DNA of 64,000 nucleotides from Ptychomitrium polyphyllum (Eukaryota): assembly GCA_973851085.1 (NCBI GenBank), contig OZ316776.1, positions 10,168,001 to 10,232,000 of the forward strand, read 5' to 3'. Positions 1 through 64,000 of this stretch are shown one piece after another. Every line of letters begins with the position of its first letter. The stretch's first letter is position 1. Under the pieces are notes generated by a model. It saw only the letters and a program-made list of their open reading frames with translations. It searched no databases and was not told where the DNA came from. The position numbers and the translations under genes were made by a program.

Positions 1-1471
1 ACCATGTGAGCCATGCCCATGGATTTCCTTGTACTCAAGTCAACTTCATGTGAACACTCATGGTCCCATGCCACTCCCATAGCAGTTGCTAGACTGTGAA
101 CTCGTCACCACTTCTAAAGCTAATGGTGAGCTTGGGCTAAACTGTACGAAAATCACGTAAAATGGGCTAATTTTGTTGATCAACCGAGTCGTCCTTGGGC
201 TCATATTTTTCAGGTCTCCTGTCATTGTGTCCATCACTGCATGTTAAACTGCAAACTGAGACGATACAGTCCGTGAGCAAATATGCAGAGCGAGTACCTC
301 TGAACTAAAAGAAAGAATCAACGCCTTCTAGAATACTGAACAGCTTGTTCGACATCACACTTCAGACCTAATCTAAATTGTCTAAGGAGACGCTGATGAA
401 ATCAGAGGTCTGGTTCACCTCTGAAGCGGTACTTGTGTACAGAGATGTCAATGAAAAAAATTCGAGCCTGAAGAATAAATTCTCAAGATCTTGGTATAGC
501 ATTCTTGCTAAGACACTCAACATGATTACATACATTATAACGCAATTACCTAGACTTCATGTAAGAGGCCTTCAGTATGATCCATGTATGATGCTCCTGT
601 TCTAATTCCCTTGCAGTTAGCTGGTGGCAAATTGAGACGGTGTTCTAACTATCTCTCAGAGTTGCTGGATGTTTACGTACATTCATGAATAATAGAACGG
701 CGCATCAAATCAGGAAGTGGCTATGATCACTATTGCTGATACACATTCACAACTAGTTCCTGAAAAGTGATTTCATAAACAGGCACAAATTAAAAATACA
801 ACTACACATCAACAATCATTGCTCCAGCCATCCAAGGATCGATGCCACATCGCTAAAAATAGCTTGGATAGCGAACTAATTATTTTCTTCAGACATATAA
901 ATAGACCTTTTCATACATTGTTTTTATTTATAAGAATGGCTTTTAATTCTCATCATATATTCAATCCTCAGCACATCTTTAAAACCAGTACTAGAACCTT
1001 GTAGTGCTCAGTTTGATGTCTTCCCGCTCGATACTGGGAAATTGCAGATCCTTCAGGACACACGATCCATGCTCTACCACTCGCGAACTTCATCCTCTTC
1101 ATCATGAATGGTTACAAACTATCGCCGCTTCATGTTTTCGCTTGAATAATCCCCGGTTGCATATCGTGACAATATCAAGAGGGAAACCTTCCATCAAGAC
1201 CTTGAAGTCCGAGTGGCATGTGATCACTTATGATTAACAAGCAGCTTCAGTACGCCGCATTGGTTCACAAAGCTTTAGCTCATGGATAATATGCAGAATC
1301 CATCTCTTTGAGAATCCATGCAAGTGGAAGAGTATTCGACAAAGATTTTTCACCAGGTCCCGAGGATGATTTCGGTCCCTTCGTAGACCAAGAGGCCAAC
1401 GCCACAGTAATCTTCTCGCCGGAATTGCATTTGAAGGGGAATAACAGAGTTGACTGACCGTATACAGTTTA

Positions 1472-1492
1472 AGAAGAGAGAGAGCACAAGCA
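1472..1492 (-). promoter_or_regulatory. Candidate miR529 target site directly after the stop codon of copy 1
   Basis: The + strand at 1472-1488 reads AGAAGAGAGAGAGCACA. This equals nt 1-17 of moss miR529 as I recall it (AGAAGAGAGAGAGCACAGCCC), so the minus-strand mRNA is complementary. The sequence is low-complexity and GA-rich. Confidence 0.5.
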
Positions 1493-1711
1493 CTAACTTG
1501 ACGGTGCAGATGACGTGGACGAGTCGAAGTGCCAGGTGTGGAAGGCGGGCATGAAGACGTCCTGCGCGTACAGCACCCAACCATCGCTCAGTGACCACAG
1601 CAGTACTGAAAGTAGTAGCAGCAGAGACACCACATACGCCTTGATCACCAAGTACGACACCTCGCCCTTGCTATACTCCAACTCATGATGCACCACCACC
1701 GCCTGCTTCAT
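1493..1711 (-). CDS. Small single-pass membrane microprotein, 'KAY...SDxW' family copy 1 (72 aa)
   Basis: ATG-to-TAG ORF MKQAVVVHHELEYSKGEVSYLVIKAYVVSLLLLLSVLLWSLSDGWVLYAQ... It aligns without gaps over the KAY-to-D-x-W core with the ORFs at 5470, 9831 and 16090, and has one hydrophobic segment. Confidence 0.75.
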   Translation of the reverse strand: MKQAVVVHHELEYSKGEVSYLVIKAYVVSLLLLLSVLLWSLSDGWVLYAQDVFMPAFHTWHFDSSTSSAPSS

Positions 1712-2299
1712 CGCTCCACCAACCCAGGCACCACAATCCGTCGGAAACGTCCCTTCCTGTAAAATCCTGCAACAACGTCACCAACTCAACCTCCGGCACC
1801 AGACAAGCCACTGGTTCAATTTTTGCTGTCCGATGATCAGTACTTGATACAACTTACAAAGTTCTCGATCATGTCCAGATACACCGACGAGGCCAACTTC
1901 TGATCGATCAACGTAGAGCCTGAGGAAAAGCTGCTTTCGAAGAAAAGACCAAGAACATTACAAGTACAGCTCCTCCAAAGTGTGATCATCCCTGGAGCTG
2001 CACAGCGGCGGCGGTGTGAAACCAGTAGCTAGACGTTCGGAGCGCAACAGTGGTGCCGTCCGAGTTGCGAAACGACTGGGAGTGCAGCAAGAAAGTGGTC
2101 CAAACTCGCACGCACAAATGGGGTTCTGGAATGGCAGGTCCAGCTCCAAGTCCTCCCCCCTTGCAAGTGGGGAGCATGTATCTATACAGTGCTGTGTACT
2201 TAGGACTCTGATCCATTGCTCTGTTCAAGTGCAGGTAAGGTGTAGCTGTCATGTGCGTAGGTGGTCGGTCAATTCGGGATGCATGGCAGAGTGCTACAC

Positions 2300-2325
2300 C
2301 TAATTAAACCATGAGGTTTAATTAG
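2300..2325. promoter_or_regulatory. Perfect 11-bp inverted repeat with two TAATTA cores, upstream of copy 1
   Basis: CTAATTAAACC-atga-GGTTTAATTAG read directly from the sequence. Confidence 0.5.
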
Positions 2326-2422
2326 CAAACTCCCACATACGGAGTCTACTAGTGATAGTAGATGCCATGCATCTTCAGCTCCTTGTTGCTAGCTTTCACC
2401 GGTCAAGCTTTTCTTTTCTTTC

Positions 2423-2448
2423 CGTTTCGTTTCGTTTCGTTTCGTTTC
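2423..2448. repeat. (CGTTT)5 microsatellite
   Basis: Read directly from the sequence. Confidence 0.85.
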
Positions 2449-5400
2449 TCAAATCAGTGGTGGTTAAATTCTTCTAGATAAGGTCTCTTCTATAACTTGA
2501 GTTTGAGTTTATGGAAGTTGGAGAGCACAGTCATAAACCATATCTCACTTTATAACATGTTATATAAGTTTGTAGTCCAAGTGAACAATAATAAATATAA
2601 AAAGAAGCCAAAAGATTAGGTTTAAAATGGTTCTACAAACTCCAATAGGTTTGAGGTTAAAAATGAAATTATAATTGATGTCAACGTGATTTGGATGAGT
2701 TTAGTGATTCAACAAATTTCTTCAAACAATTCAAGGAGTTACAATTGCAAAACTATTCATGTTTAAGTTTATATGTATTTTGCATTGTCTTCTAAAGGTT
2801 TAAAATGGACATTGCCATTAATATTATACAATAATGTTTTGTTGTATCTAGAGTGGTTTCATATGCCTAATTGATTTTATTTAAGATCAAAAGTGAAGTT
2901 TAAATTCATGTGCCTTACTATCATGTGCCTTACTATGGTTTAGATGAGGTATTAGAATTATAATTTGGAATTTTCTACATATAGAAAAATATCAACTATA
3001 TGTAGATTATTCAACATGACATTATTCAAAGGATTTTCAAAGGTTAATTATGCAAAGTCAAAACTTCAATGTGTTAACAATACTATGATTGATTTGAAAT
3101 AACAAGCATATTTGTGCAAAGCATGTGGTATTGCACAAGCACATAATATTTAACACCAAGTTTTAAATCACTTGAAACAAAAGGACTTTTGTCCTTAAGA
3201 TTTTCAATAATTGAACATTCATAAATTTTTATAAATCAATCAAATATTGGATTTTTAAATGTTTTGAAGTTGTGCTATCTTGTGGATCTATTTAAAAAAA
3301 ATATTATGTTTATTATTAATAATAACCACATTTAATTGTCTTTCATTTAATTATATTCAATGCCATGCCAATTAAATTTTATTTATGCCTTGCAAATGAC
3401 TTGCATTAATTATTAAATACAAATGCTCAGTTTTTTAATCCAATTGTTTGTTTATCATATTTAATGTTGATTTTTGTCTAATTTTAGATCCAATTCAATA
3501 AATGGATTTAAAAATGACAAATTTTTATTCAAGTATTGTACTTGGTTGTGCATAACAAAATATAAGTCTTAGTGTTAGAAGCTCTTCAAAAGTGAAGTTC
3601 AATTATATTAGATTTTATAAAAAATAATGAATCACAAATTCTATTAAATATGTATAAAATAATTCAAGCTACAACAAATCTTGTAAAGCCATTAGCACTT
3701 TTTTTTAATAATTAAAATAAATACAAAAAGAGAAAATTTCTAGAAGCCACTTTTAAAAATCACTAAAAGTTATGTACATAAGATTGAATGTTATAATCCT
3801 ACAGACTACCATTAATATTCTCATGTAATTAGTTTTCCATAGGATCTCCAGCTTGAAGAGCTGGATATCCAAAATTACAATTTATAAAGGGTAGTTTAAT
3901 CACATCAAACTAATGACTTTTCAATTTATTCAATAATACTTCAAAAAGTGGCCCAAGACGGTTGTTCGAAATTTAGGGTTAATAAATATTTTTAAGATAG
4001 TAATTCTACAAACCCTTTTATTGCAGTACAGTCTCCAACTGTTGAATTCAATACATTCTTTATCATTGCTTTGATTTGATTCTGGTCGATTGTTGGAATG
4101 AGCCCTGGCATTTGGAAGGATTCAACTCTAGAATATATAACTGCACATTGCAATGCACAATGCGGTCGCCTTCACAACTTGTGCTCACTACTGTAGCTGT
4201 AACTTTAGTTCCAATCAAGTGTATTTTTACATGTTTCTGAGGGTAATGACTACTGACAAGTTTGTTTCCCACTTGCAACTTCCCACGAATCAAATAAAAT
4301 GTCTGACCACTGCAACAAAAGTTGCAAGTTGCATGTTGAATACAGTAACGAATAAACTTTTGGCAAGAATGGTAAGCAACGACTCCACTGACAATCACAA
4401 CCGGATACAAGCACTGTAATGAATTCACCACATCATACAAGTGATACTGGGTAACAGTTCTTCAGTGATCAAAGGAGGGAGAAATGATCAGTGTTAAGTT
4501 CTCATCACATTAATGAATGCCTACTGTTCCATAACGTAATTGATATATGCTATTATTCTGATCAAGCTTACAAGATGTTTGAAAGCAGCTTGATGTTAAG
4601 CATTGAGGGGATAAGATATTGAGCCACGGTGCAAATCTCTATCATCCCGTGACTGATCTGGCTAGCTTCGGGACAAAATCACTGAAGGTCACATAGCTTA
4701 CCACTTGCACAAATTAAATGTTCCGGTTAAAACGGGGATTTCTGAAACTTTTATTAAAAGCATTTCTGCAGGTACTTTACATAGTGCTTGCTGCCGGAGA
4801 AGCCCAAATTGTAGGTGAAAAGTTTGCACAATGCGCCACTGCAGTTTTGTATTTGGTTTTTAGTTGGAATCAAATGGAGAGGGAGATTGCAATGCAAATA
4901 CAGCATAAAATATTATAATAAGAAAAGTTCAAACGGAGAACATGTAGTACTGAATATTGGAAGTGCCTCCTTCATGAGCTTACCCCAAACGATCGAATAT
5001 TTTTATGACATTGCGTAGCGCAAGTTGGAGCTCCTATCTCGATTGCATTCTACTCGTATGAACTGCTTCTGTTACCGTAGTGGAACAGCTGGATACACTG
5101 CTAATTACACTCCATGAATTTTTCACTTCCACAAAATCCGGAACAAGGTAGGTATGATGAATTTAAATGGCCAAGGCGAGGCTAATATCATCATACCCTT
5201 GAAGTCCACTTTGAGCTGAGCAGACTGCATTGGATCGTATTCTAGTGTGCATACTTACGTTGACAACTTAGGCCATTATCCGAGAGCTGAATTTTTATTC
5301 ACTGCAAGACTTCGTCTAGTGAACTGAATGCACTGCTTCTTTGAGTCAAGGCCTACAGCACCTGAGATTCAACTCCATACTAGTCCATTGTGACATCATT

Positions 5401-5469
5401 TTTTCGTTAGATTAGTATCCTTCAGAGTTAGTTGATTTGAGAGATACTCAGACGACGTCGGTTTTGAAG

Positions 5470-5649
5470 ATGAAGTGCTCCGCGCTCGACTTTGGTTGGA
5501 ACCGTGATTCGACCTATCTGCTGGAGCCCGCGGATGTGTCGTCAATGATGGTGATTCAAGCCTACACAGTGTCATGTCTTGCGCTGAGCACGGTATTGCT
5601 CTGGACTGCAAGCGACGCATGGTATGCTTATGCGCAATGTTTCGTGTGA
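5470..5649 (+). CDS. Small membrane microprotein, family copy 2 (59 aa)
   Basis: First in-frame ATG is at 5470: MKCSALDFGWNRDSTYLLEPADVSSMMVIQAYTVSCLALSTVLLWTASDAWYAYAQCFV*. The QAY...WTASDAW motif has the same spacing as the other copies. Confidence 0.75.
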   Translation: MKCSALDFGWNRDSTYLLEPADVSSMMVIQAYTVSCLALSTVLLWTASDAWYAYAQCFV

Positions 5650-8600
5650 TCCGCGTTTCATTATCGACTCCTTTCAAATGGGAATATTAGATCTGTGAAA
5701 ACCTTGACAATATTTGGGGAATACGTATTGGATGTCAGAATTGGTATTCAGATACAACAGTGGTGACGACCTCGAAGCGGTCGAACCAACTCACGTCAGA
5801 TTTTTGGAGGTGTCGGACTAGCGACACACAACGGCGGCCCAGGTCAATGAATCCTGCCTTCATTTTATTTCGGACTTGGACCAAAGGTTGACACTCCCAA
5901 GCTAAAGGGTAGTTACCAGACTTCTTCAGTCTGTGGTGTATCTGAGGTCACAGCTGTGATAATGTAACTTAGACCAGGTCTTTGAGGCCCTTTCATAGCC
6001 AGCTTTGGACAGGGTCTGTCAGTTCACTTTCTCCTGCGCTGCGCTTGTGTTCAAAGTTTGTGCCTGTACAAAAACAATCATGAAAAGATTCTTTCGAATT
6101 TTTCAGAATGTCATGGCACTCTTCAGTGAGTTAGTTGATGTAACTCACCGTCACTGTGGAATGCAAGAAATTTCATAACAGTCACAAATAACTGTAAGTG
6201 CATTATAACATTCACCTTGGGGCAACCACCAAAACCACAACGGTAAAACATAGAAATCCAAAGATGATGTATCGTTAATTCATGTAGAGAAAACAACTAT
6301 AAATAATTGAACCTCATATATGTTTAATTATTAAAGGCTCCTTTTATTAATATAAGTTTTAGTAATAATTACGTAAATATACAATGATTTCTTCTAAATT
6401 ATAAAATATTCGTTTTTTTCATAATCTTCAAAACATACGTAATAATATATGTGTTGTATAAAGTTGATAGGAATGTGTTTCCTCCAATAATGAACATAAC
6501 TTACTAAAAATTTGATTAATTATAACAACTTGTATTCCATTTCTTCAAATTCTATGAAAAAAAAGTTGAATTCCGATCTCTAGGAAGATTCCGTGTAAAT
6601 AAGTATCTATTTATTCTATCTCTTAGTCCATGTTTCAAGTAGAATTATTTTTTCATGTAAGGAAGAAAATTCTATATAACAAATAGAACACTACAAATAA
6701 TTAAAATACCAAGGCACCACACATTGTATGTAACTTAAATTATATTAAAGTATATATGTTATGTAATTATAGAAGATGCTTAGATGCAAGTGAATTTTAC
6801 ATTTGCTTAGCTCCAATTCAAAACTTGGGTAGGCTTATTTGAGGTAGGAAGTATTGTTGTATTAACTTAGCATTAATATGTGAATACTTTGATTGAAAGA
6901 AAAGATGTGCCAATATCTTGAATAATTATGATTTCATGCTAGAGAGTTAATATTAATGAAAGAATGGTTTAAATTATTACACCAATTTAAAGCTGGAATT
7001 GAAGGATTGGATGGAGGTTGGTTGTTTTGAAGTTTTTTTAAAGAAGTATAAACATAGTGTATTATTTTGTTAATGTATTAATGTTTTTAAAGGTGCATTT
7101 GATGGATATTTTAAAGATCTTTCCTCTGAAGACTATTGTTGAAAGAATGTGTGTTCCTACTTTTGCACTAGATGTAATCACTATGATAGGTTTAATTATC
7201 CATCATTTGACTTGATGTTATTAATGAATGGTTGGTGTTTACTCGTTTTTTTTGTTAATTATTCATTGGAAGAATCTAACATTAGAGCATGTAAATTTAG
7301 TAAATTTTATTATGATGTTGGAAGCAAGGATTTTTGTTGCAAGTTTGTAAGGTGGATTTTGTTGTTAAAGAATAATTTTTTACATATGTTGTATTTAATT
7401 TGAATTTTTGCATTGAAATAACATCTTCTATTATTGCATGCACATGGTAGTAACCATGGAAGTCTTTTTGCTATATTGGATTCTTTTACAAAATTACATG
7501 TATTGAAGCCAATTTTTCATTTTTCATTTTTTCATTTATAAAGACTACTTTTTTTTAATGGTTGAAAAAAACCATCTATACAATAGCAAAAGTATAGGAA
7601 AAATCTAAAAGTGGATTATTTCAAAGTTTGGCAAAAAAAGTGGTAGTATGTTATTTAACTACAATATTATAAAATAAGTAATTTTAAAACCATTTAATCA
7701 ACATTGCTCATATTTATTCTTAGCACGTGCACAACTATACATAAATAAATTTCAAACACATAAATACTAAAAAAGACTATATTATCAATTAAATCTTCAA
7801 AATGCTTATAATGTATAAATGTTATATTATAATTTTCACTACTTCTTGATTTTTTTAGTGAATTTAAGAATAGAAAATTTAGAGAGAGATCTTTTTATTT
7901 GAATGGAAACAATGCTTCAAAATTTGAACATTCTTATATTTGGCAAAATGTAAAACCTTAACTCCATTTGAAAGGGAGCATTTTTTTTATAGGTTTGGTT
8001 GTTTAAATTTTACTCTAAATTATTTTTTAATAAATATAAAATGATCTTCCTCATATTATTTTACTACAATAGCTAAAAAATACCAATGCTAATCCATGTA
8101 TCATTTCAATGAAGATTTTAAATTAGATGTAAGAATGTTTTAGTAATTATAATATTTTCCAATTAAATCATAAAGAAATTTATCTTAGGGACCAAAATAA
8201 TTATATTGTAATTTATAAAAAGATCTTTCTATGATTCATAAGCCTTCTTAAAGTGAGTTATTAGGATTTCTTAACATTCTTAATTCAATAAAAATGTGCC
8301 TTTTAATTTGAATTTTAAAAATCATGCTAGATAAAATATTTTATTTTGACAGATAGTTAAATAAATTTAAATTGTAAAAGAAATGAACCTTGCTTAGTAA
8401 ACTATGGCAGTATTTACATTAAGCATTATCTAAAAGAAAATCACAATCACTTCAAGCAAAATACACATTTTTATAAAATCATGAATGAAATCTTCCTTAG
8501 AAATTAAAAGATTAAAAATATTTAATTACATGGTGAAGAGTGAACAAAACATTAATATTACATAAAAAATAAACATTTATCTCATTTTTGGAATTTTTTT

Positions 8601-9830
8601 TTTTTCATAATACATAAAATCATGAATGATCAAATGATAATTGGATTATTTTTTAACAAATTTATTTTATGATTTGTTTTGACTTTCTAAAAACAAGTTC
8701 ATTAACAATTAATGAAGTAAAAACTATTTTTGATGATTAAACATTATAACATATACATGACCTGGTACTTGCAATGTTCATCTAAATCTTTAGCTACTGA
8801 CCATTTATCACGCAATAATTCAACAAACTCTAAATTTGATTTCTATGTTGATTCCTAAGCGGAGGGGTTGTTCTAACATTGATTATAGAATGAACAAAGT
8901 GATTTGTTATAGGAGCCAAAAAGACCATCCTTAAGTTGGTTCACAGATGTTTTACTTTTATCTACTGAAGCGGCCAAAATCTTTAGCCGTGTGTTAAAAA
9001 CATTGTGTTTGTACATAGCTTGTACATAGTTTCTACATAGCAACCTGGTTTTCAGTGCAGTTTCATAGCCTCCAAGATGGCCTCCCAAATTCCCAACGCC
9101 ATGCATGCACTGAATTCCTGCCCACCTCAAAGACGGAGAAGTGAGAATCGGAGGGGTATGGGTGCCACACCCCAGATCACACATTCCATACTCGCCGCAG
9201 TAATAAATCCTCGTATCATGAAAGCTGAGATCTATCCACTCACAATAGCTCCCGCTAATATAAGCAGTCTGGCACCTCTTGGTAATATTAGAATGCGTGG
9301 TGGGCACTGGGATCTTCCTCTTAGGCTATCAATGCAGCCCCCTTGGTCCGAATGGCTGAGAACGCGCATCGTCATAATGATCACAAGCCACATGTTTTAT
9401 ATTATAAAATAACAACACACAACACTGCTCCCGAAACTGTGGCCTGGACTGATGATGATGACGACCACCATGAGCTGAGCATACATTGAATTGCCAACCA
9501 AATGTATGATACGACCCACTTGCACAAGTTGCAGCTCCTCCAAAATACTATTTTTTGCACCCTACAGTAGACAAGCTGATTTCTTCCTTTGTTTGAACCC
9601 GTAGCTTCAACTGCAACTTGAGGCGTCCTTGTCCCAGTTATGTAAATTAAGCAGTTGTTCTCCGCGTTTGAGCTCAGCACCAGGTTCACAAAAACCTCAG
9701 TCATGCAGAGTTTGTTTCACTCTCTTCTCTGCTCACAACTTTCAGTTGATCCTCTTTCTTTCGGTTAGAGCACTAGCAATCTGGGAATGCCAGTCGTATG
9801 ACGAAGGGTGTTTATTAGTAGGGTGAATCA

Positions 9831-10040
9831 ATGGAGGTTTTCGTGCGAGATTTGGAGTCCAAGAACGAGGTTTCCTATTTTATGATTAAAGCCTACGTCT
9901 TGTCTCTCTTCTTTCTCGTGGTGATTCTGTTTTTGGCTGTTGGCGATGCTTGGACTCAGTATGCAGAGTTGTACTTCACGTCCTCTTTTACCTCGAGCTA
10001 CACTCACCGCTATCTCGACTTCAGCTTGATGACTCTCTGA
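9831..10040 (+). CDS. Small membrane microprotein, family copy 3 (69 aa)
   Basis: MEVFVRDLESKNEVSYFMIKAYVLSLFFLVVILFLAVGDAWTQYAELYF... Start context is good (tcaATGG). It is closest to copy 1 (LE.SK.EVSY, W..YA). Confidence 0.78.
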   Translation: MEVFVRDLESKNEVSYFMIKAYVLSLFFLVVILFLAVGDAWTQYAELYFTSSFTSSYTHRYLDFSLMTL

Positions 10041-11381
10041 AGCGCTAGGCTTCTGATTTGCTGTCTATTCTTCCATAGCCTTAACTTTGCCCTATTAGAA
10101 TTCCGTTCCTTTCACCGTTCAAAATGGAGCCTCCAGGCTCGAAACACAATCTTTTCAATAGAGATTTCAAAGCCACCCACTTGCTTCCCGACATGATGAC
10201 TTCGTTCGTAGTGCCCTTGAGTTCCGGGCTCTTCAATTGCTCTGTTTCGGTTGATTGGTGCATGATCTCGAGCTCCATGCTTTCGGCTTGTCCTAAAGAG
10301 ACGCAAAGACGGCAGGATTCGTTCCTTCCTTCTCTTCCTGAGGTTTGCACATTGCAACCTCCACCCTCGTGACAGCGTTTCCAGGAATTGAGCGGATGCA
10401 GATACAGACCTCCTTCGGTGGCGTGAAGGATGGGTGAAGAAGGCAGCGAGCAAGGATTAGGCTTCTACATTGGATATTCAAGCAGTCTATTGAGTTTGTT
10501 GTTGCTCGGCGGGAGTGACCGGCTTTGTTGAACATTTGAGCCATGATACTCGAAGTTGTGTTTCAAAGGCTGCTGGGAATAGACTCAGTGACCACGAACA
10601 GGGAGCATTCAATAATTGCTATGACCTGTTCTTTAAGGTTTGGTCCAGATGTGAGTATTCTTGAGCAGTGGATTCAAATAGATCATATTTTTGAGGCTAG
10701 GTTAGGTTAAATTCAAAAGCTTACATGTTCGCATATGTGCAGTGCACACATAAATACAATGAGGTATCTTTTAAATTTATTCAAGATGTTATTTTCGGGC
10801 TCTGCTTCTTTTGAGTGTTCTGCTACAACTTGACTGATTGTGCTTCTTGGTGAGGCTGCAACGTTTGAGTCTTCACTGAGATGATCCATCTTCCTGAAAG
10901 TTGTGGTCACTGACCACTTTGCAAGAGATAATACTTTGCAAATTTTTTGGATGATATAACTGGAAACAGTCGATAACGCGTCTTAGCATTATCACTCTTC
11001 ATGTGCCTAACATCACTCTCTGCTCCGCTGCTGTTCTTCTGTGGGATTCCTTAGTCAACTTTTTTTGTGAAAAGATTTCAGTTTTGCAAATTCCCCTTCC
11101 AGAATAGCATCTGAACCACTGCTCCCAAAAACCACTGGACTATGTGATTTTACAAACTCTACTGGTTAGAATCAATGATCTTTCTCGGGCTTTCTTTTTG
11201 TTAATGTTCCGCTAATTGTCCTGCACACGGTTAATCTTTATTGGAGTTCCGAGAGGCTGCGCAGGGAACGCCAACTCAACAAAACTATGGCACAAAGAAG
11301 CTCACCCACTACACTTCACAGCATATAATTGACGTGTTAGGAGTACTGTCGATCATCTGTGACCTGCTTCTTGCTTGCAAG

Positions 11382-11585
11382 TTGATCATCAAAGCCTACG
11401 TCAAAGCGATAATTATAATCACCATATTCAAAACGCAGGCTGGCGGTGATGCACTGATGGTGACGATGGGGAGCAGGCGGTGTTTCCTGGCTGCTGCTGC
11501 GAGTTCTGCCTTGAAGTTTCTCCGAGGCGGCGATCAGGGCGGAGATAGCGGCACAGGCATAAGACCTTCCTTCTATGAAGGATAG
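11382..11585 (+). pseudogene. Divergent or degenerate family copy 4
   Basis: LIIKAYVKAIIIITIFKTQAGGDAL. K is at 11391 and D at 11448, the same K-to-D spacing as the other copies. The conserved Trp is lost, lysines interrupt the hydrophobic stretch, and there is no in-frame ATG upstream of the motif. Confidence 0.45.
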
Positions 11586-11840
11586 ATTGGATCTCACGCA
11601 CTGTCCCCCATACGCGAATTAGAGAATCCACTTTCAAGCAGATTCGTTGTCACGAATAAATTCTGAACCAGTAAAAACCTTCTCAAACATGACAAGAACT
11701 TAACTTGTAAACTTATTATCCTTGCTTCGAATGGAAATGGCCGTCTCGCGTTAGAGCTCATCTCATGTTGCATGGGCATACTCCTCCCACAAAGCTTGGG
11801 CTGAACGCTTAATCTTCTCGAGCTTTGTCTACATGGCATG

Positions 11841-11927
11841 GGAACTTCATAAGGAACTTCATTAGGAACTTCATTAGGAACTTCATTAGGAACTTCATTA
11901 GGAACTTCATTAGGAACTTCATTAGGA
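11841..11927. repeat. 12-bp minisatellite (GGAACTTCATTA)x7
   Basis: Seven near-perfect units. They give the PNEV repeat in the minus-strand ORF. Confidence 0.95.
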
Positions 11928-13067
11928 GTGCATTCATGTGGGAGCCCATTCATGCATATGGTATCTTGGTTTAGGATATAGGAGCCAAAATGTGCGGCAT
12001 GGCTATTTGTAATGCACATTGACATATTTGTATTTTTTTAAATCTTTAAGATTTAAGATTTGTGGTGCGTTGATCTATTGAAGGTTTGGGATTAATGTAA
12101 TGTTTTGTTAATGTCAAAAGCTAATGTTGATTTCTAGCTTGTGGATTTGTAGGTGTATTAAGTACAAGAGCCTTTGCATGATTGGAAGTTTTAAAGTGCC
12201 AATCTTTACCAATAAGGGAACAATTCAAATTGAACAATTTTCCTTTACTTAAGGACTTTAAGCTTAAAGATTGTAAAGATTGAAGAAGGTTGATTGGATA
12301 TGAGTTCATCAATACTTTGATTAAAATCTATGTTCTTGATTAAAGTAAGTTGACAATGCTACTAAATCTAAAAATATTTCGAGCATTATCATTTTTTATT
12401 TATAAAGAATATCAAAAATGAGGCAATATTTTACAAAAGTTTCAAGATAATTCCAAAAAATCAAGTTTAATATCTCATATCTTTATAAATTGACAAACTT
12501 GGTAAATTATCATTTTGGAACTTATTATTTATTTATTATATGTATTTATTATGTTTATTTTTTTGAAAATCAATGTATAATTTATAAAAAACATTGGAAT
12601 ATTAGAAATTTTTAATGTTCATGTCTATTCAAATTATTAATTTTTTTTTCTTACATTTGATATAAATGTGGATGAAAGTTATCAATCAACACCTTTATGC
12701 AAGACATAATAAAACTTAGAATCTTGGATGCTTATTACAATCTTTCAAAATATTATTAATACATAAATTTTTTAAAGGAATAAGATTATATACAAAAATG
12801 TGTAAAAAGATGAACTTGTATACAATGTGATATTGGAAACCAAAGATATAAATGAAAGTATGTCATGTGTTTTACAATTAAGTTAAAGACAATTGTTGTC
12901 TTTAATTAAAGCCATTATTATCTTTAATTTTTAAAGCCATTATTTCAATTATTATTTTCAATAATTAAAGCCATTATATATTATTTTGATTAAAATTGGA
13001 CTTCATATACATATACAAGAGTATGCCAAGTGAAATTATGCAAGCTTATTTTGTGAACTTTATATAT

Positions 13068-13487
13068 TATTACAAATATAAGTTATATAATATAATCTTT
13101 AGAATCTTCTAGAACCTTTTGGTACATTTTAGTAGCTTCTTAAAATCCTTTCAATGCTTCCATAGCCATTCCACCTTCTTGAAAAGCTTCTTAAGAAGGT
13201 TCCACCTCCATTGAAAACTTCTAAAAAAAATTCTATAGACTTTGAAAACATTAAGAAGCTTTAAAGGATGCGTCTTTAAAAATATCTTAAGAAACACATG
13301 CATTGTAGTATAAATAGAAGGCAAGACAAGATATATTTTAGTCTTGTGAATACAAATTATAAATCATATTTTTATATTGTGCCCTTCTTTTAATCTTTGT
13401 ATCATTTCTTAAGAATCAATAGCATTTTAGAAGCTAATTCAAAGAAAATACTTTGTGTCTACTTCTTGTTTTCTTTTGCTTTTAATA
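13068..13487 (+). mobile_element. Degenerate solo-LTR-like relic, same family as 62787-63388 and 63580-64000
   Basis: Shares TATAAATAG.AGGCAAGACAAG..AT..TTTAGTCTTG, GAAGCTAATTC and CTACTTCTTG blocks with the copies at the window end. Confidence 0.75.
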
Positions 13488-14893
13488 TATATCATGGTTG
13501 GATTAAATAATCAACAATTTCTTTAAACTTTTGAATAATAACTTAAAATATTAAATAATGGAAAGTACATAATTGCTTCTTTTCTTCCAATTGATGAAAA
13601 TATGATTTTTTTAAATGTTTAAAGAATTATATTATACATCAATCAATACCAATTGAAGAGTCATTAAATCTTCTCTTATAAAAAAATTGCCTTTGTTATT
13701 AACAAATATAATAAAAACATTGTCAAAAGAGCTTGCACTTCTTGATTTATTTGTATGTTTCCATTTAGAACTTGAAAATTATGCAATATCTCATATTCAA
13801 AAGGTGCATATTGAATTATTAGAATTAAGAGAACGCTTTTAATGTGAAGGTTTGCATCCATTTGATTTGTTGAAGCAAATCATTGATGATCAAAGTTTAT
13901 CAATTCAAAAAAACTAAGCCACTTGTAGAACATTTGTGTAAAAGAAAATACTAATGTCTATATTTTTCCATTAGACATTGTATTAATAGAATGAATAAGG
14001 TGCAAGGAATCAAATTACAAATTCTACTTGAATTTTGAGAGGAATGGCAAACAAATTTTGTGGATTATATGTTTTAATGATGATTGTCTTATCTTTGCAT
14101 TAGCAAGAAGACTTTGCTTAACACAATTCATATAGAAGTTGTTTTACAATATGGAAGTTTTTATGGAACTTTGCAACCTCTAAATTGTTGATTTTATGGA
14201 CTAGACTAGCTTGACATGAAAAAAAAGATTCAAAGTTAGAAGGTACTACTTAGCTTTTATATAATATGGAACGTTCACAATCTGTTTTCAATATTTGACT
14301 ATTGCCACTAGTGTAAGAAAAAACAAGCAATATGAAGAATCTTCTTTAATAGCAATACAAAAATTGGCAACAACTTGGTTCTTTTAAAACTAGCATACAA
14401 CAAGATTGTGTTCTTTTGTAGACACATTGTTCTATACCTAAACATAGAGCTAAAATCCATGTTGCAACTAATCCATTATTTATAATGATAAAGGCCACTT
14501 CTATGCAATTGGAAGTATTAAATTGATTTCCGATTTCTAGTAATAATGTTGGTTATCCACATTGAAAAGCTTGACTCAAAAAGGTGGCAAGGCAACAAAA
14601 TTGAATATGTCCCCTCTATATTCATTTTAAATGTGTGAAATTTGCATTTTCTCTCGATTTATTACATCGAAAGATCATAGCCGCTTTCTTTTGAGTAAAC
14701 TTCTCTCATCCGACCTTTTAAAAGTTTTTATTCATTATCTTTTATTTCATTTGAGTGGGTTGGGCCCTACTACAAGTCCTCCACAACTGTCTCGCTGTAT
14801 TGCAGATGGGTGCTATAGTTGAAACAGTGAGGACGGTTACAGCATGGAGGCATATCCTTAAGGTAGGGGGGCCTATTCCCAACAGTTCAACAC

Positions 14894-14969
14894 GGATCCG
14901 TTCTCTATGCATGTGACTAATTTAAAACATGGGATCCGTTCTGTACGCATATCACTAATTTACAGCATG
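14894..14969. repeat. 38-bp tandem duplication upstream of copy 5
   Basis: GGATCCGTTCTCTATGCATGTGACTAATTTAAAACATG followed by GGATCCGTTCTGTACGCATATCACTAATTTACAGCATG. Confidence 0.85.
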
Positions 14970-16089
14970 CAGGGGCAACCGCCCTCGAATTACGTGCAGT
15001 TATAATCGATGGGAATTCACTCTCTGTTTACAAAGTTACTTCCAACTGCTGCCAGTGAGACTCAAGTGATAATTCAAGAAGGGAGTAGATTCAGACACAC
15101 TTCTAGCAAAAGTAACAACTCATGCACTGGGTACATCTGTATCAGCGCTGTTGCAGCCTGTTGCGATGTACTGAGGCAGGCCGATGGACGGCTCTTGCTT
15201 CAGCACACCTACTCAAGTATTTGAAAACAAGATTTGATTACCCCTTCACGCACCCCCAAGAATGGAAGAACCATAATTAAATATGGCAAGTGGGTCATAC
15301 AGCTTGATTATAGAATTGCTAATCAGAAGGGGAGGACCAGTTCGAAGCCAGGTGACGTCACCACGCTTCCTCAGCAGATCATCCACAGTGAAAATGCATG
15401 CCGGTTGCTCCAGGTTGTGTGCTCCTGCATGCCAAGCATAGAAAGAATCAATATGAATCATGACCAGCTCCCAACAGTCGCTTGCTTCTCAAGAGAAATG
15501 AGTCGGTGCATTCACCAGATCATTTCATTTTGCGGACTAGATTCACCACTTTCAAGTGAACTGCAGTTGAAACTACAAGTAGTCTGTACTCGGGTCAAGT
15601 TGGGGGCATCTCCTTTGAACATAAATCCGGCAACTGACATGAGCGCCCCGAGAGTGCTCAATAATTGCCCAATCCATCTTACACTTCCCCCATTTTATGC
15701 ACCAGTCTCACCTTGGAAGTTGGAAGAGAGTCGAGTAATTTCGAAGCTGAAGTCTTCCGTTAGGAGCTCTAGGACGTGGCAAAGAGTTCGGCAAATTTTT
15801 TCCAACTTTTGTATCACCAAGATCGTAATACAATGTCCAGTTCTAGCTGCAAAAGAAACTTTTAATGATTGTTGAAAGGCCCACTTAAAGTTTGTGGGGT
15901 GTAGAACTGCTTTAGTGCGTGAAACGCAACTTGTGTGGGCACTACAGTGCTATTGGAGTAGTACGTGTCCAGTGTATCCTAATTCGGTTAGGTGGTTCGA
16001 CAAGGAAATTGATTTACCATGTTTCACAGGGAGTTGGAGCCACTTGTGTTCGCCGTACGGTTTTTTTAAATTGTTAGAAGCTTATCCCG

Positions 16090-16254
16090 ATGCCGAGGAC
16101 TGGCCTTGGGTGGCAACTGGACAACGAGGTTCTGTCGCTCATGTTCAAGGCCTACGTTTTGTCCCTTGTCCTCGTCGCCGTCGTTTTATGGTGGACTGCA
16201 AGCGACTCCTGGCTGCATCTTGTGGACCATGTGTTCAGTGGATTTGTGATTTGA
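16090..16254 (+). CDS. Small membrane microprotein, family copy 5 (54 aa; below the ORF-track cutoff)
   Basis: Hand translation: MPRTGLGWQLDNEVLSLMFKAYVLSLVLVAVVLWWTASDSWLHLVDHVFSGFVI*. It is closest to copy 2 (GW near the N-terminus, WTASD.W). Confidence 0.78.
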   Translation: MPRTGLGWQLDNEVLSLMFKAYVLSLVLVAVVLWWTASDSWLHLVDHVFSGFVI

Positions 16255-17380
16255 TTGGCTTTTTAAGGTTGACAAGTTCAATCATCTCAACATGCAATGA
16301 TGAAGTCTCATTTGGAGCGGGGGGTGAAAACTGAGGCATATCTGGAAGCATTGGCTCACTTCCTCCTTACTAGCTCTAATACTCTCAGCATGCCAGGAGC
16401 ATTAGAGACTTAGAACTGCAGCATCAACGATGCTCGGATCCTAGCATGACCAAGTGAGAGATTATTTGAGATAGTCCAAGCGACGGTGTTTACAGATTGA
16501 TCGAGCTGTACATAGAAGATTTGGGATTCTTTAAGCTACAAGAGTAGTGAAATTATATCAAATGATTGAGCTGTGAATGTAGAGTATCTCTATGTCGTGT
16601 ATCTGATAAGCATCGCTATCACGGAAAACATGTTTCAACGGAGTCAGTTCTTTTACTCGACATCATTGTAACATTTGCAGTGCGCAAACCCATGGTTTGA
16701 CCTGAGAAACGTTGGTTGCAGGAACACTGACCAAAACCCTAATTCCAGTCCCCAGCAAACTGAATCTATTAGGTGAATCGCTGGTCATTTAAATACATCA
16801 ACCCAGTAACCAAGGTCATAAGCGTACGCTGGAGGTTCAGGCACTAATGATAAAGCTAGACTTTGACAAATGTCGGAAAGCAACCAGGTTGTCGTTCAGG
16901 ACTCGTGATGAAGACCATGGAAAGCAAGGAAGACTACATCCCATTGGTAACAGACTTCGAGTTTAAAAGGTGTCGACGTCGCTTCCACTCCTCATGTTAG
17001 GGTCGTTATTTTACTCTGCCATGACTGACAAATATTAATTTTAGCGTAGGAGTCGACAAGATAGCCCATTTTCAATACTGAAGGTGGCTTATCTGATCGT
17101 ATGCATTGTCCCTGTTTAACAACAAGGAGGCCACAGTCAGCAAAAACTACCAATATTAAGCAGATACCACATATTGTCACATTTGATATCTCCCTCAATT
17201 TCAAATGTCTGATAGACAAGTCCTTGAAGATTGGAAGATTCCTGTTGTAAAATTGGTGAAGTTGACAAAATTTCGTTACAAACAAATTGATACCTAAACC
17301 TGGAAACATGCGGTGGGGCATCAATCCATTAGAAGGCTTTAGTTCATGAGAGATTGTTGTACCTAACCAAACTATTACCT

Positions 17381-18690
17381 CTACCTTCTCCCTCTGAAAA
17401 TCACACGGCTAGTCTTCTTCGCAGCTGAGGCAGACGTGCGTCCGCCACCCAGTTCCTTAAATGGCATGCCCATCAATTCAAGAAGCTTAAGCCCTTCAGA
17501 GTCGATCTTTGCGGCAGTGACGATGCAGATGTCCATTCCTGGCTGCTTGTCGATGTTCTCAACCTCGATTTCAGGGAACACACTAATCTCGGGAAGATCC
17601 AGGGTGTAGTTGCCTCTTCCGTTGAAGCTGAGGGTTTACTCTCTGAAAATCCTAAGAACGTGGGAGTGCCAAGTTCAGTCGTCTGCTCAAGAACGAGTAT
17701 ATTATCTGCATTTGGTCGCAAACTATTAAATTGATATATTTCCTGGCAATTCTAATGCCTTATCCATATGTGATACGAAAGGGAAAATTGAACCTATAGG
17801 CAGAATTTATGTGACATTCATAAAGCAACACATTCTAGAAATGCGTCACAATCCCAGAATTCAGAATGATTGACAGTTAGACGCACTATATCCCAACTTG
17901 GGACCAAGCTTCTAGAATCACTGGACGCATTGTGACAAGTGCAATCCTTCTGCACAATTGAAGTGCTGAAAATTTCAAGGACTCTTGTTGTGGAACTTCC
18001 TCATCGGCATAAGGCCTAGTTTGGGAAACTGAATATCATCCAGCAAGTGAAATCCAGAAACATTTCCTGGTTCGAGTAAGAAATGTACATCTCCACGCAA
18101 TGTGAGCGTGACGCCGACGGGACTCCCTTCCGGAGCTTGAAACCCGCAATAGCCTTCCTCGAGCGAGTCACCAGGGCAATGTCCCGAATTGTCCCTTCTA
18201 AAGCTTCAGCATTCTGCGACGCCACTCCTACACCACAATTCACAATGAGCTTCTTCACTTGCGGAATCTGCAAAGCAAGCCCCAACAACAAACACCCAAT
18301 GCCATAACGTCAACTCACCAAATCCCCCCAAACCCCGAGAAAAACGGCGAAATCTACTGCAAATAAACCCTAGACTGCCATGTAAGAGAAAATCCAAAAC
18401 AGGACGCACCCACCTCGAACTGTAGCCATACTTAAACTCCTCCTGCAAGCCAGGCACCACATTCTCCTGGTAAATCCCTGCAACCGCTGCGCAGTCCTCT
18501 CCTCCGTCGGATCCTCCACCGCCACGGCACCGAAAGCACTCACCGCCACCACCCTACGGCACAGCCGTCTGGAAACTCCAACCGCCACGACCGCAACACG
18601 CCTGCTGCCTATCAACGACGAACCGCCGCCGCCGCTGCTGCTACTGCTGGGCAGCAAGGTGGCCGTGGCGGCAGCGGCAGTGCACTCCAT
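17381..18690 (-). pseudogene. RPL5: Unprocessed pseudogene of nuclear-encoded plastid ribosomal protein L5 (uL5c)
   Basis: Has a transit-peptide-like N-terminus followed by [46 protein letters not shown] and GMDICIVT...LLELMGMPF. Two introns are retained. There are frameshifts near 18477, 18120 and 17630, an in-frame TAG at 17652-17654, and loss of the GQxPV segment. Confidence 0.88.
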
Positions 18691-19843
18691 TGTGCTCCGG
18701 AATCTCTGACATAGACCAAGTTTGCTCCGCAGATTGGATGTCGGTGTCGACGTCGACGTCGACGTCTGGTCGCGCGTGACAGCGGTGGCCACGGAGCGGA
18801 ATTGCGAGAACCTGCGGTTACAAGAGGCGCACGGTCGTGGGGACCTTATCTGCACATGAAGTGGGGTTTAAGTGCTGCACTCATGTAGAGCCCTAGGTTT
18901 AATCTATCATGTATAAGGTTCAAAGATCACTAAGAACAAGATTAAGTATAAACTTTTCAGAGTAGGAAGTTCCTAACATTCTCAACAGGGTGATAGTTTT
19001 ATTATTAGGGCCTAAATCATATAGTAGTAATTGATGTTCCAAAAGTTCACATATTTTTAAATCTTTGAAGCATTTGTTTGTGCAAAAAGATCTATAATGT
19101 AAGACATTAAAATTCATCTAACACTTGAAAAGAATGATTTTTTTGAAAATACATCACTAAATATTATGCGGTATTTTTTCATAAAAAATCAATGTTTTTG
19201 CAACTATATTTTTGGATTATGCATTCTGGAGAATTGTAATCGTTAATATATTTGTGTGTCATATTAATTTGTTAATTGTTATACAAGCTAATTCTCAAAA
19301 TGGTGTATTATGAGTATCCTTCTATTAAAAATTCATTCATAATTCATGTCAAAAAATCTAAACATGAATTTAATGTCATTAAATTTAAGTATATATAAAT
19401 CATAAATTAATCAATATAATTAATATTTTTTTAGATTGTAATTTTTTTTGTTATAAGACACCTAAAAATGTCAACACACTAGCATTAAGGTAAGTTTTAT
19501 AAACATACATCATAAAATGCCAATTATTTAATGTATATTGTACATTTTAATTTTGTCATATTAAAGCAAATACAAGTTAGTTATACATTAATATGGTTAA
19601 ATTTTAATTAAAAAGACTTTAGCTTTAAAAGATATTGTAAAATAAAACATTGACATTTTAGTCTAGTTTTTTAGAAACTATTTTAGACATTTAAATGGAA
19701 GGAAGGAAGGAAAAATAAAATAAAATATGGAGTTTTTAATTATGAGTTATTAATTGACAACTCAAATAAGTAATTTTTTTTAAAAAATAATAATTATGAA
19801 CATAGTATATGATATATAAATAATAACCATCTTAAAGATGGCA

Positions 19844-20923
19844 TGTCACGCACCTCTTCTTGAAGAGTGCCCTCAGCACTAAGGGCATAAGAAAGAGCCT
19901 GGAGTGATGTCCTGGACTTGTGGCATTGATGGTGAGGTGATCCCAGTGGGCCTAGTGTGGGAAAGGACTTCAAAAAAGAGGAACATTCTTGCCCACAAAG
20001 ACTAAAAGCCACAAAGGAGAAGACATAGGAATTGGATGCCTCATGACGAATTGATTTTGCAATCCTAAGGATTGCTTAAATCGGACAAGGGAGCTAGATT
20101 ATATGGAACTCCAAAGTTGGAGTTGTTTTGGACTTTGGCAGTTCTGGACTATAACTGTGTTAAATTGGAACAATGCAAGGAGGTACTTCCTAGGAGTCTA
20201 GAACCTTGGAAGAGGCATATATCCCTAAAAACTAACTCAAATTGGACATTTGAGTTGCTTAATAGATTCAGAGACTAGAAGTGGAAGATATGGAACCGTA
20301 AAAGTCTGTAGAAAGTTCCGGAGGCTCTTAGCGGCTAAGTCCCAAAAAGGATCGGGTGGTCTTCCAAAGTTTTGGATGTGTTGGGGTTTGGCCAGCTATA
20401 GTGGGTTAAGAGGCTTGCCAAATCCCATAGAGAGTACTATAGGGAGAATTGCTTCCCTTCCCTATTCCCATAATGTTCCAGTAGGAACCAAGGGTGAGTC
20501 TAAGTGGGTGGAGCTAGCGTTGGGACTTCATTACAGGAACTTTCATACCATTGTGAGCCAGGGGATAGCTAGTTTTCCGAAAAGAACTTGTGATTTCTAA
20601 AGTGTGCGCAAGTTGTCATTATATTGAAGTGGTATCTTCACGTCGGTAGCATAGTGGCCTAGGGTGATTATGGGATCATATAGGGATCATGATTGGTGGT
20701 GAGGAGACACCATTAAGTGCAGTTAGACCATGTAGAATGGAAGTAACACCAAGTGAGGCCTTGGACATAAATGGAAGTCTACACTTAATCATTGGCTACC
20801 AACCAATTGGATGTCTTAAGATAAATGAATAGGAAGAATTGGAAACCAAGCCTAGGGCTTGAAGAGTAAAAATGGAGGTTAACCATGTGCATGTGGAGGT
20901 GTACAGGGTTGGCATGCGTGACG
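19844..20923. mobile_element. About 1.08-kb solo-LTR-like or non-autonomous element
   Basis: A GC-richer island inside an AT-rich spacer, bounded by TGTCACGCA...TGCGTGACG (8/9 inverted-repeat match). It has no coding capacity and I see no clear TSD. Confidence 0.5.
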
Positions 20924-23481
20924 TTTGTTAAGGTGCATTGCAAAGATTGCAATATAGCATATAATTTTTATTTATTAGCACTTTTGTGTAAAAATTCTAA
21001 TTTCTTTCACACATTATTTTGCTAATAGAATTTCTTTCATCATCTTCAAATCTTCTCTAAAAAAAAATTATGGGTATATTTAAATTTAAGAATTTGTTTT
21101 GGAGTTTTTGGAGTATATAATGGTAAAAGCACTATTTTGAAGTATTAAATGCTGATAAAAAAATGACTCAATGACCCATTGATTGATTTCCACATTTACA
21201 AGAAGCTTAACAAATTAATAATTTTTGAATGTTAAACAACACAAAAACAATCCAAAATTTAAGTACGCAATTTTAAGACTAAAAAGACTTTGAAAAGAAA
21301 GTCATCTTATTAATTGTTTAATTATTTTTTACTCAAAATAGTATATTTTATTAATGATGTCAATATTAATATTTTTTTAAATATTTTTTTTGAGCTGAAT
21401 TTTATAAATGATAAATTAAAAAAGAAAAAAGTATAAGAAAATTAAGTTTTGTTAAGAAATTAATAGTTTCATACTCTTTAGGATGTTGATTAGTAAAAAT
21501 TACTAGGTGATATTAGTAGGTACTTTGTAAGAACCATCCAAAATTATAATTTAGAAGAATAGTTTGGAATTGATGCATACACAAAAGTTGTAAATTTTTA
21601 ATTTTGTAATCTACAAATACGGTTAAATTTGCAATTGATATTATCAACTTTTTAGTATAGAATTTAAATTTAAAATTTAAAATTGTCTTTGAAATTGATT
21701 AAGAAAATTCATTAATGTTTTTTGAATAAAATTTATTAAAGTAGGTTTAAAATAAAACAATCTACATATGATACGATTTCCAAAAAAATATGTAAATATG
21801 TTGTTTAAATATGTAACCTCATTTTTGCAAGGATGCACTAAAAAAAAATTTAAATTACCTTACTTTACATTTGTAATTTTAACAAAATATTATAATACTT
21901 CCAGATCCAATTGTTGAATAAGCTAACAATTTGATGAACTAACTTTCAAAAATGTTTCATATTAAAAATATTTTAAAAAATAAAAATCCAAAGAAGCAAA
22001 ACAATGTCATTTTACCAAATTTAGGTGAATTAAGTATTAAAATATTAATAAATATAAGTATAAGATTTATATAAAGTGGATTATATTATGTACTTAAATA
22101 CTCTATGCCTATACAAACTTATCATAATCATCACATCTGGAAGTAGAAGAACAACAAATATTCCATGAATGATTAAAAGACATACTCAATATATTCCACA
22201 TTTGCATCAAAAAGAAGGTTAACACTACTGCTAAGAATATGTTGTGCTATGTCCATTCTTCTAATAAAAAGGAAACTTGTAAACAACCAACCTCTTTTTA
22301 ATCTTAAAATCTAAAGCCTTGTAGGAGTATAAATAATTCTTTATTAAAGAAAACCATCTTTATTAAGAAAAAACCATTGTAGTATTAGACGACAATTATT
22401 GAAAAATGCATATAAATGGATTGATGTACCTATTGAGCTTTTTAAAAAGCTCACATAATAGTGCAAAGTCAATATAACATTACACCCCTATTCATATGAA
22501 CTCATTTAATTTCAAACTTAAACAAGACATATGTAATATATGCTCATATCCAACAAAAAACTAGATTCATGAGTTGGCAATCATGCCCCATGAACAGATA
22601 CCATCTATATCTTACCAAATTATAATCCAATACAGCATCTAGCACCTAAAACATTTTCACTACACATTCTTTTACCATGTTACTTTTGTCACATGATGTC
22701 TACTTATTGAAAGAAATAAAGGAATAGATCTAATCCACTGGCCTAAGGGATCAGAGACTTGTTCACGCCAGTGGGATGGGTGTTCTTCTTCCTTGTGCCG
22801 GGTGCACCTTGAATACGAAGTGAAGTGGCCAAGTTTTTTAAACGTGGTCAATCCCCCAAGAATTTCTGAAGATGCCCGGATTCAAAAGCGCTCAAACAAA
22901 ACTGCCGACCACCTCTTCTGCAGCAACAGGTGGCCCAACGTGCTCATGACTTGGGAAAGGTGTGAAGAATGTACAACTCCAAAGTTTCCCTGCTCACAGA
23001 AAAGCCATCCAGGTTCAAGTTCCCTTGCACAGAAGTCCTGTCGGTTGAGCTACTGCATTCTAGTGACCATGGACCATGGCATGACCACTTCATGGAATCT
23101 CCTCAGCTTCCTTCCTTGCCCGCTTGCTTGGCTTCCAACTTTTCCATTCAGAGACTTGGTGTGTGAACCACACTGTAGGCATCAGGCAATTTCATCACTT
23201 CAGCCTGGAACATAATTATGGAATAGTTAAGAAGTGATACATCATCTTCTCCAGCACCGAACCGATAGAAATGTGACACGTGGCACTTATATTGAAGAAA
23301 TATTGTAAGACGAAGCTGCCCTTCGCCTAGGGTATGATATGCTGCAACACTTTTGTCATGCATGATGGTGTCCACTAATCTTGTAAGAATTGGGCAAGAG
23401 TTGCAGTTGCAAAAGCTGGAAGGAAATGAACTTCTGGAGTTTGTGTGTCGCTTCTAGATCTGTAAGTTGACGAGATTCAAG

Positions 23482-24917
23482 ATGATGGACCACCTGGATT
23501 GTTTGGGCCGGCTTGAGAGGATGGGCGTGTTTGGGTTGATGGAGGAGGCTGTTAAGCTCATACGCCATAATTTTTATCTGTTCCTCAGCTTTGTTACAAG
23601 CTTTACTATTCCGTGCTCCGTCTTCACAGTCTTCTTGTTGTCCGCAATCAACGTTCACCAACGCTATGTGATTAGTGACTTCATTTCCAAGGTCAGTGCA
23701 TGATCACCATCCCCGAACCATTTGGCACTTAAGTGAATTTCTTACCAGAGGATGTTGATTCCATGATGCGCGAAATCATATGCCTTCAAGTGCTGCACCT
23801 GGATTCGTTTCTCCATTATCATCCTTATGATTTCTTCTTCCCACATTTCTGAGGTAAACCAAGTACTCTTAATCGAGAAAGTCCAGCGCACTCTGTTGCA
23901 TGTTCCATGAGAGGTTTTGGAGCCTAGGGATGAATTTGATGTTTTGGAACAGTGATGCACCGCTTTCCGGGTTGCAAATTCTAATTACTGGAGTATGCGT
24001 CACGGTATTGATAACTGGGTTGCGTCCTGTGTGTCTCTGCGCAGGGAGAGCTGGTCATCTTAGGGTGGAGATTTGAGACCCTGATTTCGCCATTAGGTCT
24101 GAACTTCTTATTCATAATCCTCAACCTTCTACCTGTGGCTTTACTAAACACTGTTGTTTGCACTCGAGGCGTCGTGAGCATTTACAAATACGAAGATTTA
24201 AGAACGTCAATAAAGAGCAGTTTCATTGATCTTCGCTGGGCGGTCTTGAGACTGATTGCCACCCAATGCCTGATATACTGCTTTTTGGTTATCATTCTGG
24301 CGTTTCATCTTTTTCCTGACAGCAGCAGCGTTTCTTCAGCTCCCCCTTCATATGCTGTCAACATAGTCATTATTCTGCGCTGGGTGTTTACTGGTAGCTT
24401 TCTGGTTCTTCTGTATCCACTCCCTACGTCCCAAGTAGCGATATTGGAGTGCAGAAACTATGGGTTGCGAGGAGTTTATCGAGCCATGGAGTTAGCATTT
24501 TCGAAGTTCCTGACAGCATTGGGGCTAGCCTTTTTCTCTTTGTCATACTTCATCCTTCTCAAGCTCCTTGTGGACATCCTGTTGAAGGACTCATACCCGT
24601 TCTGGACAAAGTTTCTGGTTTATCCCCCACTCGTGATTTCAGTTATTGCAACGTTAATCTTTTGGCAAGTTGTGTATACGTTGTTTTACCTCTCCACTAA
24701 TATGCGCGTTAATTTGGACAAGGCTAATCTGGTTCAGCCAGTGATGGAGAACAGGACAACAGAAACTGACATCCATCAGCCTCTTCTAGTAAGTATTCAA
24801 AAGCTCTACTTTGATTCCATCATCAGAGGTTACCAAGTTCGAAGCTTGTTTTATCAAACATCTCTTGCTCAAATAAAAGGACGGTTTGTCAATATGATGT
24901 CAGAGAGTAGCACATGA
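23482..24917 (+). CDS. Plant multi-pass membrane protein of unknown function (resembles the Arabidopsis At5g44860-type family)
   Basis: Exon 1 is 23482-23691 (phase-0 GT donor) and exon 2 starts at 24045 (phase-0 AG acceptor). Family-like motifs are FGLMEEAVKLI, VVSIY...RLIAT and VAILE..YGLRGVYRAMEL. A GTAAGT donor at 24789 could splice to a last exon at 25690-25746. Confidence 0.7.
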
Positions 24918-26408
24918 TCTTGTGGGCTAGGTCAGAACTGCAGAAAATAGCTGCATTCTGACTTTAAGAGTGTCGCTAGTTTCCCTCTTTCCGGACACAG
25001 CGCATGGTGAAAATTCATGATATTTCTTATTATTCTATGCTTCTAACTTCCATATCATGGGAGTAGCATGGCAAGTTAGCCTTAATTATGTAAAAGAAAC
25101 TTCACTACTAAGTTGTACATTCGAGAAGCCTTCTAGTTCCCTAGTACACGAATAACCATACCTGGTTGGAGTGATGCAGGCTGATGAAGTTGAAAGTAGT
25201 GACGATTCCAGCAGCAAACTTGTAATAGTGTAAAGGATCGGGAAAGTTAATATCTATGAAGGCTTAGTCAGTGGCTTCTTGTTTCCTCCATAGGCAAACG
25301 AAGCTGGGTACCGAAATGGCTGAGGAGATTCAATATTTATGAGGTTGAACTTCAAAACATCTAATGTACGTAGAAATACAGAAGCGACTAACTTTATCGA
25401 TTTATCCAAACGATTCCAGAATACTTGTATTAAGAAATGGAGCGGCAAGAGTTTTTGCCTCATATGACTGATTTGTCTCTGGATTGTTCAAACCAAGTTT
25501 TCTAGTGAACTCATGTTGTGTGCACTCTCTCCTTCACAACTGTAGTAACCCTAGAACTTCGTTTATGACTTACCACTCAAAATCCGCGTAAGCCAGAGTG
25601 AGTTCGAATTTACTCTCCTCTCAAGCTCTGCGTTTTGGAATGCAGATTCCTCGGCCTACTTCTTAACCTCCTCATGTTCCTCCTTGCAGGAAGCTCATGC
25701 TCGACCAGTGGGCTTGCAAGTATTTCCTCCATTTCATCTGTGCTGAACAGCTGTTATTGCAGACTTTTCAAAACAGTAATTTTCACATGCTCATAATCGA
25801 ACTCAACTGATTGCTATTGATGACAAAAATGAACATGTATCAAGTGTTCAATAGTGGTCTTGGACTGCATGAGAATATGAGGAGACTGCTTCAAATATAT
25901 ACAGGTGATGAGGACTTTGTGGTCTTAACCTGTGTCTGCCATTAGACAAGAATTCATCTTCAGAACCAATAAATTTCTTTCAAGCTCAGCAAAGGAAATC
26001 TAGTAAAAACATCTGGAATTCTCCTCGTACTGCCTACATCTGAGAGTCAAATGTTCTTCGACTTCCGCTTCGTTCTCATCGTGTTAGCTCTAAGCCAACT
26101 ACTACACGTCGCAATTGCTCAGCGTCCCATCTCCACAGCCAATGATGGCCATCTCACTGCATCACAAGATACTCTTACTCAAAAACTGCCATCTATTTAT
26201 TCCCGTCCTCATTATCCCGATTGTTACACAAAGCTATCAACATGATCTTCCACAATAATGCTCATGTAGACTGTTTCTGAGCTTCTCTTTAATTTTTGCC
26301 GAATCGTGAAGCATTGAGACAAAGCACCAACTCATAGACAAACATACACCAAATGCTACATGAGAAGAAGCATGGAACACACCGCAAGCTATAGAATTCA
26401 TTGCCCGG

Positions 26409-29400
26409 TTATCTTCTTTCTGCAGGTACTTCAGCTAAGAGGTCCTCAATTGGTCGCAATGGTGCAGTGGTTTCAGCCACGGCTTCCAAGACCTTATATC
26501 TGGCTCGATCTAAATTACTCACGCAAGCGACTATCAACTCTGCCACCTGAACAAAAATAAATGCCTCAGTAAGTTTGCAGGTATCTGGATATGAATATTT
26601 TCAAGGCATTCAGTGCTCGTTGATTTGGACTTACAACACATTAATAGATGGTTGATACTGCCCACGCTGCAGCACCACAGTCAATTCTTACTTCACATCA
26701 AAAGGGAAAAATTTATGACAATCAAATCATCACTGACTATAGACACTGCCTAGCAAGTGTAATGGATAGGTTTCCCATCATAACAGATTTTCAGCTATCC
26801 TGAATATTTCTTCAATTAAGATCAAATACGTCATGTACTTCCTTCCCAACCAGATCACGTTGGCGAATTCAACTGCATCTTGGACAGCCGCTACTTGGTA
26901 TATGCACTGCACTGCTAAATGTAATACGATTTCACATACAGTATGTATGATCAAGTATTCAGAGAATGGTGGAAAGTGGCAGAAAAACTGACCTGAAGAT
27001 TGGACACTTGTCCACCAAACCAGGTGTCCCTAGGGGCGAGTCGCAGATTGTGTGTTTCCTTGTACGTATCTGTAGGCCTTTCCATTCCCCCCGGCCTTAT
27101 GATCTGCGAGCCATCAAGTCAGAAGCTTAAATTACTCCAGTCCACGTTCATTCTATTAGATCCTGACAAGGTAAATTGCGTAGCCTGAGGTAAAAATAAA
27201 TAAAACTTCAATTAAACTAAATCGAGCAGTGTGAAAGACTTCAACAAATGCAGCAACTGCCTAAGTGCTAAGAATACTGTGTTACAGCTAAGAATTAGGT
27301 CCTTGTTGAACTCACAGTATAAGGCAATCCACTTTCTTCAAGAGCCTTCTCAGCTTTTGCTTTCCAAATCAGAACACCCCAGAACAAGCTGCACGATCAC
27401 ATTCAATAGACATAGATGTGAGATAAAACTTGGTAAAAAGATGGTGTATGATTATTTGTCATGTATTTGCTTCAAGACATGATAGTGTATTAAGTGCATT
27501 ATCACTATCCTAATTTTCAGAGAACATTAGAAATATAGAACATCTGGAAAACCTGACTTTGCCTCAAAAAGCTTGAAGGCCGAAAGTGCAGAGAAGGTTA
27601 AAGTATGTACTTAAGAATAGAAGCAGGCCATCCGAGCTTTGTTGTACCAAGGGATGTCACCAAAATGAATTGATTGACCTTCGCCCTTGTTGCTGCAATT
27701 TAAAGGCCTTATGTTATTTATGCTATAAAGAAGAACGCAGGAACACGTATTACAAGCTCACGTCTTAGTTAGTGCTTCTCAACGATGCGCTCTAGCAATC
27801 TGACTTATTAAAACCAAAGTTCAGTTTCATAGAGTTGGTATTGATGAGCGATTCCTACTTTGATTAATTTCTCCATGAAAGGTGGAAAAACAAGCATTCA
27901 ATTCCAAGCGTCTCAAAATCAGTCATTTTTTACCAGCTTTAATAAGGTTATCTGTGGCCTTATAGTCGATGCGGTAGGGACCTGTAACATCCGATATTTC
28001 CTTTTCACTCGCACCAATCGAACAAACAACAATACCCGCATCTTCCAAGGAATTTTCAATTGCGTCTTCATTCTCAAGATCACACTCCACCAACTTCACT
28101 GGTTCTCTTTCTGGGGACCTGGTTTTAGAGAGCTTGGTAGCCTGCACGAAATCACATGCCATTTCAGCCTCCCATGTCAGTCTCACAGAATGATTAGCTA
28201 CGAATTGGTTTCCGAAATGATGCTGGCACACATTGATGCAGAAATTATTATAGACCGATCACATTCCGTGTTAAAACTGACAAAATAAGGAAGAATTTGA
28301 CGACTGAATGCAGGCAGTATGCCAGCTTCAACTTGAACATAATGTTTGCCAGGTAGCATCGCACTCGATGACAAATAGCATCAGCTCGAACATTATATGC
28401 AGATTATTTGGTTTGATTTGTGGTCTAACTACATTTAGGACAAGGCATCGAAGACAGGAATAGCAAACCTCAAGAAGGGCTTGTCCTCTGGCAACAGCTC
28501 TAACACCCGCTCGTACTTGAAATCCAGACTTTATTAGTTCCCTGCCAGTCCGTCGCCATAAACATGAGTTTCTCCCACGCATACTTCTGTCAGCATCATA
28601 ACTAGTTTTCTTCCAGAAAAAGTATCCAACTAGGACAAGCAAAAAAGCACACCTGACCACACGTGATCCAACTTTGCCTGTAGCTCCAGCCACGAAAACT
28701 ACATTGTTGTCCTTTCCCGATCCCGTTGTCAGTTCTGCCTCTTTTTCCACCTTCCTAGTGCCTGCAAGCAAAAACTGTTCAATATCAGAACAAGCAGTTT
28801 ATCTTCAGCCATACAATCTACAAAGGTTATGAAAATAATGAACACGACATAGCAAAATCGCCTTATATAGAGTTCAATGAGATTGTTTTATATCATGATT
28901 ATTTTCCTGCAAACAGGACAACTCGCGGACCAGGAGAAATTCCAATCTACCTTGTAAAATGTTTAAGAGAAGAGCAGCATTGAAAAAACTAATTTAACTT
29001 TTCCCGTCCTCATAAAGTCCTCAAGGTATATTCTAGTTCCCCTTGCCAGCGCTGACACGATACGAATCATTCCAGCTCTAGGACAAACACACAGTAATCT
29101 ACCGTAAGGCAAATTCATTGCCAGCAAATTAGATTTCGTCAATCTGAAATCATTGTGTTTAAAATTGAGCTTGGACAAGATAAATGCGGCGGCAGTGCCT
29201 CGTTTTTATTTCACCCTAAGATTTGAGAGCTCGATATATCCGCTGCTTCAAGCTTTCACAGTCCACTGTTTAAAATACGCATCTATTGCAGCGACATTTC
29301 ATCAAATTCAAAGGAACGTGTAAAAGCTCCAACAAGCAGAGGATCGCAAGAGCTTATACCACTCTGAGCTCGAAATCCGCGCAACACGACATCCCTCACA

Positions 29401-29564
29401 CACACGCCATGGCCATTCCGACTAACGCCAAAACCTCGCACTCTGTTAGTTGCCGGCGCTTGCAGCATTGTGAACACTTCATTCCTATGCAAAGGCGACC
29501 CCGAACAGATCTGCGCCACAGGCCCTGGAATCGCCTGAAGTAGTGCCATAGACGACGTCGCCAT
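26409..29564 (-). CDS. TIC62: Tic62-like chloroplast NAD(P)-binding Rossmann-fold protein (short form)
   Basis: Eight exons inferred with GT-AG borders: 29360-29564, 28653-28761, 28469-28541, 27934-28141, ~27611-27692, ~27316-27388, ~26993-27103 and 26409-~26546. Motifs are VFVAGATGKVGSR, IGASEKEISDVTGPYRIDY, FILVTSLGT, LFWGVLIWK, IIRPGGMERPTD and ETTAPL. Confidence 0.9.
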
Positions 29565-32500
29565 CGCCACTCCAAAACTACTTCCCCGTCCTGTCCCTGA
29601 AATTGACAAACAAGCTCCTCTCACTTCATCTTTCCATCAACCAAACCAGACATCAACTCTCTCCTCTACAAATTGATTCGGCCTCCGTCATCTCTTCGAC
29701 AACTTCTACTCACATTCTCCACTACATGCAATCACATCCGTTGCTTGCAAAGAAAGCAAGGAACTCTTCATTCCACGAACGTTTCGATTCACTTACTCTC
29801 CACTAACATTCCACTACTGTTCCTTTTCACTAGCAGCTACGATAATAAAAAACATCTCCGTTACAACAAGCAGCGGTTAGGGTCCTTTGATTCTGCTACA
29901 GTTACAAATGCGTGCAGAGCTTGAACCTACAGCGCCTCGACTTACCGCAAATCTGTGCACTCGCCTGCCACAGCCCAAACTGTTATCCTCCTCGAACAGC
30001 ATCCTCGACAGGATTATAGCACCCGAGTATATACCGGGTATATCAGAAGTATCACCTGAGTATCGCCTAGCTATCACTCGAAACGTCGATTTTGAGGACG
30101 GCCCGAGACTCCTTGGGCTCCGATTGCCGTGAATGCGATTCTTGATCCCGCTCAGCTAATTGTTCGATGCAAGTGAATTTTTTCTGACAAGAATGGCTTT
30201 GAGACCAACTTATGTTGCTTGGCGGGGATGCCAGGTTACAGCTTCGAAGGTGCGAAAGAAAGCGAGAGGAATTGAGGCTCACGAATGCACTGGCGTTTGG
30301 CTCTCGTTTGTGCAGCCGGATAAGAAGGGCCCATCACGTTCCCTCGTTACTTGCTTGTTCCCAATTCTCAGCTTTTACTTTCTTGTTTGAAGTCACTGGT
30401 GGGTTGAACACAACATAGGGGTTGGGAATTAAGACCACAACTGGATTCAGTTATCCTGCTCATAAAGCAGAGTTGTCACTCCTTTGATGAATAACTTCTT
30501 TTTTTTGTTAGAACACCTCTTTCCAAACTTTTCATTCCTTCTAAATTATGATTTTGGAAGGAAGTTTTTTCCAATACAACCAATAGTGACAACTCTACTA
30601 TGTGAGTATGAATGTGAAGCATGTTAGTTAATTTTTTGGAGCCTACACGATTCTTTAGAAAAAAATGTATGGCTTATTGATCTTTTGATGTTGATAAATC
30701 TTATTAAAAACAAAGTTCTTATATTGCACAAAATTATTGATAAACATCACAAATCCATTCTTATGAATATTTCAACATATTAGAGTCTACAAAGAAGAAT
30801 GTATTTCTTCAAGAACTTTTGTAAAAGCTAATTTCTATGTTTTAAAAGTTGTACATTTTAAAGATTTTAATTGGATATTTTTTGTTTTGATTTTTCTATA
30901 TATGAAGTTGATAGTTTGAGGCAAATTGATGCATTTTGTAAAAAATGCATTGATGTTTTTCTCAAAAAATACATACTACACCTATTATGATGTGGCATAA
31001 TTCAATACAAATTGCATTTTACTTCTACTAATTTTATTAAGTTTAACATGAAATCAAAAGTTTATAATTTATTTTTCTAATTTTGAGATTTTGCCATGCT
31101 TCCTTTCTAATTTCAGATTTTAAGAATCATGGTATATATTAATTGAATTGCAACTAAAGTACTTCAAAGGTGAATATGGTTTTTAATAAATGAAAAAAAT
31201 TCTTTGAAATTCGGATTGGTAAATATTATATGAAAACGCCTTTATTTTAATAAAATTATAATTTCAAGTTTTGAACATTATTATCATTTATTTAATGACA
31301 CTCATGTTTAGAACTTGAAGTTGTAATTTTACTGGAATGTAGATAATTAATTTTGAATTAAACACTCCAAAATTATTAAAAAATCAAGTATTGAAAAATA
31401 TCTCATTAATACTAAAGAAAAAACAAAAAAAAAATTATAAAAGTACTATTTAAACAATCTTTACAAATATTATGTATAATATGGCCATTTTAGGATAGTT
31501 CTTAAGTACACGAAGGAAACTATCTTTTTATAAGTAAACTTTTTCTAAATGCTTGCGTGCTTTCTATTATCTTTTAAAAAATTTGCATTCACTTAATTAA
31601 ATTTTGAAGCTTTTAAACAAAGACTATAACACATTTTTTTAGCATAAATATATATTTGATTATTTATTTTATAATTTATGAATAATGATTTTGTAATATC
31701 AATCATTTATTGGAGCAATGTCAAATAATATCTACAATAAAGTAATTGATATTGAAATTAAACTAAAATAATCCAAAAAATATGGAATTAAATTATAGTT
31801 TTAATTGATTGATGTGATTATTTATCAAAACTAATAAGGCAACTATCACATAGATTTTAATACAATTATAACAGCAATTTTTTAAAAAAATAGATAATTT
31901 TTTTAAAAAAAAAGTGAAAGTAAAAGAATAATTATAAAGAACTCAAAATGGAAGTAAAACTTATTTTTGTAATTGGAAAAAAATAGACAAATACCACAAA
32001 ATTAATAATTAATTTTGATATTATATACAAAATCCTAAAATCAAGTTGTAATTGTTTAAAAATTAAATTACAATCAAAAATTAAATTTATTTTTAATTGA
32101 TATTTATTGATTATTGTTTGTTAAAATGCTGATAAAAATAAAATCGCTTTTAAAACTTGCAATTAAGATGGTATAATACAAATTCTTTTTTTCAACTTAT
32201 AATAAATACAATAATATTTTCTTAAATGCATAAATTAAGTTATTTAAAATAGTCATATAAATTGTTAATCTTTAAAATATAGAAGTTTACGATAGTTTTT
32301 TTAAATGTATTTTAATGCATTGAAGAGTTTCTTATTTAATAAAATTATTTCAAAATTTAATTTGAATAATTTTTTTTAATTATGATCATATTAACTCTCT
32401 ATACGGTAAATGAAAAGAAAATATTGGTTTTTTTTGTTTTTAAATTATAATAATTAGTTGTTTTTATTGTACTAGAAAATTTTCAATAATCATTATAACA

Positions 32501-33878
32501 TATCATGTTAAGATGTTTTCCATATTTTTGAGGATTTTCAATAATCTTAATTGTATTAGTACGCAAATTTAATAAAAAAAAATTAGAGATTTTTTTAAAA
32601 TTTTAAAGGTTTTTCTACAAAAAATCAAATCTTTACAAATTATTTTAGCTTTTGAGAATTTAGTCACTGTTGACCACTATCTAAATTTTGAAGGTACATT
32701 AATTAAGAAGTATATTGATGAAATAATAGTATTAATTAAGAATATTGGATAAAACCATTAAAAGGTAGTATGTAATATAAACTTGAAATTACTAATTTTA
32801 CTTTTGAAGGTTTTATTGTAATAAATTGTTTTGAATTGCCAATGATATGTTAGATAATCTAATGGATAATTTTTGGATTATATTTCAACTATTATAAATT
32901 TAAATGTAATAAAATAAGTGATATCATTTTCTCATCCATCTTACTCATTTTCTCATTCATCTTCAAATTACTTCTTCCATGCAAGACAAAACAAGGTGAA
33001 AACAACCCTTACATTAATAACAAACAATGTGAACAGCGCCGTTGCAGAGAACTTTCCGTGCAAAAATAATACCTTCGAAAAAATTAACTGAAGAAATATT
33101 TGTAATCCAATCATGGTAAACATGCTGAGTCAGCAACAAAATGCCTGCCACTGCCACTGGTGTATCAGGCTAATAAAAGGTCTTTGCGCTTGACTCCTGT
33201 CGAAGCCGCCTTTGTCGAGGTGCCAAGTGTAAACTATACGCTATCAGGCAAACTGAGACATCTCCCTTCTGAGGATCTACCATTCCTCTGCAAATCCACC
33301 TCCCTCCGTTTAATGCCAGCGCGCCATTAGCAGGCAAAGGCGGCGGATCCCATGCTTCCCATCATCGCCCGGCGAAGTCCGAACCAGTGTGCCAAGTTCC
33401 AAGTTCCAGTGCAATCCAATCAGGGAGCAGCGTCCTTAGGCGATATAAAACCCTCCCAGAAAAAAGTGCTCCAGGTTTCAGAGCTAGTCACAGGCCACAA
33501 CAAAGAGCTTTGGAAGCTGACACGTGGTCGCTCGCGAGAGGAGAGGCTTCAGAGCGAGGGCGTTCGAAGTAAAGCTGGAATCTAGTAAAGCTGGCGATGG
33601 GGTGCAGTGAAGTGGCAGCGTTTAGGGCACGAGGTAATTGTGCAGTGCGGGAGTTTGAAGGTGATGGAATGGCGGGGCGGGAGGGATGGCGGTGAGCGAA
33701 GGGCGAGCTAGTGCACTGGGATCTGAGCTCACGGCGAATGGTGTCATCGTTTGTGCCCTGGAGCTTCCAGTGAAGCTGGCTGCTGGAATGTTGTTTTGTT
33801 TGAGTGATTAGGTCAGGGAGCGGCAATCGAGTAGACGGGGGTTTGAAGGTGATGTGATTGCGGGACCTTGCGGGAGGG

Positions 33879-36800
33879 ATGAAGCGGCAACAAGTCATCT
33901 CGCGCTTCTTCACCAAGCCTGCTGCTGCCGCCGCTCCTGCCGCCGCTCCTCCCTGCAGCTCCGATGCATCTTCTAATCAGCCATCTCCCAAGCGGAGCTT
34001 GAGCAGTGCGGGGGGTTCACCGATTGCAAGCAGAGCACCGGTTTCATTGTTGTCTCCTAGGCCTGATAATGGATCCAGAGATTTTAGCGAGGGTTTTTCG
34101 TTCGGTTCTAGCAGCCAACGATCTTCCAGGAAGAGATTGCAAGATGAAGTTGAGGACAATGCAGAGGATCGTTCGTTGGTAGAGTGCAGCCAGCAGGAGA
34201 GAACTTTCGCGTCGGGTTAGTGTTGGCTTGTTTTTCTGTGGTGTGGAGATTATTGGCTGAATTGATGTCCATCTTAGGTCTCAGGGTTTAAGGAATTCGA
34301 TTCCGGGTCCATTCTGCTTCGCACTCTGTTATGGGAGCTTTAAATTCTCTAAGAAACTAGGTTTGCTTTACAATGAAAGGCATTTCAAGCTTTTGGTTGT
34401 ATGTTTTTGTCGTGCGTTGAGGAGCCAGCTTGTCATTAGAGCTTAATCATTAGATAGGGTTTAGGCTTTTTTACCATGATTAATTCTGTTCCTCTGGTTT
34501 GAGGTCCAAATTGCTAGTTGTGCTTTAAGATGTCGAGTAACATCGGTTCTCCTGAGGGATACCCATTTTCTAGAAACTCTGGTTGGTTCTATGGTATGGA
34601 ATTGCTGAGCAGCCGACAAGAACACATGAAAAGGCCAATGTGTCTACATTCTTTGTTGGTAGACTGACTGATGTGATTCTTACGCAGTCAGTGAGAGCGA
34701 TGGCAGTTTGAGAGCTGCCCCGTTGCGCAAGAAACGAGCGATTACAAATACTGTAATACCTCCTGCGGTCTCTGATTCTCCAGAAATTGAGGCTCGTGAG
34801 AAGATTCTTGATCAGCCTCGACTTTTGTCGTTAGACACTGAGGATCATAATTCATCTGGGCCACAAGTTGAAGGAGAAGTGAATGAGCAAGTTTTGGAGA
34901 GAGGGCATGGATCTGCTCGTGATATTGGCTGTGAGGAACCAGGCCCGTTATCTTCGAATCAACCTCCTTTGATACAGAAGCGGAGGGCTTGGGGCCCTTA
35001 CAATGAAACTGTAATCCCAGCTGTTGATCCTACTCGGCACAGGAAGTTTGTGAACAAATTATTGGCAAGAAATGACGAGAAAACAACAGAGGAGGAGTTG
35101 CGGTATGGGAAGCCACCTTCAGGGAGACCGACCTATACTCCTCTTGAGCTCCAAGTTGTGGAGCTCAAGGAAAGGTACCGAAAGTGTACCTGACATCTAA
35201 CCCCTCAAGAGCATATAAAATTCTTACGTTCATGTGAAGCCACATGTGCGGGTTTTAAAGGAAGTTAACAGAAAATGTAATGATAGATTTCTACAGCAAT
35301 TTTTGAAAATTAATCAATTTGCCTAATTCATATCTTGGTTTGCAGGTATCCTGATGTACTCCTAATGGTTGAAGTAGGATATAAATACAGATTCTTTGGG
35401 AATGATGCAGAAACTGCTGCTCGTGTACTTGGAATCTTTGCATATTACAATCATAATTTTTTGTCAGCAAGTATACCGACTTTTAGACTCCACGTTCATG
35501 TTCGAAGATTAGTGGAAGCTGGGTATAAGGTTGGGGTGGTACGGCAGACAGAAACAGCTGCAATAAAAGCACATGGATCGAACAAAACAGGACCTTTCTC
35601 CCGGGGTCTATCAGCTTTATATACCCGTGCAACTCTGGAGGCCGCTGAGGACTTAGGAGGCGACACAGAGGGCAATGTTGGTCGTTTGCACAGCTACCTT
35701 ATGTGTATTGCGGAACAACCCATCTTACAAGGCTTTGGCGGCAGTAAGAGTAAGAAAGCGGTAAACTTTAAAAGCGGATCTGCTGAAACTAACGGTGATT
35801 ACGCTGGCTACTACGACACGTGGTTAGGGGTTGTGGCTGTGGACACTGCTACTGGGGATGTAATGTTTGGAGATTTCAAGGACACTGTCATGCGAAATGA
35901 ACTTGAAGCGAGAATGCTTACATGCACGCCTGCTGAGCTGCTGCTGGCAAGCCCACTTTCTGCAGCAACTGAAAAGGTAATAATCTTATACCTCTTTTTG
36001 TCCTTAAAAGATTCACATACTGTATTGGGCTCTTACCTGTGAGAATAGAAAAGTCTCTGCCTGACACTACCGACTGACTTCACTTTAGAGTAGCTACCAA
36101 GAATCTGATGGTACTAAGTCGCTACAGTGTTCTCTTTTTCAAGAGAACCATTTCTTGACTTCTTTTAAACTTCTGCTAGACTTGGGGTTTTTTCTCCAAA
36201 TTTGTATGCAAGGAAAATGCAATGCTTGGCCTTTTGTTTTTGAAGGATTTATTTGTTGCACTAGATGTTAAGCAGTGCACGTAGAAGAGTGAGAATGTGC
36301 AATAAAGAAAAGGATGCAGGTGATGAAATTGAGTGTCTGTCATGGTGCTTGGGTTGCCACTTTGATGGAGTATAAGCCTCTAATTAGTGTAGACCTCGGC
36401 TTGCAGCTTGTATTGGAATACGCGGGGCCTGCTTCAGAGGTTCGCATAGAGCGTATTTCTCGTGATTGCTTTAGAGATGGAGGGGCTCTTGCAGAGGTGG
36501 TGTCTTTTTATAAAGCTAAAGGTGAAAAAGATGCTGCAGCTTCTATCAAAGTTGAAGAGAACGTAGATCCAGGTTTGGAGGTAGACTCCTAACTACGGCC
36601 TCCAGTTTTTTACATCTCCTTAGTTTTGCAGAAGTTTCTTATTAAGTTCAGAGCTTATGTCACCAGCAAGGCATGAAGAGGTACCTTATGAGCTTTTTGG
36701 TGAGGAATCTACTCTGTATTATTTAAAGTGGCTCGCGTGCTAACATTTGCCACTCTTATATTTTTCTGAACAACAATATCTGATTGTTGCATGCAGGCTG

Positions 36801-39800
36801 TCATGGCCATGCCAGACATTGTAGTGCAAGCATTGGCCTTGGCATTACGTTATCTCAGACAGTTTGGGCTGGAAAAGGTGCTCCAATTAGGAGCATCCTT
36901 TCGTTCATTTGCAGGCCACAGTGAGATGAGCCTTTCTCCTAACGCTCTTCGGCAGCTTGAGGTATTTATCCTGTGTAATTAACAAACACAACCTTTCCAT
37001 GTTTTGGATTTCCAAGCTACAGAACTGCTAGATTGAAGTGCTCAAGATAGTGAATTGAATTTAATAAACGCTCTAGGTTGTTGCCTCGCTTACTTCGTTT
37101 GAAAGTAAACAATGTCTTCTATGGTGCAGATTTTGAAAAACAATGCAGACGGAACTGATAAAGGCACCCTGCTTTGGCTCATGGACCACACTCACACACC
37201 TTTTGGTGCACGCTTGATGCGTCATTGGGTAAGCTTTGCTGAGATGCCATTGTTGTCACAAAAAGACGCATTTCAGATGGAGTTAAGGCATGTGGATTTG
37301 TGCTAATTTTGCGGATGCCATGACGTTGCAGTGTCAAGTTTTGTTAGTAGTTGAATGTTGCAGCAGCAAAGGAATGTTTTGTAGTATCACAATTTATTAT
37401 CATTGTAGTGTCCAATTTGTCAAATGCTATTTCCCCTTGGTTTTCTTTAGAATTAAGAAAGGTGAGGTTGCTTTATGTCTCACTGCAGGTGACGCACCCG
37501 CTACAGGATCATGAATCAATTGCTGCGCGGTTAGATGCAGTGACTGAAATAGCAGAATCTATGGGGAGCGTGGGAGCTGCCCAAGGAGATGGAACTTTTC
37601 CTGGTAGTGGGAAAGGTGGAGGTTATGTTGGGGCACTAAGTCGCGGTGGTGTTGGTGAAGGTGGGAAGAGTAAAGGGCTTTTGGTGTCTCTTCTGTTGTC
37701 ATTGGGGAAATTGCCTGATGTGCAGCGGGGTATTACTCGAATTTTTCTTCGTACTGCCACAGCTGCTGAGGTACTCTCAGTGTTAGTCCTTTTAAAGCAC
37801 TTGTGTTCTTATTCAGCCGTTGTTGTACTGTGCCACTTTTTCTCATTGGTGTACTCACAGTCAAATTCATCCTCACGTCAAGCTTGTTTTCTGGACACGG
37901 TACTTAATCACCTTGGATATGATTCATTTCCAATTGTATCTCATAATTTATCTGTAGCTTTGCTTCATGAAGTATCGTCGGTGGTGATTTTCCTGATCTA
38001 CTTACACAGAATATACTCATGTTTTTTTTGGATGCAGTTTGTTTCGGTTGTTCAAGGACTCGTACGAGCAACTAGACAGCTTCGTCAGCTGCATCTTCAC
38101 AGGAAAGAGGATTCTGAAATGGAAGTGGACAATGAACACCTACAGGGTGTCAGATCCACTCTTTTGAGACGTCTACTGGCAGCTGCTTCATCAGTTTCCG
38201 TGTCTGAACCAGCTGCTCAGCTGTTATCTGCCCTAGATACCGATGCAGCAGCTTCTAATGACAAACTTAAGCTTTTCCATTGCAGAGATGGAAGGTTTCC
38301 TGAGGTTTCACTCGCACCATATGTGTTGTGATGGTTGCAAAAAAGATGCTGACATCACATTCTTTAGCCAGATGAATCTGCACTACTTCTACAGTAGAGC
38401 ATCTGGTCAGGGACTCCAACTGTGGACAATGTTTAGCATTTCTAGAAGAAAAGGAGTACTATTTTAACTGTTGATTCTGATGGAAGGTCATCATGACGTA
38501 AGATCATGATGTAAGCTAATGAATGTTAATGGATGTAAATGTGGAAATTTTAGAGTAGTTACCAGATTTATTTCTGTTCAATTCTTAGCGCCATCTTCTG
38601 CTGCTGCAGCCGAGTGCACATCCTATTTCTTGTAATATTCCCTCTGACATGTTATTGAACACTTTGTCATGTGTCTGTAGGTCGTAAAATGTCGACTTGC
38701 GATCAAATCTGTAGAGCAACAACTTGAGGATCTTCTTCCTAGCATTCGGAAGGTTATCAAGTTACCAAGGTTGGGATACATGAGTGTGTCCGGGACAACG
38801 CATTTAATTGAGGTCAGGAACCTATTTTGCGTTTTCTCTGAAGAAGTCCAAATATGATTCCTCTCTTTACTTCTCTGGTTGTTTGCAGCTTTGAGTTTCT
38901 GTTTCTATGTCTCAACAGTTTTGCAATCTGCATCTTGTGTAGTATGATTGGCTAAAGACTGTTCATATGTTTTAATTTTCATATCGACGTTCTAAAAGGT
39001 AATGCCAAACTTTCTCAGAGTACTTCATTTGAGACGGAATTACAATGAAAGGTCTAACATGGTGTGTAACTAAAACAGGTTCCTGTTCCACAGCGGGTGC
39101 CAGCTAACTGGATCAAGGTGAACAGTACGAAAGCAATGCACAGATACCATCCTCCAGAGGTATTAGAGGCATTAGATGCTCTGGCTCTTGCAAGAGAGCA
39201 GCTCAATATTGCATGTGGACAAGCTTGGGATGCTTTTCTGGCAGATTTCGCTTCACATTATGTGGATTTTCGGGCAGCTGTTCAAGCTCTTGCTGCCCTC
39301 GACTGTCTCCACTCACTTGCAATTGTGTCTCGAAGCCAGGTAATTTATCAAGTTGCCACGTTAACAGTTCATTGCATAAGCTTTTTTTAACTAAGTTTAT
39401 TCAACAGGTAGTGTTCGTAGACGGTAACTGAGAACATTATTGTCGCATGATGCATTCTCATATGTCGGACTGTTTATGATTATATGTGTTGAATCAGTGT
39501 TTTTGTCTCCGAATGAAGTTTGATATTGAGTGGATTATACCTATGTTTGTACAGGGCTATGTGCGTCCCGAATTTGCGGATAAGTCTGATCCTTCACAGC
39601 TGATCATTACGGCTGGCCGACATCCTGTAACCACCTTTGTCCTTAAATTTTTTCTGCGTGTTTTATCCATAACTAGCAAAATTCAGTTTATAGCCGTATA
39701 TTGCATTAGTCGTGATTCACAAAGTATCTGAACCTCATTTTTCTCTTCTTTTTGGGGGATTTCTATCAGGTTCTGGATGCAACATTGCAAGATGAGTTTG

Positions 39801-41548
39801 TGCCGAATGACACTTTGTTACAAACAGATAAGGAACGGTGTCAAATCATCACTGGGCCAAACATGGGCGGAAAAAGTTGTTACATCCGGCAAGTTGCTCT
39901 GATTGTCATTATGGCTCAGGTAAGGTTTCTAATTTCAAGGCTCAGGTTATGTGACGATAGTAATATCGTGCTTCTGTTGCTACATGAAACCTGCATACTG
40001 CTATCCAATTCCCATGTAAAAGGAACGTTATAGAAGCTCAAAGAGAATTGGGTTCACTAAAGTCATAAATAATCTTTTATACCCTTGAGTTGATATTGAC
40101 TTTTCTACAGTTTTTTGAGTTTCAGTTTGCATCTGAGCAACTACTTATCTACTCGTGCACATGCCAGGTTGGTTCATATGTCCCAGCTGTTTCAGCTAAA
40201 TTGCATGTCTGTGATGCGGTTTTTACAAGAATGGGGGCATCTGATAGCCTTCAAAAGGGTTCTAGCACTTTCTTTGAGGAGCTCAGTGAAACATCAGCAA
40301 TTTTGAGGCGGGCAACTTCAAGATCTCTTGTTATCATTGATGAGCTTGGCCGTGGCACAAGTACACACGATGGTGTTGCAATTGCATATGCCACCCTCCA
40401 TTATCTTCTGAAGGAAACGAGGTGAGTACACCCTTTGTTGTTTGCCTTCGTTGTCAGATGAATTTCAGTGAACCAAACTTGTTATGTTCGGCAACCTGCG
40501 GCTACTGGTTTATGAAAAACAGAAAATGCACGCCACTTTTGTCAGGCACATCATTTTTTGTTATTCAATTAATTATAGCTCTTCGCTCAAATTCTTTTTT
40601 TCCCCGTAGTCTTGGCAATATATTGTTGAATTGATCTGCCTGGCACTCAAGGAATGTGATTTAACTGCTTATCTCTTTGTACATTGTGATATGCCAGGTG
40701 TCTTACATTATTTGTGACACATTACCCGAGGTTAGCAGATCTCAAAGAGGAGTTCCCAGGCAAGGTCGCTCCGTACTTTGTCTCATATTTAGCAGAAGGC
40801 CAAGCAAATAAGCAAATATCAGAAGGACCTACTTCTGAATATGAAGAAGAGGCAACTCAGAGAATTACGTTCTTATATAAACTTGTGCCAGGGGTTGCGA
40901 GTAGAAGTTTTGGGCTACATGTTGCTCGTCTTGCACAGGTTAGCACACTTCTCCACTCTGAGTGTGTGAACTTTTGTATAATATCAATTACAAATGACTC
41001 TGTTTTTGACTTGCTTGGGTTTCCACTGTAGAATTGTTTGAGCAAAAGTAGACACACTTAAAGTAATTCAGTAGGCCATTTTATGATGGCGGTGACCTGC
41101 CTAGGAACACTTTCCCCAATGCACTAGGAATGAGTACTGTTCCTAGATATTGTCTGCTTTATAACACTAACATATTTAGGTCTCGTTACCTTAGTAGCTT
41201 ATGTCTCAAGTGCTGTTGTTCCAGGTGCCTGAGGTTTGCGTCCTGCAAGCGGCAGCAATGGCTACAAAGCTGGAGGAAGAGGTCAGTGCAAGGGCTGCAG
41301 CAAAAGCATCACGTTCAAGAGGTGAAACTCATTTAGTGAAAGAGGAGGCGCTAGAAGAAAATTCAGAGGATGTAGAAATGGGGTTGGAAGAAGTTTCCAT
41401 CAGGAGCCTTTCTCAGGTGTCACTTGATGACGTGAAGGATGTCTTGTCTTTGATCGAAAGGGCAAGTAGTAACCAAGATGAGGTATTTTCTCTTTCGTAC
41501 TTGAAAGAAGCACAAGAGCAAGCGAAGGCACTTTTGAGACTGGAGTAG
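33879..41548 (+). CDS. MSH3: DNA mismatch repair protein MSH3 (multi-exon)
   Basis: Has an N-terminal PIP box [16 protein letters not shown], the MSH3-type mismatch domain [11 protein letters not shown], Walker [23 protein letters not shown] and [10 protein letters not shown]. Confidence 0.95.
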
Positions 41549-43082
41549 TCACTATGACATTTTCATGATAGGAGTAGGTGGATTATAGTTTCAACACGGT
41601 ACTTATTGTGAGCATGCGTAACATCTACAAGAGTTAGGTGAAGCAATGTGGTCATAGTATTTAGGTTATTTGTAATTTATGGGACCCTGCCATTGCTGCA
41701 GATCATCACATCAACAGGAAGTTGGTAAAATTGATCATTGTATTTGATATTTGTGGGAAACAGTTTTCTGTATTAAAAATATAGTAGCCGATCGATATCA
41801 ATACATGCATATACTAGTACAATTTGATTAAAGTATATGCCAATATGATTAGAACCTAAACATAATCTGTTTCCGAGTAAGAATATCTTGGTTTTTTCTC
41901 TAAACACAAATCTGTTTGTACAGTGTTATTATCTGATTAGAATCAACAGTCCATGCACACTGGAGTGCAAGATTTAGAAATGATTCGAGGTCGAGAAAAT
42001 GCTTTTTACTACCTTTAACATTCACCATTAAATGATGCTAAAGTCTCTCGAGCTAGAACTTACCTTACGGGATCTGGCTTCAACGAAGTTGACACTGATG
42101 CACACCTACCAAGGACTACGAGATTGGTGCGAATAATGTGGATATAAAACATCAAAATCTCTGTCAACAATTTCTGGCGTTTGTGGATGGACTTTTCTGA
42201 CAACAGAATTTAGACCCAAAAATTCCTCACACACCTCGAAAAATACTGTTGTAGCACAGTAACTGGATAACACTCGTGCAGAGAACACTTTTCGATTTTA
42301 CACTTCTGCTTGCCTACAACGTTTAGTTTGCAATATGTTCTGCATATTCAAAAACAGTTACCAAGTATTCTGCATAGTACACATATCCCAAGTGTTGTGT
42401 GATGTGTTTAATACACTACATCATGTATGTTATTAATTTTTAAGCACAACATTCCATTTGTATAAACGAATATAACCACATATTTCAGTACTCGAAGTGA
42501 CAACTGAGGCTCACAATTACAAAATAGTCACTTCATAAATCACTGCCTTGTGAAACTCACCACTCAAGATATGATTCGAAGGAACATGAAACTGGAGTAG
42601 CGTAGAAACATACCATGTCAACAGTACTCTGAGAAGCCTGGAGAAATAAGTGAATCATTACAGAATCTTCGCCTGCTCAATCAAACTGAAAACACTATAC
42701 ATGGTAGAAATAGACTAATCTCAACCAATGGGCTTACTCCAATTAACAACGTAATGACGACTTTAAGTCTAGCAACCTCTATCATTTGACAGAGTGATCT
42801 TTCATAAGTGTAAGTAAATGAAGTGTAAACTTGGGACATAAGTTAAACCTAAATACATTGGCGGAAAGAGTCCATTCAATCTGCTTCAATTGGCAGATTA
42901 CCCAGCAAACCTCCAGATGCAACACAGAGGGAAAGCTTCAAAAAAACATCTAAAAAATCACTTGTACTTCGGGTTTAACTCCCAAGTCTAACTCCTCAAG
43001 ACTTGATGCAATTAAGCTCAGTGTTCCGCTTAAACTCAATCCATCAACAGTTAACGATCTCTGAACAGTGCAGATCATGCTC

Positions 43083-44362
43083 TTAAACGCGTGCATGAAG
43101 ACAAGGCTCAAAGCTGATGCCCGAGGACCGACCAATGTTAATCTCAGGCAGCTGGGAAGGGAACCCTTGGCGAGGCCACCAGCTCCAAGTCTCCAGCTTA
43201 AGATCATACACAAGGGCAGGCAGGTAGGCGTTGCTACTCGGAATGGTGAGAAACAGCAATTCACCGGTGCCAAAGCAAGAAAGAGGCCTACTGGGTACCA
43301 TCTTAGTCTCGAACTCTCTACACAACAAAGCCGGCATCCTCTCCACCTCCTTCCACACCAAGGTACCAAAATCAAGCTCCCATATCTGGATCCCAAACGC
43401 CCCATCCTGATCTTCCATTCCGCCAACCAACAACAGCCGCCCATTGCAGACCACGACCGAGGGCGACATGATGGGCGATGGCATGGTGACCGGAACCTCA
43501 TGCCAGGTGCCGTGGGTGAGGTCATAAGCAATGAGGGAGAGATTAGAGAAGGGGAATGTAAGGCAGTAGAAGATCCCATCACGCCAGACTAGCGTATCCC
43601 CACCGTACTTTTTGGCAGCAGAAGGAATTCCCCCGGGTGCCCATCTGCCGGTTGCAGAGTCATAGACTTCCGTGATCATGGAGTGATCCTCAAGCCGGCC
43701 ACAGACAAGTACCTTGTAAGAGTGAGTGAGTTCGTTGTAGACCATTCCCACGGTGGTGATCATCCAGGTGCTCAAGGGCGGGAGACGACGCCATGAATTC
43801 GTCACGGGGTTTAGAACCGCCATCCCTGGCCACTGAAACCATGCGTTGGAGAAGCACAGTAAACCGCCTGCTGCTGCAACGACGTGCAAGTTGGTGGCGT
43901 TGAAGCGGATCGGCAAACGTAGCCATGTCTCAGAACCTGGTTAAAATCCCAACCAAGACGGAAACCACAAAGAGTCAGTTAGTCATCAGATGACTATGTG
44001 GAAGGAGATGAAGAGAAGGGGGTTTGGGGTTGAAATATTTGCTTGCCTGTGTCGTAGATGGCGATGGAGTTGGCGGTGGAGGTGATGACAATCCATGGCT
44101 TCTGCTTGAAGTTCCGCCTTCTTGTGCGGATAAACCCTTCATCAAAGACGATGTTGTTCCACGCTCGGCAGACGGAGCGGAAGCGGGCAAGGGAGACTAG
44201 AGGCAAGCACAGGTGGACCTTCTCGAGGAGCTCATGGGGGAAGCCTTTCCAGAGCGCGGGGTCGAGGTCAAGAATTTCGTCAGCATCGTAGGAGGATTCG
44301 CCTTCGTCGTCACGGTGGGGGTGATGATCCTGGATGGCACCAGAGTAGGCCACGATTGGCAT
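43083..44362 (-). CDS. F-box protein with kelch-like beta-propeller, LCR/FBX6-like
   Basis: F-box LWKGFPHELLEKVHLCLP...RFRSVCRAWN. Exon 2 contains VVAAAGGLLC, NPVTNSWRRLP, TEVYDS, IWEL...WKEVERMP and C-terminal SFEP. Exons are 44047-44362 and 43083-43936. Confidence 0.9.
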
Positions 44363-45310
44363 TTCTTCGGTTCGGCTCGGGAGCTTTCACAAAAACTCAG
44401 CCTGCTCGTTCTCAAGGATACGACTGATAAATCGACGATCCTCTTTGGTTTACACTCTTTGCAAGACCTGTGGCCCATCCAATGTCCTCTCAGCACGTGG
44501 CGATTCACAACACTGACGTGAAGAATTGATTAACACTGATGTGAACTGAAGAACATGCTTCAAGGATCCCTCGACGAGAGGGAGCAGAAATGAATGGGCC
44601 AACTCCAGCCTCTGCATTTGTCATCCTCAAACAGAAAACACACGCAATTTAACCTCTTCGAATCTTGATATAATTCGAAGACTCTCACAAAAAACCTTAA
44701 CAACACTCAGCCTCCTGAGTAGTTCTAATTGTTAACTACACATGAGTGAAGTGAGATAAACAAAGACAGATGATTGCTCATCTCTAGATATAAGCAGGCT
44801 GCATGCTTTTAACGTCACGAAGATGAAGCGCCTCACGAAAATGGGAGCACACGAAACGAAGCCCAATTCCAACAAACACAACCTACAATCCCTCGCTGCA
44901 AAGGTTCTCCGCAGAAACAGCAACCAACTCAAAGTGCCCGAATTCAACAAAGTGCTGCACCCCCCCCACTCCCACTCTCTACGCTCACTTCCAACACTTC
45001 CACCGTTTGCAGTCCGAACACCACAGAACTTCAACCAAACTTCGTACCAGAGGAAAAATCATCTCAACCAAAAGGGATCCAGAAAACCTCCTCCCCCAAC
45101 CCCGCCCAAATCCCTGGAGTTCATCAACACAAAATTCCCCTCCCACAAATCCCTGGTCGTTCATCCATCCATCAATCAATCAATCAACTCAACTCAACTT
45201 AACTCAGGTCCAATCCCTCAACAGACCAAGCCTGACATGACGTCCCCGACCTCCACCCTCTCCCTTCCATCGCTTCTCCCATTCCCTCGCCATCAACCAA
45301 CATGAACCTA

Positions 45311-45367
45311 TCACCTCACCGTCCCTTCACCTCACCGTCCCTTCACCTCACCGTCCCTGCACCTCAC
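45311..45367. repeat. 17-bp tandem repeat (TCACCTCACCGTCCCT..)x3, upstream of the F-box gene
   Basis: Read directly from the sequence. Confidence 0.85.
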
Positions 45368-45380
45368 TTCCATCTCAAGA

Positions 45381-45558
45381 CCAACAAGTACTACGAAAAA
45401 GTGCAACACTTTCACCCTCCAAACCAACAAGTACTATCTTATCATACACAAGCGTAAAGCGGATTCTAGTTCAAGCCTTCAAAGCTCCGAATCAACAAGT
45501 ACCATCGCATCATACACTGCAAGGCTAAAGTAGATTCACGCTCAAGTCTTCGAAGCTA
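45381..45558. repeat. Degenerate ~70-bp tandem duplication (CAACAAGTAC...TCAAG.CTTC.AAGCT)
   Basis: Two alignable units at ~45422 and ~45491, plus a partial unit at ~45381. Confidence 0.65.
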
Positions 45559-48500
45559 GCGATGAGCCATGATGGCCTCGTACGAGGCTGGGGGACAAGC
45601 AGCTGGGCCAGGCAACATGGTCGTTCCTAGTTCGGTGCCAACAAGAAAAATCCAAGCTTTTGGGGCGTAGGGGGGTCCGCCTTAGAGGTCATACATACGC
45701 ACCAGGTTCCTGCATGCAAGGCTCTCGCCTCGCAGCAAACAAGGCGACGCGGGGGCGACGTTCCAGATGTCTCGCACGGCTGCTGAGGCCTGCGCTCATC
45801 ACCACCCTCCGATCTCCTCCACTGTCTCCCCTTTGCTGCGCTGGGCTGGCTGGCTGGCTGGGCTCCGAGCATGGCACAGCCACTCTACGTTACTGCACCC
45901 TCAGCACCCGGGAGTGCTGTTCTATACTCGGCACGGCTGCCATGTCAACATCGCCGTGGGTCCGACCAGTGCGCGAGTGCCATGTCGGATGCGCGCGGGG
46001 GACAAGGCGCTCGCGAGGGGCCGCGATTCTCTCCCGCTTTCAACCCTGCGCTGTCTGGTTGCCTGGTTGGGAATAGGGGCGGTTTAAGGGGAAGTACTTT
46101 TTTTTAATGAGGTTCTGGGAGGGGAAAGGGCTGGCTTCCAAGCTGGGGATGTTTCTGTCTTGTTTTCTTATATTTTTGGGATAAGTTAGAACGAGTATGC
46201 ATTCCAGTGCGCCTTGAGCTTCGTTGTGATTCATTAAGGTACAACTTTGGCATTTCTGGCACTCTATATACTCTATTCCTTTTTCGATTCTTTTTGGTTT
46301 TTGTTGGTGTTTCTAAGATACTCCCCCTTGCATGTTGAGCTCACTACTTGGTGTTACTGGCACACTTAATTTAGCCTTTACAACGTCTGTGTCATGTTAG
46401 ATACATGTGAACTGCCAGGCTCAGCCTCAGGCTGCCCTGAGTGGCGGTGTTGGTGAAAGTTGTGCTGATGTGGCACTGCGTTTTAAGTTAATAACGATGA
46501 TATTTCGGATACATAGTCCGGTGTGTATATAGTTTAGTACTATTGCTGCTGTTTTATCAGACTGTGGCAGTTGAGGACTCGGGGATTGGTGGGGGCCTGG
46601 AAGTTGGGGAATTTTTGTAATGATAAAGGTACGGGAGTTAGATGAGAGTTGACTGCTTTTCTATCCCTTTTTACTGAACCACTTGAAAGCCCTTAACTAT
46701 TTCCATGGGTCGTGAGTCTATTGTGAGGTTATTCTATAGCGGAGATTTTTCAACGTGTTTCATGGATGGGTTGATTTAGTTGTAGGTCCTTCACTCTGGT
46801 AGTTGAGAAAATTACAGGGACGAAGAATCTGGCAGGTACAGAAAACGCATATAATGAGCAGCCTGCTTTAAATATGACTAATACAGCACTGCTTTCAAGC
46901 AGTTTCTGCCATTTAAATATACCCAGTCCCACCCTGAATTAGCTCTTAGGCTGTGTCCAGTGGCACTGCTATCTACTACCCAACCAGAGGGATCATATTT
47001 TCCTTTCCATTTATGGACTTTCAAGTGTGGGGTTATATTAAATGTTTTACACCTGCGGTAACTCCGCCTCCACAGCGAGAAAAACATTACGACTGCCAAG
47101 GCCTTGCACGAAGAGGAATCTCGCAGGCAGTTTCTAGTGTAATTGATGGATGGAGCCATTTGAGTGGGTTTGCATTTATGTGAAAAGAATTTTAACGTTT
47201 GCATTGTATGAAAGGATGGTTTTTTCTACTGTGCACTGGACCTAAAATAAGCTGCCTGTTGACCTTTACAGAATCTGCATATGGAGATGAGAACAGTCAT
47301 GATGATCAATAACATGGGGATTGTTTGGCATTTATGCTGTGAGGTAACTTTTCACTGCCTTTGTATCACCTGTGACAGCGTGCTATTGGACTTATTGAAC
47401 TTGCAATAATTTCAGTTTTTCTCCATTCCACCCCTAATTCCACCTGTCATGGATTGCACCCATTTGAACTTCTGTTTTCTTTCTTTGGCTAGGGGCCATG
47501 CCCCACAACTTTAATTACATGGTGGTTTACTTTTTTCTTTTTCATAATTATTTTCTTGTTTTTTTTAATGGAGTTATGGTTTATGCAGAACCCAAGCTTT
47601 GAACATAACCGCCATCAGCTTGAATTGGTATTTATAAATTGGAATTTGTAAATTTGGCAACCTAAAATTCATTGAATAGTCAATATTCAAAAAAATATTA
47701 TTTCATGTAGCAATCATTGCTTGTGTAAACCAAGAATAACTATCCATTTCCAAGGATTTTTATAATTGGTAACTCCTAGGCTTGGTTCTTTTCTAATTAG
47801 CAATTCAATGTAGAATTATACACTTCAATAAAAAAGTTTTTGTTCACAACATTCTTGATCAAAGTGTTTGAACACGATCTTCCAAAAAAATATTGCATCA
47901 TTCAAAGATTCAATTATATTATTAAAACCTTCTTCTATTGACCATTAAAAGTTCTTGTGTTCTAAAGCTTCAAATCAAATTCATGCTTGCATGCATTCAT
48001 TAGTACATGTTGGCATTGTCATTTATTAATGAATTCTTACTTTTTGAAATAGTGATGATTTTTTTTAAAAAACTGTTCGTAGAATTATTTCTTATTATAA
48101 GTAATAATTACAATGAAGATGGTGCATATAATTAATCACATAAATCAAATTAATCAATATACATTTTGAATAATATGTACATTACTATAGGTTACTATAT
48201 CAAAATTGTTATGCATTGTAGGCCATACTATTTGCAAAATACTACAAATTTCAACAAAATATATAAAACACCACATTGAAATTAACTATTTATATTTAGT
48301 GCAATACTTTTGACAAACTTTAAATTCATGAAGTAACTTATAATTTTTTTGAAGGAATTGTTCTTAATAATAATATTTTGAAAATCCTTACATTTGAGCA
48401 CCTACAACATATGATAATTTAAAACATAAACAAATGAAGATATTAAGAGTTTAAGGTTTTAAAGCATTTCAAACCAAAAAAAGTTTTTTTTTTTTTAAAT

Positions 48501-51500
48501 CAGAAATTACTTCAAAAAACATTGTCATTTTGCATACAATATTTTATACTAGAATGCCCATTAAAACAAAAATTCTATGAAAAATAAATGATGTCTTATA
48601 GTTTCAATTATATGAAGTTACAAGACTTATTGATCAATGCTTTTAGAAGTTAAAAGCTTTTATTAGCAATAGAATGTTATTACAAATTAAAATTTTGATT
48701 TATTAGAGAATAGCCATTTAGAAAAAAGAATATTTTAACTTTGCAAGTGGTTTGTATTATTGAAAAAATCCATAAGAATATTTAGTTTACAACTATTAAA
48801 AATGTATATACTTTAGTTTAATATAGTTGCATTTTTTTAAATGAATCATAATTTGTAACTAATTTGCATCCTTCAAATGTTAAATTTGAATAATAATTAT
48901 AATAAAGTAATATTTTTAACCATAAAAGATTAATTGTTAGTCGTTGATTGCAATTTTATATAAGCATATACAAATACATTCTGATTATAAGAGTCAATAA
49001 ATTTTGAAAAATTATACTTCATTTGAATTTTTCCTCATGTATATGTTGTTAGCAATGATGAAAAATTAAATTGTACTTTACCTTCAATCCTTTAAGTCAA
49101 GATTCAACAATGCATTGTATAAAACATGTAAATTGACTGTGTTTGTGACGTGTTGACTGCTTTTGTGTGGTCAGAGAAATGTAGATATGTCAACCTATTC
49201 ATCTTACATCATGCAACATATTGAAGGATGACACCTCAATGGCCTTCAAAAAGTTTCAACTACTACCATAGGGATGTTGAGCCATCCATTTTATACATCA
49301 TGTGACAAATTGGGAGGTGCCAACTTGTCGTTCAAAACAATTGAGTTGTTGGTGGATTAAGACTAGGATATTATACGGCTAGTAGTTTTCACACTGCCAG
49401 TAGATATTTGGTAGTACAACAAAGCACATAACAACTGGCTTTCTAGTACATCAATGTACACACCTATCTTAAAGGATAGAATTGCAAGCAGAGTATTATG
49501 TTAAAGATACATAGATTTCCAAAACGTATCATATTTATTGATGCAAAATATAAAGACAACTCAAAACCTGGACTCCTCACACAATGCATAATTGATGTTA
49601 AGCCTTCATGACAATGTGTGTGATTCACTTACATTTATTATCAAGTTTTAAAGTTAAAAGCACAATCAAGACAATCATACTAAAAAATAAAAATAAATAT
49701 AGACTTAATACACCATGGATGTGTTATAGTAATGCATTAGATATTGTTGTATAATATGCTACCACTACATCTCAAGGCCTATACTTCATTGACAAAAATT
49801 AATTTCTATCAAATACTAAAGAGAGTAGAATTCACAATCAGTGGGCGATACATTGCCTTTCAATAATCTAATCATAATGACACCATGAATGGACTTACAC
49901 ACTATCATCTTGGGTCACCCCTGATGTTTAAAGGAAGCCCAGATTTGAAAGAACTGCAGCTTTGGACTCTCCATAAGCTTGGGATGAACTGTTGAAGAGA
50001 AAAACCAGTGGGCCATGAACTAATGTACACTACCTACAAAACTCCAACATTCCAATATGTACTCACTGTTGTAGATTTGGTAGAATGAAGTACCTGTAAG
50101 GTAAGGCGTCCACACCATTGTGTCTCAGTCAGCACAAGTACATTGTGGTTCTGCACACTGAACCTCAAATGGATGCCTCACACGGAGGACTTTCATGTGT
50201 GAGCTCACTTGTCCTCACTTTCATAGTTCTTGTTGTTACTCCATGTTGTCATAAACGCCAATAGCAGTCGGTTATACAGTCCTTTGTTGTAAGACCTCTA
50301 TCTGTTGGAGGAATATCCAGCCTTGCCTCCCAGATGATACTGCGGGGAAGGAAAAGGAATATTTTTTGAAGAAAATGGAAGCCTGTGGAAACGAGTCAAT
50401 AGTGGTACATGAGATGGGAAAGTGGTGGAAGGAATGGTGCTCTGGGGCCCAGAGTCATGCCATGGTGATGATCCTAAAGGCTCTGGGCCATGACGGATAG
50501 AAAACTTAGCTTATAAGCTTCCTCCCGACATCAGACTCTGCCCTTGGTTGTCGCTCCCAGGAGCAACAATGACAGTTCGACCATGATGGAAGCAGCCCGC
50601 GCAACCGCTCTCGTATTCTTCTTCTAGACTTTTTCGGCTTCCTCATAAAGATGAGCTGTGAGAATGACGCAAAGTAAAGAGGTCTCTTTTGGTGACTACT
50701 GTAGAGTTGCACAATGAGCCTCGTCCCTGTAGGCTCTACACGGGGCTTTTCGAGATAGACTCGTTCACCTGCATGCACGAAGTGTATGGATGGCCTTTGA
50801 GTTCGTTCCATGAGCCAAGTTCTTTGAACCATCATCTTCATGTTGATTAACATCAAAGAACTTCTACGGTTTGGCCTTGACTGTGAAACGGGGAGGGAGC
50901 GCTGCTCCATGATCATAGACTTGTGGTCCAACATATCCTTCATCTTAATGATATTGAATCAACGAAATTCGGACAAAGTAAAAGCTTTGATGAATCATAT
51001 GCAAGCTCGCAATAATAAGCCTTCATTCCCACTCTAATTGAACATCCAATCTAAATTTTATATATACCAAATATCAAATAACACAGCTACAATTTTAGCA
51101 TAAATCTTAATTGTCTTCTATATTTACTAGGCATTTAAGACTTAACACTTGGGAATTTATTAAGATGATTAATCAATTATAATCAGAATTCAAAGAATAC
51201 TAAACCCATTTAATAATTCTAAGGATGATGTATATTCTTTATATTATATTTGTAAGATTTATAGCCTATTAAGTGCAGTTAGTTTTGAGAATGCACCCAC
51301 CTTCAAACAACTTAGTTGTGAAAGGGTTGAGTTTGATTTCTACTTCAAAATCTTTATATACATATGAATTGTGGGTTTTAGTACAAATTTTGTAAGTCTT
51401 TGTAGAATAAGAATAAACCAGGCTTAGAGATGCAAAATGTAGTGGGCCCTAAGGTAACATTTTAAAGAAAAATTCAGAGATCAAGAACTCAAAGGGGTTT

Positions 51501-53031
51501 CTAAAATCAATCAACACCAGAAGAACCCGGTGGATATCTGATTGTCACTTGCAACTCATTTTTTGAGTAGCAGTGAACCAGCAACTGCATTTAAAAACAC
51601 GAGGGGAAATTATTGATCAGTCCTGATAGCCCTGTCCCAAGGGTGAAACAGATGCAGTCGACGTGATGTGGCATGCCACCCTAGTATTATTCCTGCCACG
51701 TCGGTATTGTTTTGCATACACTTGCTGCACTTGCTGCACTTGCATCTCACTCTTCTGTTGCAGTCTTGCAACTCCTTGCGACTGAATCCAGCCATAATAC
51801 AGAGAATTTCTGGTAGATTTAACACCTACGTTTGTAGATTCGAACATGCAAATGTAGATCATGACATATTCAAGGGAAATATACTTAAAGAATTAAAAAC
51901 ATTTTAAACCTGTTATATTTGAGAACTGGTACAAAATTGGGTAGCGGTTGAGCCTTATCCTTGAGAGCTTCCAATGAATCCGGATTCAGCATTTATGCAC
52001 AACAGACATTGATTAATAAAAACACTGCAGATGAGTGGCTCTGCATTGACTATAAACCTTCAAACAAATTGATGAATGTACCAGGAAAAGAAGCAAATAA
52101 GATTGCAAGAAGATAAAAACCATTCGTACAACCAGACAAACGATACAGCCAAATATCAAATCACATTTAAAACGAATCTCTCTTAAAAGTCAGAAAAGAG
52201 AGGCTTGTCAATGGCCTTGGGTTTCTCCTTAATCTCTGCATCGACATTCACATAGAGCTGCACATGTTCAACTCCTTACGTGAGATATATCCGGCTAATA
52301 TTCTTTGGAGATTAGGTGAGTCAAGTGTATCATACAACAATCATCAACACTTCATAGCGCATCCATAAAACAAGAATTCATTTCTTTTTTACTGTCGATC
52401 AATGCAACATGCAGACGCTTCAAGAAATACCTGATTAGAGTAATGAGTTCAAGATTTGTCATGCATCCTGAAAAGTGTGCATTAGTAACAAGGTACGTGG
52501 GCATTCCCATATATGTTAAGCAATATCTTCCTGCTACCTTTTTGTGTACAAAGTCAGAACTGCCATAAATAAAGCGTAACTACAGTAATCAAATTCAACT
52601 TACCTATTTGTAAGGTCTTCCGGATTCCTGTCTCATGCAGATAGAAGCTATGAACAACGCTAAAACAAAATTTTAGAACATGTCTCATTCTACAGCACCT
52701 AGTATAGCCATGCATCGGTATAGCAGTACGAAAGCAGCAGTTACCAGAGCAGGTCTTTCAATAACTTCCAGTGTCGAGCTTCAAGCTGGTTCATTGCCGA
52801 TATCCCTGTCAATTCAATTTTCCATTTAAGTTCCTTTGCATAGAGAGCACCAACTATCCAGGGAGGACTACACCAAATCATACAAACACAAACCTGTACC
52901 CAAGGTGAGAGCTAACACCTTGTTTTGATTATCGCAAGTCAGAAGCATTGCACTAAAAACATTGGACTTTCCTGCATTTTCAATCCAGTTTTCACAGTAC
53001 CTGTGAATGCAGTAGTCATTAATTCTTAATT

Positions 53032-53399
53032 TCAGCTAACAAGAATTTGTATGTTGCCAGGGAAAACGGGTTTGTTGTTGAATGATACACCAAATATAGA
53101 GCCGCTGGACCATATATCAACTGCAAACGTGTACCTGAAATTGCACAAAGTGGAATTGTATAAGAATTAGAAATATCTGAGAGAGAACTAGTCATCCCTT
53201 CAACAAATTTAACACAAAAGTTTGTGATTTTAAAGCCTACGTTGGTTTAGAATTATTAAGTCATATTCGAAAATTTTGTGCATCTTGCAACAGACAAGCA
53301 TTGTTAGCTTATTTCAGAATTTCAACTGAATAAAAAACTGTCAGAGTAGGCTAGGAGCGTACCAAGTGGACCTAAGAAGTATCTCAGGTGCTCCCATAC
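53032..53399 (-). pseudogene. Degenerate CMGC-group (CDK/MAPK/MAK-like) protein kinase gene relic
   Basis: Splicing 53363-53399 to the exon starting at 53134 gives APEILLRSTW|YTFAVDIWSSGSIFGVSFNNKPVFPGN (kinase subdomains VIII-IX). The expected YR before APE is disrupted and a TGA follows at 53032-53034. Confidence 0.65.
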
Positions 53400-56300
53400 C
53401 TGCACCCAATGCGGAAGTTTGAGTTTGTGATTCTGATAATATTCGACATTCAATTGATCATCATTCAAAAGAATACATAAAAGCATATACGTTGCTTAGT
53501 TTAGAACGCTGGGAATTGTTAACGTGGGCATCATCTATGCTGCACCTAACTATGAAGTATCAACAAGCATGTTCATCATTAATCAATCACTCTTTTTGAT
53601 CAATGTAAATTCAAATTCATAGGTCATCTGACATGATCAAAATGGACGTTCTTAACACTAGTACATCGACAAGTTGGTGTTCTGTGACAAACCCACAACA
53701 TAGACAACATCACATACCTCTACAAGTTAAACGTTTATTCACACAAGCATGAAAACCATATAAACTACCATCACTTCACAGAAAGATGCCATCAAGAATA
53801 GTAACCAACTTAATGCAGATGGACCAATCGTCAGAAAGATATTTCTCATTACTCGCGCATCTCTTCAAAGCAAAAACTGATCTCAAGTCCAGAATTAGGG
53901 TTTTGTATTTTAGAGTGGGAGGAATGTTCAGCAAAATCCTGCAATAGCAATTGCACCACCACACATACAACAACAACCATCACACACAACACTAACACCA
54001 ACACACCCTACCACAAAGTCGACTTAGCGCAACTCCTTGAAAACACCAACGTCATGGAAAACAGACTCCTGACATTCCTTGAATCTCAAAAGCCACGACA
54101 GTACAAGAAACGGCAAGACAGAGTCAAACCCCAAATCAACACACCATTGGCTGGTCATTTCATAGCGTTACCTTCACCACAAATAGGCAAAGAAAGAAAA
54201 GGTGCACATGATGCTACCAGCGGGTGAAGCTGGTGGGGACTGGTCTGCATCTTAGGCTCTGGGTCCTCCATGATGAGCACCAAGCACTTGGCCTCCGCCG
54301 CGCACACCACTCTAGCGGCGGTAACATGCTGCCCTCAGCGCCCTGCCAATCATGCGAGTACTGCGGCAGAATGCAGCTGCCGCTGTTGGGGAAGGCTCGA
54401 CCTCCTCGCTGCACCTCCGCGCTCACCTTCCGTGCTCCTGCCGCTTCACGCTCACCACTAGTGCAAACCCTCCAGAAAGCTGTCGCAAAAACTGCACCTC
54501 AACCCATCAACACGCAGTTGACGGCACTCACCAGACGACACAAAGCTCGCAGCTCGCACTCACTTCACCCCTCAAAACAAAACGCTCCGTCGAACACTGT
54601 CCACACTTCCGTCTTTGTCACTCCGCCACAGTTAGTCCCGCCGCGATGCTCATCACCCCAACCATGCTTGTCGCCCCTATTTCATTCAAGCTCGCAACCA
54701 TGGAACCTCAAAGCTCTGTGCACGACTTCTTTCTCCACCGACGGCGCAGCGCTGTACCGGGTCTCCCGGTCGTCGGACACGGCTGGAGCACATCGTCGCG
54801 TGAGCTTGTCGGCCTACTCCCGGTTGCCGCCCTCGCCCTCGCTACACGTGCCGCTTCCTCTCGCATAGTATGTACCGACTTTTTACCTTTAATGACTTCT
54901 TGATCGAGGAATTTGCTTACGTGGCCTGCGTTTACTCGATGGATCCCAGGCCACCAGTTAATAGTCCATTGCTTTCTCCCAGGTCAACTGCAATATGCGC
55001 ACAAGGCGTTGGGAACCAGTCCTTACACCTTTACATGGTTATCATCTGGGTACCGTCTGGGTATCACGTTTGCAACACACTGCTATCATCTTAGAATCAT
55101 CTGGGTAACACATGTGTACCGTCTGGGTATCGCCTGGGTAGTGCATAATAATAACTTGAGAATTTTTTTGGCAATGACTATAACCAAGACCAATTCCAAG
55201 TGATGTTTTAGAAATTAGACAAAGGATGGATGAACGTCGATTATTTGTATTGAAATGTAGAAATCCAATGTGGCAATGTATGAGGTGGTGTTGTTTTGTC
55301 TTAAATTTCTTAAAGCTATTAAAACGGTTTTAATATTTCATCATTTTAACCCGTATTACATTCAATTTTTCAATTTATAAATTGAAACTATTGCTTTTGG
55401 AATTAATGTACTTGTTAGCTAGATTAGTAAAATATAAATGGCATTATGAATCTAAACTATATTTCAACTATTATATAATTCCATTGAAAATAATTGTCCA
55501 AAAAAATTCAAAGGTTGTTGTAATTTTAAAAATAGAAATGAAATAAAGAAATTTGGACCATGGTACTAAATTTCATTTAATAAATTGCTAACTATGAAAT
55601 TTATTCTAATATCAAGTTTTGAATTTTAATAATTTTTTTAATTGAGTTCAATATTATTACACGTATTTTATTTATATCAAAAATTTCTTGATTATAAAGA
55701 AATAGTTAAAATTTCTTTAAAATATAACATTATTGAATAGTTGAATGATTAAAGAGAAACTTAAGTTATTACTAAAATAAAATACCAAAAATAAATCAAA
55801 GCAATATAATATAATATCTTATTTTATTTTGTAAATAAATTAAAAATATTGGAGATTTTTAAAAAAATCTACACTAAAATTGTACAATGTCACGTACATC
55901 CATTATAAATAAAAAAAATGCAATTGTATTTAATAAACTGCTTTTTTTAATTGTTGAAATATGAATAAAAGTCATAATTTTTTTTAAGAAATATAGCATC
56001 AAAAGATTGGATTATGCATGTATTTAAGTAGTTGTTAACATCACACATTATTATATTTTTTATTCATCTAAATTTTTCTTGATTTTTATCTAAATTATCC
56101 ATAAATTTTATAATATGATTATTAAAACGAAAAATATATGATTGTAAAGATTACAATTAAGATACCAAAGTTGTGAAGATATAAGAATTAAATAGATCAA
56201 AAAAAATTTGTGAATCTTTTTTCAAAAAAACAAATATTTGTGTTCATTTTACAACTATACTTGCAATAAATCTTTGAGTGTTTATTGCACAACAAAACAT

Positions 56301-56419
56301 TGTAAGAGATTTATTACCAAAAATTTATCAATTCAATGTTACCTAGTAAAATCATATAAAGTCATTATAAAATACAACTAATGCACATTTTACAAAGCAA
56401 TTGGCGTATTCATGTAATT

Positions 56420-56675
56420 GTGTAGATTAGCAAATTGCATTTGGTAGAGTAGATTGGTAATATAAATTTGCGAGTTGCATTTGAAGCATAGAATTGCAAG
56501 ATGCATTTGGCAATGTAGATTGGCAAATTACACTTGCCAATATATATTAGCGTGATGCATTTGATTGTGTAGATTGGTTGATGCATTAGATAGAGTGAAT
56601 TGGCAAGATTTATAGGAATTGTAACTTGCCGTGATGCATTTGACTTTGTAGATTGGCGTGATGCATTTGGCGTGA
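56420..56675. repeat. Degenerate ~26-bp minisatellite (GTAGATTGGC..GATGCATTTG)
   Basis: Repeated GTAGATTGG and TGCATTTG modules, roughly 8-9 degenerate units. Confidence 0.65.
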
Positions 56676-56988
56676 AAAGGTTTGTTAATGTAAGCTCTAT
56701 GCAAATATTGATGGAAATAAGTTTGATATGCTTTTTGGTGTTGGAAAACGTCATATGCAAAGGTTATCCAAGTACCCAAAAGGTTTCTCTTTGTACAGGT
56801 TCGATATGAAAATGACAATGCTCCCCACTGTAATCTAGTTGATCGAACCCCTAATCGTGACGACTTTCCTGCTGTACCGTCCTCGCTCACATCTTCGCAA
56901 ACGCCGAAAGCAAACGCTGCGCCCAAAAAGTAAAAGGCGAGCGAGAAAGAAACCCCGAAACCGCCCTCGTCTGCGATTCCCACAACCT

Positions 56989-56997
56989 AAACCCTAA
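56989..56997 (+). promoter_or_regulatory. Telo-box (AAACCCTAA) near the eEF2 transcription start
   Basis: Exact motif about 230 bp upstream of the ATG. Telo-boxes are typical of plant translation-machinery genes. Confidence 0.6.
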
Positions 56998-57220
56998 CTC
57001 CCGTTGCCCGCCGCCGTCCGATCACCCTCTGCGCAGATCTCGGCCGTCCAATGCGGCTCTTCAGAACCTAAAGTCGCATATACTGCAGAGGCCGGTGTCG
57101 AGCCGAGTCCCTTCTGCATGTAGAGAAGAGCGGCCTGCTCTCTCGCAGTCTCACTCTCCGTCGTCTTCGTCCCCTCATTCTTGTTGCCCAGTGGGCGAGA
57201 ACCCCCTCAAGCTCGCCACG

Positions 57221-60200
57221 ATGGTACGTCGCGCTTCCTTTTGTTTGCTTCATTTCGTCAAGAATTCACAAATTTCTGTTGTTTTCAAGTCTTAGGGCAT
57301 TTAGTGCGCGTGCTGGTTGTAGGTGCTTTGGTTTTGAGTTGTGATGTAGGGGTTTCTTGGTGTCGAGAGGTTTTGCGCCGTGTGCGGCTCGGTCGCTGCT
57401 AGCGCCATGGTGTGTTTTAGGGGATCTGGCGGCTTTTGTATGGATTGTGTTGTGTTTTTGAGTATTTTGGTTTTTTGTGTAGGTTTTGGTTTTTGGTGGT
57501 GGGGGAATTGGTACGTGCGCTGACGGTGGTGTGTGGATGTGTGTTACAGGTGAAGTTTTCAGCTGATGAGTTGCGTGCTATTATGGACAAAAAGCACAAT
57601 ATCAGGAACATGTCCGTTATTGCTCATGTGGATCACGGTATGCCCACTCGTTCGCCCTCTCGAAATTCACGCGTAGCGAAAGTAGTACTTTAGTTCTTTC
57701 TTTGTATGGTCTGGTGCCGTGTTCAGTGGGGTTAGGCGAAGTCTTTAAAACTTCGGAATGTGACGACAATTCTGTGATACATTGTTACACTAATTACCTA
57801 GAAATGCTAGTCTTTACTCTTGGAGCATCCCTTTGAGTAAGGGTGTGCAGGATTTAAATAAGCTCAGCTAATATTGTACTTGAGTGTCTTTGTTTTCTTA
57901 GATTTCTTCAATCCACACTCGTCGGAAGTGGTGTCCTTGTACTGTGTTAAAGTGTGCGGTACATTAAAAACTAGATCTACTTGTGTTCCCTCTGCAGTCT
58001 CGTAGAATTTCTCCTGAATTTCTACAGTTCCGAATTTCAATCACTACAATCCCGTATAGACTCAAAAGCAGATGTTCACTTGAAGTGATCCAATCTGACG
58101 CAATATAACGCCTTTGATAGAGCTGGTTATGAAGAGCCTCTTCTTTTGAGTTATTTCTCTAGATTTTGGTGTCCTTTGATTGTTTTCCTTTATCTGCGGA
58201 CGCTTAGAACTTTTCGATCCGTGAATACATGTATGAACTAGGAGTTGCCTGGATAGAAGACGACACTGATGTGATCTCGCTTACATGTTACAGGAAAGTC
58301 CACGTTGACGGATTCCCTGGTGGCCGCTGCCGGCATTATCGCCCAAGAGACTGCTGGAGATGTGCGTCTTACTGATACTCGAACTGATGAGGCCGAGCGT
58401 GGTATCACCATCAAGTCCACTGGTATCTCTCTGTATTACGAGATGTCCCAGGAGTCCCTTAAGGACTACCACGGTGAGAAGGACGGACTCGACTACTTGA
58501 TCAACCTGATCGATTCCCCTGGGCATGTCGACTTCTCGTCTGAGGTGACTGCTGCTCTCCGTATTACCGATGGAGCTTTGGTGGTGGTGGACTGTATCGA
58601 GGGAGTGTGTGTACAGACCGAGACAGTGCTTCGCCAGGCTCTGGGAGAGAGGATCAGGCCAGTGTTGACGGTGAACAAGATGGACAGGTGCTTTTTGGAA
58701 TTGCAGGTGGACGGTGAGGAGGCATATCAGACCTTCCAGCGTGTGATTGAGAGCGCAAACGTGATCATGGCGACGTACGAGGACGCGCTTTTGGGAGACG
58801 TGCAGGTTTACCCCGAGAAGGGTACCGTGGCGTTCTCCGCCGGGCTCCACGGGTGGGCTTTCACGCTGACGAACTTCGCGAAGATGTATGCTGGCAAGTT
58901 CGGAGTGGACGAGAAGAAGATGATGGAGAGACTGTGGGGTGAGAACTACTTTGATCCTGCAACGAGGAAGTGGACGACCAAAAATACCGGGTCGGGGACC
59001 TGCCAGCGTGGTTTCGTGCAGTTCGTGTACAATCCTATTAAGCAGGTGATCAACATCTGTATGAACGACCAGAAGGACAAGCTGTGGCCCATGCTGGCTA
59101 AGCTGAACTGCGGTCTGAAGGCCGACGAGAAGGACCTGGTCGGAAAGGCTCTGATGAAGAGGACGATGCAGGCGTGGTTGCCTGCCGCTAGTGCATTGTT
59201 GGAGATGATGATCTTCCACCTGCCTTCTCCGGCGACGGCCCAGAAGTACAGGGTGGAGAACTTGTACGAGGGTCCGTTGGACGACCAGTATGCGAACGCC
59301 ATCAGGAACTGCGACCCCAACGGCCCCCTGATGCTGTACGTGTCGAAGATGATTCCTGCGTCTGACAAAGGTCGATTTTTCGCGTTCGGGCGTGTGTTTT
59401 CTGGAAAGGTGGCGACCGGAATGAAGGTTCGGATTATGGGTCCTAACTACGTTCCCGGGCAGAAGAAGGATCTGTACACCAAGTCGGTGCAGAGGACCGT
59501 CATCTGGATGGGAAGGAGGCAGGAGTCGGTTGAGGACGTGCCTTGTGGTAACACGGTGGCCATGGTTGGACTCGACCAGTTCATCACGAAGAACGCCACT
59601 TTGACCGGAGAGAAGGAGGTGGACGCCCACCCAATCAGGGCGATGAAGTTTTCAGTGTCTCCTGTGGTGCGCGTGGCTGTGCAGTGCAAACACGCGTCCG
59701 ATTTGCCCAAGTTGGTGGAGGGGCTGAAGCGTTTGGCAAAATCGGACCCCATGGTGTTGTGTATGATCGAGGAAAGCGGTGAGCACATCATCGCCGGAGC
59801 TGGAGAGTTGCATCTGGAGATTTGTCTGAAGGATCTGCAGGACGACTTCATGGGAGGTGCGGAGATCGTGGTGTCGGACCCAGTCGTGTCGTTCCGTGAG
59901 ACGGTGCTAGACAAGTCAGTGAGAACGGTGATGAGTAAGTCTCCCAACAAGCACAACAGACTGTACTTCGAGGCGAGGCCTCTGGAGGAGGGTCTGCCGG
60001 AGGCCATCGACGATGGACGCATCGGCCCCAGGGATGACCCGAAAGTGCGGAGTCAGATTCTGGCCCAGGAGTTTGGATGGGACAAGGACTTGGCGAAGAA
60101 GATCTGGTGTTTTGGACCTGAGACGACGGGACCCAATATGGTTGTGGATATGTGTAAGGGAGTGCAGTATCTGAACGAAATTAAGGACTCCGTAGTGGCC

Positions 60201-60734
60201 GCCTTCCAGTGGGCCACGAAGGAGGGTGCTTTGGCAGAGGAGAACATGCGCGGTATTGCGTTCGAGGTGTGCGATGTTGTGCTGCACACAGATGCCATCC
60301 ATCGTGGAGGAGGCCAGATTATCCCGACGGCTAGGCGTGTCATGTACGCTGCACAGCTAACGGCGAAGCCCCGTCTGTTGGAGCCAGTGTACCTAGTGGA
60401 GATCCAGGCCCCCGAGGGTGCGTTGGGAGGAATTTACGGCGTGCTGAACCAGAAGCGTGGGCACGTGTTTGAGGAGGTACAGAGGCCCGGAACGCCGCTG
60501 TACAACATCAAGGCGTACCTTCCCGTCATCGAGTCGTTCGGATTCTCCGGAACGTTGCGTGCTGCCACATCGGGACAGGCATTCCCACAGTGTGTGTTCG
60601 ACCATTGGGAGATGTTGAACAGCGACCCCATGGAGCCATCAACGCAGTCGGCCACGATCGTGCACGACATCAGGAAGCGCAAGGGATTGAAGGAACAGAT
60701 GACCCCGTTGTCCGAGTTTGAGGACAAGTTGTAA
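57221..60734 (+). CDS. eEF2: Translation elongation factor 2 (843 aa)
   Basis: Exons 57221-57223 (ATG), 57550-57637 and 58294-60734 sum to 2532 nt. Motifs are AHVDHGKST, RGITIKS, DSPGH, NKMD and the diphthamide loop [11 protein letters not shown]. Confidence 0.98.
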
Positions 60735-62786
60735 GGATGGGGTAGTTGAGGAATCTAAGTTTTGTGCGTTTCTAGATCAAGCATTTAGATGTTGTTGCAT
60801 TCCAGGGTCAGTATTGAGAAGCATGGGTGGTAGGTAATGGCAGCGTATTCAGGCTGGATGTAGTCAGCCGAAGCATTTGATTCTGTGATTTCGAAGAGTG
60901 AGCTCTCCGAGTATGTGACCTAGAATTTATGGACCTCTCTGGCTAATTTACTTGTTTAATGAGAAACTGTTTTTGCCTCTTGGAATTATAATGAAGCCTC
61001 CTTTTTACTCTGATTGTAAGAGTGTATGACCTTAAGGAATTCGTAACTTAGAGTCTTGCACTAACGCAGAATAGCCTGCTAGCTTAGTGTTTTTCATTGT
61101 AAGTTACAAAACTCAATTTTACACTTCAGCAGGAAAACCTGTTGGCGATAGTGTCTCCTTGTCTAAACGATGCCGAGTACTTGTACCAACCAAAAGTCGA
61201 AAAATAAATAGTTAAAACTAAAATCTCTAAAGATGACTAATAAAAAGAGGATTGGTCATATGTATGATGATTGAAACAAATTATATTAAGTCTCAATAAT
61301 CTTTTGTTACAGTTAAGAATTATTTTGTTTTATTTGGAAGTACTTATTTAGTTTATTATAATGTTGATGAAGGTGAATAAAACATTGTCTAAAACACATG
61401 AATATTTAGTAATTAAGGCTTTGCAGTCCTACACATACTATTAATGATCAAATTACCTAATATTAATTGCTTGCAAATTAAAGGCATGTAGACATTCAAT
61501 AATTTACAATGGATTTTTTTTTATCATATAAATGTTATATGATTATAAAAATCAAGTGTGGTTTCAAAGTGTAGGGCTAAGTTTTTGGACTTCAACAATT
61601 TATTTTTTAGTTCATGAGAATTTATTATTGGTGATATGATCCTTAGCCAATCTAAACAACCTTAAGGAGTTCCTTCATCTAAATGGACAATTGAAGTGCT
61701 TGCTTGGGCACTACAATAACAATCTCTTTTGTGTTGAGAAAGAATAAGCTTATTAGAGTTCAAGAGTGTAAATTGCAAACCCTCAAGTCTTCAATAACCA
61801 TTGTAAATGGAATCAATGATAATTAATTTTTAATGTACTTATTCATTTTTATATAATATTTATATTTTATAAATTTTTAGGTGATGAAATTTTTAAAATT
61901 TGAAAAGATACATTGTGCTTAAATTGCATGAATTTACGTATTAAGATATGTAAAATAAGATTTATTAGAACAGTTGAATTATACATTATACATAATTTAT
62001 ACATATTATATTTAGAAGAATACATCTATATAAAGTTATAAATAAGTTGATAGATTAATAAATAATTGAATAACTAAATAAGTGGTGGACGTGTTGAAGA
62101 TGGTGGATATATAATACATATTTGGTATAAAACTTGAATTCTTAACAAAATTAAAAAAATTGATTTAAAAAATATTAAAGTCTATAATTGTTATATAAAT
62201 AATTGAATATTTATACTATTAATGTTATTATTATTTTCAATCATAAATATCCTATTGTTATTGCTATTGTTTTAATTGCTAACATTTTTATTATTTTTAT
62301 TGTTAGCATTATTTTCTAGCTTTGTCATTAAAATATAAATGAGAAAAGAAATTTAAATTCTTTTTAAAAAACAAAAAACAAAAAAACAAAAAATTAAATT
62401 GAAATTGACAAATAAATACAACTACACATGTAATTAATTCTCACTATAATAGAAAATAAATCATTTATTTAGAAATGTAGAACATTCTATGTTTCTTGAA
62501 AATCAAAAATAAAATTATTGCTATAAATCATTTGCAAAAAAATATTACCATCTATATTTATCAAAAAAGTCCTCCATCATATTTACAATGTACAAATGTT
62601 CTTGAAAAAAATGTCAATTATCTAAAAAGTTTATTCATTAATGAAATGACAAGGATGTCCAAATTTATGGCCATGACTCACTTTGAATTAAAGCTAATTT
62701 TTCTAAATTTGGCTTTCTAAATCTCATTACAAAGTCCAAATTTAATATGATATTGTCATATAGGTTTACATTTTTTTTATTATACT

Positions 62787-63388
62787 TGTTACAAATATAG
62801 ATAATGCAATATGGTCCTTAGAATATTTTGGAACCATATGGTATATTATAGATGTTTCTTATAATACTTTCAAATGTCTCCATAGCCTTTCTATGTTCTT
62901 GGGAAGCTTCCTAGGAAAGTTCTTTCACTTTATGAAATTTCCTAAGAAGGTTCCATCATTCCAAGAAACTTCCTAGGAAGGCTCTATCACCTCAGGAAAC
63001 TTCCTAAGAAAGTTCCACCACCTCAGGAGATTTCTAAGGAAGGTTCTAAAATTTTGAAAAATTTCCAAGGAAGGTTCCAATTCCTTGGAAGTTTCTTAGG
63101 AAGGTTCCGATATTTTATGAAACTTCTTGGAAAGGTTCTCTAGACTTCTAAAATATTATTAAGCCTTATAGGAAGCTTATTTAAGTGTATCCTAAGAGAT
63201 ACAAGCGTCATTGTATAAATAGGAGGCAAGACAAGGTATTCTTTAGTCTTGCTAACACAAGTTGTGGATCATGTTGAATCCTCCCTTGTTCTAGTCTTTG
63301 TATCAAGTTCTTGTTAATCATTAGTTCTGTGGACGCTAATTCTTTGGAAACACTTCGTTTCTACTTCTTGTTTTTTGTGTCCCTAACA
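62787..63388 (+). mobile_element. Solo-LTR-like element with an internal ~31-bp tandem array
   Basis: TGTTA...TAACA termini and a TATAAATAGGAGGCAAGACAAG promoter block. About 8 units resembling GAAACTTCCTAGGAAGGTTCCACCACCTCAG lie at ~62900-63140. Confidence 0.8.
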
Positions 63389-63579
63389 AAACCAACTTCG
63401 CTCAAAACTTGTCCTTATCAAATCAAATAGATGAATAAATGAGTTCATTATGATTTTTGTAATAGATAAGTTTGTATAAAAAATAAATAGTTTCTGGTTT
63501 TTTTAATTTATAATTTACCTTTAATTATCCACCCTTCATAATATGATAGAAAAAAACTCTATGTGAATGTTCATGTTAC

Positions 63580-64000
63580 TATCACGGACATAGATCATGC
63601 AATATAGTCTTTAGAACCTTTTAGAACCTCTTGGCATATTAAAGTAGTTTTTAAAGATACTTTCAATGTCTCCATAGCCATTTCTACCTCTTTAGAAAAC
63701 TTCCTAACAAAGTTCCACCACCTCAAGAAACTTTTTAGGAAGATTCCAACATCTTGAGAAATCTCTAGGAAAGGTTCCATAGTCTTTTAGAACATTCTTA
63801 AACCTAGTAGGAAGTTTCTTTAAAAGTATATTAGGAAATACAAGCGTCATAGTATAAATAGGAGGCAAGACAAGGTATTCTTTAGTCTTGCCAATACTAG
63901 TTGTGGATCATATTGTATCCTGCCTTTGCTTTAGCCTTTGTATCAATTTTTCTTAATCATTAGTTTTGTGGAAGCTAATTCTTGGATAACATTTTGTTTA
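63580..64000 (+). mobile_element. Second copy of the same LTR family, running off the window end
   Basis: Colinear with 62787-63388 (TATCACGGACATAGATCATGC start, TATA block, GAAGCTAATTC) but with fewer internal repeat units. Confidence 0.8.

What the first reader, a model, noticed from the sequence alone, without database searches (positions are those of the whole stretch)
1493..16254. Cluster of five paralogous, unrecognised single-pass membrane microprotein genes ('KAY...SDxW' family)
Seen: ORFs at 1493-1711 (-), 5470-5649, 9831-10040 and 16090-16254 (+), plus a divergent copy at ~11382, each sit on their own GC-richer island. All share [E/D]V-x-x-(x)-h-h-h-[K/Q]AY, a hydrophobic run, then [S/G]D-[AGS]-W, with exactly 19 residues from K/Q to D in all five. 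Codons differ synonymously (AAG GCG TAT, AAA GCC TAC, AAG GCC TAC; GAT vs GAC). N- and C-termini and flanking DNA are not alignable by eye, which points to selection on the peptide rather than recent DNA repeats. Inference: this is an old tandem family of 54-72 aa single-TM microproteins, possibly regulators of membrane complexes or signalling peptides. It does not match families I know (DVL/RTFL, AG-peptides, RCI2, CLE, RALF). Copy 5 falls below the ORF-track cutoff, so annotation may miss these genes or call them lncRNAs.
Basis: partly seen in the sequence, partly recalled or inferred. Interest (0 to 1): 0.9.

Follow-up and report, generated by a model that had tools for sequence, protein, structure and literature searches.

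The report
Moss membrane microprotein family plus partner-ORF
Four small genes here belong to an old, unnamed family of 54-72 residue one-helix proteins also found in the model moss Physcomitrium, which likely sit in membranes and likely tune a larger membrane protein, and one of them is followed by a second conserved small gene that may share its transcript.

Summary
Four of the five copies are intact ORFs of a real, old family; the copy at 11382 is a probable relic (no in-frame ATG, no Trp, broken hydrophobic run). A word-index search gave 29 related protein clusters (all E<=4e-8); four hold Physcomitrium patens records named 'uncharacterized'; no Pfam, NCBIfam or PDB family matches. The family splits into three subfamilies and this window carries one of each plus a fast-evolving fourth gene; their duplication predates the split from P. 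patens. dN/dS of the core against a related contig is 0.13. Conservation follows one face of a helix, and N-glycosylation sequons in many C-tails suggest N-in/C-out topology, so the best reading is a single-pass accessory subunit that docks on a membrane partner (inferred; partner unknown). New: the subfamily-A gene is followed 83 nt later by an unrelated, unannotated 82-aa ORF (10124-10372) conserved in the same place in two other loci (63% and 35% identity), in a different frame, so it is a separate protein from a bicistronic or alternatively spliced unit. Transcription, translation, function and range beyond mosses are untested.

The parts
1493..1711 (-). KAY-family gene, subfamily B, 72 aa (P0001); K of KAY at 1642
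   Evidence: tree; 79% identical relative P0005; AlphaFold helix, pLDDT 91-94 over residues 21-40
5470..5649 (+). KAY-family gene, fast-evolving QAY copy, 59 aa (P0002); subfamily not resolved
   Evidence: E 3.5e-10; long branch 2.4, grouping with C not rejected, p-AU 0.33
9831..10040 (+). KAY-family gene, subfamily A, 69 aa (P0003); ORF1 of the two-ORF unit
   Evidence: related contig aligns from its ATG without gaps, 37 differences in 199 nt; core dN/dS 0.13
10124..10372 (+). ORF2: conserved 82-aa protein of no known family (P0064), 83 nt behind ORF1, frame +2; not in the original finding
   Evidence: 63% identical to residues 96-176 of P0063, start and stop aligned; 35% to a stretch of P0048; 5 of 7 listed differences synonymous; no Pfam hit below E 0.38
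10059..10098 (+). Two splice-acceptor-like sites (pyrimidine run + YAG ending 10078 and 10098) in the ORF1-ORF2 spacer; acceptor-like sites also precede ORF1 (9745, 9768, 9776)
   Evidence: simple pattern scan; use not shown
10597..10647 (+). Short third block conserved in colinear position (11 of 17 residues in translation); coding or UTR element unknown
   Evidence: E 0.53 in window; 1 of 500 shuffles, one of six comparisons
11382..11453 (+). Probable decayed KAY-family copy (relic): KAY and D+19 kept, no in-frame ATG, no Trp, hydrophobic run broken
16090..16254 (+). KAY-family gene, subfamily C, 54 aa (P0004)
   Evidence: 72% identical over 57 residues to P0011; tree

Best explanation
Four intact genes here encode 54-72 residue members of a conserved three-subfamily protein family, each predicted to be a single membrane-spanning helix that likely acts as an accessory or regulatory subunit by docking one conserved face against a larger membrane protein. 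Shown: the ORFs, the family, selection on the peptide, three old subfamilies, conservation with helical periodicity, and a second conserved ORF behind the subfamily-A gene. Inferred: the helix (about K0 to D+19) is an uncleaved signal anchor, N-terminus in the cytosol and C-tail in the lumen of the secretory pathway; the face A+1, Y+2, S+5, L+9, V+12, L+13, A/S/T/C+16, D+19 is the binding surface shared by all subfamilies, while the subfamily-specific heads and tails tune the effect or the sorting, as phospholamban-type peptides do for a pump. The partner is unknown. ORF2 is a separate protein with its own start, likely made from the same transcription unit, either by use of a later 3' splice acceptor that skips ORF1 or by scanning past ORF1's weak start.
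For: Family: 29 clusters at E 5e-26 to 4e-8 and none between that and E 10 among 7987 candidates scored; four clusters hold P. patens records. Selection: 13 synonymous among 28 listed differences to a related contig, dN/dS 0.27 for codons 11-56 and 0.13 for the core (binomial p 0.006 and 0.01). Age: the four window proteins as one clade are rejected, p-AU 1e-5; subfamilies A and B both have P. patens members. Helix: best 19-residue Kyte-Doolittle mean 2.4-2.9 in the relatives and three window copies, 1.8 in P0002; AlphaFold helix with pLDDT 91-94 at residues 21-40. One face: A+1, Y+2, S+5, D+19 invariant in 32 of 32 rows; entropy spectrum peaks at 100-105 degrees, permutation p 0.017 for positions +1..+20. 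Identity between subfamilies is 45-57% in the helix and 6-8% at +27..+33. Topology: K before and D after the helix; N-x-S/T in 13 of 32 C-tails (subfamilies A and C) against 2 of 32 N-tails, 14 of 22 C-tail Asn in a sequon against an S/T frequency of 0.22. ORF2; same spacing in a further contig (273 vs 287 nt between matched blocks); frame +2 here and 0 in P0063; ORF1 start has T at -3, ORF2 has A at -3 and G at +4.
Against: No partner, location, transcript or peptide was observed. The periodicity is modest and weaker for other ranges (p 0.045 for +3..+18, 0.056 for -6..+21) and rows are related, so counts are not independent. None of the four window proteins has a sequon. Small residues at -3 (32 of 32) and -1 (31 of 32) before the Asp fit a signal-peptidase site as well. 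The dN/dS rests on one contig and 28 of its 37 differences; it may be a paralogue or a second organism. ORF2 follows only one of the four genes in this window. Four ATGs lie between the ORF1 and ORF2 starts, two with a purine at -3, which counts against simple leaky scanning. The family motif KAYILSL and VGDAW were absent from the searched supplements of one moss sORF study (its FASTA file was cut when stored).
Confidence: 0.45

Rival explanations
1. The hydrophobic helix is a cleaved signal peptide and the product is a secreted peptide of 11-33 residues that begins D-A-W, i.e. a new family of moss signalling-peptide precursors.
For: A/S/T/C at -3 in 32 of 32 and G/S/T at -1 in 31 of 32 rows before the invariant Asp; D-x-W-x-Q-Y-A-E is 50-59% identical between subfamilies; sequons in C-tails show likely luminal location; subfamily A keeps a Y-L-D-F-S-L end.
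Against: The would-be signal peptide holds the invariant residues and is gap-free in 32 of 33 rows, unusual for signal peptides (established knowledge); the tails differ threefold in length and share 6-8% identity between subfamilies beyond +27.
Confidence: 0.2
2. The helices pack on each other (homo- or mixed oligomers of subfamilies A, B, C) to form a small bundle or pore rather than binding a larger partner.
For: Conserved positions fall on heptad-like a/d/e/g sites (+2, +9, +16; +5, +12, +19; +6, +13, +20) with polar Y, S, D on one face; one gene of each subfamily is kept together here.
Against: The same pattern fits binding in the groove of a multi-pass partner; nothing in the sequence singles out self-association.
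Confidence: 0.12
3. The KAY ORFs are conserved-peptide upstream ORFs whose job is to control translation of the ORF behind them (ORF2), in cis.
For: ORF2 lies 75-83 nt behind the subfamily-A ORF in this window and in P0063, and behind it in P0048; the A-type C-terminus is conserved up to the stop.
Against: No ORF2 homologue behind the other three genes (profile search of 2556 six-frame segments), although these keep the same helix; conservation centres on the membrane helix, not on the last residues.
Confidence: 0.1
4. The motif is an exon of a larger protein, a transposon fragment, or a chance/antisense artefact.
For: Acceptor-like sites lie just upstream of three of the four ATGs by the scan; two P. 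patens gene models (141 and 428 aa) extend the ORF.
Against: Those models disagree with each other and with the 68-aa form seen on 350 contigs; a Met is aligned at about K-19 across subfamily A; a search of 150-2000 aa proteins found 1 hit among 7997 scored, and it is a read-through of stops; depth over the ORFs is single-copy-like while a real repeat at 13083-13470 is 200-fold deeper; no Pfam or Rfam match.
Confidence: 0.05

Closest known systems
P. patens uncharacterized proteins A0A7I4EX17, A0A7I4D0A1 (subfamily A), A0A2K1JXJ1 / PHYPA_013360 and A0A2K1L9Q1 / PHYPA_001183 (subfamily B)
   Same: True homologues: same KAY..S..L..D-x-W core and spacing.
   Different: They carry no family name or function; searches of the paper library for their accessions and for six motifs found nothing.
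FAMOSS/PSEP1 and PSEP3, 18, 25 of P. patens (10.1101/2021.11.24.469821; PMC6724668)
   Same: Small moss proteins from short ORFs; FAMOSS has a predicted membrane helix and binds Rab GTPases (passages).
   Different: PSEP1 and PSEP3 sequences and the PSEP18/25 peptides printed in the supplements show no KAY or D-x-W motif (compared by eye).
Regulins: phospholamban, sarcolipin, sarcolamban (10.1101/2020.07.19.211243)
   Same: Working analogy: small paralogous single-pass peptides, Lys/Arg/Gln at the start of the helix, conserved Trp/Tyr near its end, divergent tails, one face docking in a pump groove (passages).
   Different: No sequence match; animal family; no partner is known here.
Bicistronic plant and algal loci such as CDC26-TTM3 (PMC11291117, PMC12744755)
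   Same: Small conserved ORF1, short spacer under 100 nt, ORF2 in a non-conserved frame, weak ORF1 and stronger ORF2 start context.
   Different: Both ORFs here are small and of unknown family; four ATGs lie between the starts; acceptor-like sites in the spacer allow an alternative-splicing route; a shared transcript is not shown.

Membership tests
DVL/RTFL, RCI2/PMP3, AG-peptides, RALF and other Pfam-modelled small plant families | Match to the family profile | tested here: not met
   No Pfam hit at curated cut-offs for 5 window sequences, 6 relatives or 26 alignment members; best E 0.0035 in 1 of 26. That Pfam holds models of these families is recalled.
FAMOSS/PSEP microproteins | Sequence similarity to PSEP1, 3, 18, 25 | tested here: not met
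   Compared by eye with sequences and peptides; PSEP18 and PSEP25 seen only as peptides.
Regulins (PLN/SLN/sarcolamban) | Single helix with basic/polar residue at its start and conserved aromatic residue near its end | tested here: met
   K in 30 of 32, W in 31 of 32 rows; generic feature.
Regulins (PLN/SLN/sarcolamban) | Detectable sequence homology | tested here: not met
   No Pfam or PDB sequence hit up to E 10.
Regulins (PLN/SLN/sarcolamban) | Binds and regulates a P-type Ca pump | not testable with these tools
   No plant pump could be handed to the complex predictor; needs pull-down and ATPase assay.
Small secreted peptide precursors (CLE, PSY, CEP type) | Cleavable N-terminal signal peptide | tested here: inconclusive
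   (-3,-1) small residues present, but no SignalP-type predictor was available and the helix is unusually conserved.
Small secreted peptide precursors (CLE, PSY, CEP type) | Conservation concentrated in a C-terminal mature motif, variable elsewhere | tested here: not met
   Between subfamilies 45-57% identity in the helix, 50-59% at +19..+26, 6-8% at +27..+33.
Conserved-peptide uORFs | A conserved main ORF downstream of every member | tested here: not met
   ORF2 only behind the subfamily-A gene, 1 of 4 in the window.
Conserved-peptide uORFs | Peptide-dependent repression or stalling in cis | not testable with these tools
   Needs reporter and Ribo-seq.
Bicistronic loci (CDC26-TTM3 type) | Two conserved ORFs, short spacer, order conserved across species | tested here: met
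   Window, P0063, P0048 and one further contig.
Bicistronic loci (CDC26-TTM3 type) | Weak ORF1 start, stronger ORF2 start | tested here: met
   -3 T versus -3 A, both +4 G; one locus only.
Bicistronic loci (CDC26-TTM3 type) | Few other ATGs before ORF2 | tested here: not met
   Four ATGs between the two starts.
Bicistronic loci (CDC26-TTM3 type) | Both ORFs on one mature mRNA and both translated | not testable with these tools
   Needs long-read cDNA and Ribo-seq.

The most novel reading that the evidence does not exclude
Mosses have an undescribed, old family of regulin-like single-pass peptides that control a core membrane transporter or enzyme, and the subfamily-A gene is a conserved two-protein transcription unit in which the choice of start codon or 3' splice site switches output between the membrane peptide and a second, unrelated small protein that works in the same process.
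Probability: 0.2. Interest if true: 0.8.

Novelty: new variant of a known kind. Interest (0 to 1): 0.52.

Why it matters
Few plant membrane microproteins have been characterised. This is a multi-gene family with near-invariant residues kept across old duplications, with four named copies in P. patens, where knock-outs and tagged knock-ins are routine, so its partner and function are directly testable. The conserved second small ORF gives a candidate new land-plant two-protein locus. Interest is tempered because lineage-restricted small ORFs are numerous in moss (a review cites 22,524 moss-specific lncRNA sORFs; PMC12744755) and no function is shown.

Tried and rejected
No whole genome is held. 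No RNA holder listed for window 9000-17000; the two runs listed are contig sets of one sample and may be the window's source. The HMMER search of the 1.84-billion representative library never ran, so distant relatives in liverworts, hornworts, ferns, seed plants or algae were not searched sensitively, and ORF2 was not searched against any large protein collection. Four-copy complex prediction of P0003 residues 8-52: no verdict, score 0.01. ESM Atlas: no usable feature hit for P0001 or P0028; structure look-alikes are generic helices under the naming bar. AlphaFold of ORF2 from 3 sequences: pLDDT 46, not used and not fold-searched; the single-helix KAY model was not fold-searched either. Scans of JGI metagenome, GTDB and IMG/VR contigs: 92, 19, 28 and 53 pattern matches, none confirmed; a DNA-pattern scan gave 3 loci, all chance by translation. 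Rfam: 0 hits in 1-18000. PDB sequences: 0 hits for two profiles. NCBIfam: best E 0.054. ORF2 as a remote KAY paralogue (suggested by a forced alignment): not supported, 12, 3 and 40 of 100 shuffles scored as high. ORF2 remnant behind the 16090 gene: p 0.0006 against one of three ORF2 sequences but 0.18 and 0.21 against the others and absent from the profile's top hits; not claimed. The 10303-10362 block was first read as a non-coding element (hairpin z -3.1; chosen after seeing it conserved; the wider region z +0.9) and then found to be the coding 3' end of ORF2. A spliced ORF1-ORF2 fusion: no convincing donor seen in the window and the frames differ between loci; rejected as a conserved product. 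Earlier-findings look-ups returned nothing. P0019 was left out of position counts and trees (one-residue insertion; 32 of 33 rows used).
Full report
Observation. A profile made from 38 non-window relatives scores them at E 2e-25 to 4e-10 among 2040 six-frame segments of the window; the next segment scores E 0.28. The fifth place (11382-11453) keeps KAY and the Asp but has no in-frame ATG, no Trp, no Ser at +5 and several polar residues in the run. It is the fifth-best ungapped match in the window, reached by 2 of 300 shuffles of 18 kb, and lies inside the cluster, so I read it as a probable relic. One natural relative also ends D-A-L instead of D-A-W (P0047), so loss of Trp alone does not prove decay.

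The family. None of the four proteins is in the collection by exact sequence. A search with their alignment gave 15 clusters and a second round 29, all at E 4e-8 or better, with nothing further up to E 10 among the 7987 candidates scored. Four of the 29 clusters hold Physcomitrium patens records, all 'uncharacterized' or 'hypothetical': A0A7I4EX17, A0A7I4D0A1, A0A2K1JXJ1 (PHYPA_013360), A0A2K1L9Q1 (PHYPA_001183); the rest are unnamed Logan, JGI or ENA sequences. P. patens is the only named organism, so 'moss' for the window and 'moss-restricted' for the family are inferences; the word-index search cannot see distant relatives and the sensitive search did not run. Short forms in those clusters occur on 456, 350 and 152 contigs of at most 4.4 kb, which would fit many transcriptome runs, but run types are not shown. 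No Pfam, NCBIfam, PDB-sequence or Rfam match was found.

Age and selection. Trees of 32 of 33 rows give three groups, A (17 rows), B (8) and C (6), each one side of a branch (support 94/90, 87/27, 99/97); the 5470 protein is a long branch that cannot be placed. The window has one gene of each group. Holding the four window proteins together is rejected (p-AU 1e-5), and A and B both have P. patens members, so the duplications are older than that split. Synonymous sites between window copies are near saturation (pS 0.66-0.88). A second contig in run X1 aligns from the ATG at 9831 for 199 nt without gaps while its flanks do not align; of 28 listed differences (37 in all) 15 are at third positions and 13 are synonymous; dN/dS is 0.27 for codons 11-56 and 0.13 for the core. 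That contig may be a paralogue or a co-sampled organism.

Anatomy. In 32 rows A+1, Y+2, S+5 and D+19 are invariant; V-6, K0, L+6, V+12, L+13 and W+21 are kept in 29-31. Variability oscillates at 100-105 degrees (permutation p 0.017 for +1..+20; 0.045 and 0.056 for two other ranges), placing +1, +2, +5, +9, +12, +13, +16, +19, +20 on one face. AlphaFold gives one helix, confident only over residues 21-40. Lys before and Asp after the helix, and sequons in 13 of 32 C-tails in two subfamilies (14 of 22 tail Asn; 2 of 32 N-tails; none in the four window proteins), point to N-in/C-out. The residues at -3 and -1 before the Asp are nearly always small, which also fits signal-peptidase cleavage (the rule is recalled). 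Acceptor-like sites lie shortly upstream of three of the four ATGs by a simple scan and 7 nt before the ATG in the related contig; P. patens models differ upstream of the same Met. I read this as a non-coding first exon and one coding exon (inference).

A second ORF. The search among 150-2000 aa proteins gave 1 hit of 7997 scored, P0063. Its first 69 residues equal the 69-aa relative P0014, and it goes on through Trp residues where relatives stop, so it is a read-through of TGA by a gene caller (inferred). Residues 96-176 are 63% identical to the window ORF 10124-10372 (82 aa), with start and stop aligned. A 428-aa record in the P. patens cluster, P0048, has a 35% identical stretch behind its KAY part (pairwise E 8e-11). 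The related contig in X1 matches the 3' end of ORF2 at nearly the same distance (273 vs 287 nt), and 5 of 7 listed differences of a low-depth record in X2 are synonymous in this frame. ORF2 is in frame +2 to ORF1 here and frame 0 in P0063 and begins M-E in all three, so it is a separate protein. It has no Pfam match, only marginal hydrophobicity (1.3-1.6), conserved L-P-D, G-x-F-N-C-x-V-S-x-x-W and Cys, and no second copy in the window. ORF1's start context is weak and ORF2's strong, as reported for algal bicistronic genes (PMC11291117, passages), but four ATGs lie between them and two acceptor-like sites sit in the 83-nt spacer, so alternative 3' splicing is at least as likely as leaky scanning.

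Mechanism. I put about 0.93 on the four ORFs being real genes, and 0.45 on the specific reading that they are uncleaved single-pass accessory subunits docking one face on a membrane partner. Rivals: cleaved precursors of a secreted D-A-W peptide (0.2), self-assembling bundles (0.12), cis-acting upstream ORFs (0.1), exon or artefact (0.05). Steps shown: ORFs, homology, selection, age, conserved face, ORF2 linkage. Steps inferred: membrane insertion, topology, partner binding, shared transcription.

Literature. Ten library searches; those for accessions, six sequence motifs and a bryophyte-specific small membrane family returned 0 papers. Supplements searched: 27 of 28 files of PMC6724668, two cut when stored, and 12 of 20 of PMC4365561, without a family motif. 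The 2021 moss lncRNA-microprotein catalogue cited in those papers was not read and may list these ORFs. The library lacks most subscription papers.

Verdict. A real, old, uncharacterised family of small single-helix proteins (four genes and a probable relic), plus an unreported conserved second ORF behind one member. New variant of a known kind; interest 0.52.

Noticed in passing
window:13083-13470: High-copy dispersed repeat: contig depth about 200 times the flanks, over a hundred divergent contigs; looks like a short non-autonomous element.
   Followed up: no
window:11841-11927: Tandem array of a 12-nt unit, about 7 copies, just behind the relic.
   Followed up: no
window:1426-1434 (-), 5675-5682, 10118-10126: The same short context TTCAA(A)ATG follows the stop of three KAY genes within 30-90 nt; only behind the 9831 gene does it open a conserved ORF.
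   Followed up: partly
P0048, about residues 322-353: A degenerate KAY-like stretch behind ORF2 in this gene model (12 of 1000 shuffles as high), echoing the relic's place here; direct alignment to the relic is not significant, p 0.9.
   Followed up: partly
P0009 and P0023: A subfamily-A and a subfamily-C protein both list a longest contig of 5395 nt, a hint that A and C are neighbours in another genome too; not verified.
   Followed up: no
window:10340-10361: Near-perfect inverted repeat/hairpin inside the coding end of ORF2.
   Followed up: partly
window:17381-18690 (-): Neighbouring gene with a weak ribosomal L5 C-terminal match (E 0.0037), likely nuclear-encoded plastid L5.
   Followed up: partly
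window:27875-29564 (-), 33879-41548 (+), 43083-44362 (-), 58443-60734 (+): Ordinary-looking neighbours: NAD(P)-binding protein (E 1e-4), and MSH3-like, F-box/kelch-like and eEF2-like genes (labels recalled from the translations, not tested).
   Followed up: no
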